Assembly (NCBI RefSeq): GCF_030684315.1
Contig: NC_081365.1
Span: 77,166,127 to 77,230,126, forward strand
Length of the DNA: 64,000 nt
Reading direction: 5' to 3'
Source: Stegostoma tigrinum
Taxonomy: Eukaryota
The notes under the pieces were generated by a model, which did no database searches, had not been told where the DNA came from, and was given only the letters and a program-made list of their open reading frames with translations. The translations under genes and the position numbers were made by a program. Shown here piece by piece: positions 1-64,000 of this stretch (positions are counted from its first letter, which is position 1; each line of letters opens with the position of its first letter).

Positions 1-250
1 GGCAGTGCGGTGGCACCGCTGTTGGATTTGCTAAAGAAGAACATGAAATTTCAGTGGGCAGACCAATGCCAAGAGGCATTAGAGAATTAAAGAGCTATGT
101 TAACCACTGAGCCAGTTTTAGTGACACCAAATTTCTTAAAACTCTTTAAAGTCACTATCAACACCAGTGATATAGGGATTGGAGCTGTGTTGATGCAGGA
201 AAATGATGACACAATTGAAAGGTCAGTTGTTCATTTTTTAAAAGAAAATG
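1..250 (+). mobile_element. Gypsy/Ty3 LTR retrotransposon pol remnant (RT connection / RNase H), with internal stop
   Basis: Frame 1 reads AVAPLLDLLKKNMKFQWADQCQEALEN*RAMLTTEPVLVTPNF..FKVTINTSDIGIGAVLMQ, resembling the Gypsy 'F.W...cq.AF..LK..L...PVL..P....F.l..DAS..GiGAVL.Q' motif. Confidence 0.8.
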
Positions 251-427
251 TTTACATGTGATAGAATTGATATGGTCCAATGTTATATATATTTAGAATT
301 AGCATCAAAGGTACAAAAAGAGTACTGAACTATGTATTATGTGGTTAGTGTTAAGATTTAGAGAAAAAGAAATGAAGCCATCGTTCCATAATGACGGTTC
401 ATTTTTTTTTTCTAAAGGAGGGGTAGT

Positions 428-1349
428 TGTTATGAAGTTGGGTAGGGTATTCATGAATTGAAAGACAGGAAGTTAGAATTTGTTGGTAAAAATGATCGTG
501 GGGAAACGAGTGCTATAGTTCTTTTAAGAGCTTATGCTTTGTCTGTGCTTGCAAGTTCATAAATGTGGAATAGATGGACAGAAATCAAAATATTTTTTGT
601 AGAACAATCAAGCAGCAAATTTTCCAGGTTTAATTTGGCCAATTAATTTAAACCAAACACCTAGATACAGAAAGCCAACTGAATTTAATTCTGATGGTAT
701 TGATAACCTGAAACCAATCATATTATAAGAATTTGATTATGTCATTACAGGTACATAAGATGAGGGCATTTAGAAGATCAGGGAGAACCATCCACTATCT
801 GCCAAGAGTTAGCACCATTCAACTCTCAGAAAAAGCCCATCTAATTAATCATGGTATTAATAATGGTATTTTAGCTCAAAGTGCTCATTGAAGAAATTGT
901 AGATATAAAACATCCCTGACAGCAGAAACAGTGGAACAAAGACATTTGTGAAGAGAGTGGAAAAGACAGAATATTTCTGAAGACGGAATAAGTGAACTTG
1001 GAGAGTTGTTCATTTATTAATTGCGTTTATTAAGTAGGTCTTGTGTTTATTTGAACAGTATTCCTAGAATTTAGACCAGTTAGGTCGTAGTTAGTAGTCT
1101 AAGGGGGGATTGTCAGTTTGTTAGTAGTTTTGTTAAAATGTTCATTGTTGGGTTATAGAAATAAATTGTTTCTTGTTACTTGTAAAATGAAGATCAGGGA
1201 TTTTCTTTCTTCTAGTAGATTACAAGGGGAAAGGTGAGCTTGTCTGGGTGTTTCTAGTCTAATTATTGGAGGGGAACTCGTACTCCTGTCAGAACAGATT
1301 GGGGCTTGTGTTTTGGTTTAATTATCAGAGAGGTTCAGCCTCCATAACA
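428..1349 (+). mobile_element. 3' LTR of the Gypsy element
   Basis: Purine tract AAAGGAGGGG just before TGTTATG (428); ends in CATAACA (1343-1349), a perfect 7-bp terminal inverted repeat with TG..CA ends. Confidence 0.75.
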
Positions 1350-2594
1350 GTAGCCAGTTGGTTGACCCATGTTGGCCTAAATGGTAGTGGGGAGCAAAGG
1401 AAAGGTGTCCTGTGAAGACAACGTCAGAGGACAGAAACCAAATTTGAGAAACAGGGCCTTATGGTGAGTAAATTCAGGAATACAACCATAACCATAATTT
1501 AGTTGCCATATAAATTAGGAAAGTAGATGTATAGCTGACAGACTGGACTAGGAATGAAGGGCATCAGTCACGGGTCACAGGAGCCTGGTCTGAGTAAGAA
1601 GCAGTTATACAACTGAGGCAAGATCATCTATGTTTCTATATGTGTGGAAGAGTGGCCATAGACTGCGGTCTGCAGTGCCCCTCATTTGGTAACCACCACC
1701 CTCCCCCTTTTCCTCTGCACCATTGAGGAGTCCCAGTCCTCAGGCATCAGTGGTGTTGCCTGCTCCTTGCAAGGGATGAAAATGCAGAGATCTGGCACCC
1801 CATACCAGTCAGTGGCTACTCTTCCTTACTGGTTGGTAGAAAGGGCAATGTTGAGTGGGTGCTGGGCATTTGATGAGCATTAGCCCTTCATCTTCACAGC
1901 GAGTAGAAAGCACAATGCCCGTGAAGTGTGGGAGGTTAAGGCGAGCGCACTTCACGCATGCGGTGGTGAGGGTGGCATGTCCATGTGCTATGGCTGTGCA
2001 GTGACTGGGTTAGGCTGCCTGACAGCCCTATGAGTGAGAGGTTGCGGAGGGCAGGGGATTGTTCATGCTTCTGTTCCTGCAAAACTATTCAATATTAAGC
2101 CAAATACAATTTATTCAAATATTACAGGGAAAAGAACTTAGAATAACAACTCTATTGGAAAACATAACAGAATAATAGATACATTAACTGTTACTAATTA
2201 ACAGTTCCAATATGGTAACATCCCCTAGATACAGCTTTTGGCAAAATTTTGAAAATAGATTTGTCTCACAGGTAATGTAGCAGCAGAGCGGAACCCCAGC
2301 TTCTAGTTGTAACCAAGAGTGGGGAAAAATTAGCTTCTTATACTTCAAAACGCCAGCTGCTTCTGCTGAACCAAAAGGCTAAAACTAAACTAGAAATCCT
2401 GGTCTGTGGGAGCTGGTAACACCCAGCCAGACTGCTTCAATTGTCCCAACTTTCTTTTAAAAAACCAACACCTTACAAGCTGTTTGTTCCCACAGACTGC
2501 TCTGTGCTTCTCAGTCAATCTCTCTCTTAAAATAAACCAGGATAAAATACACCTCTTAAGGCCACAACATCATCACAGGAGTGACAGAAACACC

Positions 2595-3200
2595 AAATTC
2601 CATTTATATAGCACCTTTAAAGCCTCAAGAATGTAATCAAACAATGTTCTGAAATGAAGGGGCACTGGGGCAGGCAAAGAAACTCAGTTTCTCCTTAAGG
2701 TGGAATATCTTTTAGGGACGAAAGGAGAGAGGGGTGGAAAGTGGAGGGGTTTAGGGAGAGGATTTTAGAGCTTGGAATCCACATACTTAAAGACATAAGC
2801 CACCAACTGTGCAGTGATTAAAATCAGGGACACTCAAGGGACCAAAATCTGAAGGGCGTAGAGTTCCTGAAGTCTAGTCGGCCCTACAGATGGGGCGGAG
2901 GATTTGAAAAAGAGACTAAGGAATTTTGATGTCTTGTTGGATCAGAAGACAAAGTGGGTCAGCAAGCACAGAGTGAATGTGACAGAGAGAGTTAAAAGAC
3001 ACAGGGTTTTGGATGAACATGGAACTGAATAGGGCAGAAAATAGGAAGACATACAGGTTTGGAATGATCAGCTCTGGAGACAGCTCCGATGAGCTGAGAC
3101 AGAGCCAGAGTTAGGTGATGTTGCAGAGGTACAAGGAGAGCAGTCATGGTGATGAAGGTAATATGTAGTCACCTTGGGTCAAACGCAACACTGACCCCAA
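2595..3200 (-). mobile_element. Degenerate L2-type LINE 3' fragment
   Basis: Begins with catttatatagcacc, the same L2-like tail seen at ~53768; heavily decayed. Confidence 0.4.
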
Positions 3201-3404
3201 TTCAGGCAATGCAAAGTTACAGGGTCAGTGGGTAGAAAATTGTATCTGTGACTGAGAGGGTACCCAATTGCTCACCAGCTCCATAACTAATTTGGTCTCA
3301 AAAATCAGAAGTCCTATTCCAAATTTTCCAGTTAACTGTAGGGAAGAATCAATATGTTAATAAACTTACGTTTCCTAATGAATATGTAAATAGCAATTGT
3401 GATT

Positions 3405-3695
3405 TTTTAAAAATTCATTCATGGGATATGAGCATCACACTGGCCAGACCAGCATTTATTGCCCATCTTTAATTGCCTAGAGGGCAGTTAAGAGTCAAAC
3501 GCATTTATGTGGGTCCAGAGTCGCATGTAGGCCAGACTAGGTAAGGATGGCAGTTTTCTTCCCTAAAGGACATGGGTGAACCAGATGAGACTTTCCCTTC
3601 TGACTATCATTTCATGGTTGTCATTAGACTCTTAATTCCAGATTTTTACTGATTTAAACCCAGGTTCCCACAACATTACCTGTTTCTCTGGATTG
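3405..3695 (-). mobile_element. Shark SINE sharing its 3' tail with a CR1-like LINE (related copies ~7685-7830 +, ~22720-23000 -, ~39470-39670 -)
   Basis: Recurrent block gcatttattgcccatc...ggagtcacatgtaggccagacc..gtaaggatggcag..ttccttccctaaaggaca at several positions. Confidence 0.55.
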
Positions 3696-4205
3696 GGGGA
3701 GGTGATGTATTTTGTTCAGAAGAACAAAAATACCACTTTCTCTTTGAAGTTAAAATGGGAGTACAAAGGGAACTAAAGCTATGTTTTCACAAACAATTGG
3801 AAGTGACTGTAATTGAAAGGCAGATGGACCAAGCATCGGTTGGGTCACACTTGCAATATTGTGCATAGTTCTCGCCGTCATGGAAGTAGTGGGCAATATG
3901 CAAATAAAGGATTCACAAGCATCATACCATCGAAAGCCTTATCAGGAAAGGCTGAACAGGCTGGGATTCTTCATCACTAGAATAGATAAAGGTGAAGAGA
4001 GGCCTGTTAGAGGCCCCTGTAATGGATTTAGCATTCTCTCTCCTGCCAAAATATATCTGTTCCCACTTGCCTCTGTTGAATGTTATCCACCTATCCCATC
4101 AGCTTGTCCAAATCCACTTGTTTATTGCTATTTACCTCACAGTTTATCTACCTTCAATCTTCATTAACAGCAAATTTTGAAATAGTGCTATGCCACTCAC
4201 AAACT

Positions 4206-4361
4206 TAGAAGTCACGTGACATCAGGTTATAGTCTAGCAGGTTTACTCGGGATCACAAAAATATTTGGAGTGCAGTGCACCTAACGAAGGGGCTGCGGTC
4301 CCCAGGCTTGTGTGATTCCAAATAAACGTGTTAGACTCTATCCTGGTGTTGTGTGACTTCT
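4206..4361. mobile_element. Old fold-back Penelope-like terminal-repeat element with decayed hammerhead at its centre
   Basis: Imperfect inverted arms agaagtcac..caggttatagtcta..gttta / taaac..tagactcta..cctgg..gtgacttct; centre cacctaacgaaggggctgcggtccccaggcttg resembles a mutated CTGATGA-stem-GAAAGCT core. Confidence 0.5.
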
Positions 4362-5162
4362 GAATTTGTTCACCCCAACCCAACACTGGCAAATCCTCAT
4401 CATGACTCACAAACTTAAATTATGAATATTTACTGAAAACAATTCTGGTGCCAGACTGGAACTGTGAGAAACTTTACTGTGAGTCATCCTTAGTCTATAA
4501 CACAGCCTTAACCAATCTTGTGCCCTTGGTCCAATTGTCTACTTCATCCAAGAGACTTCAATTTTGCAAAGTGTTCTCTTATGTGACACTTTACCAAAAC
4601 ACATTTAAAGGCTCATATGCTCAAAAAATATCTCCATTCCCCACATCTAACTGCACTCCCAAACATCCAGCCTCTCTGTTACTTCTTCGAAGATCTCAGT
4701 CAAGTTAGTAAAAATGATATTCCCTGATCTTTGGCCTTCTGCTTGTGGCAATCAATTTTATTAAAGATCATTTTTCTTGAAGCTTAATTTAGGACAGGGA
4801 TAAGGAAATTTTCTCTCTCTCTCTCTCCTTTAGGGGACCATGTATCTGTGGAAGAGCGATGGAGACATGTTTGTTGATACCCTTCAACTCACTTTATCAA
4901 AGATGTTTTCAGGAAAGTATTGCTCAGGGTCCAATCAGATTGGCCATGATCTTATTAAATGGCAGAGTAGGCTTCAGGGGCTGAATGGCCTACTCCCATT
5001 TGCCTGTTTGAATGTAGGTAACAACTTCCCCATTGCCAAAATTAAACTGACGGGCCAGGAGTATTTTTCTAGCCTTTCTTGAACAAGAGGTTAATGTTTG
5101 TAAGTCTCCAGGCCTCTGGCACCTGTACCTAGGGAGGATTGGAAGACTGTGGGCAGAAGCTT

Positions 5163-5436
5163 CATAGAATCCCTACAGCGTGAAAGCAAGCCCTCTGAAA
5201 AACACCTCAATCAGGCCCACCCTATCCCTTTAACCCTGCATTCCCCATGGCTAATCCACCTCTCCTGCACATCCCTGGACACTATGGGCAATTTCCCATG
5301 GCCAACCCACCTTAACCTGCACATCTTTGGACTGTGGGAGGAAACCGAGGCAGAAACAGGGAGTACATGCAAACTCCACACCAACAGTCGCCCGAGGGTG
5401 GAATCGAACCCAGGTCCCTGGTGCTGTGAGGCAGCA
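5163..5436 (-). mobile_element. HE1-like tRNA-derived V-SINE
   Basis: Reverse strand: tgctgcctcacagcaccagggacctgggttcgattcc (B box), ggagtttgcatgtactcc, ggtttcctcccacagtccaaagatgtgcaggtta (V-domain). Confidence 0.8.
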
Positions 5437-5959
5437 ATACCTCACCTATTTCTAGCCTTACTACCTCAGCAACCAAGGATGCATCACAGCTTGGAATGGG
5501 TGATTTGTTAAAGTGCTACCAATCTTTCTGGTACCTCTGTTTGATCATTATGTCAGCCAGTATCCCAACAAAATTCCTCCCTTATTTCAGCTTCAGTATG
5601 AAGGAGGTATTGACATTTTGAAGATGGTCAAGGGCATATGTAGACATATTCTGGTCCAGGACAGCCCTGGCTACATGGATGAAAGCAAAAAATGAGGATA
5701 TTGGCCTGAACGATTAACTTTGCTTTCTCTGCACAGATGCTGCCAGGCCCATTGATTTTCTTTAGCAATGTCCATCCTAGTGTGTTAAATCTCTGAGTTC
5801 AAACCCCCCACAGTCAATATTTGCATTCAATTAATATATCTGGAATGTGAAGTCCAAAGAATTGGGACCAAAATGGTAATCAGTGTTTGGGGATGAAAAA
5901 CAAATCTGTATTGAGAGAGAGGAAGTACACATGTTTTTGTAAGGTTTAGGGGTAAATAA

Positions 5960-7690
5960 AATCCTAAGCCCAGCTGAAATGTGTCCCAGGCTATTGTGGA
6001 AGGGAAGCAAAGAGATGGCAGGGGTTGTGACGCTAATTATTGAATTCTCTCAGGCCACAGGAGGGGCGCCTAAGGATTAGAGAACAGCTAATATAGTACT
6101 ATTATTCAAGGAGGGTGATTAAGATAGTCCAGGAAACAGCCAATGAACCTTCCATCAATGGTAGAGAAACTATTGGAAAACAAAATCTGAGTGACATATT
6201 TTGGAAAGGCAAGAATAGTTGGCATGGCTTTGTAAGGATGAGGCTATGTTTAACAAACTTGATTGAATTTTTTGACGAAGTAATTAAGTACGTCGATGAG
6301 GATAGTGCAGTTGATCTAATCCACATGAACTTCTGTAAGGGTTTTGACAAGGGTCTTGCATAGGCAGACAGGCTAAGGAGCTAAGAGCCTATGGGATCTA
6401 GGACATATTGGCAAACTGGATCCAAAAACAGTTTTGTGGCACAGAGCAAACAGTGATGGACAAATGATGTTTTTATGACTGGAATCTGTGTGCAGTAGCA
6501 AGCACAGGGTTTGGTGCTAAGTCCTTTACTGTTTGTTGTGTATATTAGCAATCAAGATAGGATTGTAGTGGCATCATCAGTAAGCTCCCCAGACGGCCTG
6601 AAAATTGGTGGCGTGTTAGGTAGCAAGGGGAAAACCCTTAGACTACAGGACAATATAGATGGGCTGGTTAGTTGCACTGAGCAGTGCCAAATAGAATTTA
6701 ATCCTGAAGAACATGAGGTACGTATTGAATGGTAGAGGTACAGAGGAGCAGAGGGACCATGGTGTCCAGGTCCATATATCCATGAAGGCAGTTGGACAGG
6801 TAGATAAAGTTGTTAAGAAGGCATCTGGATAACGGCTTTGAATACAAGAGGTTATTACGAAGCTGTCAGTAATGTTGGTTAAGTCAGAGCTGGAGTACTG
6901 TGTGCAGTCTGGTCACCACACTACAGGAAGGATATGATTGCACTAGAGAAGGTGCAGAGGAGATACATCAGGATCTTGCCTGGGATGGAGTGATTCAGTT
7001 GTGAGGAGACATTAGATAGACTGGGGTTGTATTTTTTCGTGCGACCTGATTGAGATGTATGACATTTGAGACTGCATTGACAGGGTAGGCAGGGATGAAA
7101 TATTCCCCTTAGTAGAGAGCTCAATAACCAGGGGCACAGGTTTAAGGTAAGGAACAGAAGGTTTAATGAGGAATGGAAGAAATATTTTGTCACCCTGAGG
7201 GTGGTGGGTATCTGGAGCTCGCTACTTAAAAGGGCAGTGGAGGCAGGAACTCTAAAAACATTTTTAAGGAGAGATGAGTAAGATATAAAAGGGACCTAAT
7301 GGGCATCTTTTTCACCAGAGGGTGGTGTGTTTATGGAATGAGCTGCCAGAGAAATGGTGGGCACTAGTCCAATTACAACATTTAAAAAGGCATGTAGATA
7401 TGTACATGGATAGGAAGGGTTTAGAGGAATTTGGGCAAGATACTGGCAAATAGGACTAATTTAGGATATAGGGTTGGCATGGACAAGTTGGACTGAAGGA
7501 TCTGTTTCCATATTGTGCATCTCTATGGCTCTATTTAAAAATATTTAGTGAACAATTGAAAGAACATAGCATACAAAGTGATGGGCCAAGCGCTGGAAAA
7601 TGAGATTAGAACTGATGTTTGTTTGATTGGTGTGGACATGATGGGCTGAAGGGCCCCTTTTTGTGCTGTAAAAGCTCCATGATTCTGCAT
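5960..7690 (+). mobile_element. Degenerate CR1 LINE RT fragments (nested copies)
   Basis: ORF pieces HGFVRMRLCLTNLIEFFDEV, VLSPLLFVVYI and CR1-type 3' ends, homologous to the intact copy at 26619. Confidence 0.8.
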
Positions 7691-7850
7691 CTAAAGCCAT
7701 TATCTGTCGCAATAAAAATCCGCCTGGTTCACCAATGACTTTTAGGGAAATAAATCTCCCCTAGTAATCCAGTCTGACCTACATGTGACTCCAGACTCCA
7801 GCAACGTGGTTGATTCTTAGCTGTTCTCTGGAATGTCTGAGCAAAACTCA

Positions 7851-9190
7851 CATCTACATCAAAACTCTGCCTACCCTGATAAAAGGAATTCACCGGGGTG
7901 GAGCCCCTGGCATCAGCCAAGGCAGCAGAAGCAATGGCGAATGCCACAACTGGGGAGAGCTGTCTCACAGGCTAATCAAGCAACTGCCCAACATGGTGAT
8001 ACTCACAGAATCATACCTTACAATGTCCCAGAAACCACCATCACCGTCCCTGGATATGTCCTGTCCCACCGGCAGGACAGACCCAGCAGACGTGGTGCCA
8101 TAGTGATATACAGTCAAGAGGGGTGGGGGGGGTGGTGTGGGTGGTGGAGTTGCGCTTGGAGACCTCACAATTGACATCAGGTTAAACATGGGCAAGGAAA
8201 CCTCCTGCTGATCACCACCTATTGCCCTCCCTCTGCTGATGAATCAGTACTCCTCCATGTTGAACAACACTTAGAGGAAGCATTGAGGATGGCGAGGGCA
8301 CAAAACGTACTCTGGGTGGGGGATTTCAATGCCCACCACCAAGATTGGCTCGGCAGCAGCTCTACTGATCGAACTGGTTGGGTCCTACAAGACATAGCCG
8401 CTAGACTGGGTTTGCAGCAGGTGGTGAGGGAGCCAACAAGAGGAAAGAACATACTTGATCTCATCCTTACCAATCTGCCAGTTACAGTCCATGACAGTAT
8501 CAATAAGAGGGACCATCACACAGAGACCTTGTGGAGACAAAGACCCACTCTCACATTGAGAATAACCTCCATCATATTGTGTGGCACTATCACTGTGCTC
8601 AATGGGGCAGACTTCAAACAGATCCAGCAACTCAAGACTGGTCATCCATGAGGTGCTGTGGACCATCAACAGCAGCAGGATTGTACTTCAGCACAATCTG
8701 TAATCTCATGGCCTGACATATCCCCCGCTCAACCATTACCATCAAACCAAGGGATCATCCCTGGTTCAATGGAGAGTGTAGAAGGGAATGCCAGGAGCAG
8801 CGCCAGGCATACCTGAAGATAAGGTCTCAATGTAGTGATCTACCAAACAGGATGACTTTCATGCCAAACAGCATAAGTGGCTACCATCCCACAACCAGTG
8901 GATCAGATCTAAACTCTGCAGTCCTGCCGTATCCAGTCATGAATGGTGTTGGACAGATCAAACAATTCACTGGGGTGGAGGCTTCACAAATATCCCCATC
9001 CTCAATGATGGAAAAGCCCAGCACATCAATGCAAAATTTGAGGCTGAAGCATTTGCAATAATCCAGTGCGACTGGATGATCTACTTTCACTTCCTCCAGT
9101 GATTCCCAACATCACAGGTACCAGTCCGCAGCCAATTCGATTTACTTCACGAGATATATAAAAAAAGTTGGAGGCACTGGATAGTGCAAA
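7851..9190 (+). mobile_element. CR1/L2-group LINE fragment, AP-endonuclease region
   Basis: NVLWVGDFNAHHQDWLGS...PTRGKNILDLILTN are APE endonuclease motifs; same family as 47843-50240. Confidence 0.8.
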
Positions 9191-9530
9191 GTTTTTTTTT
9201 ATTCAGTTGTGGGATGTGAGCATCGCTGGCTGGGCCAGAATTTATTGCCCACCCCTAGTTGCCCTTGAGAAGGTGGTGGTGAACTGCCTTCTTGACCCAC
9301 TGTAGTCCTCCTGCAGTGGGTTGACCCACAATGCCCTTAAGAGAGGGAATTCCAAGATTTTGACCCAGCGACTATGAGGGAGCAATGACATATTTCCAAG
9401 TCAGGATGGTGAGTGGCTTGGAAGGGAATTTGGAGGGAGTGGTGTTCCCATCTGTCTGCTGCCCCTGTCCTTCTAGATGGAAGTGGTTGTGGGTTTGGTA
9501 GGTGCTGTCTGAGGATCTTTGGTGAATTTA
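9191..9530 (-). mobile_element. 3' end of the same CR1/L2-group LINE in opposite orientation
   Basis: Poly-T then tattcagttgtgggatgtgagcatcgctggctgggccag; minus-strand ORF ending GSKSWNSL. Confidence 0.7.
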
Positions 9531-10691
9531 TGGGCCTAACAACTACCTGATTGATGCATCTGCCCACCTACTTTCATTGACTAGTGTACAAAGACATCCA
9601 GATCCCTTTGTACATCCACATCTCTCAATATTTTACCATTTAAACAATAATAGACCTGTACACAATACTCCAAATGCGGCCTAACTGAAGTTCTATACAG
9701 CTGCTACAAGCATTGCCAATTTTTATACCGTGTGCCCAGAATGATGAAGGCAAACGTGCCTTATACCTTCTTTACCACCAATTCCACTTCTGTTGCCAGT
9801 TCCAAGAAACTGTGGACCTGTATACCTAGATCCCTCGTCTGTTGATGAAACTGAAGATTTAGCCATATATTGTCTACTTTCCCCTGATATTAGATCTTCC
9901 AAAAGTGCATCACCTCACATTTTTTCAGATTAAATTCCACCTGCCATTTCTCGGCCCAAGTCTCCAGCCTCTCTATATCCTGTTATATCCTCTGACAATC
10001 CTCTTCACCATCCACAACTCCCCCAATCGCAAATGTACTAATCGTTATCGTTCTCAATTTTTCACATTCCCAATTGACACGGCGCCTCCATGGAGTGAGT
10101 GGGCTCACATCTCCACCCTCCTTTAAGGGAAAAAGAGTCATGCTCCATGTTCTAATCTCCTCTGTCCCCCCCCCCCTCTCCTGCTCTACTAGTGAGGAAT
10201 GTTTCTCTCTCTCTCTGTTTAACCTTGGGAATGTTTGGTGGATTCCAGTTTCTACTCCCACATTATCCCACGGTTTTAGTATGGTTTTCCTTCTATTGTC
10301 TCTGTGATCCCTTTGCTAGCTTGGCGTTGTGTCATTCAAGCAATTATGTCATGTCACCTCCCCCTCCCCCACCCAAAATATCCATGTGTGCCCTTCCATT
10401 AATTAATCTTGGAATGATTTGCTTCATTTCAGCCATTGATTGCAACTGATACTTTGTGCGCTGTGTCTGAAATAATGAGTGGGACAGTGGTCTGGCAGTT
10501 ATTGTTAAACCCCTGGTGCCAGTTAATCTGTTCAGAGGTCAGGTTCATAGGAAGGTTATTGAAATGATCCTTTTCAGCAGCTTACGGTGATGTTTTATCC
10601 AATTACTCTAACCCACATCCTACAAAGGATTGGCATTTATTGAATGTCATTTACCACAACAATTCGTCTGCTTCAATCTATTCCACCTTAC

Positions 10692-11396
10692 CTGGTTTCC
10701 TTTTCTCTTCTTCAGTCTCTTCTTGTTCAGCTTTTTGCAAGCATACAATTTCCCTGTGGCCTTCATCTGACAAGCAGACACCTCGCCAAACCCTCCCTTC
10801 CCCAAGACCCGAAACTCCAGGAACCAGTCCTCCCCAATGGGTTGAGCCTCCAGCCACTTCCACTGCAAGAACCTCATGAAATACATGCTCTCCTTGTAAT
10901 GCTCGAAGGGACTGTCCTCCTTTAAGAATTTCATGGTGGCCTCTTTGCACTCCCTGAAGAGATCCTCTCTGACATTCTCACAGTCCTCTTTCACTCTCAA
11001 GATGCTCTTTTCTTCCAAATAACTGCAGAAGAGCTCAGTCCCCGACTCCAAGAACTTGCTGATAATGTTTCGAGCTTTCTCGAGAAGACCTTCATCTTCT
11101 GCTGTGTCGTACACTTCAATAGCCTTCCAGAGTTCATTGGCCGGTTTGTACTCTGCCACTGAGTCTAAGTATTGCTGGAATAGCTTCTTCCCAATGGGCT
11201 GCTTGACACAGATGCTATCGAAGGCCAAGTCAATCTGCTCCTTCAGCGTTTCGCTCTGGGTGATGTGAGGGAGCTTCAGCTTGGCTCGATATTTCTTATC
11301 CCTGGTCATCTGCAGGTTGGCGGATCCATCGAAACTGCCCCGAGCTGAGATGTACGCGGAGTTGGCCACCACTGTCTGCAGACTCCCCAAATCCAT
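10692..11396 (-). CDS. GRK1: Rhodopsin kinase GRK1 (GRK1B-like), coding exon 1 (235 codons); other exons not found in window
   Basis: [25 protein letters not shown]-terminus, RH domain ([12 protein letters not shown]), kinase start [39 protein letters not shown]; donor CAG|gtaagg at 10692/10691 matches the GRK1 exon-1 boundary. Confidence 0.95.
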
Positions 11397-11574
11397 CCTG
11401 ATGTCTTTGGTTGCTAATTCACTTCAACCAGAGCAAAACCATGTGAGAGATAGAGAGGAGGGGGCGGTGGGGCTCAAAAAATGCACAGCAGGATCCCAAC
11501 ACTCTGGGGCCCTACAACATGCTCAACAACAGAGCAAACAAAAGGAACTGAGGAGAGGGGCTCAGTGTCTGTGC

Positions 11575-11717
11575 TGCTGACATGACTGACCCAGCCAGGG
11601 GTATGAAAGAATGGTGTGTCTTACACTTTCTCCGGTCTCTTTATCTTAATCCCATCCAATGCTTGTCTGTCTTTATTATAGAGGGCAGGTAGCAGCAATC
11701 AAAATAATCCTGAGTCA
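11575..11717 (-). promoter_or_regulatory. Putative photoreceptor proximal promoter of GRK1
   Basis: TATAATAAA on minus strand (11672-11680); CRX/OTX-type TAATCC at 11647-11652 and 11705-11710; TGAGTCA at 11711-11717; TGCTGAC (Maf/NRL half-site-like) at 11575-11581. Confidence 0.5.
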
Positions 11718-11809
11718 ACATCTTAAATAAATATTTGATCCACTTATAAGTAATTCCACGTCAAGTAATTCCTCTCTTCCGCTGAAACGTCTATGTGTTT
11801 CTTTTTATA

Positions 11810-13290
11810 TCTATCACTCTCGAATATTATAACTGTGTCACAGTAATTACCAACCACTCTTGACTATCATAACTGTGTCACACTAATTACCTCTCACTGT
11901 CTAATATTTTAAGAGTGGCACACTTAATTATCTATTACTTATTAATATTATAACTGTGTCACACTAATTATCCACTACTCTCGAATATTATAACTATGTC
12001 ACACTAATTATCTATTACTCTTGAATATTATAACTATAACAGTATTTATCTATCACTCTCGAACATTATAACTGTCAGGCTACTATTGTTGTTGTATTAA
12101 TGTCATGATTGTATCCCTTTCTAATATTAAGAGTCTCTAATATTGAAAGATACCACTCTCAATTGTTATCCCTGTGTCACTCTCCAATGTTACAACTATC
12201 ATTCTCTAATACTATTACTTTATAACTCTCTAACATTATAAAGGAATTACTCTCTAAAGTTATCTTCGTAGCAATCTCTAATATTCTACTCAGTTTAATC
12301 CCACTCTTTCCCACATTCTCGCAATCCTTAATATCCCACCCAGTCTAATCCCACTTTCTCTTCACTCTGTCTCATTATAACTGGCACAGTATTTATCTAT
12401 TACTCACTAATATTATGACTGTCACCTTATTTATCTTTCACTGTAGAATATTATAACTATAATATATATATAAACTGTCCTATAATAATATTATTATCAC
12501 ACTGATTATCCATCACTCTAACATTATAACAACGACACAAAATTATCTCGCTCTTTCTAATGTTATAATTGAGTCGAGCTAATTATCTATCACCCTCTAA
12601 CATTACAACTGTCCCTCCCTATTGTAACTGTGTCACACTGATAGTATAGCTGTTGTGCTCTAATATTATATTGTAACTATCACTCTCTAATATTATAACT
12701 GTCACTCTCTGAATTAAAACTGTACTACTCTAATGGTATAGCTATTTCTCTCTAATATTGTAACTGTCACTCTGTAATATTGTGCCACATTGATAGTTTA
12801 GTGTCTCCCTCCAATATTGTAACTGTTACTCTCTAATACTACATTGCACTGTTGTGTCAGTTTTATATTATAATGGTGTCATTCTCAGTAACAAGTGTTA
12901 TACTCTAATGTTAGAATTACACCACTCTTAAATGTTATCCCTGAATCACTCCTAAATATTACACCTGTTTTACTCTCTAACATTTTTACTCTAATACTGT
13001 TCAGTAGTATAATTGCATCACTATTAAATCACTTTCTAATATTAAGACTGTCTAATATTGAAAGTCACTTGTTATCCCTGTATCACTCTTCAATGTTACA
13101 GCTATTATTCTCTAATACTATTGCTGTATAACTCTTTAACATTATAAAGGAATTACTCTCTAAAGTTATCTTTGTAGCATTCTCCATATTCCCATTCATT
13201 CCCATACCCCTTAATATCCCACCAAGTCTAATTCCACTTCCTCCTCACTCCTCACACCCTTTAATATCTCACCCAGTCTAATCCTACAAT
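11810..13290. repeat. AT-rich minisatellite: ~6 copies of a 40-bp unit, then decayed ~20-bp subunits and an internal ~250-bp duplication
   Basis: Unit tctatcactctcgaatattataactgtgtcacactaatta in 40-bp register 11810-12076; 12121-12370 similar to 13036-13290. Confidence 0.85.
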
Positions 13291-13989
13291 TACACTAATT
13301 CAGTGTATTGCCCATTGTTATGAAGTAATATTTCTTTGGATTTGATCCAAGGCACATTTTGCAATGCATTTCTGACTTACTGCAGGCCAGAGCTGAACTG
13401 TTTCAACTACGTTGAAGTGAAATGAAATCCTGGGTTCCAGGAAGAAGTGCTGCATATCTTCAATATTTACTTTTATTGTAAAATTTAGAAGGACAGAGTA
13501 AGATGAGTAGAGTCTAAAATATAAGAAAGGACTGGTGTGGAAAGATCTAGGCTGGGAAATAGCCTATGTGAGAATGAACTAGTGTGAGAATAAATAAGTG
13601 TAGGAATTAGATAACATTTTAATATTCATTCAGGGGATGTACATGGGCCAGCATTTTTTTGCCCATCCCTAACCGCGCTTGAGAAGATAGCACTGATCTG
13701 CCGTCTTGAACCAATACAGTCGACATGGCATGGAGACCTCTGCAGTTCCATTTAACAACACTGAAGGAAGGTGATATATTTCCAAGTCAGGATGATGAGA
13801 GACATGGAAGGGACCTTACAGGTGTTCCCACCTATTTATTGCCCTACTCTTTCTGGACGGTAGTGGTTATGGGCTTGAAAGGTGCTGCCAGAGGACTCAT
13901 AGAGTCACAGTATGGAAACAGGCTCTTCGGCCCAACTTACCCATGCTGCCAGTTTTCACAGTTAAACTAGTCCCATTTGTGCAGCTGTT

Positions 13990-14855
13990 CTCAAATAATG
14001 ATGCAACATGGGCCACCCTCCAACCTTTGGGCATTTTACCTATGGCTGTCAATGATACAACTATCTCCACTAAGGGCTCTGTAATTTCCTCCCTAGCTTC
14101 CCGCAAAGTCCCGGGACACACTTCATCTGGTCCCGGGATCTTATGCACCTTAATGCGTATTAAGACTTCCATCATCTCCTCTTCTGTAATGTGTCTCTTT
14201 AAGACATTGCTATTTATTTCTCCAGGTTCTCAGCATCTATGGCCTTCTCCATGGTAAATCCTGACAAGAAATATTCTTTAGGATCTCACCTATCACTTGT
14301 GGCTCTGCACATAGATAACACTGTTGCACTTGGAGCATTGTGTACAGTTTTGGTCACTCTGTTATAAGACATAGTTAAACTAGAAAGTGTGGAAGGAAGA
14401 TTTACTAGGATGTTGCGAGGACTAGTAGATCTGAGTTACAGGGAGAGGCTGGCCAGGACAGGACTTCATTCCTTGGAACAAAGGAGAACGAGGGGTGACC
14501 TTATTGAGGTGTATAAAATCATGAGGGGCATAGATAGTTTGAAGGCATGTAGTCTTTTTCCCAGGGAAGGGAATTGAAAATCAGAGGGCTGGGTTTAAGG
14601 TGAGGGGATAGATTTAAGAAGGACCAAGGAGCAACTTCTTCACACAGAGAGTGGTGCATATGTGGAATGGGCTGGCAGACAAAGTGGGTGAGGCAGGAAC
14701 AAAAGCAACATTTAAAAAGCATTTGGATCGATATATGGATCAGGAGCATTTAGAGGGATATGGACCAAATGTGGACAATTGGAACTAGCTGAGTGTGCAG
14801 CATGGACCAGTTTGGGCCAAAGGGGCTGTTTCCATGCTGCATTACTCTATGACTC
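13990..14855. mobile_element. Two CR1 fragments in opposite orientation (minus ~13990-14320, plus ~14325-14855)
   Basis: Minus: KIPGPDEVCPGTLREAREEITEPL; plus: RFTRMLRGL..LSYRERL..RGDLIEVYKIMRGID. Confidence 0.75.
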
Positions 14856-14869
14856 AATTTCCCGCTGCC

Positions 14870-14874
<5 letters not shown>

Positions 14875-14919
<45 letters not shown>
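14875..14919. repeat. (TG)n microsatellite
   Basis: Perfect TG run of about 22 units. Confidence 0.95.
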
Positions 14920-14925
<6 letters not shown>

Positions 14926-15805
14926 GGTGTGGGTGCTATAGTACAATCAGAGTCATCTCCTCCTTTTTACTTCTCAGTTCTACACACACAGACTCAGTGG
15001 ACAAACACTCAAGAATGTCATCTGTCAGTACAGCCATGATGTTCTCCCTAATCAAAAATGCAATTCTCCCTCCTCTCTTGCCTCCCCTTCTATCCTTCCT
15101 ATAGCATCTATAACCCAGAACATTGAGATACCAGACCTGTCCCTCCCTGAGCTATGTTTCTGTGATAGCTGTACTATCCCAGTCCCGTGTACCCATCCAT
15201 GCCCGAGTTTATTTGCCTTACCTGCCAGTCCTCTTGCAATGAAATAAAGGACCCTTGTTGAATTTCTGCAGTGCGTCTTGTAGATAGTACACACTGCTGC
15301 TTTCGCCTGGATGATGTCAAGTTTTTTCTTTGAGTTGTACTCATCCAGGTAGGTGGGGAGTATTCCATCCATCACACTTCTGACTTGCGCCTTGTAGATA
15401 ATGGGCAGGCTTTGGGAAGTCAGGAGATGAGTTACTCTTTACGGTATTCCTAGCCTCTGACCTGCTGTCATAGCCACAGTACAGTTTCTGGTTGATGGTG
15501 AGGGATTCAGAGGTAGTAAAAGAATTGAATGTCAAGGGAAGCTGGTAACATTCTCTCTGGTTGGAGCTGGTCATTGCCTGGCTCTTGTGTGGTGCAAGTG
15601 CTGTTTATAGTCATCAGCCCAAGATTGAACAATCTTGAGGTCTTTTGGCTTGCGTGCATGAACAGCTTCAGTATCTCAAGCATCGCAAACGGTGCTGAAC
15701 CTCCCTGCTTCTGACTTTGTGACAGAGGGAAAGTCATTGATAAAGTTACTGCATTTTGTAGAGCCTAAGGAACCTCCTGTAGAGATGAGCTGGAGCTGGC
15801 ATGTG

Positions 15806-16083
15806 GGTCAGTGGTTAGCACTGCTGCCTCAAAGCACCAGGAACGCAGGTTCAACCCACCTTTGGGTGACTGTCTGTGTAGAGTTTGCACATTCTCCCCA
15901 TGTCTGCATGGGTTTCCGCCAGGTGCTCTGGTCTCCTCCCACAGTTTAAGGATGTTTAGGTTAGGTGGATTGGCCATGGGAAATGCAGGGATAAAATAGG
16001 GGGCATGTGGGTTGGATGCTCTTTGGAGAGTTGTTGTGGACTTGTTGGGCTGAATGGCCTGTTTCCACACTGTAGGGATTCTT
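15806..16083 (+). mobile_element. HE1-like V-SINE
   Basis: cagtggttagcactgctgcctc head, gagtttgcacattctcccc core, ctgtagggattct tail. Confidence 0.8.
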
Positions 16084-17100
16084 TGAAATGACTGTTTAGC
16101 CCAGGGAAATCAATCTTTGTGCAACGAATGATTCTGGAGAATGAGGTGAATTATGTGCATTAAGTGTCATTAGGACAATATGAAGGGGTAGTGATCGTTG
16201 TGTGATTGATGTCAAAAAGCTCCAGACATAGATGAAGTAAAAACAGAACATCTGAAAGCTTTGGAGAAACAGAATTCGAACTGGTAAGGGAAATTTGTGA
16301 TCAAAAATATGGTAAAAGAATACATTGCAAGTGATTTGAAATACACATTTGTCAAGGCAATCTCAAAATCTCAAGGCAACGGAGTGCAATCATTTCAGCT
16401 TATGAGTCATCTTATTAAAATGATCTTTAAAACATAATAAAGAGGAATAATATTACTTCTTGAAACAGAAATTGGTGTCTGACGAACAGGTGCACAATAC
16501 AAGGTTGACCGAGCGACCAGAAACAAAATATCTACTGCGTGGTTGTTTGCAAACAGGGGAAGAAGGTATACAGCAGAGCTTCCCAGTGACTGGATTAAGG
16601 ATCTCTCCTTTTTTCTGATAAATATTACGACCTGAGTAAGCACAGGACAGAATTTAGATACAACTGATTGCACAAAACTCGGGTGCATTGTGAACTGTGA
16701 GTAGAATAATCATAAGCTTCAAGAGGACATAGGCAAACATGAGAACAAATGAAATGTAACAGTGAAACATGAAGTGATACATTGTGGTGGGAGGAATGAG
16801 GAAAGGCAGTATGAAGTAATTGCTCTTATTTTATAGGCTGTGCAGGAACGGAGGGACTGGGCTACTGTGCACGAATCATAGTAGATGGAGGATTTAGTTA
16901 AGAAGGAATACATGTCCCTGGGCTTTATGCACATGGTATTAAAAGAAGAGAAGCAAAATGGTTCTGATGAAACTTTATAAAGTTTAACATTGTGTCCAAT
17001 TTTGGGAACTGCACTTTTGGAAGAATGTGAAGGCCTTCAAGAGAGTGCAGCGAAGATCCAGAATGGTTCCAGAGATGAGGAACTGCAGTTGCGAAGATAG

Positions 17101-17666
17101 ATACCAACGGCTCTACTTCCTCAGAAGGCTAAGGAAACTGGGCATTTCCATAAGAATTCTGACCAACTATTACAGATGCACCATAGAAAGCACTCTATCC
17201 AGATGCATCACAGTTCGGTACAGCAACTGCTCTGCCCAGGACTGTAAGGAACATGGCCCAGTCCATCTCACAAACCAACCCTCCATCCATTGACTCCTCC
17301 TATACTTCTCGCTACCTTGGAAAGGCAGCCAATATAATCCAGACCCCTCCCACCCCAGTCATAATCTCTTCCAACATCTTCCGTCAGACAAAAGATACAA
17401 AAGCTTAAACACACATACCAACGGATTCAAGAACTGCTTCTCCTACATTGTTATTAGACTTCTGGGTGGACATCTCAAATTTTAAATTGAATGTTGATCT
17501 CACTTTTTGTGCACCTTCTCTGTAGCCGTAACATTGTATTTCCCATTTGCTTCTATTACCTTTATATGCTTTGGATGGCATGATCTGCCAGCATTGCTCG
17601 CAAAACAAACCTTTTCACTGTACCTAGGTACACATGACAATAATAAATCAAATGAAATCAAATCAA
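17101..17666 (+). mobile_element. Rex1/Babar-type LINE 3' end inserted in a CR1 fragment
   Basis: QRLYFLRRLRKLG..ILTNYYRCTIESTLSRCITVRYSNCSAQD is typical of the Rex1 RT C-terminus; tail aataaatcaaatgaaatcaaatcaaa. Confidence 0.75.
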
Positions 17667-18892
17667 AAGATTTAGTTGAGGTGTTCAAATTTGGGAGGGG
17701 TCTAGACTGAGAGGATAGAAATTGTTCCCACAGCAATTGAGAATCAAACAGCACTGATTTCAACTTAGAGAATACCATTTATTTTTCTTTCTCTCTGCTA
17801 AGGAAGATCTTTATGGAATGTAACTAAGAGTTGAAAACCTTTTCAATTGAAGGAATGATTTTCAGGTTCACAAGTCCGACTTTAAGTCAGGACATCCTGT
17901 CAATGGCTAAGGAATCAAAGGTGGCATGAAAAAAACCTTAAGTGTGCTGCCTGGGGATGGGCTGAAGGCTGATTCAACCACGGCCTTCAGAAGAAAATTG
18001 CAAAATTGTAGCAGAGATACAGGAAAAGGCAGGAGAGTGAGGCAAGCTCTTGTAAACAAGTGTCACAGAAACAATAGGCCAATGACCTCCTTCTGTGCTG
18101 TAATTTTTTTCAGTAATTCTACTCTCTCAGTGTGGCAATCAAGATCAGCGCAATTTAGAGGGAAGGCTGCAACTGGGTTCAAACGGAAGAAGGAACGAGG
18201 GAGGAGATTAGCAGAGGAGTTGGTAGAGATGGGGTCGGAAAATGTGGTGGATGATGAAGGTGGGGATGGGACATTAAGAGATGGTGATACCAGGGAGATA
18301 GGTGAGTGGGAGAGGGGTGAATGAAGAGGAAAGGAAAGAGAGTTTGGGAAGGCAGAGGGACACATGGCACAGGGCAAGAGGGAGAAAGGGGATAATAATG
18401 AGGAGGTGAAAAACAAATTCGGTGACATTCAAGTACGACATTTCCATATGTGAGAGAGACAGGCACTGCAGTAAAATGTCTATGTCCTTAAATGGAGTTT
18501 GCATGGATGCTGCCGACCCACATCACTTGTGCAATATAGTTGGCACATGAGTGTTTATATATGTATGCGTGCAATACACTTATACGTCACAGTACAGAGC
18601 TAACATTGAAGGATATTTAGACAGAAATCTTGGCACATTGCACTAAAGTACATCATCCAAAACAAAAGCAAAAATCTGAAAGTAATAGCAGTAAATTTGA
18701 AATCTGAAGTAAAAATAGAAAGTGCTGGAGAAACTCAGCAGGTCTGGTACCATCCAGCGGACAGGGAGAAATAGAGTAAACATTTCATTCATCATCTACA
18801 ACCTCATCTATAATCTCGCAGGGAACAACTACTGATATAAATATACAGAAAACAAATAAACCATCAGACGAAACTCTCCCTTAGGCTTGCGT

Positions 18893-19054
18893 TCATTTTT
18901 GGATGTCCAGGTGAAAGATCACTCTTCCTTCAAATTTCTCATAGGGGTTGTCATTAATGATTCCTGGTCCATTAATCTTGCACTGAATTTCAAAGTGTCT
19001 GTTCTTTTTCAGACTCAGGAACTTGACTGCAACTAAAGGATTGGTGTAGTTGGG
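18893..19054 (-). CDS. ATP4B: H+/K+-ATPase beta-like, exon 7 (last): PNYTNPLVAVKF...FEGRVIFHLDIQK*
   Basis: Acceptor ttcttacag|CCC, phase 0; X,K-ATPase beta C-terminus; TGA stop at 18893-18895. Confidence 0.9.
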   Translation of the reverse strand, partial: PNYTNPLVAVKFLSLKKNRHFEIQCKINGPGIINDNPYEKFEGRVIFHLDIQK

Positions 19055-19148
19055 CTGTAAGAAACAACATTGCTCATTATATTTGATTGTTGAAGGGCAG
19101 GAGGAAAAGCATCCACAAATCTTTACAAGATTGATAGAAACTCCATAC

Positions 19149-19244
19149 CTGAGGCTGTCTCCCATAGTAAGGAAAATACGACAGGTCAAAAGTACCATTG
19201 TCAGGATAAAAGACCACATCTCCAATGCTCTCTGGGTAGGCGTG
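19149..19244 (-). CDS. ATP4B: H+/K+-ATPase beta-like, exon 6: HAYPESIGDVVFYPDNGTFDLSYFPYYGRQPQ
   Basis: tgacag|CAC ... CAG|gtatgg; conserved YFPYYG motif; 96 nt, phase 0/0. Confidence 0.92.
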
Positions 19245-21264
19245 CTGTCATTAGAGAACAGAAACTTTTGATTTACATGCCTTATACTGCAAATTGATTG
19301 ATTACAATTTGAAAAACTCATTTCTGAGGTATTAGATTTACGTAGAGTCATAGAGTTGTACAGCATGGAAACAGACCCTTTGGTTCAATTCACACATGCT
19401 GATCAGATGTCCTAAACTATTCTAGTCCCATCTGTCAGCATTTAGCCCATAATCCTCTATATCCTCCCTTATTCATGTACCCATGCATTTGCCCTTTAAA
19501 TGTTGTAATTGTACCAACCTCCACCACCTCTCCTGGCAGCATATCCCACACTTACACACCATGGTCTGTGTGAAAATGTTATCTCTTGGGTCCCTTTTAA
19601 ATCTTTCCCCTCTCACCATAAGCCCATGCCCTCGAGTTTTGGAGTCCCCTACCCTGGGAAAAAGACCTTGGCTTTCCATCCCTGATCAGATGGACCAATG
19701 AATGGCAGATGGAGTTTAATTTAGAAGTATAGGAGTTGGGATGTCATGTTGCAGCTGTACAAGATATTGGCTAGGCTGCTTTTGGAACACTGCTTTCAAT
19801 TATGGACTCTCTTGTATCGGAAAGATGTTGTTAAACTTGAAAGGGTTCTGAAAACATATAAAAGGATATTGCTGGGTTTAGAGGGTTTGAGCTATAGGGA
19901 GAGGCTGAATAGGCTGGGGCTTTTTTCCGTGGAGCATCAAAGACTGTGGGGTGTCAAAGCAGTTTATTATTCCCTTGTGCAATGCTATAGAAATTTGGCC
20001 AGTGTTCTTTGATGCAAGCAGTATGTCCTCAACTGTAAACTGGTCCCATATATTGGATGGGAGCATGCTCACTGGGGGGATGGAACCAAGTAGCAGCTGA
20101 CAGAAAACAGAATGGAACTCACTTCACAAATAGTGGCGTTGGATTCAAAGCTATTCAGAACATTTATAAAGTTCTGGTTAGGTTTTCAACAAGAGTCTCC
20201 GTCCACATTTTTGAAAGGGCGTGAGGGGTCCTCAAGACGGCACAGATTGGAATGACCAAAGAGGTTTGGGGATGAAAGATTTTAGTGACGAGGTTAGGTT
20301 AGATAAACTGGGGTTCTTTTCCTCAGTGCTAAAGAGATTACGGAGACTTAGTTAAGGTGTAAAAGATTAGGACAGGGTTTGGATAAGGTAACAGAGAAAA
20401 GCTGCTTCAGTTAACTTATAGAACAAGGACTAGAAGACATATATTTAAGGTCTTAGGCAAGTTATAAGGTAAATGAGAGAAGAACATTTATTTTACTCAA
20501 TGACCTGGAACTCTGTGTAAGTGAAGGTAGTGGAGGTGGACACTTTGAAGATTCCATAAGCATTTAGACGGACTCTTGAGGAAAATAAATTTGCAGGGCT
20601 CTAGGTACGGAGTGAGGGAGTGGGACTGACTGGATTGCTGTATAAAAGGCCAGCATAACCTCAAATGAGCAAAATGCCTTCTTTCTTTGCCATCATCACT
20701 CTATGACTAATGCATGAAACTCTTTGAAGTTGAGGAACTGGTCAAAGGCAAATTCTTGGAGTGAAACAATTTCTCTGATCCTTAGCAAATGTCCAGATAA
20801 TAAGAGCAAGGTCACTGAAGTAGCCAGGGATATTGCTTCTGCAACAATAGCCTACAGAGGTTTTCAGCAGCAAGTTCATTAATCACAATGTAGCGAGATC
20901 TCGGTAAGTAACTAACAAACCGCTGGCTGTCCTTAATGAACAGCAACACCAAAAAATGCAAGTGTTGCAGGGACGTGGGGTGAGTTGGACTGGCTGGACC
21001 TCGACTTGACTGAGAATTGAGATTGCATCAGGCCTAGTGATTATAGCAGTCCGAATAGGTCATGCTTTGCTGGGAGACAGTTACAACGTGAGCAACTTAT
21101 CATCGCTTCCAATGCATCAGCTCAACCTTCAGAGGAAATTAATGTTTGACAACCAGGATCACCAGACTTTAGTGGGAAGAATCAGAAAGCTCCTGGGAAA
21201 ATAAGAATCTGAATGTGGCAGGACGGCCAACAGATCTTATGGTACAGATTTACAAATCATAAAC

Positions 21265-21520
21265 ACGGTGGCTCAGTGGTTAGCACTGATGTCTCATTGT
21301 GCCAGGGACCCAGGTTCGATTCCAGCCTCATTCTCCCCATGTCTGCGTGGGTTTTCTCCGGTTTCCTCCCACAGTCCAAAGATGTGCAGGCTAGGTGGAT
21401 TGGCGATGCTAAATTGCCCGTAGTGTTCAGGGGTGTGTAGATTAGGTAGGTTATAGGTGGATGGGTCTGGGTGGAATGCACTGAGGGTCTGTGTGGGCTT
21501 GTTGGGCCAAAGGGAATCTA
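21265..21520 (+). mobile_element. HE1-like V-SINE
   Basis: cggtggctcagtggttagcact...ggttcgattcc...ggtttcctcccacagtccaaagatgtgcagg. Confidence 0.8.
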
Positions 21521-21936
21521 TGATGACTCTATGATAAACTGTAGCAGCGTCAACTAACAAGACCATATTGAGAGAAAACAGCCCTCTCCCATTTCTAGAG
21601 GAAGAGAACTGAAAAACAGAGGTGTGATAAGTGTGAGATTGAAACTGCATTTGACTGAGTCTGGCTTTAAAGTACCCTACAAAACTGGAGCCAATGGGAA
21701 TCAGGGTAAAACTCTCCGTTGGTTGGAGTCATACATTGGTTTAAGTAGCCCAGAAGCATTTAGAGGACTCCATCAAGACCCCCCAGAAGTGGCAGCAGGA
21801 ATCTCACAAGGAAACAAGATCTAATAATGCTGAGCTGTGAAGTGAAAGCATCTCTCTGGAATAATAGCACCCTCTAAATTACTGTATCAAATCCATAACT
21901 CTTGGTGGACAAATGCTCCCTGACTATGGCACTCAC

Positions 21937-21993
21937 CAGAACACCACATGTAACATTTGGGGTGGTTCCATTTCCAGGCAAATAGTTGATAAT
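21937..21993 (-). CDS. ATP4B: H+/K+-ATPase beta-like, exon 5: IINYLPGNGTTPNVTCGVL
   Basis: actttcag|ATT ... CTG|gtgagt; 57 nt, homologous to ATP4B IVKFLPSNGSAPRVDCAFL. Confidence 0.88.
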
Positions 21994-22316
21994 CTGAAAG
22001 TTCAATAAAAAAAAGTTAGTTCAGCTTCATTGTGTTTAGATCATCATTGAGCTGTGTCAAATTTCAGATGGTCCAGCTACTTAATCTGGCCACTTAGGGA
22101 CCGTGTGCTCCTGAGATGCTGCTTGGCCTGCTGTGTTCATCCAGCCTCACATTTTATTAACTTAGGGACCATGGTTCAATTGACATTGCTTTACCCTTTA
22201 TGTCGAAGGAGTCAGAATCATAGTATATTCAAGGAGACCCTTCAGCCCATTGCACCTGTTGTGATGATACTATGGCTTTTAGAGGTGTATTTGGTCCTGG
22301 TATCTTTCTAAGAAAA

Positions 22317-23193
22317 GTTATGACAGAGGTACCAGACAGTCTGCTCCAAAGTCAATAAAGTAAACCGCTCTGTGAGGCCTTGTGTTTGTTTTATTTTTGA
22401 AAGTTGAAACAGTAGAAGCAGCCTGATTGGGTGGGGGAGAGCTCCCTTAGAACCAGGATTTTCAGTTTTCATTTTTAGTGGCAGTTGCTGGGGTCTTGAA
22501 GCTGGATGTGGAAGCTATTTTTCTTCTCTCTGTTACAACTATAAGCTGGGGTTCTCTTCTTAACTGTTAGAATTGCATGTGAGACAATCTATTTTACTGA
22601 ATTTGCCTTTGCCAAGGGTGTATTTATGGGATGTTACTTTATTAGAACAGTTACTGGTTGGTAGTTGTACAATCTATTATTCTGTTGAGTTTTTCCAATT
22701 TTGTTTTTCTTTATTTGTTCACAGGATATGGGCAGCATTTATTGCCCATCCGGGTTTGGAGTCATATGTAGGCCAGACCAGGTAAAGATGGCAGTTTCCT
22801 TCCTTAACGGACATTAGTGAATGAGACGGGTTTTTTTTAAGCATCGACAATGGATTCATCATCCTCATTAGACTCTTATTTTTAGATATTTAATTGGACT
22901 CAAATTCCACCATCTGCCACAGTGGGTTTCGAACCCCGGTCTCAGAACATTATTTGGGTCTCTGGGTTAACAGTCTAATGATAATACCACTAGGCTATCA
23001 CATCTTCAATAAATTGAGTTAAATTATTCCAATTTCTTCTTTCTTTTATGTGTATTTTAACTATAGTGTGTGAATAAAGTGTGTTCTGCTTCAAGGCTGG
23101 TCTGGAATGCAACACCTGGCACTTGCCTTTAAATTAAATAAAGGTTAGGGTATAGGCTATATATTTTGAGGGAGTTTGGTCTGATCCACAACA
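22317..23193 (+). mobile_element. Possible solo LTR interrupted by a SINE
   Basis: Starts gttatga, ends cacaaca, internal aataaa; partly similar in reverse to 2085-2578. Confidence 0.35.
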
Positions 23194-24910
23194 CTGTGAC
23201 CACTTACTATACCACTTTTCAAATAATTCCTCTTTAGGTAATAACTCAATTCTCTTTTGAAAGCTACAACTGGCCTGCCTCAGCCACACATTCTCAGCGA
23301 GTGCACGTTCCAGACAGTAACTACTTACCATACACTTCCCTCTATCAAACCTTCTCCTAACCTTCTCTTCAATGAAACCAGCCCCAACTTTTCTGGCTGA
23401 TCCATAAACAATTGAGCTTCCTCTTCCTTTTAACCATTCCCATGAATCTTTATGGCACCCTGTCCAATGCTTTCACATTCTTTTCAAAATTTTATGCCCA
23501 GAACTGGATGCAATATTCTATTGTGGCCAAATCATGCTCTTCTGTGAGTTTATCATAACTTCACTGTTATTGCAGCCTGCGTCCATATTTATAAAACCCA
23601 GGAGACTTTAAATGTTATTAATCACTTTCTCAATCTGCCTTGTCACTCACATTTCTTCATCCTGTTTATTTTGTATCCTGTCTACTTGTTCTTGCAACAA
23701 AATCAAGAACTTCACGCTTCCCTATATTACATTATACACCATATTCAAGAATTGCAGCTTCCCTACTCTTATCACACTTTTTAATTGACCTCTTTAACAT
23801 TAATGTTGATCTCTCTCTGCACCTTCTCAGCAGCTGTAACTTTGTATCCTGCACTCTGCTCTGTTACCCTTTTGCACTCGCATAGTAAGATCTGCTTGGA
23901 AAGCATGTAAGACAACACTTCTCACTGTACTGCAGCACACATAGGAATAAGAAATCAAATCAACTATTAAATTGAATTTGCCACATGAACACCTATTCCA
24001 CCAGCCGGTCAATGAAGCCCTTTTGAAATTGATGCCTATCTTCCTTATAGTTCACAGTTTGTGTTATCTGCAAATTTTGAAATAGTGCACCATTTACCCA
24101 GTCTAAGTCTGAGATCAAGATAAAAACAGAGAGGTAACACCAGTACACCAGTGACAATTTAGCATTTCTCCAGTCTAAAATAACAACCCACTCAACACTG
24201 GAGGAGAGGCAATGGCCTAGTGGTATTATCCAGAAATGTTTTGGATCTGGTGACCCTTCCCTCGTTCTGAGCCATCACTCACCATTGTATTCAGATCTGG
24301 TTGGAGACTGGGAAGCATTTAGAGGACTCCATCAAGGCCTCCCTGCTCTTTCTTGACTGCCTGGTATTGACCCTTGCCCCCTGTGCCAGCAAACTGTTCA
24401 ACTGTGAGGAGTAAGCTCATCTCTAAATGGGAGATCAGTGGCACCCCCCCTCCAGAGACGAGAGCCCAGTGCAGTGCAAGGGAAACGAGTCCTGGAACAG
24501 CATGAGGGGAAGTGAGTTCCGGAGCAGTGCTACTTACCTTGGTGCAGCTGAGTGCCAGTGCTGTGTGTGCCGGAGGCTTGGAACGGAGCAGGACAATTGT
24601 TGGACTGGGGTCTGGCACAAGCTGTCAGACTACACACTGGTCTGCTGCTGTTTGAAGTTCTTTACCAGGCTCAATTGTGAATCCTTTATCTATGTTACAA
24701 CTATCTTGTTTCTAACTTAATTTTTAGATGCTGTAAGTAATGCTACTACTTTACTTTTTATTCCTCTTTTGTTTCCGAGATACATACCAAGGTAGTTATA
24801 TCTCTGAGGGTGCTATTAAAAGCAGCCGTTGTAAAGACTTTTCATTGGATTCCCATTCTTCCGTACTGGAGTACACGTGACTATAAAGGATATCCTATTC
24901 TATTCTATAT

Positions 24911-25096
24911 CAAGGCTGAAACTCCAGTAAGTCCTGAGGGAGTGCTGCACTGTCTGACATACCATCTAGCAGGCGAGATATTAAAACAAGGCCCTGTCTT
25001 GAGTGGAAAAAAATCCAGCAACAATTTCTAAAGTAGAAGTCGAGAGATGTCCTCAGTGGTCCCAGTCAATATTTATCCCTCAATCACACCACTAAA
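24911..25096 (+). mobile_element. Deu-domain-type SINE fragment (3' part probably resumes ~25925-26080 after nested insertions)
   Basis: tgagggagtgctgcactgtc...gagatattaaa...aatatttatccctcaatca..cactaaa matches the Deu-SINE core as I recall it. Confidence 0.5.
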
Positions 25097-25645
25097 GTAA
25101 TGGAGTATTACTGCACAGCATGAAGTCTGTTGGCTCAGCCTGTCCACCCTGATCATCAGTACTCATCTATTCTGATCCCATTTCTCAGCACTTGTACCTT
25201 GAAGCTTCTTAAATGTCTTCCCACTTTTAACACTCTTTCAGGCAGCTAGGTCAAGGTAGCCACCACCCTCTGAGTGAAAGTGTCCCTAACTCCCCTCTAA
25301 ACATCCTATCCCATTCCTTAAATCTATGGCCCTGTAATAAGGGGAAACATTTGTTCCTATCAATACAATCAATGCCCCTCATACTACGGTAGACCTCAAT
25401 CATGAGCCTTCTCAATCTTCTCTACTCTAAGAAAAACAGCGTACGTAATCTCTCCTTGCAACTGAATCACTCCATCCTGGGTAACATCCTGGTGAATGCC
25501 CTCCGTACCTCTCTACAGCAATCACATACTTCCTGTGGTATGGTGACCAGGACAGCACACAAGTCTCCAAATGTGGCCTCACTAACAGCTCCATCATAAC
25601 ATCCTCACTCTTGTATTCAAAACATCTTGACAACATAAATCCTTT

Positions 25646-25920
25646 GAATCATAGAAACCCTACAGTGTGGAAAGAAGCCATTTGGCCCATCATGTCCGCG
25701 CCAATATTCCAAACAGCATCCCAGCCCTGACGAGACTGCACATCCCCTGGACACCACAGGCGATTTAGTCTGGAGAATCCACCCTAAACTGCACATTTTT
25801 GGACTGCCAAACCCATGCAGACACAGGGAGAATGTGCAAACTCCATACAGACGGTCACCCAAGGCTGGGATCAAACCCAGCTCCCTGGCACTACAAGGCA
25901 GCAGTGCTAACCACTGGGTC
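25646..25920 (-). mobile_element. HE1-like V-SINE
   Basis: Reverse strand cagtggttagcactgctgcc..ggagtttgcacattctccc. Confidence 0.75.
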
Positions 25921-26099
25921 ACTTTTGCTCACTTACCTTATTGCTGTCCATGTAAGCTTGCCATGGTTACATTAGCTACCAGGTTTCCTACACTGTGACT
26001 GTGACTGTGACTGCAATTCCAAAATGCTCAAGCGGATATGCAGTGCCTAGTGACAGCTTGACCCTTTGAAAGGTACTAGGTAAGCGAAAGCAGACATAC

Positions 26100-26296
26100 C
26101 CGATTCATGCGGATTAAGATGCAGGGCTGGCCAGCTTTGTATCCGAAAGTGGGGTCTTCGAGCCCAGAACAGTTCTTCAGCATCTCTCGAGTAAATTGGC
26201 AAGCGTACTTGGAATTCGGTCCATATCCTGATTGGATGGTATAGTTACCCATGCTGCAGTTCCGGCTCGTTTTGGCCTGGATAGATTCATTATAGG
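26100..26296 (-). CDS. ATP4B: H+/K+-ATPase beta-like, exon 4: (A)YNESIQAKTSRNCSMGNYTIQSGYGPNSKYACQFTREMLKNCSGLEDPTFGYKAGQPCILIRMNR
   Basis: ctttcag|CC ... CGG|gtatg; 197 nt, phase 1/0; CSGL.DP.FGY..G.PC...MNR beta-subunit signature. Confidence 0.93.
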
Positions 26297-26599
26297 CTGA
26301 AAGGTGGGAAGACAGGGGTCAGAGCTAGAGAAGATGATTCGGTGGTCAGCAGATACAGCCAGAGAGTAGTAAAGATGTACAGCATGGAGAACACCCTTCG
26401 GCCCAACTCGTACTTGCTGACCAGATATCCTAAATTAATATATTCCCATTTGCCAGCATTTGGCCCATATTCCTCTAAACTCTTCCTATACATATGCCGA
26501 TCCAGATGACTTTTAAATGTTGTAATAGTACCAGCTTCCATCACTTCGTCTGGCAGCTCATTCCATACACACCCTCCACTATTCCATACACACCCTCAC

Positions 26600-28420
26600 A
26601 AAGGCATTTTACACTTACGTGAGGAATAAGAGAATGGTCAAAGAAAGAGTAGGGCCGATCAGGGATAGCATAGGGAACTTGTGTGTGGAGCCTGAGGAGG
26701 TAGGGGAAGCCCTAAATGAGTTTTTTGCTTCTGTCTTTACGAAAGAAACGACCTGTGTAGTGAATGAAACCTTTGAAGAGCAGGTGTGCATGCTGGAATG
26801 GATAGAGATAGAGGAAGCTGATGTACTGAAAATTTTGTCAAACATTAAGATTGACAAGTCGCCAGGCCCGGATCAGATTTGTCCTCGGCTGCTTTGGGAA
26901 GCGAGAAATGCAATTGCTTCGCCACTTGCGAAGATCTTTGCATCCTCGCTCTCCACTGGAGTCGTACCTGAGGACTGGAGAGAGGCAAATGTAATTCCTC
27001 TCTTCAAGAAAGGAAATAGGGAAATCCCCGGCAATTATAGACCGGTAAGTCTCACGTCTGTCGTCTGCAAGGTGTTAGAAAGGATTCTGAGGGATAAGAT
27101 TTATGACCATCTGGAAGAGCATGGCTTGATCAAATACAGTCAACACGGCTTTGTGAGGGGTAGGTCATGCCTTACAAACCTTATCGAGTTTTTTGAGGAT
27201 GTGACTAGTAAGGTTGATGAGGGTCAAGCTGTGGATGTGGTGTATATGGACTTCAGTAAGGCATTTGATAAGGTTCCCCATGGAAGGCTCATTCAGAAGG
27301 TCAGGAGGAATGGGATACAGGGGAACTTAGCTGCTTGGATACAGAATTGGCTGGCCAACAGAAGACAGCGAGTGGTAGTAGAAGGAAAATATTCTGCCTG
27401 GAAGTCAGTGGTGAGTGGGGTTCCACAGGGCTCTGTCCTTGGGCCTCTACTGTTTGTAATTTTTATTAATGACTTGGATGAGGGAATTGAAGGATGGGTC
27501 AGCAAGTTTGCAGACGACACAAAGGTCGGAGGTGTCGTTGACAGTGTAGAGGGCTGTTGTAGGCTGCAGCGGGACATTGACAGGATGCAGAGATGGGCTG
27601 AGAGGTGGCAGATGGAGTTCAACCTGGATAAATGCGAGGTGATGCATTTTGGAAGGTCGAATTTGAAAGCTGAGTACAGGATTAAGGATAGGATTCTTGG
27701 CAGCGTGGAGGAACAGAGGGATCTTGGTGTGCAGATACATAGATCCCTTAAAATGGCCACCCAAGTGGACAGGGTTGTTAAGAAAGCATATGGTGTTTTG
27801 GCTTTCATTAACAGGGGGATTGAGTTTAAGAGTCGTGAGATCTTGTTGCAGCTCTATAAAACTTTGGTTAGACCGCACTTGGAATACTGCGTCCAGTTCT
27901 GGGCGCCCTATTATAGGAAAGATGTGGATGCTTTGGAGAGGGTTCAGAGGAGGTTTACCAGGATGCTGCCTGGACTGGAGGGCTTATCTTATGAAGAGAG
28001 GTTGACTGAGCTCGGTCTCTTTTCATTGGAGAAAAGGAGGAGGAGAGGGGACCTAATTGAGGTATACAAGATAATGAGAGGCATAGATAGAGTCGATAGC
28101 CAGAGACTATTTCCCAGGGCAGAAATGGCTAGCACGAGGGGTCATAGTTTTAAGCTGGTTGGTGGAAAGTATAGAGGGGATGTCAGAGGCAGGTTCTTTA
28201 CGCAGAGAGTTGTGAGAGCATGGAATGCGTTGCCAGCAGCAGTTGTGGAAGCAAGGTCATTGGGGTCATTTAAGAGACTGCTGGACATGCATATGGTCAC
28301 AGAAATTTGAGGGTGCATCCATGAGGATCAATGGTCGGCACAACATTGTGGGCTGAAGGGCCTGTTCTGTGCTGTACTGTTCTATGTTCTATGTTCTATG
28401 TTCTATGTTCTATGTTCTAT
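26600..28420 (+). mobile_element. Young 5'-truncated CR1 with (TTCTATG)n tail, inserted in an older antisense CR1
   Basis: Open ORF, 3' UTR and (ttctatg) repeats at 28380-28419; minus-strand CR1 sequence continues on both sides (26366-26600, 28420-28830). Confidence 0.9.
26619..28310 (+). CDS. CR1 LINE ORF2 (5'-truncated), uninterrupted reverse transcriptase domain
   Basis: 563 aa with NYRPVSLTS, YMDFSKAFDKV, GVPQGSVLGP and KFADD RT motifs. Confidence 0.92.
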   Translation: MRNKRMVKERVGPIRDSIGNLCVEPEEVGEALNEFFASVFTKETTCVVNETFEEQVCMLEWIEIEEADVLKILSNIKIDKSPGPDQICPRLLWEARNAIASPLAKIFASSLSTGVVPEDWREANVIPLFKKGNREIPGNYRPVSLTSVVCKVLERILRDKIYDHLEEHGLIKYSQHGFVRGRSCLTNLIEFFEDVTSKVDEGQAVDVVYMDFSKAFDKVPHGRLIQKVRRNGIQGNLAAWIQNWLANRRQRVVVEGKYSAWKSVVSGVPQGSVLGPLLFVIFINDLDEGIEGWVSKFADDTKVGGVVDSVEGCCRLQRDIDRMQRWAERWQMEFNLDKCEVMHFGRSNLKAEYRIKDRILGSVEEQRDLGVQIHRSLKMATQVDRVVKKAYGVLAFINRGIEFKSREILLQLYKTLVRPHLEYCVQFWAPYYRKDVDALERVQRRFTRMLPGLEGLSYEERLTELGLFSLEKRRRRGDLIEVYKIMRGIDRVDSQRLFPRAEMASTRGHSFKLVGGKYRGDVRGRFFTQRVVRAWNALPAAVVEARSLGSFKRLLDMHMVTEI

Positions 28421-29379
28421 TCACGTGAAAATGTTACCTCTCAGGCCCCTTTTAAATCTTTCCTCTTTCACCTTAAACCTATGCCCTCTAGATTTGGGCT
28501 CCCCCTCCCCCACCCCCAGGAAAAAGACCTTGGCTATTCATCCTGTCCGTGCCCCTCATTTTATAAACATCTACAAGGCCATCCCTCAGCCTCCAACATT
28601 TCAGGAAAAATAGCCCCAGCCTATTCAGCCTCTCACTGCGGCTCAAACCCTCCAACCCTAGAGACACCCCTGCAAATCTTTTCTGAATCCACTCAAATTT
28701 CACAACATGTTTCCGGCAGCAGGGAGATTTAGAACTGAATGCAGAATTCCAATAGTGACCTAACCAATGTCCTGTACAGCTGCAACATGACCTTCCCAAC
28801 TCCTTAACTCGATGCATTGACCAACAAAGGTAAGCAGATGATACAGTGTGCTGGGCGCTTAGAAAGTATGTAATGCATTTGGGGCAGCATGGTTTACAGG
28901 GAGCGCAGGGTGTTTTAACAAGAAGGAAAGTCCTGGTTACGGTCTGATACATTGTTTGAAAGAAGATCAATGGTCAGTCTAGATTGTAAGGAGCAAGATG
29001 ATTGGAAATTCCCCCAGTTCACCCTGACCCATACCCCGGTGTGCTTTACAGGCTAAGGAAGTACTTGAAGGCAAGGTAGAAACGGATTCAATTGTAACTT
29101 TTAAATATGCATTGGATAAATACACGAGCAAAAAAATTTGCAGGGTTACGAAGTCTGGCTCAAGGCTTGGCATCAGCTGAATCACAGAATCAGCACAGGA
29201 CAAAATGAGGTCATTCCACCCATCATGTCTGTGCTGGTTCTACAAATAAGTGATTCACTTAGCACCACTCTCCTGCCTTCTCCCTGTAACTCTGTCCAAA
29301 TCATTTTCGCAGATAACAATCTGTTCAAACCGAACCTCCCTCCACCACACTCTCGGGCAATACATTCCAAACCCTAACT

Positions 29380-31775
29380 ACTCATCATATGACAACGATT
29401 TTCCCCATGTCACTACTGCTTCTTTTGCCAATTATTACAAATGTGGGTCCCCTTGTTTTCAATCCCTTTGTCATGAGGGACAGTTTCTCACGACGTCCAG
29501 ACCCCTCATGATTTGGAACTCCTCCATCAAATTTCCACTCGACCTTCTCTTCTCCGAGGAGAACAGTCCCAACTTCTCCAATCTATCTTCATCACTGAAG
29601 TCCCTCATCCCTGGAGCAATTCTTGTCAATATTTTCTGCGCTCTCTCCCATCCCTTCATCTGAAAAAGTGTCATGCTCAAACCTAAATTCTCCAGCTGAG
29701 GCTGGTCATTGCTGAGCCAAAGGGCCTGTTCCTGAGCTGCTTTGAAGGGTGTAAACCAGATGGACCCTGATCATAGTGTCATACAGTCATACAGCAAGTC
29801 ATAAACTAGTCCCATTTGCCTACACTTAGCCCATATCCTTCTAAACCATTCCCATTCCTGTACCTGTCCAAATGTCTTTTAACTGTTGTAACTGTGCCTG
29901 CAGCTACCACTTCCTCCAAAAGCTCATTCCACGTGTGAAGCACACTCTGTGTGAAAAAATTGCCCCTCAGTTCCCTTTTAAGCATTTTCCTCTCACCTTA
30001 AAATGATGCTGTCTGGTTTTGGACTCCCCTATCCTCGGGAAAAGACCTTTGCTTTTCATCTTATCTATGCTCCTCATGATTTTATAAAGCTCTATAACGG
30101 TCATCTCTCAACCTCCCATACTCCAGTGAAAAAAAATCCCAGCGTATTCAACCTCTCCTTTTAACTCAAATTCTCCAGTCCCAGTAACATCCTAGTTGTG
30201 AGGGACTAGATTTTATCTTAATTAAATTCAAAAGGCCACAACCAATTCAAGTGGAGAATTGCAACAGGTCTTCTGAAAGTCCTTGAGACTGAATATATTA
30301 TGTACATGGAATGAGCTGTCAGAGGAAGCCACAGAGTCATAAAGTCATACCCCGCCGAAACAAACCCTTTGCTCCAACTCAGCCATGTCGACCAGATATC
30401 CCAATCTGACCTAGTCCCATTTGTCAGCATTTGGCCCATGTCCCTCTAAACCCTTCCTATTCATGTACCCATCCAGGTGCCTTTTAAATGCTGTAATTGT
30501 ACCAGCCTCCACTGCTCCCTCTGGCAGCTCATTCCATACACACACCACCCTCTGTGTGAAAATGTTACCCCTCAGGTCCCTGTAAAATCTTTCCCCTCTC
30601 ACCTTAAACTTATGTCCTCTAGGTTTGGACTCCCCCACCTTGGGAAAAAAATTTGCCAATTCAACCTAGCCATGCTGCTTATGATTTTATAAACCTCAAT
30701 AAGGTCACCCCTCATCCTCCAACACTCCAGGGAAAATAGCCCCAGCCTATTCAGCCTCTCCCTATAGCTCGAACTCTTCAGTTCCAATATCAATGAAGAA
30801 ATATATTGCTTACCTGATAACAATGTTCAATTTACTCTGGATCACTACATTTGTATATCGTTCACATTTTTCAAATAAAGTGGGAGATGCAGGGGTAGTT
30901 GCAACATTTGAAAGATATTTCGACGAATAGGAATGGTTTAGAGGAATATGGGCTTAATGCGTGAAAATGAGCCCAGTTTAGTTTGGGAACATGGTCCACC
31001 TGGACGAGTTGAGCTGAAGGACCTGTTTCCATGTTGTATGAGTGTACGACTCTATAACTCTATGAAAAGAAGAAGGCTACAAGTCAAACAAAGATGATGA
31101 ATCCATAGATGCAGCTTTGAGCTTGCTTTCGTGGAGTGGAGTAGCCCTGCACCCACTCCACTGTTTGATGGGAGTTGCATGCTGTCCCACTCTGTGTCTA
31201 TTCAGTGAAGCTTATGTATGAAGAAGCAGCCCAACGGCCAATCTCCCACTAGTGGCGGTCAGGGATTCAGTCATTTCTCCAGGAGCTTTCTGAATTTTTG
31301 CCCTCACACCCATTATCGTTCCCTTTCCCTTTAATTGTTCGCAACTCTTAAACGTTGTCTCCTCCAAGCAATTCTCCTCCCCCCACCTCACTGGTGTCAC
31401 TACACACACCCACCACCCTCCCTGACAACTATATTTATACCCGGGCTCGTAGAAGATTACACAAATGAGAATAGGCTCAATGGTCGAGCCCACCAGCTCT
31501 TGGGTTTAAGGTGAAATGGGAAAAATTTTAAAGGGACAACATTTTAATGCAGAGGGTGGTGGGTGTATGGAATGTGCTGCCAAAGGAAGTGGTGAAAGCT
31601 GGCTTAATTACAACAGTTAAAAGGTATCTGGACAGACATGTGAATAGGAAGGGTGTAGAGGGATATGGGCCAAATGCTGGCAAATGGGATTATATTGATT
31701 TAAGATGACTGGTCAACGTGGGCAAGTTGGACGAAAGGGTCTGTCTCTGTGCTGTACAACCCTATGACTCTATTC
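29380..31775. mobile_element. Cluster of CR1 3'-end fragments (several copies, both strands)
   Basis: Repeated RGHKFKVRGERF..FTQRVV.VWNELP and RGDLIEVYKI peptides. Confidence 0.7.
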
Positions 31776-32339
31776 AGGTAGGTCTGAAAATGGCACAAAG
31801 CAAATTAAAATGAGTCAAGGGCTCAATGGAGTGGGCGGCCTCCTTCAGAGCCATAATGGCTTTAACAGTGACTCTGAACGTGACAATGCAAAGCAAACAT
31901 CTCCTCAATCTCAGTCCGATAACAAGTCAGCAAAAAGAGCTGGAATTAGATAGGCATGAAGGAAAAGTTCCTGAAAGGATCACTCAGGTGGATGATGTGT
32001 TGAGTTGAAAGAGGAGAAGAGGGTCTGGTATAGGGAACAACAGAGTGAGAGACCGATTTGTGTATCTGCCCCTTATGGTAGGACAGTGAAGAATGTGTTA
32101 AAGACTAGAATTGAGTCCATAGGAGGAACACACTGAAAGAGAAACTGAATGTAAAGACTTGGTATCATATGTACGTCCATGAATGGTGCAATCTAAAACC
32201 AAGAAAACACTGGAAGTCATATCAGATATTTTCCTAAAATTAACCAAGACAAAATTAATCCAGATTTCCAAATGCTTATACTAAATGTAATATTGTCCTG
32301 TATCGAAATACTGACAGAGTTCTGTGCATTCATTCCTAC

Positions 32340-32444
32340 CTGAAAGAAAATGCTGAAGAGTGTTGACATAATATTGCCAGGACTTTGGATTTGAGATATT
32401 AAAGGAGATCTTCAAACCTCTCGGCTCCGGTCGTATTGTCACAC
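32340..32444 (-). CDS. ATP4B: H+/K+-ATPase beta-like, exon 3: (G)VTIRPEPRGLKISFNISNPKSWQYYVNTLQHFLS
   Basis: gttttag|GT ... TCA G|gtagg; 105 nt, phase 1/1; GVTIRP motif. Confidence 0.9.
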
Positions 32445-33579
32445 CTAAAACAGGGCACAACTCAAATTTACTGCAGAGTTGCAGAGGCAGTATTCACAAA
32501 GGGAGCAAAAAGCATCAGAAACAGAGAAAGGTTTACAATGTGAAAACATCGATCTATCGATGTGTCCATTTTGTAGGAGAAAACAGGATTTAAAAGGTTT
32601 GCTAATTTTCATCGGCCCTTATTCAATTATTTTGGTCTAAAGTAATTTTCATTTGCATTTTTTTTAATGAAGATAGAGAAACGTTTTACCTGTAAGAAAA
32701 ATATATTATACAGCACAGTGCATGATAGGAGAATGACAAACACTCACCTTGATGAACATTGTTGAACTTTTTATTTTACTTGTTTATTTTTCTACTTTAT
32801 ACTAAAAAGGATTTTAATATTGAACTGCTATATTTCCTTATTTTTCTACTTTCTACCTAAGATTTCATACCTTGACATAGTGCTGTGAATGGCAACATTG
32901 TAAACTTTTCACTGTATTCTTGTATCCCTGTAAAATCAAATTCTAATTCTAATTCCAATTCTATTTCTAACTCTAATTCTAATTCTATGACATAGGACAA
33001 ACAGAATGTGATACACAGGGCTAAGCAATCCCGTAGCCAACTAATCAGATCTGTGCTCTACAGGCCTGCCACATCCAGTCGTGAATGGTGATGGACATTT
33101 AAGCAGCTCACAGAAGGAGGAGGAGGCGCCACGAATATCCCCATCCTCAGGGATAGGAGAGAGCCCGGCACATCAGCAAAATTCAGCTGAAGCTTTTGCA
33201 ACAATCTTCGGCTAGGATTGCCGAGTGGTTGATCCATCTCGGCTTCCTCCAGGGATCCCCATTATCACAGACATCAGCCTTCTGTCAACTCAATTATTTG
33301 TACATGATCTTGAGATATAGCTGAAGTCTCTGGGTAATATGAAGGCTGTGGGGCCTTGCTACATTCTGGCCAGAGCGCTGACAACTTGTGCTCCGGAACT
33401 AGCCACACCCCTAGGTAATCTGTTCTAGTGCAGCTATAACACCAGTAATTACTGAAGTGATGGAAGGGATAATCAGCAGTGCTATCAAGTGGCACTCACT
33501 CAGTTACAGCCTGCTCACTGACACTCAGTCTGGGTTGAGCATAAAACATTCAAAACATCTGCTACTGAAGCAGCCTGTA

Positions 33580-33820
33580 CTGCAGGGACCATTCCCCCCG
33601 GGATACCCTGGCCCTGTCTTCCTTCTCTCCCAACATCACCCCACTGCCCCACAGTGCCTTCCCCTAAAAATGCCATAGGTGTAACACCTGCCCATTTACC
33701 CCCTCCCTCCCCAGTTTCCAAGGGCCCAAACGTACCTTCCTGGTGAAACATCTCTTCACCTGCTGCTCACACAATCTCGTCTGCTGCAACCACTGCTCAC
33801 AATGTCATCTCCTCTAGAGA
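33580..33820 (+). mobile_element. Decayed Penelope-like GIY-YIG endonuclease fragment
   Basis: Homologous to 58243-58520 (CNTCPFT...GPKRTFLVKHLFTC..NLVCC..CSQC.LL). Confidence 0.6.
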
Positions 33821-34457
33821 GGCCCTTTGGTTCTCCAAGCCTGTGCCAATTCTAATCCTTATTTAGACCCTCTACTTATTGTCAATCCACAGTTCCTAAA
33901 CATCTGTTCACCATCCCGCCACACCACCCCCCCGCCTCATGTGTCTTATCATCATATGCCTTAAACATTGCTAATGTGCCTGCTTCCACCTACCTCTGCT
34001 GGCAGTGCATTCCAAACACCATCACCCTCTGTGTGAAAACGTTTCCCTGCACTTCCCTTCTCACCTCGAGTCTGTGCCCTCTAGTAGTTGACCTTTCCAC
34101 TCTGGGGAAAAGCCCCTCACTGTCCAGCCTATCTATGCCTCTCATAATTTTGTAGATCTCTATCAGGCTGCCCCTCAGCCTCTATCTTTCCAGGGAAAAG
34201 AATCTGAGTTTATCCAATTTCTCCTCATAACTAAAAACCCTCCAGACCAGGTAACATCCTGGTAAACATTCCCTGCACCCTCTCCAAAGCATCCAGGTCC
34301 TTCTGGCCATGTGGAAACCAGACTGCATGCTACATTCCAAATATTATACAGCTTTATTACATAACAGAGAGAAGCAGAGTGAGACAGACTGATTGTTGCA
34401 CACAGTTCGCAATCAGACCGAGGCACACTGTTACACAAAAGTATTTACAGATCTCAC

Positions 34458-34586
34458 CTGGTGATTTCAGCTGGTCTTGGTAGGTTGGTGTATAGGGATC
34501 CGTTGTGGTCAACAGCAGAAAGAGAGCCAGTGCAAACAATGCACACATTACAACATAGAAGGCTCCGTAGTATAGAATGATGAGAA
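34458..34586 (-). CDS. ATP4B: H+/K+-ATPase beta-like, exon 2 (TM helix): (V)[42 protein letters not shown]
   Basis: tcccccag|TT ... CCA G|gtgag; 129 nt, phase 1/1; DPYTP.YQDQL.SPG is ATP4B-like. Confidence 0.92.
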
Positions 34587-35189
34587 CTGGGGGAAGGGTA
34601 GAGATGTTATATCAAAGACATACATCACAGAAACAGTCCATTCAGCCTGGCCATGACTCGCTTCTCTAGACGAACCTCCCCCAGCCTTCGGGTCCATTTT
34701 CATCATTTTAATTCTTTATTCCCTTCTCACTTATGCCCTCATTCAAACTCCAACTTCAGTTGAAATTCCACAATCCCCATGAAATCCATTAGAACACAAC
34801 ACTTCCTGTTGCACTGGCCGGGATTTTTGTGATTACAGGCATAGCAGAACTGTGGACATTCAATGTTATCAGCGTGTGAAATGGATAGCAATTTCAGCCG
34901 CCAGCACATTCTCAGTTAGATTTTGTAAATTGCTGTCAGTCACAGCCTGCTCCTTTGCTGCATTCACTGAGTTACTCACCCCTGAGGCAATCAGCGTAAT
35001 ATCGATATTCAGCATTAAACACCCTGTCCAAGCTGCACCAAGCGCTGAAAAAGTTTCTCAATCTCTCAATGTTCTTTGCACCAAAGAAACAGGCCCTTGA
35101 GCCCACCGTATCTATCACAAGCACCAAATTACGTTGGCCCCATTCACCTGCACTTATTCCATGGCCTACTAGCCCTGACATTTTAAGTA

Positions 35190-35400
35190 AAAACCGAAAG
35201 AACTGCGGATGATGCAAATCAGGGACAAAAACAAAAGTGACTGGAAAAGCTCAGCGGGTCTGGCAGCATCTGTGAAGGAAAAAACAGAGTTAACGTTTCG
35301 GGCCCGGTGTCCCTTCCTCAGAACTCACCGGACCCGAAACGTTAACTCTGTTTTCTCCTCCACAGATGCTGCCAGACCTGCTGAGCTTTTCCAGCAACTT
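35190..35400. mobile_element. Fold-back Penelope-like terminal-repeat element
   Basis: Inverted arms 35241-35309 / 35326-35394 around the hammerhead core. Confidence 0.75.
35287..35326 (-). ncRNA. Minimal type I hammerhead ribozyme (intact core)
   Basis: Minus strand GAGUU CUGAGGA A GGG acaccggg CCC GAAA CGUU AACUC: core boxes, stem II, palindromic ACGU in place of stem III, 5-bp stem I GAGUU/AACUC. Confidence 0.75.
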
Positions 35401-36582
35401 CTGACATTTTAAGTGCTCATCCAGATGCTTCGTAAATGTCATGAGAGTGCTTATCTCCACTGCCCTCTCAGGCAACACATTCCAACCTCTAGGGGAGAAA
35501 ACAATTTTCTCAGAACTCCTCTAAACCGTTTCCTCCGCACTTTAAATTTATGCCCTCTGGTCTTAGACATGTCTGCCATGGGGACAGAGTTCTTACAAAT
35601 TACACTCTCATAATTCTGTAGTCCTCAATAAGATCCCATCCTCGACTTCCTCTGCTCCACAGAAAACAAACCCAGTCTATCCTTTCTCTCCCTTATAACC
35701 GAGACTTTCCACCACTGGCAACATCCTGGTGAATCTCCCCTGCACCTTCTCCTGTGTAATCATGTCCTTCCGATAGTGTAGCTCACTGGGTTCCATCTGT
35801 GGCCTAACCAATGTTTTATATAGTTGTAACAAGACTTCCTTTCTACACTCTGGCTAATGAAGGTAAGCATCCCATCTACCTTCTTCTATATTATTCCACT
35901 CAAGCCATACACAATGTTGAGGTATAGCTCCTCACCTTCCAATGGGTTTTTAGCAGGTTTCTAGACTCAACAATGAGTTCAACAATTTCAAACTTTTAAT
36001 GTCTGTTCCCCCTTTTGCTTCCTTTCTTCGGTTCTGTCTGGCCTCTCTGTTGTTGGACTGTAGCCATACTGCTATTCATATTTCTTATGGTCATACCTCT
36101 TGTTTCTTCAACCCCCCTCTAGGCGCACCGTCTCCTTTCAATGATAATAAATCTTACTATCTTTCAAATTTTCCTCTGAGAGGTCATCCGTCTGAAATAT
36201 TAATTTCACTTCTCTGGCTTGCTAAGAACTATCGACATTTTCTGTTTTTTATTTTATATCTCCAGCATCCACATTATGTTGTTTCCAGAAAGATTCATTT
36301 GAATGAGCTTTTCAAGGACTTACCAATTTATGGTTATAGCTAAACCCCTCTCTGGCCCTGACACACTAACTTTGGAAATCCGTGTCCAACGATAAACATT
36401 CTAAAGATTTTTAAAATAATAATGACTTTTAAAATGTTTAATACTTCAGATTCCACTATTATCTGTCTATGATCTATCCAGTGACAGTCTTCAACCTTCC
36501 TAAAAGGATTTCAAAAAAACAGACAACCTGTGCTTTTAATTGTATCAGAGATAATGGGAACTGCAGATGCTGGAGAATTCCA

Positions 36583-36766
36583 AGATAATAAAATGTGAGG
36601 CTGGATGAACACAGCAGGCCAAGCAGCATCTCAGGAGCACAAAAGCTGACGTTTAGGGCCTAGACCCTTCATCATGATGAAGGGTCTAGGCCCGAAACGT
36701 CAGCTTTTGTGCTCCTGAGATGCTGCTTGGCCTGCTGTGTTCATCCAGCCTCACATTTTATTATCT
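36583..36766. repeat. 92-bp-arm palindrome (1 mismatch, no spacer) made of two Penelope terminal repeats
   Basis: agataataaaatgtgagg...cccttcatca|tgatgaaggg...cctcacattttattatct; axis 36674/36675; element extends left to ~36545. Confidence 0.92.
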
Positions 36767-37070
36767 GTGCTTTTAATTCCCTGGTTTGTTTTACAAAAGA
36801 TTTTCGTTCTTCATTCTGATTCTCAGTGAGCCCGTTTTCCAGTCAACCACACATACTCTGTGGTTTGTACTGGGATCTCACTGCCCTGTTCTCCCCTCAC
36901 TGACAACAGGTGGTTCTGGGATTTCTATGCCCACTCTCCCCTTGCCGACCAGTAGGTGGTGTTGAAATCAAATATGTCACAACTGGGGAAAGGATACCTT
37001 CTAAATATTTGTGGTCAACTTTCTCCAAAGTTATGGCCAGCAGTGTCCTAAAACTGGGTGACTAAACTTT

Positions 37071-37195
37071 TTCTGATGAAGGCCCGAAACGTCAGCTTTT
37101 GTGCTCCTGAGATGCTGCTTGGCCTGCTGTGTTCATCCAGCCCCACACCTTGTTATCTCAGATTCTCCAGCATCTGCAGTTCCCATTATCTCTGA
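37071..37195 (+). mobile_element. Penelope terminal repeat with hammerhead core missing part of stem II
   Basis: ttCTGATGAaggcccGAAACGTCagcttttgtgctcctgagatgctgc...cagttcccattatctctga. Confidence 0.75.
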
Positions 37196-37739
37196 CTAAA
37201 CGCAACAGGCTATTATTACACCAGAGTAAAAACAAGATAAAGAATAGTTCACTTCCAAAAATGGCCCACAGTCCAGCAGCAAATGAACTTTCCACATCAA
37301 GGATAATGGAGCAGAATTATGCTTGAATGGGCATTGGGTGACATAATCAGTCCTTATAATGTTTATAAATTGTTCTTATCGTATCTCCCTACCTATCTGT
37401 TACCTTTACACTTATTAAAACTACAATTAGGGTGCTGATACTCAGAATCACAACCCTTCCTTTACCCAGCAAAGTCTTTTAATTAATTCTGGTCAAATTT
37501 CTAGCTGTGCAGAATGGATTGGAGGGCAAATATATCTGAAAGGTTCTCAGAAAAAGAGTTACTCTTTGGAATGTTAATCATGGGACACAGATTTCCAAAG
37601 TTAGCGTTTCAGGGCTAGAGAGGGGATCTAGCTATGACTACAAATTGGTATGTCCCTAATGAGCCATTTATAAAACCACTGCACTTTCCAGCAACACTTA
37701 GACCACAGTGTCTGTACTCATGCTCCTACAGCAATCCAT

Positions 37740-38200
37740 TACCAATCCCACTGCCCCACCCTCTCCTCAATCAATCTCAGCAAATCAGTCTTTTTTTCTC
37801 CTAAATTCCCAAGTATCAATCCCAAATATATCCCTCTGTTTGACTCCCTACCATTGCATCAATTCCAATTCTAATCCCACGAACTCATTCTCTCCCCATA
37901 ACCCTGTATCAATCCCAAACTCTCCCCAAAGTCCTGTATCAATCTAAAACTATTCCTATTCCCTCTCCATAGCTTTATATCAATCCCAAAGTAATTCATT
38001 TGTCTCACTCCCTCCCCGTAGCCTTGTATCAATTCCAGACTAATCCCCTGCTGCCCTGCTCCCTCTCAATAGCCCTGCATCAATCTCAATCTAATCCCAC
38101 TGCCCTGCTCTCTCCCTACACTACTCTATCTATACCAAATTAGCCCCACTATCCCACTCTCTCTTCATAGCCCTGTGCCAATCCCAAACTGACCCACTGC
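37740..38200. repeat. Degenerate ~50-bp C-rich tandem repeat
   Basis: Recurrent aatcccactgccctgctctctccc.atagccctgtatcaatcccaaact. Confidence 0.7.
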
Positions 38201-38781
38201 TGACAAAATAGCTGTGTAATCTCAATTTCCAAATTGTCAACCATATTTCTCTTCCCCAGTATTATCCTGGTGAATCATTGGCCACAAACATATCACTATT
38301 ATTGAGTCATACAGCGTGGAAACAGACCCTTCGGTCCAACCAGTCCATGCCAGCTATATTCCCAAATTAAACTAGTCTCACCTGCCTGCACTTGGCCCAC
38401 ATCCCTCCAATCCTTTCCTATTCATGAACTGATCCAAAAGTCTTTTAAACATGGTAACTCTATCCACATCCATCACTTTGTCTGGAAGTTCATTCCACAC
38501 ATTCTGTGTAAAAAAGTTTCCCCTCGTGTCCTTTTGAAATGTTTCTCCTCTCACCTTGAAACATGCCCCCTACTTTTGAACTCCCCCACCCTAGGGAAAA
38601 GACCCTCTTCATTCACCTTATCTATGCCGCTCAACCCCCGAACTGCTAGCCGACCAGCGTTTAGAATAAACACCTCATGACTTGTCTCCTCCTCTCGTAA
38701 CTTCTGCCCTCAAAGAATTTGCGAACCATTTTTGCCCGAAGCTGCCCAATCCCATTTCACGCTGTTGAGGGTCCGACCTAC

Positions 38782-38893
38782 CCCACTTTCCGGGTGTCCG
38801 TCCCATGAACTCCTTTGTGTCAGGATTCCAGACAAAGCGTTTGAATTCTTCCATGCGTTGATTGCAAGTCTTCTTCTCATTGAAAGTTGCCAT
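38782..38893 (-). CDS. ATP4B: H+/K+-ATPase beta-like, exon 1: MATFNEKKTCNQRMEEFKRFVWNPDTKEFMGRTPGKW
   Basis: ATG at 38893; TGG G|gtagg; 112 nt; EKKTC.QRMEEF...WNPDT...GRT...W closely resembles the ATP4B N-terminus; joined CDS 858 nt = 285 aa. Confidence 0.92.
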
Positions 38894-38993
38894 TGTTCAA
38901 ATCTCTGTGGGTTGACAGTCCAAATGGGGCAAAGTCAAGTTTGTTGCAAAACGAGTGAAATCGTTATGGGGGGGCGGGAGCACCGAGCAATCC

Positions 38994-39183
38994 TCTTATA
39001 GCAATGACGTGGTGCCACCAAACTGTAGCCAGGGACGTAAAGCACAGCTCAGAGCATTCCTAAGATATCAGCACTGTTTAGATTAGTGTAAATGGATCAA
39101 TAGCTATGCTACTATGAAGTGACTTCCTGACTGTGTGCTCAGTTTACAATAATCCTGCAGCACACGAGGTGATAACTTTATCA
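38994..39183 (-). promoter_or_regulatory. Putative promoter of the ATP4B-like gene
   Basis: TATAAGA (minus, 39000-38994), CRE-like TGACGT (39005-39010), inverted GATA pair TGATAActTTATCA (39170-39183). Confidence 0.5.
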
Positions 39184-40261
39184 TGCTTGACTATTCTAAT
39201 GTAAACTAACTTCATCAGCAGGCCTGAAACTCTTGCGATTTTTTTTTCAACAGGCTCACTTACAATCCAAGGACACTGCAGGAACTCAATGGGCTGACAC
39301 TATCCGGTACCAAAAGTGACAATCTAGAGCCACATCACTCCCAGCCTCATAGATCCCACCCTCTCCATCCCAGTCAGATCTCCACCACAAGGCAGCAGCT
39401 ACGTAAAGACTGGCCTCCAGACACAAATCTCTTGTTGCTACCACTCTAGCCAAGAGCAATTATTGTTTTTATTTTTTGCTGGTAACACAATCATTTGCTC
39501 CCCATCCCTAGCTGTCCTTGAACTGAGTGACTTGCTGGGCCATTTCAGAAAGCGTTGAGAAGATTGCTGAGGGTCTGGAGTCACATTTGGACCAGACAGA
39601 ATAAGGACGGTAGATTTCCTTCCCAAAAAGACATTGGTGTACCAGATGGGTTTTTACTTCAATCCAACAGTGACGATTATCTCAGAGAACACAATGTAAT
39701 CTTTATCAGGAGGGTCGAACGGCCGAGTAGTGGCAAATGGAGTTTAACTTAAATAACTGCGAGGTGCTGCATTTGGTAAGACAGATCAGGGCAGGACTTA
39801 TACACTTAGTGGTAGGGTCCTGGGGAGTGTTGCCAAAAAAAGATGTTGGTGGGAAGGTTCACAGTTTCTTGAAAGTGGAGTCGCAGGTAGACAGGATTCT
39901 GAAGGCGGCTTTCGGTACACTTGCTTTTATTGGTCAGTGCTGATATCATTGGAGAGCTCTTAACTCCTGCACTTTATGTCTCTGGCTATAACTTGGTGAC
40001 GTCACATCATTGCTATGAAAGGATTGCTCGATATACACCCCCCCACGCCAACATAACGCTTTTACTGGTTGTCCAACATTGAGTGTCATGTTGTGCGTAT
40101 ATAGGACATTGGGTAGGCCACTTTAGGAATTCTGCTTGCAGTTCTCATCTCCCTGCTATGGGAAAGATGTTGTTAAACTTGAAAGGGTTCAGAAAAGATT
40201 TACAAGGATGTTGCCTGGGTTGGAGGGTTTGAACCACAGCGAGAGGATGAATAGGTTTACA

Positions 40262-40570
40262 GGCACCACGGTGGCTCAGTGGTTAGCCCTGCTGCCTCAT
40301 AGGACTAGGGACCTGGGTTTGATTCCACCCTCAGCTGACTGTCTGTGTGGATTTTGCACATTCTCCCCGTGTCTGCGTGGGTTTCCTCTGGGTGCTTCCC
40401 ACAGGCCAAAGATGTGCAGGCTAGGTGGATTGACCATGCTAAATTGCCTGTAGTGTTCAGGGCTGTGTAGGTTAAGTGGGTTATAGGGCGATGGGTCTGG
40501 GTAGGAAGCTCTGAGGGTTGGTGTAGACTTGTTGGGCTGAAGGGCCTATTTCCACACTGTAGGGATTCTA
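40262..40570 (+). mobile_element. HE1-like V-SINE inserted in a CR1 fragment (~39730-40965)
   Basis: ggcaccacggtggctcagtggttagc head, ctgtagggattcta tail; CR1 peptide on both sides. Confidence 0.8.
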
Positions 40571-41084
40571 TAATGAGGTTGGGACAACTTGCTTTGGAGG
40601 TTGAGAGATGACCTTATAGAAGTTTATAAAATCATGAGGGACATGGATAGGGTGAATAGCCACAGTCTTTTTCCCAGGATAGGGGAGTCCAAAACTAGAG
40701 GGTATAGGTTTAATCTGAAGGGGAAGGATTTAAAAAGGACCATGCAAAAATGGTGCATGTATGGACTGAGCTGCCATGGGGAGTGGTGGAGGCTGGTACA
40801 ATTACAACATTTAAAAGGCGTCTGGATGGGTATATGCATAGGAAGGGTTTAGTGGGATATGGGCCAAGTGCTGACAAATGGGACTAGATTTATTTAGTAT
40901 ATCTGGTCAGCATGGATGAGTTGGACCAAGGAGTCTGTTTCCATGCTGTACAGCTCTATGACTATAACATAGTCTCATGGCCACTGTTACTAAGAATAGC
41001 TTTCAATTCCAGATATATTAATGAATTGAACCTAAATTCCACCAGTTCCTATGGTGGGCTTGAACCCATGTCTCCTGGCATCAA

Positions 41085-42220
41085 CAACTTTGAGGGCCCA
41101 TGGTGTTCGAGGTGAGCCACTGGCTTGGATTGAGGATTGGCCGTCTGACAGAAGGCAGAGAGTTGGGATAAAAGGCTCTTTTTCGGAATGGCAACCGGTG
41201 ATGAGCGGTGTCCCGCAGGGTTCAGTGTTGGGGCCGTAGCTGTTCACCTTATACATTAATGATTTGGATGAAGGGACTGGGGGCATTCTGGCAAGGTTTG
41301 CTGATAATACAAAAATAGGTGGACAGGCAGGTAGTACTGAGGAGGTGGGGAAGCTGCAGAAAGATTTAGACAGTTTAGGAGAGTGGTCCAGGAAATGGCT
41401 GATGAAATTCAATGTGAGTAAATGTGAGGTTTTGCACTTTGGAAAAAAGAATACAGGCATGGACTATTTTCTAAATGGTGAGAAAATTCGCAAAGCAGAA
41501 GTACAAAGGGATCTGGGAGTGTTGGTCCAGGATTCTCTAAAGGTTAACTTGCAGGTAGAGTCCGTAATTAAGAAAGCGATGTAATGTTGTCGTTTATCTC
41601 AAGAGGGTTGGAATATAAAAGCAGCGATGTGCTTCTGAGGCTTTATGAAGCTCTAGTTAGGCCCCATTTAGAATACTGCGTTCAATTTTGGGCCCCACAC
41701 CTCAGGAAGGACATACTAGCCCTGGAGTGTGTCCAGTGAGATTCACACGGATGATCCATGGAATGGTAGGTTTAACGTATGATGAATGGCTAAGGATCCT
41801 GGGATTGTACTCGTTAGAGTTTAGAAGGTTGAAGGGAGATCTAATAGAAACTTACAAGATAATGTATGGTTTAGAAGGGGTGGACGCTAGGAAGTTGTTT
41901 CCGTTAGGTGGGGAGACTAGGACCCGTGGGCACAGCCTTAAAATTAGAGGGGGGTAAATTTAAAACTGAAATGAGACGACATTTCTTCAGCCAGAGAGTG
42001 GTGGGCTTGTGGAATTCATTGCCACAAAGTGCAATGGAGGCCGGGACGTTGGATGCCTTCAAGGCAGAGATCGACAAATTCTTGATCTCAGAAGGAATCA
42101 AGGGCTATGCGGAGAGTGCAGGGAAGTGGACTTGAAATGCCCATCAGCCATGATTTAAATGGCAGAGTGGACTTGATGGGCTGAATGGCCTTACTTCCAC
42201 TCCTATGACTTATGGTCTTA
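41085..42220 (+). mobile_element. Young CR1 subfamily copy, frameshifted (same subfamily as 54325-54950 and 62908-63540)
   Basis: GVPQGSVLGP, RFADNTK motifs; 3' half nearly identical to the GDF-intron copies; cttatggtctta tail. Confidence 0.85.
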
Positions 42221-44180
42221 ACTCTGGTGCAGATATAAGTTCCCAAAAATAACTGGGTGAGAATTATGTACCACTACTGACACAGTGTATGGGTCGATCA
42301 ACAGATTGATAGCTGGCAAGTAACATTCACTCCACACAAATGCCAGCTCGGTCCATACACACCTCCAACAAGAGAGAATTGATCATCCCTCCTTGACATT
42401 CAATGGTGCTGTAATGCCAACTCCCTCTCTGTCAACATCCTTGGGAGTTACTGTGGACCATAAACTGAACTAGACCAGCCATATTGGTCTCCTTATTTAA
42501 GGAAGGATATAAATACATTGCAGGCATTTCAGAGGAGGTTTACCAAGAATGATACCTGGAATGAGTGATTTGTCTTATGAGGAGAGATTGGACAAGCTGG
42601 GCTTGTTTCCAGCAGAGGTTAGAGGAGTGAGGGGTAATTTGCAGGAGGTGCATAAAATCAGTGAATGATCTTGACAAGCCTGACCTGGAAAGGATGTTCC
42701 CTCTTGTGGGTTTGTTTTAAAATTAAGGGTCACCCCTTTAGGACAGAGATGAGAGGAAAGACCGTCTCTCTGAGGGTTGTGTGACCTCAGAACTCTGCTG
42801 CAGAAGTCAATGAAGGTGGAATAATTGGATATTTTAAGGCAGATGTTTGTTAGGCAGGAGAAACAGATGTTACTGGGGGCCAGATGGGAAAGTGAAATTC
42901 AGAACACAAACAGATAAATCATGACCTTATTGAATGGCTGGGCAGACTTGAAGGGCTGATTGATATGTTTCTGTTCCTAATTCATACTTTCATATACAAA
43001 TACTGCGGCTACAGGAGCAGGACACAGGCTAAGAATTCAGCAGAGTGATTCGCCTCTCCAAAGCCTGTCCATCACCTACAAGGCACAAGTTTGGCTTGTA
43101 ATGGAATACTCCTCTTTTGTCTGGATGGGTGCAGCCTCAACAACACTCAAAAAGCCTAACACCATCCAGGACAAAGCTTGATTGGCATCGCATTCACAAA
43201 TGTTCACTTCTTTACTGCCAGTGCAGATCAGCAGCAGTGTGTACTATCTACAAGATGCACTGCAGAAATTCACCCAAGATCCTCAGGCAGCACCTTCCAC
43301 ACCCACGACCCACTTCCATCTCAAAGGACAAGGGCAGCAGATACATGGGAACACCATCACCTGCAAGTTCCCCTCCAAGCCACTCGCCATCGTGACTTGG
43401 AAATACGTCGCCGTTCCTGTCACTGTCGCTGGCCCCAAATGCTGAAATTCCCTCCTTGAGGGCATTATGGGTGCCCATTTACCCCTGGACTCCAGTGAGT
43501 CAAGGAGGGAACTTCCCACCATCTTCAAAAAGCCATGTGTAACAAACGCCTGATTAACCATTCGTGTGGTGAATGTATAAATACAAACCTTTATAAAGAA
43601 AATGTCTGGTAACTCTATCTCGTTCTCGTTTGTGGGATCCTGCTGTGCTCCAAGTAGATATGGTTTCCCTCTACAAGCCGCGAGACGTCTGTAGCTCAGC
43701 GACAACCTACTCTTCAAACCACAGGAAGCTTGCAAAAGGCACGACACACGTGCAGGTGAAAAGGAGTCTAACTGTACAGAGATTTATAGCGATCTTCAGC
43801 CAACTTCTTGGGAAAATATGATTTTAAAGAGGGAAACATGATGAATACTTAATATGGTTACATCTTTTTTCTAGCCAGGAGCTTCCCAGCATCAATATTT
43901 TTAACAGAGCTGTGGGCCACCTCGTACTTTAATAACCATTATCCAACCATTGCAGTGGGCATCACAGAACTGTTTAATTCTGAACATCCTGTGTTTTTGA
44001 GATGAGTTTGCAGTCCTCCCATCACACATTGAAGGAAATCTGGATGAGTTAAACTGAAATTAACTCTGCTCTTAACTGAAATTAACTCTGCTCTTAAGCT
44101 GTCAGTTTCACTGTGAGTTTGAGGATATCTTGGGTTATAAGAGGGTCTAGTTTAGTCTGGGAACATGGTCAGCATGGACT

Positions 44181-44507
44181 AGAATCATAGAATCTGTACA
44201 GCGTGGAAACAGACCCTTTGGCCCAACAAGTCCACACTCACCCTCAGAGCATCCCATCCGGTCCCATTCCCCTCTAACCCACCTAATCTACACATCCCTG
44301 AACACTATGGACGATTTAGCATGGACAATCCACCTAGCATGCACATCTTTGGACTGTGGGAGGAAACCGGAGCACCTGGAGGAAACCTATGCAGGCACAG
44401 AGAGAATGTGCAAACTTCACACAGACAGTCACCCGAGGCTGGAATCGAACCCGGGTCCCTGGCGCTGTGAGGCTGCAGTGCTAACCACTGAGCCACTGTG
44501 CTGCCCC
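44181..44507 (-). mobile_element. HE1-like V-SINE, near full length
   Basis: Minus: ggggcagcacagtggctcagtggttagcactgcagcctcacagcgccagggacccgggttcgattcc ... gattctatgattct tail. Confidence 0.85.
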
Positions 44508-44510
44508 AAA

Positions 44511-44578
44511 CAAGTACTAACCCGGCCTAGTCTGCTTAGCTTCCAAGATCGGACAAGATTGGGCGTTTTCAGACTAGT
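44511..44578 (-). pseudogene. 5S rRNA gene fragment (about nt 13-81), lacking box C and 3' third
   Basis: Minus: actagtctgaaaacgcccaatcttgtccgatcttggaagctaagcagactaggccgggttagtacttg aligns to vertebrate 5S (..CGCCCGATCTCGTCTGATCTCGGAAGCTAAGCAG..GCCTGGTTAGTACTTG). Confidence 0.85.
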
Positions 44579-46232
44579 TTGTTGGATCGAAGGGTCTGTT
44601 TCTATGTTAAGAACATAGAACATAGAACATAGAAAAGTACAGCACAGTACAGGCCCTTCGGCCCACGATGTTGTACCGTGGAATAATCCTAATCCAAAAA
44701 TAAAATAACCTAACCTACATTCCCCTTAACTCACTGCTGTCCATGTGCATGTCCAGCAGTCGCTTAAATGTCACTAATGGCTCTGCTTCCACGACAATCT
44801 CTGGCAAACTATTCCATGCGCTCACAACTCTCTGGGTGTAGACAGATGGAACGCAGGCTACTTCAGGAGAAGGCATTATGGTTGCCACCAGGATAATGGG
44901 CATTCAACTACTCAATGGGTTGTACAAGAACACTAAATTGACAGCTAAATCCACTAAACTCTCTGAATAGATGCACTCATCAAAATACATCCAAAACAAA
45001 CTTGCATTGAACAGCAGAAATAAATCAAAAACATCTCATTTGCAAGTTGAATGTTAATGGGGAAGTCTGTCATGCAGCTGAGTGTTATTAACACTGGATG
45101 TGTCCGTGTTTTGAAAATACACACAATATTAGTTAGAACAAGCATATCAACTAGATCAGAAAAAGCTAGAAGCATGTCTTATGCCATGTTCTTATCTCAG
45201 GCTTCTGTAGTACTGGCATCAACAATGGTCCACCTCTTAGACACCTCTTTCTGGAACAAAGATCCAAAATATTCAGTACTCTTAACATACGTGTGCTTGG
45301 CATTGGAGGCTTACACCTGAAACAGATACTAAGCCCTCCATGTCTGCAGATAAGGAATTTAACTTTCTGTTTAATGACTCTTTTATCACAATGTTTTACT
45401 CAAATTGGGCAAGCTGCAATCAAGAAAACCATATCTTCATGTGGCTTAACTACCAATCATTATAGGAACAACTCCATGCTGGCAGCAGAAAAAAATGTTT
45501 AAAGAAACATTAACCTGACTCTAGAATCTGATAATACAGGTATAATATCAATCACCCTACATTTAAAACACAGTTGCTCAATGCTATTCTCGACCCTCAT
45601 TGCAACTCTTGGTCCATCTCTTCCCTTCTTCTAAATTCAGGCTGAACTACCAGACATGCAGCTGACATAAATTTAAAAGTTTTTCATTGTTTAAGTCCTA
45701 CAAACATCCAGCAGCTGCCCATACGAGCCATACAATGTAAAAGAAGACTGTGAACCAACATTGTGTGGTTCTCATGTCCATCTATTCCAATGAAAATATC
45801 ATTCACTTTTGAGACCGAACTTTAGACAGCTTTTTCTTTGACTTTGACACATCACACCATGTTTCTTCAATGCACTGACTTTGGTTCACGGATGCCTTCT
45901 ATGTTTTTTTGGTGATTCAAACTGAATGCAGTGCTTAACATGTGGTCTGGTTGGTGACACATTGAACATTGAGTCTGTTAGGGCTTCAGACACATTGACT
46001 TCAGGTAAAATATTATTAACTTAGAATATAGATTTTATGAAAGAGCCTAAGCCACAGTTCTTTGAATATTTTTAAGACAGATAAAGATAGATTCTTGATC
46101 AACAAGGAAGTCAAAGGTTTTTGTGGAGGCAGGGATGTAGATTTGAAGCCCCAATTTGATCAGCCATAATCTTATTGAATGGCAGAGAGCATTAGAAAGG
46201 CAAAATAACCCTCTCATGCTCCTAATTCATAT

Positions 46233-46363
46233 CTTATTGCTAACTTTTGCAAATTTCATAATACTGCAATAGACCTAAAACATTGTCTCTTTTTTTTCTT
46301 ATTACTAACTTTTGCAAATTTCATAATACTGCAATAGACCTAAAACATTGTCTCTTTTTTTTC
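46233..46363. repeat. Two-copy tandem duplication (~66 bp) abutting a Penelope terminal-repeat remnant
   Basis: ctaacttttgcaaatttcataatactgcaatagacctaaaacattgtctcttttttt twice, followed by ccacagatgctgcctgacctgctgag. Confidence 0.8.
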
Positions 46364-47842
46364 CTCCACAGATGCTGCCTGACCTGCTGAGTATTTTGAT
46401 TTTAGATTTCCAACATCTGCAATAGTTTGCTTTTTGCATCTAATAAGGAGTATGGTGCCAGATTTTGGTAAAGGCTTTTGAACACTTATAGGCTAATCAC
46501 GCTTATGATATGTCAGGAATTCCAATTCAGAATACAACTCTCAAGGTGATGATTGGAGAGTAGCAGTTTCCACAACCCTGGAAAGATAACAAAATGGAAT
46601 TGGAATGGTATGAGATGGTAGAGGACAAGTGTAAGGTTCCCAACTTGAAAACGATGGGAGGACGAAAACCATTTTCACAAATCAGTAGATAGTGAGCATG
46701 CTTAAACTGACCTCTTTGCCTATTGGGAAGGGTCGAAGTTGTACTATTCTTTCTAAACCTGTGTTCACCAAATTATTTCTGTCGGGGAAGAGGACAAAGG
46801 TTGTATGACTCTATGTCTCTGAAGAACCATCCGATATGATCAAAACTTCACAAAAACAACCCTCTCCTGCTTTTAAAAGAGCAGTCTTTGCCAGTTTGAT
46901 GCCAGCCAACCTTCAGCTTTGATGCTTTGTGAGGGTAGCAGCTGCCACAATGACACGCAGGAAAAAGCAGGGATCATGGTGTGGGATCTTTCCTGTGGGA
47001 CCTTATGAATCCCTGAGCTCTGGGGATCTGAACAGGTATTGCTTGCTGTGTTGGGGAAGTGACAATAATTTGGTAATTATTAGTAGCAAGAATATCTGAA
47101 CTGCAATAAACTAATCAGCTTGGCCCAGCAGCTAATTCGACGATAGCTCTATTGTATTTTTTCCTTTCTCCCTGCTCTCTGATATTCATTTTTAGCCATT
47201 TTTATCTCTCACAGTCACGGAAATTTCAAATGTACAACAGGAGACGTAGCACAGTGTACAGAGGGAAATGGAACAGACCGTATAAAGAGAGAGAGAGAGA
47301 GAGAGAGAATGCATTGTGTCACCTTCCTCTTCTTAAACAATACCTCAACTTCAAAGATAACTTATAAACAGGTAGGCCTCTCGACCTTTTGAGCTTGCGT
47401 CCCATTCGATAAGATCATTGCTCAGCTGTTTTAATCTCATCTCTACATTTCTGCAGACTCCCAATAATCTTTCATCCCTTTGGTATCTATCCACTTCTGC
47501 CTTAAAAATATTTTAAAATTCTGCATCTGTTGCCTTTTGAGGAAAGGAATTCCAATGCTTGGAATTCCAATTCCAATTAGGTGGGTTATAGGCAGATGGG
47601 GCTGGGTGGGATGCTCTGAGGTTTGGTGTAGACTTATTGGGCTGAAGAGCCTGTTTCCACACCGTAGGGATTCTATATCAAAGGGCTAGGGATTCTAATG
47701 CTGTACCTCCAGCTCCACACTGTGTTGCCTTGTTGCAAGAATGATGCCTGGATGTCAGGGGTGAAGTTATGTGGAGAGATTGTACAAATCAGGCCTACCT
47801 TCTCTAGAAGGTTAAGGGTGATATGATCAAAGTCTTCATGAT

Positions 47843-50240
47843 TTTTTTTATTACTCCTGGGGGACATAGGTGTTGCTGGCTGGCCAGCATTTTGAGAACG
47901 TGTCTCAAAGCCTGTCCCTTGAGAAGGTGGTAGTGAGCTGCCTTTTTGAACCATTACAGTCCATCTGCTGCAGTTTGACCCACAATGTCCTTAGGGAGGG
48001 AATTCCAGGATTTTGACCCAGCGACAGTGAAGGAACAACAATATATTTCCAAGTCAGAATGGGGAGGGGCTTGGAGGGGAACTAGCCGGGGGTGGTGTTG
48101 CCATGTATCTGCTGTCCTAGCCCTTATAGATAGAATTGGCCATGGGTTTGGGATTTGCTGCCTAGGGATCTTTAGTGAGTTTCTGCATCTTGTAGATGGT
48201 ACACACTGATGCTACTGAGCGTTGTGGTGGGGGGAGTGAGATGCTTGTGGATGTGGTGCCAATCAAGCGGCTGCTCTGTCCTGGATGGTGTCGAGCTTCT
48301 TGAGTGTTGTTGGGGCTGCACCCGTCCAGGCAAGTGGGGAGTATTCCATCTCACTCCTGACTTGTGCCTTGTAGGTGGTGGACAGGCTTTGGGGTGTCAG
48401 GAGGGGAGTTACTCACCGCAGTATTCCTAGCCTTTGACTTGCTCTTGTAGCCACTGTGTTTCTGTGGAGAGTCTGATTGATTTTCTGGTCAAAGAATGTT
48501 GATTGTGGGGCAATTCAGTGATAGTAATATCATTGAATATCAAGGACCAGTGGTTTGTTTGACTTTCAGATTGTCTTTTAGTGGAAATTGTCATAGCCTG
48601 GCTTTTGCATGGTGTGAATGTTACTTGCGACTTGTCAGCCCGAGCTTGGATGTTATCCAGATCTTGGTGTATTTGAACATGAACTGCTTCAGTATCTGAG
48701 GAGTCACAATGGTGCTGAACATTGTGCAAGCATCGGTGAACATCCCCATTCTGACCTTATGATGGAGGGAAGGTCTTTGAGGAAGCAACTGAACATAGTC
48801 AGGCCTAGGACACTACCCCAAAGAACTCCCGCAGAGATGTCCTGAATTTGTGATGACTGACTTCCAACAACCACAACCATCTTCCTATGTGCCAGGTATG
48901 ACTCTAATCAGCGGAGAATTTTTTTCCCCAGTTCTCATTGATTCCAGCTTTGCTAGGGCTCCTTGATGCCACACTCAGTCAATTGCAGCCATGATATCAG
49001 GCGCTGGACCAGTCACCTCACTCTCTGGAATTCAGCTCTTCTGTCCATGTTTGAACCAAGACTGTAATGAGTTCAGGAGCTGAGTGGCCCTGGCGGAACC
49101 CAAACTGGGCGTCACTGACCAGGTTATTGCTGAGCAGGTGCTGCTTAATAGCGCTGTTACTGACACCTTCCATCACTTTACTGATGATTGAGAGGAGACC
49201 GATGAGGCGGTAATTGGCCGGGTTGGATTTATCCCGCTTCTTATGTACAGGACATACTTGAGCAAGCTTGCACGGTGTCAGGTAAATACCAGTGTTGTAA
49301 CTGTACTGGAACAGCTTGGCTAGGGGAGCAGCAAGTTCTGGAGCACAGGTTTTCAGTACTATTGCTGGGATGTTGTCAGGGCCCATAGCCTTTGCAGTAT
49401 CCATTGTCTCCAACCATTTACTGATATCACGTGGAGTGAATCAAATTGGGTAAAGACTGGTATCTGTAATGCTGGGGATCACTGGAGGAGGCCGAGATGG
49501 ATCTTCCACTAGGCACTTCTGACTAAAGATTGCGGTGAATGCTCCAGCCTTATCTTTTATGCTAATGTATTGGGCTCTTCCATCATTGAGGATGGGAATA
49601 TTTGTGGAGCCTCCTCCTCCAGTGAGTTGTTTAATTGTCCACCACCATTCACTACTGGATGTGGCAGGGCTGCAGAGCTTAGATCTGATCCGTTAGTTGT
49701 GGGATCGCTTAGCTCTGTCTATCACTTGCTGCTTAGACTGTTGGTATTCAAGCAGTCCCGTTTGCTGGCTTCATCAGGATGGCACCTCATCTTTGGGTAT
49801 GCCTGGGACTGTTCCTGGCATACCCCCCTGTACTCTCCATTGAACCAGGATTGATGCCCTGACTTGATGGTAATAGTTTAGTTGGGGATATGCCAAGCCA
49901 TGAGGTTACAGATTGTGCTGGAGTACAATTCTGCTGCTGCTGATGGGCCACAGAGCCTCATGGATGCCCAGTTTTCAGTTGCTAGATCTGTTCTAAGTCT
50001 GTCCCATGCTGGTGATGCCACTCAATATCATGGAGGGTATTCTCAATGTGAAGGTGAGACTTCATCTCCAAAAGGACTGTGCAGTGGTCGCTCTTACTGA
50101 TATTGTCATGGACAGATGCATCTGCAGCTGGTAAGGAGAAGGTTAAGTATGTTTTTCCCTCTTGTTGGTTCCCTCACCACCTGCTGCAGACCCAGCTAGC
50201 AGCTATGTCCTTTAGGACCTGACCAGTTTGATCAGTAGTG
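47843..50240 (-). mobile_element. CR1/L2-group LINE, ~2.4-kb degenerate copy
   Basis: KAMGPDNIPAIVLKTCAPELAAPLAKLFQ..NYRLIGLLSIISKVME..QFGFRQGHS RT region; poly-T end at ~47843. Confidence 0.85.
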
Positions 50241-50287
50241 TTAACAGGAAAAGACAAATTAGATAAACTATTTCCACTAGTTGGGGA

Positions 50288-50441
50288 GAGAGATAACAAA
50301 GTGTGGGGCTGGATGAACACAGCAGGCCATGCAGCATCTTAGGAGCACAAAAGATGACGTTTCAGGCCCAAAACGTCAGCTTTTGTGCTCCTAAGATGCT
50401 GCTTGGCCTGCTGCGTTCATCCAGCTCCACACTTTTATCTC
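50288..50441. mobile_element. Fold-back Penelope mini-element with 15-bp target-site duplication
   Basis: Inverted arms around tttcaggcccaaaa; tccactagttgggga at 50273-50287 and 50440-50454. Confidence 0.8.
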
Positions 50442-52625
50442 CACTAGTTGGGGATTCTAGAACTGTGGGCATAGTCTGAGAATTTAGGACCAGGCCATTC
50501 AGGAGAGACGTTAGGAAGAAAGTCTACACACAAAGGGTGGTAAATGTTTGGATTTCTCTTCCACAAATGGCTATGGGTGTTGGATCTGTTGTCAATTTTA
50601 ATTCTGAGATAGACATCCTTTTGTTAAGGAAAGGTATTAAGGGAAACAAGTCAAAAGCAGGTTATTGGAGTTAGGTCACAGATTAGTCATGACCTCATTG
50701 TGGAGCTGAATGGCCTATTGGTGTTGTTATAGATGCCATTCCCCTCCCATTCCTGAGGTACAAAACTTCTACCATCAGTGCTAAACCCTTCCTACAGTTC
50801 AACAGAGGTGAATATTCCAACCTCCGAAACTCTGGGATGTTAGGAAGGAAATTTCCGCAGCTGGACATGATGACCTGGGATGTACTACCCAACAAGGGCA
50901 CAGACAAGACATCAATCCGAACCATCAAAAAGAAACCAGATGTCTATCTGAACCAGGCAAATCTCTCTTGGCTTCAAGGAAATTGCCAGCAGCTGGTGCT
51001 TTGGGATAGCACACAACCGCTGTCAATTGCGCTGAATGGGATCTTTCAGTTTATATCAACTCACTGCATGAAAGAAATTTAATGGAAGTTTATCTTATGA
51101 TTTATTGGAGGAAATCCAAGTCAAAATAAAGATTCCATTGAGACCTGACCATTCTGATGTGACATCATCAATCTGAAATGTTAACTCTGTTTCTCTCGAA
51201 ATCAGATGTTGGCAGGCCTGCTGAGTTCCTCCAACATTTTGTTTGTATTTCGGATCTTCCAATGATTTCCATTTGCATTGCTCCAAAAATCATCCTCTAA
51301 CTCAACATCAAGTGGCACACAATTTGATTTATAAGTTACATAAAGTTACACAGAACAATGTTATCACCCAGAGAGTGGGGAGACTAAGGAATGCAGTGCC
51401 TGGGAGTGTAGTTGAGGCAGGAAACCTCACAACTTATGTAAAAGTACTTGGATGAGCACTTTAAGTGTCATAACGTTCAAGGCTATGGGCCGATTGCAAG
51501 AAAGAATGGGAAGTAGTATGTAGTTGGCAGCATCGACTCAATGGACTGAAGGGCTTCTTCCATAGAAACCGCAAAAAGTGGGCCAATCTTCTCTATGTCA
51601 ATCCAAACGCACCCAGATCCCTTCGCTAACCCTATCTTGCTGCACACAGCCCATAGCCCTGTAGCCTACAGCACATAAGGTGCATCTCCAGGTACCTTTT
51701 CTTTAAAAATTAGTTTAGGTTCTCCAATTTCGCCACTGATTTAGGCAGCAAATTTCAGATACCAACCTTTATGCAAAATCATTTTCCCCTCTCATCCCTT
51801 CTAAAATTCCTGCCACGTTCGTTGAAACTATATCCCCTAGTTTTTGACCTCTCTGCCGGGGGAAATCGGGTTCAGCCTGTCTACTCCATCTCTACTCCTG
51901 ACAATTTTGAACACAACGCAGTACAGTTCTATGATTTAAGCAACTGACCCTCCCAGACAATGATGAATCCCAGACAGAGAAATGCCAGATTACACCAGAT
52001 ATTGGCAATCACATCGACTGGGGACCATTCAGATGAATCATCGTGAACTATGTTAATGTTGTACAGGGCTTTGGTGAGGCCTTTTCTTGAGTTCTGTGTC
52101 CAGTTCTGGCTAAAGGAAGGTTATTAAGCTGGAGAGGGTTTAGAGAAGATTGACCAGCACGTCACTGGGAATAGAGGGTTTAACTTATGAAAAGCTGGAG
52201 AGTCTGGGACCTTTACTCGCTGCAGCACAGGAGGTTGAGGGGTAAGCTTATAGATGTTGATACAATCATGAGAAGGATAAATAAAGTCACTGACTGGTGC
52301 CATTCCGAGAGTGAAGGATTTTCAAAGTTAGTGGACACATTAAGGTGAAGGGAGAAAGAATTTTAAAAAAAAGTCATGACTGATTGTTTTTAAAAAAGAA
52401 AATTAAAATGAGTGGCTCACGTGAAGAATAAACTTCCAGAGGAAGTGGTTGATGTGGGTACAGTTACAACATTTAAAAGACATTTGGATAAATACATGAA
52501 TAGGAAAGGCTTGGAGGGATATGGGCCAAGCGCAGGCAGGTGGGACGAGGCTCTTGTGAAGAGGATAATAAAGTGTGAAGCTGGATGAACACAGCAGGTC
52601 CAGCAGCATCTCAGGAGCACAAAAG

Positions 52626-52658
52626 CTGACGTTTCGGGACTAGTCCCTTCATCAGAGA
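52626..52658 (-). ncRNA. Minimal hammerhead ribozyme core within a Penelope terminal repeat (~52564-52660)
   Basis: Minus: uCU CUGAUGA A GGGAC UA GUCCC GAAA CGUC AG; all core residues intact, stem I only ~2 bp. Confidence 0.65.
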
Positions 52659-52840
52659 GGAGTGAAGAGGAGCTTGGGATGATGGTTGGCATGGACTGGT
52701 TACACCAAAGGGTCTGTTTCTGTGCTATATCAATCTACGACTAATAATAAGACTCTGCAAAGCAAACTGGAAAACTGTCATATTTGGGCATAAAGACGAA
52801 AACCAACTTGACACCGAAAATTATAGTTGGGAAGCAAACG

Positions 52841-52846
52841 TTTATT
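52841..52846 (-). terminator. Probable poly(A) signal of GDF copy A
   Basis: AATAAA on minus strand ~90 nt after the stop codon. Confidence 0.55.
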
Positions 52847-52934
52847 GTGGGCGAGAAATCAATTACATTAAGATGGCTAACTGCAGCAGCACAGGAACTG
52901 AATTTAAAAAAACAACTTTGCCTGGAGAGAGATC

Positions 52935-53737
52935 TCATCGACAACCGCACTCATCCACCACCATTTCATCGTAATGTCTCAGGACAACATTGTCATTGTT
53001 ATCATAATAGAGCATGGAGATCGGGGAGAGTTTAATGGGTACACAGCAGGGTTGGGGAGTGTCCTCAGGGTCAGTGGCATGCACCAGAGTTTGCAGAATG
53101 GCGTGGTTGGTGCCATTCAGGCTCTCGCTGAGTGGGTAAGGGCACTCCCCGTGGCAATAGTTAGCCATGTAGCCCTGGGGCGCGATGATCCAGTGCTGCC
53201 AGCCCACGTCCCTGAACTGGATGTGGAGCCTCCTGCGTTTGCAGACTCGGCTGAAGGCCGGAGGCAGGTGGAAGGAGCTCCTCTTCCTCCTTGACGTCCG
53301 GCATCTCTCCCGGTTCAGGCTCACCACCAGCAGAGAGGCGCGCAGGGCCAGGCCGAGGGGGGCACAGGCCGAGCCCGCTACCTGCCGGCCTCCCGTCGTG
53401 GGGCTGCCCACCTCCAGGATGGCACCCGGGTTACCGCTGCGCTGCCTCCAGGCCCTGGAGCTGGTGGTCAGGTCGAAGTTGAGGGAGACGTGAAGGTTCT
53501 GGAAGGACTGTGAGGAGATGAGGCTCGGCCTGGAGTGGGGAGTCACTCCCACCTTCCAGAGGGACAGGGTGCAGGTTTCCCCTGCTGTCCCAGGGAGTGG
53601 GTACGGCCCTCCCGGGAGACTCAGCTCCAGCTGGGCCAACGTCAGCTCCTCCGCCTCTTGCAGCACCGACAGGTTGAAGTAGAGTCTTCTCCGAGAGCAC
53701 AGCCACGGCTGGGATCCCAGGCCAGAGATTGGGCCCC
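52935..53737 (-). CDS. GDF3: Vg1/GDF1/GDF3 (derriere/DVR1-like) copy A, exon 2 (rest of prodomain, RRKR furin site, mature cystine knot)
   Basis: Acceptor gtttgtcag|GG, phase 1; [76 protein letters not shown], close to zebrafish Dvr1 and Xenopus Vg1/derriere; symbol is family-level only. Confidence 0.93.
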
Positions 53738-53759
53738 CTGACAAACAAGGGATAGGATA

Positions 53760-54320
53760 ATAATTTACATTTATATAGCGCCGCCAACCTACTCAAACAT
53801 CCCGAGGTGCTATAGAGCAAAGACAAACATACACAGAGTTAAGGGGTCAGGCAACACAAAGATCAGCCAAGGAAATACGTTTCATTTAAATCAATTAAAG
53901 CAATCTTGAGAATCAGGAAACCTCAGAGCCTGCGGCTGATGCAACTGAATGCACGGCCACCAGTGACAGAGCCATTGAAACTCGGAATGCAACAAGAGGC
54001 GAGAGAATGCTGATATCTCAGAGGGTTTTGGAATTGGAGGAGAAAACAGAAAGAGGGAGGGGCAAGGCCATGGAGGGATCTGAAAAGCAAGATGAGAATT
54101 CTTTTTAAACAACTGAGATGTCGCTTGAGCAGGAGCTGCTGTAGATCGGACAGCAGAAGGACAGATAAGGAAACAGACTGGCTGCAAATTAAGGCAAAGG
54201 AAACAGCATCTTGGATAATCGAACTTCCAGAGAATTGTACATCAGAGAGGAGCCAGGAGTATGTGAGAATAGCCAAGTCTGGAGTTGGATGAGAATTTCA
54301 GCAGCAAATGATCTGAGACA
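53760..54320 (-). mobile_element. L2 LINE 3' fragment in the GDF intron (continues ~55456-55930; mirrored in right arm)
   Basis: ILILLFRSLHGLAP...GGRAFS is the L2 ORF2 C-terminus. Confidence 0.7.
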
Positions 54321-54324
54321 GGAC

Positions 54325-54950
54325 CATAAGACCATAAGACATAGGTGGAAGTAAAGCTATTCAGTCCATCAAGTCCACTCCGCCATTTAAATCATGGCTG
54401 ATGGGCATTTCAACTCCACTTCACTGCACTCTCCCTGTAGCCCTTAATTCCTTCTGAGATCAAGAATTTGTCGATCTCTACCTTGAAGGCATCCAACGTC
54501 CCGGCCTCCACTGCACTCCGCGGCAATGAATTCCACAAGCCCACCACTCTTTGGCTGAAGAAATGTCGTCTCATTTCAGTTTTAAATTTACCCCCCTCTA
54601 ATTTTAAGGCTGTGCCCACAGGTCCGAGTCTCCCCACCTAACGGAAACAACTTCCTAGCGTCCACCCCTTCTAAACCATACATTATCTTGTAAGTTTCTA
54701 TTAGATCTCCCCTCAACCTTCTAAACTCTAATGAGTACAATCCCAGGATCCTTAGCCGTTCAACATACGTTAAACCTACCATTCCAGGGATCATCCATGT
54801 GAATCTCCGTTGGACACGCTCCAGCGCTAGTATGTCCTTCCTGAGGTGTGGGGCCCAAAATTGGACACAATATTCTAAATGGGGCCTAACTAGAGCCTTA
54901 CAAAGCCTCAGAAGCACATCGCTGCTTTTATATTCCAAGCCTCTTGACAT
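54325..54950 (-). mobile_element. Young CR1 3' fragment in the GDF intron (mirror copy 62908-63540)
   Basis: [15 protein letters not shown]...RGDLIETYKIM peptide. Confidence 0.85.
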
Positions 54951-54981
54951 CATGTAGGTGGAAATTACTGGTTTCAGTGAG

Positions 54982-55438
54982 AAAGACGCTCTTTGGTCTG
55001 CCTGTAACTTGCTGGTCTGCCAGCTGAAAGACCTGACCCCAACCGAATGTTGCAGACTGGCGCACTCCAAGGTCCAGGACTACGTGCTGAGGGACCCGCT
55101 GAAGCTTGGGGCAGCCGCCGCCAAGGCGCGGTGGGGAAAGACCATGGTATGAAACCCCTTGTCCAGAATAGAAAAAAAGGGCCCTATCTGGTAACTGGGC
55201 CCAGCTGGCATCTTCCCCAACTGGTCAGGGGGCCAACGGGGACTGTGCGGGGTGACGACTGCCGGGGTGTTTTCTTTGCTTTGTTTCTTTTTTCTTCTTT
55301 GTTTGTTTTTTTTCCTTTAGTTGGTGTACGTACCCCCTGGGTAACCCGGAGCGGCTTGCATGACTGGGTAGGTGTATAAATATGTTTTATGTTTTGTACA
55401 TCTTATGAATAAAGTATATTTTTTCAAATAAAAAAAAA
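54982..55438 (+). mobile_element. Tx1/L1-clade LINE 3' end with poly(A) and ~20-bp TSD (mirror copy ~62422-62879)
   Basis: KDALWSACNLLV..ECCRLAHSKVQDYVLRDPLKLGAAAAKARWG*; aataaa and A tail; aaattactggtttcagtgag at 54962-54981 and 55436-55455. Confidence 0.75.
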
Positions 55439-56690
55439 TTACTGGTTTCAGTGAGGAGATTGGAAGCTCATCTTGGGGTCAGATGTGACACCAAGTTTGT
55501 GAACAGATATGTAAATAAGTGATGAGTTGGAGACCATGGGGGAGTGGAGAGAGGTGGTGCTGATAGAGAAAGAGCCAGGAGCTGTCAGTGTGATCAGAGA
55601 GATAGAAATAGGAAGGTGTGGGGGTGGGGGTGGGTGAAGGTGAAATGGAATCTGGAGACAAATGGGAGATGGGGTCAAGGGGAAGGTTTGGATGCTTGTT
55701 CAGGCCAACAGTTGTTTTTCTGAGGCAACAGCAGATTTAAAAGAGAGGGAGGGAAAACACTTGAACACATGTTCCCGAATGTTAAACATCTGCACAACCA
55801 GCAAATGGGGCAGATCAAAACAGCCCTCTGGGTGGGCACGCTGACCCCAGGCTGATCCCTCCAACACAGAGTTGCACACTGACCCCAAGTTGACAACAAA
55901 TTCCCCTCCTCACCCCTCGTTTCCAGGTGACACAAACCCCAGGCTGACCTCCCCTCCTCCCTGGTAATGCCAAGCCCACACAGACACCACTTGCCTCAGG
56001 AACTCAGACAGAGCTGTCCCCCAGCCCTCCCAAAGGAAACAGGGACTCCCCGATTGACAGCCCAACCCTACACCAAAGCGGATGGGGGTCTACCAGTTAA
56101 GGTAAAGTTGTGATAACAATTAAAGGCTCAAATACATTCACCAGTCATTGATACCCAGCCAGAAGTGATAACAGAGCCTCCCACATTCCTCAACAGGACA
56201 GGAGCAGTGCAGCCCCCTTCCGGGGTATGGAGTGTCATTCAGAATTTACTACAGGCAGGGGATACAGGGTTTACCACAGGCACAGGATCCTGCCGCTCTG
56301 CAATCCCTGCCAATGGTTATCCCCTGCTCCGGGTTCCTCACAAATTTTGTTTCTCTCATCCTGTCAGCAGCTCTTTCCCGACATTTCCTCCTCATTAAAT
56401 TTTCCCTCAAAACCCTATTGATGATATTTCAGAGATAGTAGGAACTGCAGATGCTGGAGAATCTGAGGTAACAAGGTGTAGAGCTGGATGAACACAGCAG
56501 GCCAAGCAGCATCAGAGGAGCAGGAAGGGTCTAGGCCTGAATGCTGCTTGGCCTAGTGATGATATTGTCCTCACTCTGGGTGGTAGTGAGTACCAGATTC
56601 TAATCAGCGAGGAGTATCCAGCCTGGCTGACCCCTCTCAGCCTCCTCTCCCTCCCCACCCTCCCACTCACTCTGCCTCAGGGTTACTTAC

Positions 56691-56985
56691 CCAGATCAGG
56701 AAGATGACGGACTGTGTCTCCATCCACCCCCAGCTCATCCACTCGGCACGGGTCAGCTCCCGCCTGGTCGTCCTGGTGGGCGAGGGGCCTGGACCTCCTG
56801 TGGTACATTTTCCAGAACCGAGCTGGCACAGGCCTGGGCTCAGAGGGCCGGGGCCTGTTCTGTAAACCCAACGCTTTTAGAAAAGCCTTCTCCCGAGCCA
56901 GGGGCTCCAACAGCAGCTCCCCCAAACTGACTGGGCAAAGGAACATCACAGTGAAACAGAGAGGGAGCCAGCCAAATGCAACCAT
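56691..56985 (-). CDS. GDF3: Vg1/GDF1/GDF3-like copy A, exon 1 (signal peptide and prodomain start)
   Basis: ATG at 56985 (acaATGG); MVAFGWLPLCFTVMFLCPVSLG signal peptide, FLKALGL..RP....PVP..FWKMY, PCRVDELGVDGDTVRHLPDLG; donor G|gtaagt, phase 1; spliced CDS 1098 nt = 365 aa. Confidence 0.9.
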
Positions 56986-58097
56986 TGTTAGCTCTGGGAG
57001 CAAAGACTCAAGGAGTAATGATGGGCAGGGAGAACCCTGGGCCCAGCTCCTGTTACAAACCAGGGTCAGATTCAATCACCCAGTTAAGTGTTGATTAAAG
57101 CTCTCTCTCTCTCTTTCTCTCTCTCTCACATTCACTCTTTCTCTCTAATTAACATTTCAACAGGGAGTTCCTGGAGACTGCCTCACATTCTGGGGCTATG
57201 GGGAAACAAGGAACTCACCTCCCTTCCTGCTTCTACCATTTGGGACCCTGACTGCTGGTATTCCTGGGTTTGAATTAGCTGTCAATGCACATCAATTCTC
57301 ACCTATGGCATGTGCTCAGTGGCTCTTCAAAGGAGCCGAATAATGGTGTTTGCATCTGAAAGGAGCTCTCTCCCATCCCAGACACTTCACTGCTGGACTT
57401 CATGTTAATGTCATAATCTCCCCTTCGTTTCAGACAACTCTGAGGATCCTCCCAGACTGGAGTGTGTATTCCTGGTAGTCTGCAGGGACAGGCTTCCAAC
57501 TGTCAGGCCAAACAGAAATTCAGCCTTTCAACTCAAGAATGATCAGTCTTTCTTTGAGCATCAAGAATTTGGGAGGAATAGACAAATCTAGGCACGGAAA
57601 AGCACTCAGAGTTACTGATCTTTAGAAAAAAATAGATTATTAAGGCTAATAGGATTGGATTGCAGCCCAGAAAGTGGCCACAGTACCCTCTACCCCTCTG
57701 TGCTGTGCCCCCACACCCCCCCCAAGCAAAAGCAATCATTTCTGCACAGCCCTGCATTTTACCTGATTTGAGCTGATGATTCCGGTCTCATTTGAAGGCC
57801 TAAATTGAACCATTGTTATCAGACTGTTGAAAGGACCTCTCTCTGCACCCTCTCAGCAGCTGTAACACTGTACCTGTGCTCTGTTCTGTCGCCCTCATAC
57901 ACATGCATAGTACGATCTGTCAGTAAAGCATGTTAGACGACACTTTTCACAGTATCTTAGTACATGTTACAATATTAAATCAAACCTGTCCCCACTACTC
58001 GATCAGGAGGGCGTTCCTGACCAAATCTACCTGATGTGCAAGAAGATGTTCTCCCTACATCTCAAGATGTAGGAACAGAAGTACCCCATTCAGCCCA

Positions 58098-59146
58098 GAT
58101 AACAAGGTGTGGAGCTGGATAAGCACAGCTGGCCAAGCAGCACCTTAGGAGCTCTTATAGTGTCTTACTACGCATCATCCTCCGACACTTCCGCCATCTA
58201 CAATCCAACCCCACCACCCAAGACATTTTTCCATCCCCAACCTTGTCTGCTTTCCGGAGAGACCACTCTCTCCGTGACTCCCTGGTCTGCTCCACATTGC
58301 TCTCCAACGCCACCACACCCGGCACCTTCCCCTGCAACCGCAGAAAGTGCTACACTTGCCCCCACACCTCCTCCCTCACCCCCATCCCAGGCCCCAAGAT
58401 GACTTTCCACAGTAAGCAGATGTTCACCTGCACATCTGCTGATGTGGTATACTGTATCCATTATACCCGGTGTGGCTTCCTCTACATTGGGAAAACCAAG
58501 CGGAGGCTTGGGGACCACTTTGCAGAATACCTCCGCTCGGTTCGCAATAAACAACTGCACCTCCCAGTCGCGAACCATTTTAACTCCGCCTCCCATTCCT
58601 CAGACGACATGTCCATCATGGGCCTCCTGCAGTGCCACAATGATGCCACCCGAAGGTTGCAGGAACAGCAACTCATATTCCGCTTGGGAACCCTGCAGCC
58701 CAATGGTATCAATGTGGACTTCACATGCTTCAAAATCTCCCCCTCCCCACTGCATCCCAAAACCAGCACAGCTCATCCCCGCCTCCCTAATCTGTTCTCC
58801 CTCTCACCTATCCGCTCCTCCCACCTCAAGTCGCACCTCCATTTCCTACCTACTAACCTCATCCCGCCTCCTTGACCTGTCTGTCCTCCCCGGACTGACC
58901 TATCCCCTCCCCACCTCCCCACCTATACTCTCCTCTCCACCTGTCTTCTTTTCTCTCCATTTTCGGTCCGCCTCCCCCTCTCTCCCTATTTATTCCAGAA
59001 CCCTCTCCCCATCCCCCTCTCTGATGAAGGGTCTAGGCCCGAAACGTCAGCTTTTGTGCTCCTGAGATGCTGCTTGGCCTGCTGTGTTCATCCAGCTCTA
59101 CACCTTGTTATCTCAGATTTTCCAGCAACTGCAGTTCCTCTTACAA
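58098..59146 (+). mobile_element. 5'-truncated Penelope-like element: inverted terminal piece, GIY-YIG endonuclease, terminal repeat; 11-bp TSD
   Basis: ORF 58243-58875 CNRRKCYTC...VVYCIHYTRCGFLYIGKTKRRL..HF.E...VANHFN...EQQLIFRLGTLQPNGIN; cattcagccca at 58087-58097 and 59147-59157. Confidence 0.88.
59018..59051 (+). ncRNA. Minimal hammerhead ribozyme core in the Penelope terminal repeat
   Basis: uCU CUGAUGA A GGGUC UA GGCCC GAAA CGUC AG; predicted cleavage after C59048. Confidence 0.7.
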
Positions 59147-59326
59147 CATTCAGCCCATTGGAGCTACACCAAGATCCAATGATACTCTGTCTTCATGACT
59201 ACTTTTGTCTTTACTTGGAGGCCCCTGATTCTCTATCCCAGCCCCACAGGGAATGGTTCCTCCCTACTGACAATGTCCAGGCTCTCTTGACGATTTAGAA
59301 TAATGGAATGTCAAGTCTCACCTCAA

Positions 59327-59373
59327 AGTCAGTTTGGGGGAGTTGCTGTTGGAGCCCCCGGCTCGGGAGAAGG
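59327..59373 (+). pseudogene. 47-bp orphan fragment of GDF exon 1
   Basis: 45/47 identical to 60519-60565 (agtcagtttgggggag(c/t)tgctgttggagcccc(t/c)ggctcgggagaagg). Confidence 0.9.
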
Positions 59374-60465
59374 ACATAAAGGATTGGTAACTGTTAAATA
59401 TGTCTAAATGACACCACATCTCCAAAACAGAATTCAGCACTACACATTAAATGTAAGAACAGACTTGGCAGGGAGCACTGTACAGCTTGATACTCACCAG
59501 CTTAATAACGCTGTTAAAGGGTTAAATTCTGAAAACTGGCTCCACAGAACAGGCTTGTCCTTCCTCATCGTTCCCCTGGTGAGGAGTTCAAGCTAATTGA
59601 AGGGGATGGTAAGATGACTGAAGTTGTTGATATGTCAGGGAGAGAGGGATGATTGCCTCTGTTTGAGGGGGGAGTCCAGGATGGGGCAGGTGGGTGAAAG
59701 CATGACCTTAAAACAGAGCCGACCCATTTACAACAAGGGGTGTGCGTTTATGGCACTCTCTCCTCCAAAACAGCAGCTGAAAATTCTGAAGCTAAGTTTA
59801 GCAGATTTATGTTGGATTTAGGCAAAAATAATAACAGAACTGAAATGGATAGCTGAGGTTGGGCCACAAATAAATGAGTTGAATGGTTTATGTTAGTTTG
59901 AAGGGCTGAATGGCCTCTTCCAATTGCTGAACTATAAAGTAAAGCCATGTTGCTGCTGATTCCTTCTCTCTGAACAAGTTCGATTAGGAGTAATGTAGAT
60001 GAACGGTCTGGTTATGTGAAATCTGCGAAGCCCGTGTATCTGATGTTAGTCCCTATCAGTGAAGTGTCTGGGATGGGAGAGAGCTCCTTTCAGATGCAAA
60101 CACCATTATTCGGCTCCTTTGAAGAGCCACTGAGCACATGCCATAGGTGAGAATTGATGTGCATTGACAGCTAATTCAAACCCAGGAATACCAGCAGTCA
60201 GGGTCCCAAATGGTAGAAGCAGGAAGGGAGGTGAGTTCCTTGTTTCCCCATAGCCCCAGAATGTGAGGCAGTCTCCAGGAACTCCCTGTTGAAATGTTAA
60301 TTAGAGAGAAAGAGTGAATGTGAGAGAGAGAGAGAGAGAGAGAGTGTGAGCTTTAATCAACACTTAACTGGGTGATTGAATCTGACCCTGGTTTGTAACA
60401 GGAGCTGGGCCCAGGGTTCTCCCTGCCCATCATTACTCCTTGAGTCTTTGCTCCCAGAGCTAACA

Positions 60466-60760
60466 ATGGTTGCATTTGGCTGGCTCCCTCTCTGTTTCAC
60501 TGTGATGTTCCTTTGCCCAGTCAGTTTGGGGGAGCTGCTGTTGGAGCCCCTGGCTCGGGAGAAGGCTTTTCTAAAAGCGTTGGGTTTACAGAACAGGCCC
60601 CGGCCCTCTGAGCCCAGGCCTGTGCCAGCTCGGTTCTGGAAAATGTACCACAGGAGGTCCAGGCCCCTCGCCCACCAGGACGACCAGGCGGGAGCTGACC
60701 CGTGCCGAGTGGATGAGCTGGGGGTGGATGGAGACACAGTCCGTCATCTTCCTGATCTGG
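60466..60760 (+). CDS. GDF3: Vg1/GDF1/GDF3-like copy B, exon 1; exon 2 expected ~126 bp past the window end
   Basis: Translation identical to copy A exon 1; ATG 60466, donor G|gtaagt at 60760/60761. Confidence 0.9.
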
Positions 60761-60904
60761 GTAAGTAACCCTGAGGCAGAGTGAGTGGGAGGGTGGGGAG
60801 GGAGAGGAGGCTGAGAGGGGTCAGCCAGGCTGGATACTCCTTGCTCATTAGAATCTGGTACTTACTACCACCCAGAGTGAGGACAATATCATCACTAGGC
60901 CAAG

Positions 60905-61315
60905 ATAATAAAATGTGAGGCTGGATGAACACAGCAGACCAAGCAGCATCTCAGGAGCACAAAAGCTGACGTTTCGGGCCTAGACCCTTGATCAGAGAGG
61001 GGGATGGGGGGAGGGAACTGGAATAAATAGGGAGAGAGGGGGAGGCGGACCGAAGATGGAGAGTAAAGAAGATAGGTGGAGAGGGTGTAGGTGGGGAGGT
61101 AGGGAGGGGATAGGTCAGTCCAGGGAAGACGGACAGGTCAAGGAGGTGGGATGAGGTTAGTAGGTAGCTGGGGATGCGGCTTGGGGTGGGAGGAAGGGAT
61201 GGGTGAGAGGAAGAACCGGTTAGGGAGGCAGAGACAGGTTGGACTGGTTTTGGGAGCTGGGGATGCGGCTTGGGGTGGGAGGAAGGGATGGGTGAGAGGA
61301 AGAACCGGTTACAAG
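60905..61315 (-). mobile_element. Penelope terminal-repeat insertion private to copy B intron; hammerhead core mutated (CUGAUCA)
   Basis: Absent from left arm (empty site at ~56547-56550); caag at 60901-60904 and 61312-61315; internal ~55-bp duplication at its end. Confidence 0.85.
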
Positions 61316-64000
61316 CAGCATTCAGGCCTAGACCCTTCCTGCTCCTCTGATGCTGCTTGGCCTGCTGTGTTCATCCAGCTCTACACCTTGTTACCTCAGA
61401 TTCTCCAGCATCTGCAGTTCCTACTATCTCTGAAATATCATCAATAGGGTTTTGAGGGAAAATTTAATGAGGAGGAAATGTCAGGAAAGAGCTGCTGACA
61501 GGATGAGAGAAACAAAATTTGTGAGGAACCCGGAGCAGGGGATAACCATTGGCAGGGATTGCAGAGCGGCAGGATCCCGTGCCTGTGGTAAACCCTGTAT
61601 CCCCTGCCTGTAGTAAATTCTGAATGACACTCCATACCCCGGAAGGGGGCTGCACTGCTCCTGTCCTGTTGAGGAATGTGGGAGGCTCTGTTATCACTTC
61701 TGGCTGGGTATCAATGACTGGTGAATGTATTTGAGCCTTTAATTGTTATCACAACTTTACCTTAACTGGTAGACCCCCATCCGCTTTGGTGTAGGGGTGG
61801 GCTGTCAATCGGGGAGTCCCTGTTTCCTTTGGGAGGGCTGGGGGACAGCTCTGTCTGAGTTCCTGAGGCAAGTGGTGTCTGTGTGGGCTTGGCATTACCA
61901 GGGAGGAGGGAGGTCAGCCTGGGGTTTGTGTCACCTGGAAACGAGGGGTGAGGAGGGGAATTTGTTGTCAACTTGGGGTCAGTATGCAACTCTGTGTTGG
62001 AGGGATCAGCCTGGGGTCAGCGTGCCCACCCAGAGGGCTGTTTTGATCTGCCCCATTTGCTGGTTGTGCAGATGTTTAACATTCGGGAACATGTGTTCAG
62101 GTGTTTTCCCTCCCTCTCTTTTAAATCTGCTGTTGCCTCAGAAAAACAACTGTTGGCCTGAACAAGCATCCAAACCTTCCCCTTGACCCCATCTCCCATT
62201 TACCTCCAGATTCCATTTCACCTTCACCCACCCCCACCCCCACACCTTCCTATTTCTATCTCTCTGATCACACTGACAGCTCCTGTCTCTTTCTCTATCA
62301 GCACCACCTCCCTCCACTCCCCCATGGTCTCCAAATCGTCACTTATTTACATATCTGTTCACAAACTTGGTGTCACATCTGACCCCAAGATGAGCTTCCA
62401 ATCTCCTCACTGAAACCAGTAATTTTTTTTATTTGAAAAAATATACTTTATTCATAAGATGTACACAAAATAAACCATATTTATACACCTACCCAGTCAT
62501 GCAAGCCGCTCCGGGTTACCCAGGGGGTACGTACACCAACTAAAGGAAAAAAAAACAAACAAAGAAGAAAAAAGAAACAAAGCAAAGAAAATACCCCAGC
62601 AGTCGTCACCCCGCACAGTCCCCGTTGGCCCCCTGACCAGTTGGGGAAGATGCCAGCTGGGCCCAGTTACCAGATAGGGCCCTTTTTTTCGATTCTGGAC
62701 AAGGCGTTTCATACCATGGTCTTTCCCCACCGCGCCTTGGCGGCGGCTGCCCCAAGCTTTAGCGGGTCCCTCAGCACGTAGTCCTGGGCCTTGGAGTGCG
62801 CCAGTCTGCAACATTCGGTTGGGGTCAGTTCTTTCAGCTGGCAGACCAGCAAGTTACAGGCAGACCAAAGAGCGTCTTTCTCACTGAAACCAGTAATTTC
62901 CACCTACAAGATGTCAAGAGGCTTGGAATATAAAAGCAGCGATGTGCTTCTGAGGCTTTGTAAGGCTCTAGTTAGGCCCCATTTAGAATATTGTGTCCAA
63001 TTTTGGGCCCCACACCTCAGGAAGGACATACTAGCCCTGGAGCGTGTCCAACGGAGATTCACACGGATGATCCCTGGAATGGTAGGTTTAATGTATGTTG
63101 AACGGCTAAGGATCCTGGGATTGTGCTCATTAGAGTTTAGAAGGTTGAGGGGAGATCTAATAGAAACTTGCAAGATAATGTATGGTTTAGAAGGGGTGGA
63201 CGCTAGGAAGTTGTTTCCATTAGGTCGGGAGACTAGGACCTGTGGGCACAGCCTTAAAATTAGAGGGGGGTAAATTTAAAACTGAAATGAGACGACATTT
63301 CTTCAGCCAGAGAGTGGTGGGCTTGTGGAATTCATTACCGCGGAGTGCAGTGGAGGCCGGGACGTTGGATGCCTTCAAGGTAGAGATCGACAAATTCTTG
63401 ATCTCAGAAGGAATTAAGGGCTACGGGGAGAGTGCAGGGAAGTGGAGTTGAAATGCCCATCAGCCATGATTTAAATGGCGGAGTGGACTTGATGGACCGA
63501 ATAGCTTTACTTCCACTCCTATGTCTTATGGTCTTATGGTCCTGTCTGAGATCATTTGCTGCTGAAATTCTCATCCAACTCCAGACTTGGCTATTCTCAC
63601 ATACTCCTGGCTCCTGTCTGACGTACAATCCTCTGGAAGTTCGATTATCCAAGATGCTGTTTCCTTTGCCTTAATTTGCAGCCAGTCTGTTTCCTTATCT
63701 GTCCTTCTGCTGTCTGATCTACAGCAGCTCCTGCTCAAGCGACATCTCAGTTGTTTAAAAAGAATTCTCATCTTGCTTTTCAGATCCCTCCATGGCCTTG
63801 CCCCTCCCTCTTTCTGTTTTCTCCTCCAATTCCAAAACCCTCTGAGATATCAGCATTCTCTCGCCTCTTGTTGCATTCCGAGTTTCAATGGCTCTGTCAC
63901 TGGTGGCCGTGCATTCAGTTGCATCAGCCGCAGGCTCTGAGGTTTCCTGATTCTCAAGATTGCTTTAATTGATTTAAATGAAACGTATTTCCTTGGCTGA

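Follow-up and report, generated by a model that had tools for sequence, protein, structure and literature searches.

Short fold-backs in Stegostoma tigrinum as probable dead-end insertions of Penelope-like elements

Introduction

A window of 64,000 nucleotides from Stegostoma tigrinum (the whole stretch of DNA analysed; NC_081365.1, positions 77,166,127 to 77,230,126) contains recurrent short hairpins made of inverted Penelope terminal repeats, each folding back at or near a hammerhead ribozyme, and raises the question of what sets the position of this axis. An earlier note, made from the sequence alone, proposed that the ribozyme structure or its cut end determines where reverse transcription (RT) stops or switches strand, and that the resulting class may be mobilised in its own right. 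The structure of the hairpins, the distribution of their ends across the genome and the relation between their two arms bear on both proposals.

Fold-backs in the window

The four main hairpins, announced as at least four from about three families, are all confirmed as real Penelope-derived inserts (Table 1), comprising (i) family A, elements 36545 and 50288, (ii) family B, element 35190, and (iii) family C, element 4206, each family with a minimal hammerhead core. Their description as two inverted terminal repeats and nothing else holds for the presence of the arms and fails for their equality, three of the four main hairpins displaying a one-sided tail of 35-45 nt. Target duplications, recognized previously in a single element (15 bp), flank all five fold-backs (13, 14, 14, 15 and 10 bp), the fifth being a relic that is likewise genuine, with its limits mended from 56433-56553 and its second arm partly deleted. 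The last 5 nt of the tailed arm of element 36545 equal the sequence that comes after the tail in N-terminal copies. Contigs of one run (X6), which may be the assembly's own sample, span both flank-to-arm junctions of this element and leave its centre unspanned. One fold-back gives a sub-threshold match to a microRNA family. Positions are numbered with C3 of CUGAUGA as +1, the cut being predicted after +28, according to the scheme in the available text of PMC4209133.

Table 1. Coordinates of the fold-backs, with corrected full spans, and of other family A copies in the window
Feature	Position	Strand	Details
Element 36545 (family A), full span	36542-36766		
Element 36545, arms	36583-36674/36675-36766		92 nt, 99% identity
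Element 36545, tailed arm	36542-36674	-	+2 to about +133
Element 36545, tailless arm	36675-36766	+	+2 to +93; blunt junction 36674/36675
Element 36545, target duplication	36528-36541 (left), 36765-36778 (right)	+	14 bp
Element 35190 (family B), full span	35189-35400		
Element 35190, arms	35232-35309/35326-35403		78 nt, 91% identity
Element 35190, tailed arm	35189-35325	-	to about -3; complete hammerhead core 35321-35296
Element 35190, tailless arm	35326-35400	+	begins at about +12, stem II
Element 35190, target duplication	35175-35188 (left), 35401-35414 (right)	+	14 bp
Element 50288 (family A), full span	50288-50439		arms +16..+93 (-) and +15..+89 (+), joined at GGCC in stem II; no tail on either arm, a rare class
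Element 50288, arms	50298-50362/50371-50435		65 nt, 94% identity
Element 50288, target duplication	50273-50287, 50440-50454		15 bp
Element 4206 (family C), full span	4208-4404		tailless arm (-) 4208-~4273; tailed arm (+) ~4274-4404, decayed hammerhead core at 4281
Element 4206, arms	4199-4275/4293-4369		77 nt, 73% identity
Element 4206, target duplication	4195-4207, 4405-4417		13 bp
Relic, old family A fold-back	56429-56556		tailed arm (-) and partly deleted second arm, head to head
Relic, target duplication	56419-56428, 56557-56566		10 bp
Duplicate of the relic	61312-61433		
Single tailed family A arm	37068-37192	+	starts at -4; no inverted partner; 9-bp duplication
Single tailless family A arm	52566-52661	-	starts at -4; 10-bp duplication
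Single tailless family A arm	22103-22159	-	starts at +35; 11-bp duplication
Long family A copy	58098-59146	+	-927 to tail; 11-bp duplication
Short inverted tailless arm of the long copy	58097-58152		a long-short exception
ORF end in the long copy	58123-58875		zinc linker and GIY-YIG-type endonuclease
TATA-like box TATTTAT of the long copy	58987-58993	+	at -33
Intact minimal family A hammerhead	59021-59048	+	C3 at 59021, predicted cut after 59048
Young tailless family A copy	60902-61311	-	to -259

Family identity

Judged by its frames and motifs, family A is a Neptune-type EN+ Penelope-like element (PLE), which bears out the proposed Penelope origin. Family A frames of 661-821 aa contain, with motifs read by eye, RT motifs (DKG, YIDD), a CxxxxCxxC linker, found as CNRRKCYTC between RT and endonuclease in 9/9 frames, and a GIY-YIG-type endonuclease end, and the same terminal repeat lies directly downstream of them. 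EN+ PLE insertions are described, in the available parts of PMC8557442 and PMC3846280, as an inverted 5'-truncated copy with a one-sided 30-40 bp tail and a target duplication, and family A displays all three traits. A Pfam scan of a 250-aa ORF fragment from the window gave no match; an Rfam scan gave no hammerhead match, though the minimal core is present by sequence. The dimer fold of the family A hammerhead is predicted at -38 kcal/mol, and the absence of loop III, the palindromic positions 15.2-16.2 and the extra base before stem II are shared with the PLE minimal hammerheads described in the accessible text of PMC4209133.

Family B is linked to a PLE ORF by tblastn matches upstream in four of eight long copies, and also has the tail and hammerhead of EN+ PLEs. 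Family C (10 mapped arms, a single imperfect long reference) has one long copy with no ORF match within 1.5 kb, and is placed by hammerhead, tail and duplication only. The figures for a further family, D, rest on 23 arms.

Position of the axis and of the arm ends

In the main hairpins the axis lies at +2/+2, blunt (element 36545), at +15/+16 in the GGCC of stem II (element 50288) and, by eye, at about -3/+12 (element 35190) and about -6/+14 (element 4206). The genome was sampled as 1.52 Mb of evenly spaced stretches, from which 15 arms at stretch edges, arms with a 3' end below +70 and 2/82 pairs were dropped; 23 of 68 natural long copies served to map the arms, an earlier BLAST peak at 0 being partly a single-reference artefact. 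A family-blind search of this sample yielded 102 short inverted repeats, 74 belonging to family A and 26 of the other 28 also derived from PLE ends (by eye), so that the hairpins are no product of chance. The stereotyped short class foreseen in the earlier note exists, at 150-230 bp, and so does its consistent axis at the ribozyme, the midpoint falling at -8..+28 in 50 of 63 short family A pairs; thus the breakpoints, for which a uniform spread had been named as the contrary outcome, are clustered across the 1.52 Mb.

The 5' ends of 307 arms show a sharp limit, with a hazard of 6.1 per 100 nt at -5..+2 versus 0.14 at -16..-2000 (ratio 44), a cliff at -8 and a tail on the downstream side. The 84 ends at -5..+2 comprise 51 from pairs and 33 from single non-inverted arms, and the pile-up occurs in young and old copies alike; a clear duplication accompanies only 13/35 single arms at the peak. 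Likewise, 47 of the 61 family B arms reaching +3 end at -6..+3, and 7/20 copies with an ORF start begin at -1..+7. The 103/307 arms that end at +3..+55 need trimming or early stops.

This distribution makes it unlikely that the hammerhead sets the axis, either through self-cleavage, which gives an RNA 5' end at +29, or through a fold that stalls the enzyme. The main pile-up precedes the cut site by about 31 nt and lies beyond the whole fold, and an enzyme moving 3' to 5' is already past the ribozyme at -5..+2, which leaves the ribozyme stop unsupported as the main cause; sampled ends at +27..+32 number 12/307. Family D has the hammerhead and no pile-up (0/17 vs 93/199, p 5e-5), and cleavage is not needed for insertion in vitro according to the available text of PMC11167929. 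A signal at the cut site is nevertheless seen: 1451 young copies begin exactly at +29 vs 443 at +42 and 348 at +14, or 3-4 times the controls, 2/12 downstream tandem units begin there, and the hazard at +3..+40 is 3-15 times background. These controls are unclean, since there are two CpG sites in the +14 word and the +42 word admits single deletions. In 57 of the first 100 +29 matches listed, by hand count, AGC is preceded by GG or CA, bases that the partner arm would supply by microhomology. The hammerhead as main cause is thus contradicted, a cut-site peak being possible as a minor contribution at most.

Nor is it at all probable that the limit reflects a stall of the enzyme where it meets the C-rich tract upstream of the ribozyme, with addition of an untemplated C. 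The cliff does coincide with the edge of the family A C run, but the hazard is at background inside the same tract, from -16 to -500, and family B, with no C run at that edge, has its peak at the same place.

TATA-like box and extra G

The pile-up, including its single arms, is accompanied by two marks, a TATA-like box lying 30 nt upstream and an untemplated G. TATTTA lies at -33/-34 in 64/85 long family A arms and a TATA-like word at -32..-37 in six of eight long family B copies; since the spacing between TATA and ribozyme is the same in both, these families cannot separate the two effects. In family C the TATA lies at -40. In family D, 7/13 long copies carry a TATA-like word at -46/-47, yet there is no pile-up near -16. 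The TATTTAT box is missing from all short fold-backs. TATA- and initiator-like words are described in the repeat of a rotifer PLE family in the consulted portions of PMC8557442 and PMC3846280.

Genome-wide, the base before the -3 end of family A is G in 2910 cases and A or T in 1137 (72% G, n=4047; 28% expected from context), compared with G 74 and A or T 274 at a control end at +14 (21% G, n=348; 22% expected). The excess is weak in family B (17/39 at -4, 31/61 at -3; hand count, first 100 of 5787 listed). An untemplated G, found at full-length L1 5' ends, is cited as a sign of cap copying in the available text of PMC9341517. The pattern expected of a capped Pol II start at -3, a TATA about 30 nt upstream with an extra G, is present in family A and weak in family B. 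Because the inner ends precede the ribozyme and frequently carry the extra G, the fold point, as read from these sequence marks, likely corresponds to the capped start of the element RNA.

Alternatively, an untemplated C could be added wherever a template ends or the enzyme pauses, which would leave the same extra G. In Drosophila virilis, according to the accessible text of PMC4209133, the edge of the ribozyme carries a splice acceptor; this possibility was rejected for family A, which lacks an AG at that position and whose short arms have no upstream sequence in common.

Pair architecture

Head-to-head pairs comprise exactly one tailed and one tailless arm in 77/80 cases for family A and 16/18 for family B, single arms being tailed in 80/160 and 21/52, respectively. 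By length, family A pairs are short-short (63), long-long (15) or mixed (2, with 25.6 expected), and across 30 young pairs the alleles of the two arms agree in 98/101 cases, against a mean of 0.705 and a maximum of 0.873 after shuffling. Target duplications of 9-18 bp flank 61/78 pairs vs 3/390 controls. The concordance of alleles and lengths fits two RNAs from one source locus as well.

Snap-back or self-priming, in which a single cDNA (or an antisense template, as in the available text of PMC3846280) folds back and is copied, would also give two arms with the same alleles, of matched length and joined at a palindrome, and the arms overlap at 28/63 short family A junctions. However, a copied-back arm can neither outreach its template at the 5' side nor gain a tail, and the tailless arm reaches further 5' in 25/77 pairs (the tailed arm in 33, within 2 nt in 19), with differences of up to 780 nt in long pairs; this contradicts the strand switching suggested earlier in its simple form, although later one-sided central deletions could blur the comparison. 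The stop of the second arm at +92..94, where single tailless copies end too, is likewise unexplained, and snap-back appears improbable.

The high number of short family A pairs, about 41 per Mb or roughly 130,000 by extrapolation, and near-identical 184-bp copies at many loci might suggest a MITE-like or retrozyme-like family copying itself from master palindromes. This is hardly credible: when checked for recurrence, as had been recommended, junctions proved distinct in 62/63 short family A pairs, the window's exact 28-nt junction was found at 9 loci genome-wide, and the tails of the 7 inspected loci with the window's centre fall into two subfamily alleles; in addition, the ends are asymmetric, the duplications vary and the TATA box is missing. 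The differing junctions and the 9 shared loci mean that the fold-backs are made anew each time, as independent one-off insertions and not as MITEs mobilised in their own right. With MITEs they share short length, non-coding content, abundance and hairpin shape, but lack a master copy, symmetric ends and a fixed duplication length. Non-LTR retrozymes, as outlined in the available text of bioRxiv 10.64898/2026.07.22.740005, are also short, non-coding, abundant, hammerhead-bearing and PLE-derived, but form head-to-tail arrays, whereas fold-back arms lie head to head; small head-to-tail tandems occur separately from the fold-backs (loci L045 and L134).

Proposed mechanism

The fold-backs are probably dead-end EN+ PLE insertions, made of two joined cDNAs from opposite nicked strands; their inner ends, which pile up 4 nt ahead of the hammerhead core, likely lie where RT runs off the capped RNA start. 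A TATA-initiator promoter in the terminal repeat would start a capped RNA at about -3. In a PLE relative in vitro, the protein nicks both target strands and starts RT at two internal sites, as reported in the accessible part of PMC11167929; here, both target strands would be nicked 9-18 nt apart, with RT starting at +92..94 and +127..133. Each site is the starting point of one arm, the two arms sharing subfamily alleles and length class, and one RNA, gripped by a protein dimer, may be copied twice. Where the start sites lie close to the cap, the cDNAs would measure only about 95 and 130 nt and the cap would be read as an extra C, while start sites in a downstream tandem copy would give kilobase-long bow-ties of the same build. 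Host repair may then trim the two cDNAs at their 3' ends and join them, often within palindromes of 4-6 nt that belong to the ribozyme itself, which would place the axis inside the ribozyme or beside it. When the predicted 5' end of the RNA was folded, neither RT start site showed a clear hairpin. Two elements in the window are exceptions to this model, the long-short copy at 58098 and the tail-free element 50288.

A more far-reaching version of this mechanism, advanced tentatively and somewhat doubtful as yet, is a retrovirus-like strong-stop rule. Each target strand would receive one cDNA, both begun by a PLE protein dimer on the same RNA, at distances of 95 and 130 nt from its cap. Run-off of both at the cap, followed by joining, would give a fold-back; a jump of one of them from the cap end to a second RNA would build a terminal repeat or a partial tandem. 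The downstream units in 12 N-terminal copies, 5 beginning at -5..+5 and 2 at +29, offer a hint in this direction.

Comparison with known systems

In L1 twin priming, two primed cDNAs from different parts of the RNA are joined head to head, whereas both arms of the fold-backs copy the same RNA part. The inverted-repeat-plus-tail shape is already published for PLEs, and the published EN+ PLEs, in the portions available, share head-to-head arms, a one-sided tail, variable duplications, palindromic junctions and partial tandems; here, in contrast, the very short class dominates, the inner limit is sharp and carries the extra G, and the arms match in length class and allele. Poseidon of Anolis (PAc), in the available text of PMC11167929, shares two internal RT starts bounding the tail, the cutting and extension of both strands, a predicted dimer and the dispensability of ribozyme cleavage; family A differs in being Neptune-type, and that text contains no cDNA 3' ends, RNA start or inverted products. 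PMC4209133 already describes dual PLE ribozymes lying 100-700 bp from each other on opposite strands; its accessible part proposes cleavage and circles as the tandem source and contains no breakpoint mapping. A literature search turned up neither a cap-marked short class nor twin priming for PLEs, although subscription papers, repeat-database entries and supplements may hold such a description.

Biological significance

The fold-backs bear on how PLEs build inverted repeats, tails and pseudo-LTRs, and the 2024 in vitro PLE paper, in its available text, leaves the steps after priming unvalidated. The extrapolated 130,000 or so short fold-backs form a fossil record of cDNA ends, which points towards the RNA start and two-sided priming, and provide exact predictions for the existing in vitro PLE system. 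In annotation, they should be labelled PLE stubs rather than MITEs or microRNA precursors. If true, the strong-stop rule would account at once for tail, inverted repeat and pseudo-LTR, and for how small ribozyme tandems arise.

Fold-back insertions in the window

The four hairpins claimed by the earlier note and its relic, an old fold-back at 56429-56556, were all recovered from the window sequence, and the proposed three or so sequence families were borne out: family A (elements 36545 and 50288), family B (35190) and family C (4206), all of which have a minimal hammerhead like those known from Penelope-like element (PLE) repeats (PMC4209133). The 15-bp target duplication ascribed to one insert is present, but all five inserts are flanked by duplications (13, 14, 14, 15, and 10 bp); likewise, the inserts do not consist only of two inverted terminal repeats, since in three of the four main ones a single arm bears a tail of 35-45 nt, extending past the bounds that the note had drawn.

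At six loci examined, the family A repeat is preceded by reading frames, the longest of 821 aa, that contain reverse transcriptase (RT) motifs, a cysteine linker, and an endonuclease; by the motif description in PMC8557442, family A would fit a Neptune-type PLE. At three of the six the insertion is kilobases long and built like the short fold-backs, head to head with a tail on one arm and none on the other. Among 20 of the 44 listed copies with the ORF start, seven begin at -1..+7 (numbered from C3 of the CUGAUGA core as +1), two at +34..39, and seven further upstream, with four joined within or after the tail. Family B shows PLE protein matches upstream in four of eight long copies. A fourth hammerhead-bearing family, D (L028, L037, L042, L065, L070, L096, L112, L118, L135, and L182, all genomic stretches), has a TATA-like word at -46 and nearly lacks the short class.

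Further features of the window
Feature	Position	Strand	Remarks
RGS plus kinase gene exons	10647-11423	-	presumably G-protein receptor kinase-like
LINE-type reverse transcriptase open frame, 593 aa	26529-28310	+	taken to be CR1-like
5S rRNA-like sequence	44500-44590	-	above Rfam gathering score; adjoins SINE-like repeat 44184-44505
Fold-back	50314-50419		matches microRNA family mir-2756, score below gathering score
TGF-beta family gene exons	52935-53792	-	presumably GDF1/3-like
Inverted duplication	53863-57392 / 60057-64000		98-99% identical, at least 3.5 kb, continues past right window end; surrounds the long PLE insertion
Long PLE insertion, longer family A copy	58098-59146		holds end of reading frame with cysteine linker and endonuclease
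Young family A copy	60902-61311		in one arm only of the inverted duplication

Pairing of arms across the genome

A sample of 152 evenly spaced 10-kb stretches, chosen beforehand (1.52 Mb in total out of a 3.2-Gb genome), contained 82 family A head-to-head pairs, 80 of them usable. Exactly one arm is tailed in 77 of these 80, the tailed fraction among single arms being 80/160; family B gives 16/18 pairs and 21/52 singles. Pairs are short-short (63), long-long (15), or mixed (2, against 25.6 expected), and target duplications of 9-18 bp flank 61 of 78 (swapped-flank control, 3/390). Inside the window, 58098 (long-short) and 50288 (both arms tailless) depart from these rules. A query-free search of the sample returned 102 short inverted repeats, 74 of family A and the remainder nearly all other PLE ends; an 87-bp palindrome, 99% perfect, at L098:594-680 is unrelated to the PLE families.

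Arm 5' ends and the proposed start of the element RNA

The axis position is non-uniform, as proposed: the midpoint falls within -8..+28 in 50 of 63 short pairs, and at least one arm extends to -8..+2 in 38. Across 307 family A arms, the 5'-end hazard peaks at -5..+2 with 6.1 per 100 nt, against 1.0 at -15..-6, 0.14 beyond -16, and 0.4-2.1 at +3..+55, an abrupt upstream cliff and downstream tail that look like a template end, later trimmed. Single arms show the same peak, which is thus not produced by folding back. Of the 61 family B arms that extend to +3, 47 end within -6..+3, and none of 17 arms of hammerhead-bearing family D ends at this pile-up.

TATTTA occurs at -33/-34 in 64 of 85 long family A arms, and a TATA-like word at -32..-37 in six of eight long family B copies; this places the word 30 nt upstream of -3, the usual spacing between a TATA box and the start. 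In old family A and in family B an A occupies position -3, presumably as part of an initiator-like word. By exact whole-genome counts, young family A copies ending at -3 are preceded by G in 2910 cases and by A/T in 1137, versus 74 and 274 for a control end at +14 (G expected from context, 28% and 22%). After filtering on a T two bases before the end, which the partner arm cannot provide, G still makes up about 73% (43 and 41 by hand count among the first 100 matches listed). The signal is weak in family B. In L1, extra G residues of this sort are taken as a sign of cap copying (PMC9341517). The element RNA likely begins 4 nt ahead of the ribozyme, which would be the main reason why the axis lies there; Drosophila Penelope differs, having an internal, TATA-less promoter according to PMC2377424.

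The ribozyme's cut end, proposed earlier as setting the axis, is at most a minor route to arm ends, the main peak lying instead at -5..+2. The predicted cut follows +28, and copies beginning at +29 (1451 genome-wide) exceed the admittedly imperfect controls at +42 (443) and +14 (348); these ends may record RNA cleaved by the hammerhead, although more than half of the +29 matches listed are compatible with AGC microhomology to a partner arm.

Origin of the paired arms

Family A 3' ends form two clusters, near +92..94 and +127..129, resembling the two RT start sites shown in vitro for an Anolis element that also cuts and extends both strands (PMC11167929). In young pairs the two arms share subfamily alleles at 98 of 101 sites, against 0.705 after shuffling. 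The simplest reading is that two cDNAs, one on each target strand and one from each start site, would be templated by a single RNA and joined by repair, frequently at the ribozyme's short palindromes; two RNAs from one locus are a possible alternative. The PLE RT is not known to have RNase H, and its absence would leave the RNA intact for a second copying. The tailed arm reaches further 5' in 33 pairs and the tailless arm in 25, a pattern that simple snap-back of one cDNA cannot yield.

Short partial tandems whose downstream unit starts at -5..+5 or +29 (L193, L194, L197, L200, L201, L203, and L204) look as if the enzyme had jumped between RNAs, from the 5' end of one. Small head-to-tail arrays at L045:7331-8433 and L134:5266-6200 have retrozyme-like units of 300-440 bp comprising repeat, ribozyme, tail, and ORF start, plus inverted halves.

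The suggestion that the fold-backs are mobilized in their own right was not supported: junction signatures are distinct in 62 of 63 short pairs, the 28-nt center of element 36545 occurs at nine loci genome-wide, subfamily alleles are not all alike among those inspected, and the short fold-backs lack the promoter-like word upstream.

Implications

An inverted copy, one-sided tail, duplication, palindromic junction, and opposite-strand ribozyme pairs are already described in PMC8557442, PMC3846280, and PMC4209133; the cap-marked inner limit and arm-pairing rules were not found in the open-access literature searched. The fold-backs are real and abundant, of an ordinary kind with informative details, and PLE stubs such as that at 50314-50419 can be mistaken for microRNA precursors.

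What the first reader, a model, noticed from the sequence alone, without database searches (positions are those of the whole stretch)
53863..64000. Head-to-head palindromic duplication of a Vg1/GDF1/3 (derriere-like) morphogen gene
Seen: 60057-64000 is the reverse complement of 53863-57392 around a 2664-bp spacer, giving two divergent copies with ATGs 3.5 kb apart and intact donor sites. Copy A is complete (365 aa). Known: Vg1/GDF1/3 ligands are dosage-sensitive Nodal partners, and palindromic gene pairs can be maintained by arm-to-arm conversion. Inference: this is a lineage-specific dosage duplication or an amplicon-type palindrome. The arms differ by substitutions and a private insertion, which argues against a simple read-foldback artefact.
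Basis: partly seen in the sequence, partly recalled or inferred. Interest (0 to 1): 0.85.

Follow-up and report, generated by a model that had tools for sequence, protein, structure and literature searches.

The report
Old mirror-image Vg1 pair in sharks
A carpet shark carries two intact, back-to-back copies of the embryo-patterning gene Vg1 (GDF1/3) with identical coding sequence; the pair is likely much older than it looks and likely kept alike by one copy overwriting the other, a known process, here on a gene published as single-copy in cartilaginous fishes.

Summary
The arms are 52758-57392 (gene A, minus) and 60057-65105 (gene B, plus; partly beyond the window) around a 2,664-bp spacer. 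Both genes are intact, with identical 1,098-bp coding sequences; the intron differs at 43 of 2,953 sites. The gene is Vg1/GDF1/3, not derrière, and RefSeq already lists both copies. The pair is real and older than this species. A relative about 9% diverged shows matching arm edges and doubled arm depth. A 71%-identical relic of the duplication lies beyond a transposon insertion. A young LINE piece sits in both arms. Six of 12 shark species have two records, mostly grouping by species. Best reading: an old inverted duplication homogenised by arm-to-arm gene conversion (0.88). A species-specific origin, a sex-chromosome amplicon and an artefact are not supported, and dosage selection is unshown. 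The pair also sits away from the BMP2-FERMT1 site published for non-tetrapods. This is a known process on a new gene, parallel to the shark LeftyA/B pair. The scan noted a similar TLR2 case in another cartilaginous fish, but not this gene.

The parts
52758..57392 (-). Arm A (4,635 bp): 407 bp upstream of the ATG to 177 bp past the stop
   Evidence: contigs of run X1 end exactly at 52758 and 57392
56691..56985 (-). Vg1/GDF1/3 copy A, coding exon 1 (signal-peptide-like N-terminus and prodomain start)
   Evidence: GT donor
52935..53737 (-). Copy A, coding exon 2 (prodomain, RRKR cleavage motif, TGF-beta domain, stop)
   Evidence: PF00019, E 2.7e-38
52841..52846 (-). AATAAA polyadenylation-signal-like hexamer, copy A (copy B at 65017)
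   Evidence: use not shown
57393..60056 (.). Unique spacer (2,664 bp) between the two 5' ends; repeat element at about 58090-59140
   Evidence: spacer contigs at about half the arm depth
59327..59373 (+). 47-bp copy of part of exon 1 (45/47 identical) stranded in the spacer
   Evidence: covered without differences by contigs of X1 and X2
60057..64000 (+). Arm B; continues beyond the window to 65105 (G000:C14:77231231)
60466..60760 (+). Copy B, coding exon 1; exon 2 lies beyond the window at 64126-64928, intact
60901..61315 (+). 411-bp repeat-derived insertion private to arm B (edges uncertain by a few bases)
   Evidence: 95% identical to another dispersed copy
54327..54950 (.). Young LINE-like piece present in both introns (mirror at 62911-63536)
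   Evidence: 97.6% arm to arm, 93-94% to dispersed copies
54984..55439 (.). Poly-A-tailed insertion with a target-site duplication of about 20 bp, present in both introns
52052..52757 (.). Old repeat insertion (about 700 bp) at the outer edge of arm A, where homogenisation stops
51936..52051 (-). Unconverted relic of the duplication: 84/118 identical to 65119-65234 beyond arm B, collinear
   Evidence: score 44 vs at most 22 in 200 shuffles
10650..11423 (-). Neighbour: first exon of a GRK1-type (rhodopsin kinase) gene

Best explanation
This is a head-to-head pair of intact Vg1/GDF1/3 genes with identical coding sequence, likely from an old inverted duplication shared at least by carpet sharks and likely kept alike by repeated arm-to-arm gene conversion. 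Shown: two full genes, four unique edges, a steep identity gradient (CDS 0%, intron 1.5%, relic 26%), and matching edges in a relative. Inferred mechanism: a break in one arm is repaired from the other arm 2.7 kb away. A non-crossover copies sequence, including whole transposon insertions. A crossover would only flip the spacer, so neither copy is lost. Conversion stops where an insertion broke homology (52052-52757), which left the diverged relic. Inferred function, from zebrafish and catshark work: both genes would make the same ligand, which acts only as a heterodimer with Nodal in mesendoderm and left-right patterning. The second copy is likely tolerated, because excess Vg1 is inert, and likely protected from decay by conversion rather than selected for dose.
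For: (1) Within this species the arms differ at 45 of about 4,630 sites. Organism B differs from them by about 6.3% (five arm contigs) and by 8.9% in the spacer (three contigs), yet B has matching edges. An arm contig starts at 60057 and another aligns from 52759. Arm contigs have depth 30.2-38.5 and spacer contigs 10.8-17.8. (2) Near the 3' end, two separate B contigs carry the same letters that differ from both arms here (8 listed sites, table 3). All 8 listed B differences in exon 2 are third codon positions. Silent changes are therefore fixed in both copies per species, which protein selection alone cannot explain. (3) The relic beyond the arm edge is 84/118 identical, about 0.32 changes per site (95% range 0.21-0.48), against 0.095 for the split from B. 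(4) A LINE piece 93-94% identical to its two closest dispersed copies, so younger than the relic, sits at the same place in both arms. (5) Differences are clustered: the longest identical run is 1,390 bp (1 of 200,000 permutations), CDS vs intron p=2e-6, and 587 non-coding bases inside that run are also identical, p=2e-4. (6) Two records exist in 6 of 12 shark species. They differ by 0-6 aa within species against 48-51 aa between Stegostoma and the bamboo sharks, and 4 of the 5 pairs entered as two rows group by species.
Against: Listed contigs overlap the inner edges by only 30 letters (X1, X2) or 15-24 letters (X11), below the tool's 31-letter bridging rule, and no listed piece spans both arms. 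X1 and X2 are one study, and either may be the assembly's own sample. Gene orientation is not known for any named species other than this one. Six of 12 shark species show one annotated gene. The Hemiscyllium pair is not resolved as a clade. Identity at 197 fourfold sites alone is only marginal (p=0.056). The relic is short (118 columns). No expression data for either copy.
Confidence: 0.88

Rival explanations
1. Recent duplication confined to this species; near-identity just reflects youth, and pairs in other sharks arose independently.
For: Overall arm identity is 99%. Pairs group by species, which independent duplications would also give. Six of 12 shark species show one annotated gene.
Against: Matching edges and doubled arm depth in organism B, which is 6-9% diverged. 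A 71% relic outside the arms. Differences are strongly non-uniform. One residue (alignment column 203, Leu) marks the second-numbered copy in both Hemiscyllium and C. punctatum (a single site, could be parallel).
Confidence: 0.04
2. The pair is old and converted, but is kept by selection: either for double dose of Vg1, or because the two identical proteins are driven by different upstream sequences (only 407 bp upstream of the ATG are shared) and serve different times or tissues, as Vg1 and derrière do in frogs (recalled). This is compatible with the best explanation on history and differs on why the pair persists.
For: All annotated pairs keep open frames in exon 2, apart from a 4-aa gap in one Pristiophorus model. 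Homogenisation is tightest over exons and the proximal 5' region. The sequence upstream of the ATG is conserved as far as Heptranchias. Rescue of gdf3 mutants was assessed for dose dependence (PMC5745076, passage).
Against: Overexpressed wild-type Vg1/Gdf3 has no effect and joins an inert pool (PMC5745085, PMC5745076, PMC10794066, passages). Six shark species and 9 ray species appear to manage with one annotated gene. Conversion alone explains intact frames.
Confidence: 0.3
3. Assembly artefact: read fold-back, or two haplotypes joined in inverted orientation.
For: A 1,390-bp stretch is perfectly identical. No listed contig spans both arms.
Against: Unique sequence lies on all four sides. Contigs break at the arm edges with about twice the spacer depth in two samples and in a second species. 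RefSeq has two genes on one chromosome in Stegostoma, Hemiscyllium, C. punctatum and Heptranchias.
Confidence: 0.01
4. Sex-chromosome amplicon palindrome of the primate X/Y type.
For: Same geometry (arms plus spacer) and signs of conversion.
Against: The elasmobranch X carries Gdf11 (PMC12952989 and bioRxiv 2025.03.13.642935, passages). The best GDF11 match here is on C64 (19.6 Mb), not on C14 (82 Mb). The arms are 4.6 kb.
Confidence: 0.02

Closest known systems
Lefty1/Lefty2 of eutherians and LeftyA/LeftyB of cartilaginous fishes (PMC12344233; passages and section 19 read)
   Same: Linked pair of TGF-beta-family genes of the Nodal pathway, with tree patterns explained by gene conversion. That paper also names Bmp8a/b.
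   Different: Shark Lefty starts are 60 kb apart, one is nested in Sde2, and the pairs resolve per major lineage. Here the ATGs are 3.5 kb apart, pairs mostly resolve per species, the CDS is fully identical, and the gene is Nodal's partner, not its inhibitor.
Vg1/GDF1/3 (DVR-1), with the anuran Vg1/derrière and mammalian GDF1/GDF3 duplications (PMC6134012; passages and section 6 read)
   Same: Same gene lineage, and a further duplication of it.
   Different: That paper reports one copy in chondrichthyans (synteny checked in elephant shark), beside BMP2 and FERMT1. Here there are two copies that have not diverged, on another chromosome, between a GRK1-type and a BTB-kelch gene.
Amphioxus Gdf1/3-like (PMC10794066; passages read)
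   Same: Gdf1/3 duplicated and moved away from Bmp2/4.
   Different: Amphioxus keeps the ancestral copy and the moved copy diverged. Here no copy was found at the BMP2 site and the two copies are homogenised.
Primate X/Y palindromes with arm-to-arm conversion (recalled, not read)
   Same: Inverted arms with a unique spacer, kept near-identical by conversion.
   Different: Likely autosomal, one gene, 4.6-kb arms, and 1.5% intron divergence instead of near-total identity.

Membership tests
TGF-beta superfamily ligand | Prodomain, basic cleavage site and C-terminal cystine-knot domain | tested here: met
   PF00688 and PF00019 both over cut-off; RRKR before the mature domain and the seven-cysteine pattern are visible in the sequence
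Vg1/GDF1/3 (DVR-1) | Groups with named Vg1/DVR-1/GDF1 proteins to the exclusion of BMP2/4 and GDF5/6-type rows | tested here: met
   Quick tree, SH-aLRT 99, nested with the catshark Vg1 record AKP17192.1 (the careful search did not finish; Nodal and ADMP not included). The named best hits for the 87%-identical P0002 are DVR-1/GDF1/GDF3, hypothetical or TGF-beta-domain records, with one labelled ceramide synthase 1 isoform. Copy A is identical to RefSeq 'protein DVR-1' P0004.
Vg1/GDF1/3 (DVR-1) | Non-tetrapod synteny with BMP2 and FERMT1 | tested here: not met
   BMP2-type gene at C11:10.20 Mb with a FERMT gene at C11:10.69 Mb; a second BMP/FERMT pair on C12; no Vg1 hit at either. The PDB search listed no BMP4, so the BMP2/BMP4 assignment partly rests on recalled motifs. 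Read as a translocation, since the elephant-shark protein finds only the two C14 copies as close matches (63% vs weaker BMP hits).
Vg1/GDF1/3 (DVR-1) | Works as an obligate heterodimer with Nodal | not tested
   From zebrafish papers (PMC5745085, PMC5745076, passages); no complex was folded
Derrière (anuran GDF3) | Member of the anuran-specific duplicate clade | tested here: not met
   Shark rows form their own clade apart from the two Ascaphus rows; the duplication is anuran-specific per PMC6134012
Concerted evolution by gene conversion | Paralogs more alike within species than orthologs between species, with a shared origin | tested here: met
   1.0% arm to arm vs about 6.3% to organism B with matching edges; protein pairs
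Concerted evolution by gene conversion | Patchy identity, sharp edges and diverged homology outside the tract | tested here: met
Concerted evolution by gene conversion | Shared polymorphism between copies in a population; GC bias of converted sites | not testable with these tools
   Contigs drop variants. GC3 is 74% vs 43% GC in the window, with no single-copy ortholog DNA to compare.
Sex-chromosome ampliconic palindrome | Located on X or Y | tested here: not met
   Indirect: the X marker GDF11 is on C64 and the pair is on C14; male/female depth not tested

The most novel reading that the evidence does not exclude
Vg1/GDF1/3 left its ancestral BMP2 neighbourhood and duplicated head-to-head once, in the ancestor of all living sharks. 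Conversion has hidden the duplication ever since, and catsharks, lamnids and horn sharks lost or mis-assembled one copy. The two identical ligands run on different enhancers. Sharks would then hold both Nodal's partner and its inhibitor Lefty as conversion-maintained pairs.
Probability: 0.25. Interest if true: 0.65.

Novelty: new member of a known kind. Interest (0 to 1): 0.45.

Why it matters
It changes the published picture of one GDF1/3 gene beside BMP2 in cartilaginous fishes: some sharks have two, at another site. It adds a further duplication of Nodal's obligate partner, one that conversion hides from protein trees and that short-read assemblies would tend to collapse. The locus is a compact natural record of how conversion keeps a developmental gene pair alike: it holds a dated relic, shared insertions and fixed edges. 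For bamboo-shark embryology, probes, read counts and knockouts aimed at Vg1 would hit two genes at once.

Tried and rejected
- No RNA holder was listed for the stretch; this says nothing on expression.
- In organism B, no contig covered positions 54763 and 55160 inside the two shared intron insertions, and the LINE family had far lower summed depth. This hints that the insertions postdate the species split, but an uncovered part proves nothing, so it is not counted.
- Run X18 (organism C) covered only repeats (16 of 30 bins) and was uninformative. The joint and loose-end tables were swamped by repeats.
- No diverged homology was found between the two halves of the spacer, apart from repeat pieces.
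- The FoxH1-like motif AATMMACA (recalled) occurs once in each arm's 5' flank, but the window has 17 matches against 14 expected, so it was rejected as evidence.
- No CERS1-type (PF03798) match was found on C14 (13 matches elsewhere), so there is no sign of the tetrapod CERS1-GDF1 linkage.
- Rfam gave 1 match in 51000-64000, far below its gathering score.
- The genome search with the relic found only itself and missed even the 71% partner. It excludes a close repeat family, not an ancient one.
- The careful tree did not finish; the quick tree was used. It held 31 of the Vg1/GDF1/3 proteins retrieved plus 4 G000 outgroups; isoforms and unnamed rows were left out.
- No structure or complex was folded: the family is clear and Vg1-Nodal is a textbook pair.
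- Eight literature searches showed no paper describing a shark Vg1 pair. Subscription journals, including the Evol Dev version of Opazo 2019 and Lagadec 2015, were not searched, and no supplements were read; the supplementary datasets of PMC6134012 could list shark sequences.
Full report
OBSERVATION. The inverted duplication is in the sequence as described: 53863-56550 pairs with 64000-61312 at 98.3%, and 56547-57392 pairs with 60904-60057 at 99.2%, around a 2,664-bp spacer. With neighbouring stretches of the own genome the arms are 52758-57392 and 60057-65105, with different sequence on all four sides. Each arm holds one two-exon gene from 407 bp upstream of the ATG to 177 bp past the stop, including an AATAAA. 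Copy B's exon 2 lies at 64126-64928, the splice sites are canonical, and the two 1,098-bp coding sequences are identical.

THE GENE. The 365-aa product has a TGF-beta prodomain and mature domain. It is identical to the RefSeq protein held under two consecutive accessions, XP_059505988.1 and XP_059505989.1, named DVR-1 and DVR-1-like, Stegostoma tigrinum, so both genes are already annotated. In a quick tree of 31 Vg1/GDF1/3 rows and 4 BMP/GDF outgroups from this genome, it nests among shark Vg1 with the catshark Vg1 record. It is not derrière, which arose in anurans (PMC6134012, passages). These two are the only close matches in the genome to the mature domain or to the elephant-shark protein.

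SYNTENY. PMC6134012 (section 6 and passages read) reports a single gene in chondrichthyans, beside BMP2 and FERMT1. Here BMP/FERMT pairs lie on C11 and C12 with no Vg1 hit near them. The pair lies on C14 between a GRK1-type gene in the window (10650-11423) and a BTB-kelch gene about 56-60 kb beyond arm B. I infer a translocation; its date is unknown. C14 is likely an autosome: the X marker GDF11 (PMC12952989 and bioRxiv 2025.03.13.642935, passages) matches best on the 19.6-Mb C64.

IS IT REAL? Contigs of four public runs were laid on 52300-61500. In X1, arm contigs end exactly at 52758 and 57392 with depth 30.3-37, while spacer contigs (57363-58126, 59110-60086) have 17.6 and 19.1. X2, a second sample of the same study, gives 10.1-12.1 against 6.9-7.3, and one contig runs 434 letters past the outer edge into sequence that is not flank A. 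The inner overlaps are 30 letters, as expected at a branch point but below the tool's 31-letter bridging rule. No piece spans both arms, and either run may be the assembly's own sample. X18 covered only repeats. With the pairs in other genera (below), an artefact is very unlikely.

HOW OLD? Four lines say it is much older than 1% divergence suggests. (a) Organism B (run X11) differs by about 6.3% in the arms and 8.9% in the spacer, yet shows the same architecture. An arm contig starts at 60057 and another aligns from 52759 with 1,086 further letters unlike flank A. Arm depth is 30.2-38.5 and spacer depth 10.8-17.8, and both spacer halves abut the gene's 5' flank (overlaps 15 and 24 letters). 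Its head-to-head orientation is inferred, since no contig crosses the spacer's repeat. (b) Beyond arm A's outer edge lie about 700 bp of old repeats, and then homology to flank B resumes: 51936-52051 against 65119-65234, 84/118 identical, E 1e-14, score 44 against at most 22 in 200 shuffles. That is about 0.32 changes per site (0.21-0.48), roughly 2 to 5 times the split from organism B, and it is a minimum age. (c) A 624-bp LINE-like piece, 93-94% identical to its two closest dispersed copies, sits at the same place in both introns (97.6% arm to arm). It is younger than the relic, so it was likely copied across. (d) Among 12 shark species returned, six have two records: Stegostoma, Hemiscyllium ocellatum, Chiloscyllium punctatum, C. 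plagiosum (one on a 5.4-kb unplaced scaffold), Heptranchias perlo and Pristiophorus japonicus (no contig data). Six have one: Heterodontus, Mustelus, Cetorhinus, Carcharodon and two Scyliorhinus. The 9 named rays show only isoform-type multiples as far as names tell (15 of 28 members of the skate cluster were listed; Rhinoraja's four accessions carry no isoform label). Within-species pairs differ by 0, 3, 6, 2, 2 and 3 residues, against 48-51 between Stegostoma and the bamboo sharks; 4 of 5 two-row pairs group by species, and the Hemiscyllium pair is unresolved. Whether carpet sharks and the two squalomorphs share one duplication is open.

CONVERSION SIGNATURE. Differences are not spread evenly: CDS 0/1098, intron 43/2953 (p=2e-6), and a 1,390-bp identical run (1 of 200,000 permutations) that includes 587 non-coding bases. 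Fourfold sites alone are marginal (p=0.056). But all 8 listed exon-2 differences to organism B are third positions on a double-depth contig, and two separate B contigs share their differences near the 3' end (only the best-supported rows were shown). Silent changes thus spread to both copies within each species. A 47-bp piece of exon 1 stranded in the spacer (45/47) fits template switching during repair; this is an inference.

MECHANISM. Shown: anatomy, identity gradient, shared edges, relic. Inferred: repair of breaks from the neighbouring arm; inverted orientation means crossovers would flip the spacer and not delete a gene; conversion ends where insertions broke homology. By family knowledge, the product is processed and active only with Nodal (PMC5745085, PMC5745076, passages). 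Catshark Vg1 is expressed at the posterior margin before gastrulation (PMC1847705, passages) and on the left of the diencephalon (PMC8569936, passages). I favour tolerated redundancy preserved by conversion. Selection for dose or for separate regulation (only 407 bp of upstream sequence are shared) remains a live rival at about 0.3.

COMPARISON AND NOVELTY. It works like the Lefty pairs of mammals and cartilaginous fishes (PMC12344233, passages and section 19). In the passages read, that paper discusses Gdf1/3 only as duplicated in mammals. Eight library searches showed no description of a shark Vg1 pair; subscription journals and supplements were not seen. BioRxiv 483974 (part 1 of 3 read) likewise names amphibians and mammals as the only exceptions to one copy; PMC3296468 (passages) added nothing on sharks. 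The scan's own notes hold nothing on this genome or gene but include an analogous TLR2 pair in a cartilaginous fish, unchecked here. Verdict: a new member of a known kind, interest 0.45.

Noticed in passing
window 58090-59140, 60905-61315, 56400-56546, 52550-52660: Copies of one very abundant repeat. The spacer copy carries a partial reading frame, and the short copies have CTGATGA...CGAAAC motifs. From memory this resembles a Penelope-like element with a hammerhead ribozyme; Pfam and Rfam did not confirm it.
   Followed up: partly
window 59327-59373: A 47-bp copy of Vg1 exon 1 in the spacer, in B's orientation and 1.1 kb upstream of B's ATG; likely a repair-templated insertion.
   Followed up: partly
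window 10650-11423 (-): First exon of a GRK1-type rhodopsin kinase gene (RGS domain plus kinase start).
   Followed up: partly
L006:8846-10000 and L007:2306-2983 (-): Two-exon BTB-kelch gene about 56-60 kb beyond arm B; KBTBD6/7-like by recall.
   Followed up: partly
window 60376-60465 and mirror 56986-57075: The stretch upstream of the ATG is conserved to Heptranchias. A pyrimidine-rich run ending in CAG lies 8 bases before the ATG and could be a splice acceptor for an untranslated first exon in the spacer.
   Followed up: no
tree: The carpet-shark stem branch of Vg1 is long (0.21) compared with other shark branches; GC3 of the gene is 74%. Faster prodomain evolution or GC-biased conversion was not tested.
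   Followed up: no
window 36583-36766: A 184-bp near-perfect palindrome with no spacer (98.9%).
   Followed up: no
window 26529-28391: LINE reverse-transcriptase frame of 593 aa (PF00078), 95.5% identical to a copy about 110 kb downstream.
   Followed up: no
window 56547-57094 / 60357-60904, runs X1 and X2: A 583-letter contig carries A-type letters in X1 and B-type letters in X2, each with 35 extra letters that do not fit that arm. This may be assembler simplification or real A/B recombinants.
   Followed up: no

Follow-up and report, generated by a model that had tools for sequence, protein, structure and literature searches.

Two copies of one gene face each other in the genome of the zebra shark, Stegostoma tigrinum, and they raise the question of why their upstream DNA and first coding exon are identical whereas the intron beyond has diverged. 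The window analyzed here is a stretch of 64,000 nucleotides (NC_081365.1, positions 77,166,127 to 77,230,126 of the forward strand). An inverted duplication takes up its last 11 kb, with two copies of Gdf1/3 arranged head-to-head and each read outwards. The left arm (52758..57392, minus strand), delimited by self-BLAST and alignment, holds the whole gene with ~400 bp of upstream DNA and the 3′ end, and contig ends in the sequencing runs X11 and X13 place its outer branch point at 52758. The right arm (60057..64000, plus strand), recovered by the same two methods, leaves the window ~125 bp short of its exon 2. Both upstream regions are separated by a single-copy spacer of 2664 bp (57393..60056), found at single depth in the Stegostoma runs and in a relative (relative A), and the two start codons lie 3480 bp apart. 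The arm is ~4.6 kb long, 98.3–99.1% (~98.7%) alike between the copies, and sits on an 82-Mb contig, presumably of an autosome. Palindromes of the Y and X chromosomes have arms many kb long with >99% identity; the present arm is shorter and less alike than that, and carries a 411-bp indel.

The left copy encodes 365 residues in two coding exons (56985-56691 and 53737-52935). Exon 1 (56691..56985, minus strand) comprises 98 codons plus one base and includes an N-terminal hydrophobic leader and the start of the prodomain; letter-for-letter comparison finds the right copy (60466..60760, plus strand) identical to it. The remaining prodomain, an RRKR cleavage site, and a TGF-beta domain (PF00019, E 2.7e-38, above cut-off) follow in exon 2 (52935..53737, minus strand). 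A splice search gave three candidate acceptors for this exon, among which 53737 agrees with P0011, the S. tigrinum database entry "protein DVR-1"; the left copy differs from this protein at 0/98 residues in exon 1 and 0/266 in exon 2. A candidate AATAAA poly(A) signal lies at 52841..52846 (minus strand). The zebra shark protein is held in RefSeq as two adjacent accessions with two different names, which are probably the two arm copies, and their whole proteins would therefore be identical. Because every named near match is a DVR-1, Vg1, GDF1, or GDF3, the catshark "Vg1" included, the predicted gene in the arms is Gdf1/3 (Vg1/DVR-1), an identity that relies on nearest relatives rather than on a tree including other BMP/GDF subfamilies. 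In zebrafish, a maternal Gdf1/3 pool pairs with Nodal and is active as a heterodimer (PMC5745085, accessible text), and in catshark Gdf1/3 is expressed at the blastoderm margin (PMC1847705, accessible text). By analogy, the shark copies may act as heterodimers with Nodal.

Neighbors of non-tetrapod Gdf1/3 are described as conserved and include BMP2, HAO1, TMX4, and others (PMC6134012, accessible text). The sole other gene noticed in the window is represented by a first coding exon resembling that of rhodopsin kinase (GRK1; 10647-11423, minus strand), ~42 kb from the left Gdf1/3 copy and absent among the neighbors listed in the accessible part of that paper. Directly upstream of exon 1, the segment up to the repeat tract (56986-57102) aligns in translation with a predicted N-terminal extension in Heptranchias and may be a conserved promoter or 5′ untranslated region, or an upstream start. 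No upstream exon emerged when the spacer was searched with the N-terminal 110 residues from 15 relatives.

Global alignment of the left arm with the reverse complement of the right arm, within the window, shows how the differences between the copies are distributed. The preliminary description of this locus had reported the inner arms to be identical apart from a (CT)n tract, and this is borne out over 783 bp, 30 bp more than it had claimed. The identical tract covers 81 bp of intron, exon 1, and the upstream region in the left copy (56610..57392, minus strand; also seen in the X11 and X13 contigs) and corresponds to 60057..60841 (plus strand) in the right. Letter by letter, no difference occurs at 56610-57101 or 57116-57392, the 295 bp of exon 1 coding sequence included, and the (CT)n tract between them (57102..57115) contains a 2-base indel and two substitutions. 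All 43 inter-arm substitutions (1.75%) fall in the mid-intron (54148..56609, minus strand), and five indels of 2, 1, 1, 1, and 411 bases lie beyond the inner tract. Three substitutions just past the tract, as had been described, are located at 56588, 56605, and 56609 (60863, 60846, and 60842 in the right arm), within the 63 bp that separate the tract from the 411-bp indel; run X11 carries the right-arm letters of this cluster (56588..56609) and run X13 the left-arm letters. The peptide of the intronic LINE was also said to differ between the copies, and it does, at 8 of 163 residues rather than at 7 of 160. CpG-type changes account for 12 of the 43 substitutions, and CpG decay alone was rejected as the cause of the pattern.

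The contrast is not one of the center against the rest. A second homogeneous block (52758..54147, minus strand) spans the 3′ flank, exon 2, and the end of the intron, with 53863-54147 established by alignment of the arms (0 differences in 285 bp) and the remainder deduced from contigs. Within the intron, 55700-56546 is also nearly clean (5 differences in 847 bp).

Identity of this kind can arise if reads of both copies were merged within the tract during assembly or polishing. We compared positions 52700-60056 with public sequencing runs, of which 4 of 17 were used, all as assembled contigs, with bisulfite runs set aside as unsuited. Listings of contig joints and loose ends, dominated by repeats, were left out. 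Contigs of X11 and X13 (organism C), either of which may be the sample behind the window's own assembly, fit the unique parts with 0–3 other letters and break at 57392, 60056, 56547 (the 411-bp indel), and 52758. Arm contigs reach 1.56× and 1.88× the depth of spacer contigs in this pair, and 1.55–2.22× that of single-copy contigs in all four runs from both organisms, although contig depth is not a copy number. Seven of the eight independent known differences between the arms, all except 55761, were recovered from the listed contigs in one run or the other, and no other letters appeared inside the tract in either (56610-57094 and 57139-57392, repeats being skipped and the (CT)n tract uncovered). 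The far end behaves similarly: 52758-54083 has doubled depth with 0 (X11) and 1 (X13) other letters, which puts the exon 2 end roughly on a par with the palindrome center in homogeneity. Assembled contigs drop one side of a bubble and can thus mask differences, which leaves the artefact some room. However, the assembly retains distinct (CT)n alleles within the tract and three substitutions directly adjoining it, and known differences surfaced where they exist and not in the tract, making a merging artefact extremely improbable. The branch points, raised depth, and two accessions make a strong but not final case from contigs that both Gdf1/3 copies are real.

Relative A provides a measure of how old the duplication is. 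One of its contigs ends at 57392, a spacer contig begins there, and another reaches 30 letters beyond 60056, as do contigs of Stegostoma. Its two arms merge into one contig per part, at 1.55× and 2.22× single depth in its two runs. Relative A differs from the window at 28 of 545 positions in the exon 1 block (5.1%), 13 of 243 upstream (5.3%), 62 of 1157 in the exon 2 block (5.4%), and 6–10% of positions in the spacer and 3′ flank. In the intron (55531-56450) it differs at 66 of 920 positions (7.2%), compared with 9 of 920 (1.0%) between the copies within the window. The preliminary description had expected the intron to cluster by copy; it clusters by species instead. Without exchange, ~38 differences would be expected in the 733 bp of the tract compared, and none is observed, which together with the junctions common to relative A upholds its proposal of gene conversion and concerted evolution. 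Judged from these contigs, the duplication is older than the split from relative A, because the same inner junctions and spacer occur there, and the arms evolve in concert, because copies differ by 0–2% and species by 5–7% over the whole arm, including the intron. At nine inter-arm differences of the window whose state is readable in relative A (eight substitutions and one indel), that relative has the right-arm state at six and the left-arm state at three, with agreement between its two runs; mutations newly arisen on one arm or the other would give such a distribution. Measured roughly against the time elapsed since relative A split off, overwriting would have reached the whole arm, on average during the final seventh of that time in the intron and during the final 8% in the tract. 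Arms of Y and X palindromes diverge between species more slowly than their spacers; here, the species differ at 66/920 positions of the intron and 117/1368 of the spacer (P = 0.24). The outer end of the homogeneous block varies by species, lying at 52758 in Stegostoma and apparently near the stop codon in relative A, whose contigs break at 52933-52962 and whose 3′ flank is covered in part by two separate contigs.

Near-identity of the copies could also mean that each lineage duplicated the gene recently and on its own, and that purifying selection, without conversion, kept exon 1 and promoter alike. Separate events have precedent, since Gdf1/3 was duplicated independently in anurans and mammals (PMC6134012, accessible text). 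Database matches give one accession each for Heterodontus, Mustelus, Cetorhinus, Carcharodon, and S. canicula, and only isoforms for rays, and the pairs of Heptranchias and Pristiophorus described below may well be separate events. However, both junctions recur in relative A, and separate events would not match so. Exon 1 is moreover loosely constrained, differing from the bamboo sharks at 20–21 of 97 residues and from relative A at ~5% of bases. We consider this explanation very unlikely for the zebra shark arms. Selection does account for part of the low divergence upstream, because that region is still alignable with Heptranchias across the repeat tract.

With conversion between old arms as the preferred reading, the question becomes whether the tract is special along the arm. 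The uneven spread of substitutions (KS P = 0.0005 for the whole arm; P = 0.11 for the intron alone) shows that the arms are a mosaic of conversion tracts. Under even scatter, a run as long as the tract has P = 0.0015 with the (CT)n tract removed and P = 0.052 if the CT differences count as a break; uniform divergence, which would have undone the earlier account, is thus not what the alignment displays. We also simulated uniform conversion with mean tracts of 100–4000 bases, clipped at the arm ends, and rates scaled by between-species divergence. The inner run then has P = 0.02–0.09 in its own position and a run that long anywhere P = 0.16–0.50, so that under this model the inner tract alone is unremarkable.

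These results bear on the earlier version of the account, in which hairpin repair or conversion near the palindrome center homogenized promoter and exon 1 and left the intron copy-specific. Differences do thin out centrewards, from 2.1% (54327-55455) through 1.1% (55456-56428) and 0.6% (55700-56546) to 0 in the tract. Against a special role for the center, the far end (52758-54147, with 0 and 1 other letters) is equally homogeneous and the database proteins are identical end to end; the intron, as seen above, groups by species; and three substitutions directly adjoin the tract. A hairpin is further disfavored by the spacer that parts the arms and by the absence of any unusual intrinsic fold in the tract (z 0.69). 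Nor is exon 1 favored in two other sharks, where the copies differ at 1/97 residues in exon 1 and 2/153 in exon 2 (Hemiscyllium) and at 2/97 and 4/153 (C. punctatum). This version is therefore very unlikely.

Conversion across the whole arm may nonetheless favor both exon-bearing ends. In the same simulations, both ends being so homogeneous has P of at most 0.0013, with 5.2 differences expected in the tract and none seen, and ~7 visible ones expected in the outer block and at most 1 seen. Fisher tests of inter-copy against inter-species differences point the same way (P = 0.029 for the tract against the intron, and P = 0.002 once the exon 2 block is added to the tract), but these end-versus-middle tests are post hoc, use approximate counts from contig tables, and assume independent sites. 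A variant of our best explanation would have conversion act without preference along the arm, the homogeneous tracts being a snapshot of the latest patches combined with selection on exons. Several observations suit it: a 783-bp run somewhere along the arm is not unexpected under uniform patchy conversion; the homogeneous part in relative A seems to end near the stop codon and not at 52758; in Hemiscyllium and C. punctatum, exon 1 itself is not the same in both copies; and the retroelement part (24/1129) does not differ significantly from the unique intron (11/973; P = 0.088). The joint homogeneity of both ends, with rates already scaled to species divergence, is what this variant explains least well, and we regard it as possible without being the likelier case. 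That the extra homogeneity of the exon-bearing ends is a real bias and not a snapshot seems somewhat likely, and the tract is probably one patch of an arm-wide process biased toward these ends.

Repeats within and around the arms carry their own record of exchange. A LINE fragment occurs in both arms (54327..54950, minus strand; 62911-63536 in the right), with a third copy at 41596-42220 identified by alignment. We take it to be a CR1 element, although it has no Pfam match. The arm copies differ at 13 positions, and 31 differences from the third copy are common to both arms. Overwriting of the intronic LINE by the third copy is not indicated (a 7 versus 6 split), and a 9-base match flanking the LINE was rejected as a target-site duplication because it is located within the element. 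A truncated retroelement (54962..55455, plus strand), A-rich in its tail and bounded by a 20-bp target-site duplication (54962-54981 and 55436-55455), is likewise present in both arms. Both intronic retroelement families are far thinner in the runs of relative A, which suggests that retroelement insertions have also been copied across the arms; the pieces listed for relative A stop short of 54090-55530. The 411 bp of repeat-derived DNA (60905..61315, plus strand) is present in the right arm only, with 4-base microhomology at its ends, and the X11 and X13 contigs break at the corresponding position, 56547.

Within the spacer, a 47-bp piece of exon 1 (59327..59373, plus strand; 45/47 alike) occurs in X11 and X13 and is missing in relative A (run X1), which has ~5 other letters where the window has 59329-59371. 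This piece is likely a trace of templated repair or insertion from an arm. The spacer also holds a very high-copy element (58097-59139) with a 250-codon frame, inverted ends, and no Pfam match, whose tail recurs at 56429-56522, 52564-52660, and 60903-61255; presumably it is Penelope-like. Elsewhere in the window we noted short near-perfect palindromes at 36583-36766 (184 bp), 50290-50441 (152 bp), and 35232-35403 (172 bp), the first two built from the same repeat end in two copies joined tail to tail. A 593-codon open frame at 26529-28310 (plus strand) is assumed to be a LINE reverse transcriptase-like element.

Taken together, the locus is very probably an old head-to-head duplication of the whole Gdf1/3 gene whose arms overwrite each other by non-allelic gene conversion. 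A break in one arm would be repaired off the other arm 2.7 kb away, with tracts of hundreds of bases, and the 783-bp tract would be the most recent or most frequent of such patches. The 411-bp indel and retroelements plausibly halt tracts or mutate faster, leaving a diverged mid-intron, and the three substitutions beside the indel would fit tracts stalling at a large mismatch. Selection plausibly favors the overwriting of damaged exons, which would leave the exon-bearing ends homogeneous. The outcome would be two genes with one protein, a dose effect on the Nodal-pairing Vg1 pool, and blocked divergence of the copies.

Near-identical protein pairs were also found in five other sharks, known as proteins rather than as oriented gene pairs: Hemiscyllium ocellatum (3 differences), Chiloscyllium punctatum (6), C. 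plagiosum (3), Heptranchias perlo (2), and Pristiophorus japonicus (3 and a 4-residue gap). By comparison, the zebra shark protein differs from those of bamboo sharks at 49–50 residues. In three of the five species the pair lies on adjacent accessions of one contig, and one C. plagiosum copy, whose contig is 5.4 kb long, may be a duplicate created by the assembly. A tree of 22 proteins, from which ray isoforms, unnamed Logan proteins, and duplicate records were left out, recovers four of the five pairs as starred clades, with the Hemiscyllium pair and the zebra shark unresolved within the carpet sharks. At residue 201 (P0003, P0015, P0016, P0013), one Hemiscyllium and one C. punctatum copy have L and their partners P and T, possibly a copy-specific difference that predates the split of these two species, or a parallel change.

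Inverted copies that lie close together are well known to undergo conversion (PMC3199776, PMC3194840, accessible text). Linked inverted copies of Capitella Dlx, Drosophila Hsp70, amylase, trypsin, and the Y palindromes share with this locus a silent and intronic identity beyond the reach of selection, although Capitella Dlx is converted around the homeobox only and the Y palindromes lie on a non-recombining chromosome (PMC3199776, accessible text). The closest likeness is to another bi-gene cluster of Nodal-pathway TGF-beta ligands, Lefty1/Lefty2 of eutherians and LeftyA/LeftyB of cartilaginous fishes, whose copies cluster by species or lineage and for which conversion including flanking regulatory DNA has been proposed (PMC12344233, accessible text). 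The Lefty genes are 47–60 kb apart, and the shark pair clusters by major lineage, not species (same source). Shark Gdf1/3, unlike Lefty, has start codons 3.5 kb apart, arms near-identical throughout, and species-wise grouping. The pairs GDF1/GDF3 of mammals and Vg1/derriere of anurans arose by duplication of the same ancestral gene; they diverged and divided the work (PMC6134012, accessible text), whereas the zebra shark copies remain identical.

For chondrichthyans, a single Gdf1/3 copy has been stated, from the elephant shark (PMC6134012, accessible text), which is also the only chondrichthyan mentioned in the accessible part of PMC10794066. A term search of the main text of the zebra shark genome paper, as accessible, gave no match for vg1 or dvr (PMC10620051), and the accessible part of PMC12344233 mentions no shark Gdf1/3 pair. 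No report of two shark Gdf1/3 copies was found in the literature searched, subscription journals and supplements being outside its scope, and the RefSeq annotation already lists both zebra shark genes. The mechanism is thus textbook knowledge, and the duplication at the shark Gdf1/3 locus is apparently unreported.

In practice, any knock-out, probe, or expression count applied to epaulette, bamboo, or zebra sharks has to allow for two near-identical loci, which short-read assemblies will collapse. The locus is small enough to fit within single long reads, so that tract lengths and the effects of indels and retroelements on conversion are directly measurable. It lengthens the short list of early developmental regulators under conversion, and a duplicate frozen by conversion alters the history of Gdf1/3, so far described as single-copy outside mammals and frogs (PMC6134012, PMC12344233, accessible text). 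Tentatively, and with the balance against it, the twin Vg1, given the pairs in carpet sharks, Heptranchias, and Pristiophorus, might already have existed in the common ancestor of today's sharks, its copies kept interchangeable since then by exon-centered conversion and lost or collapsed in other orders. If so, sharks would have two Nodal-pathway partners, Lefty and Gdf1/3, subject to conversion, and the locus could serve as a natural control in asking why the duplicates of mammals and frogs diverged.
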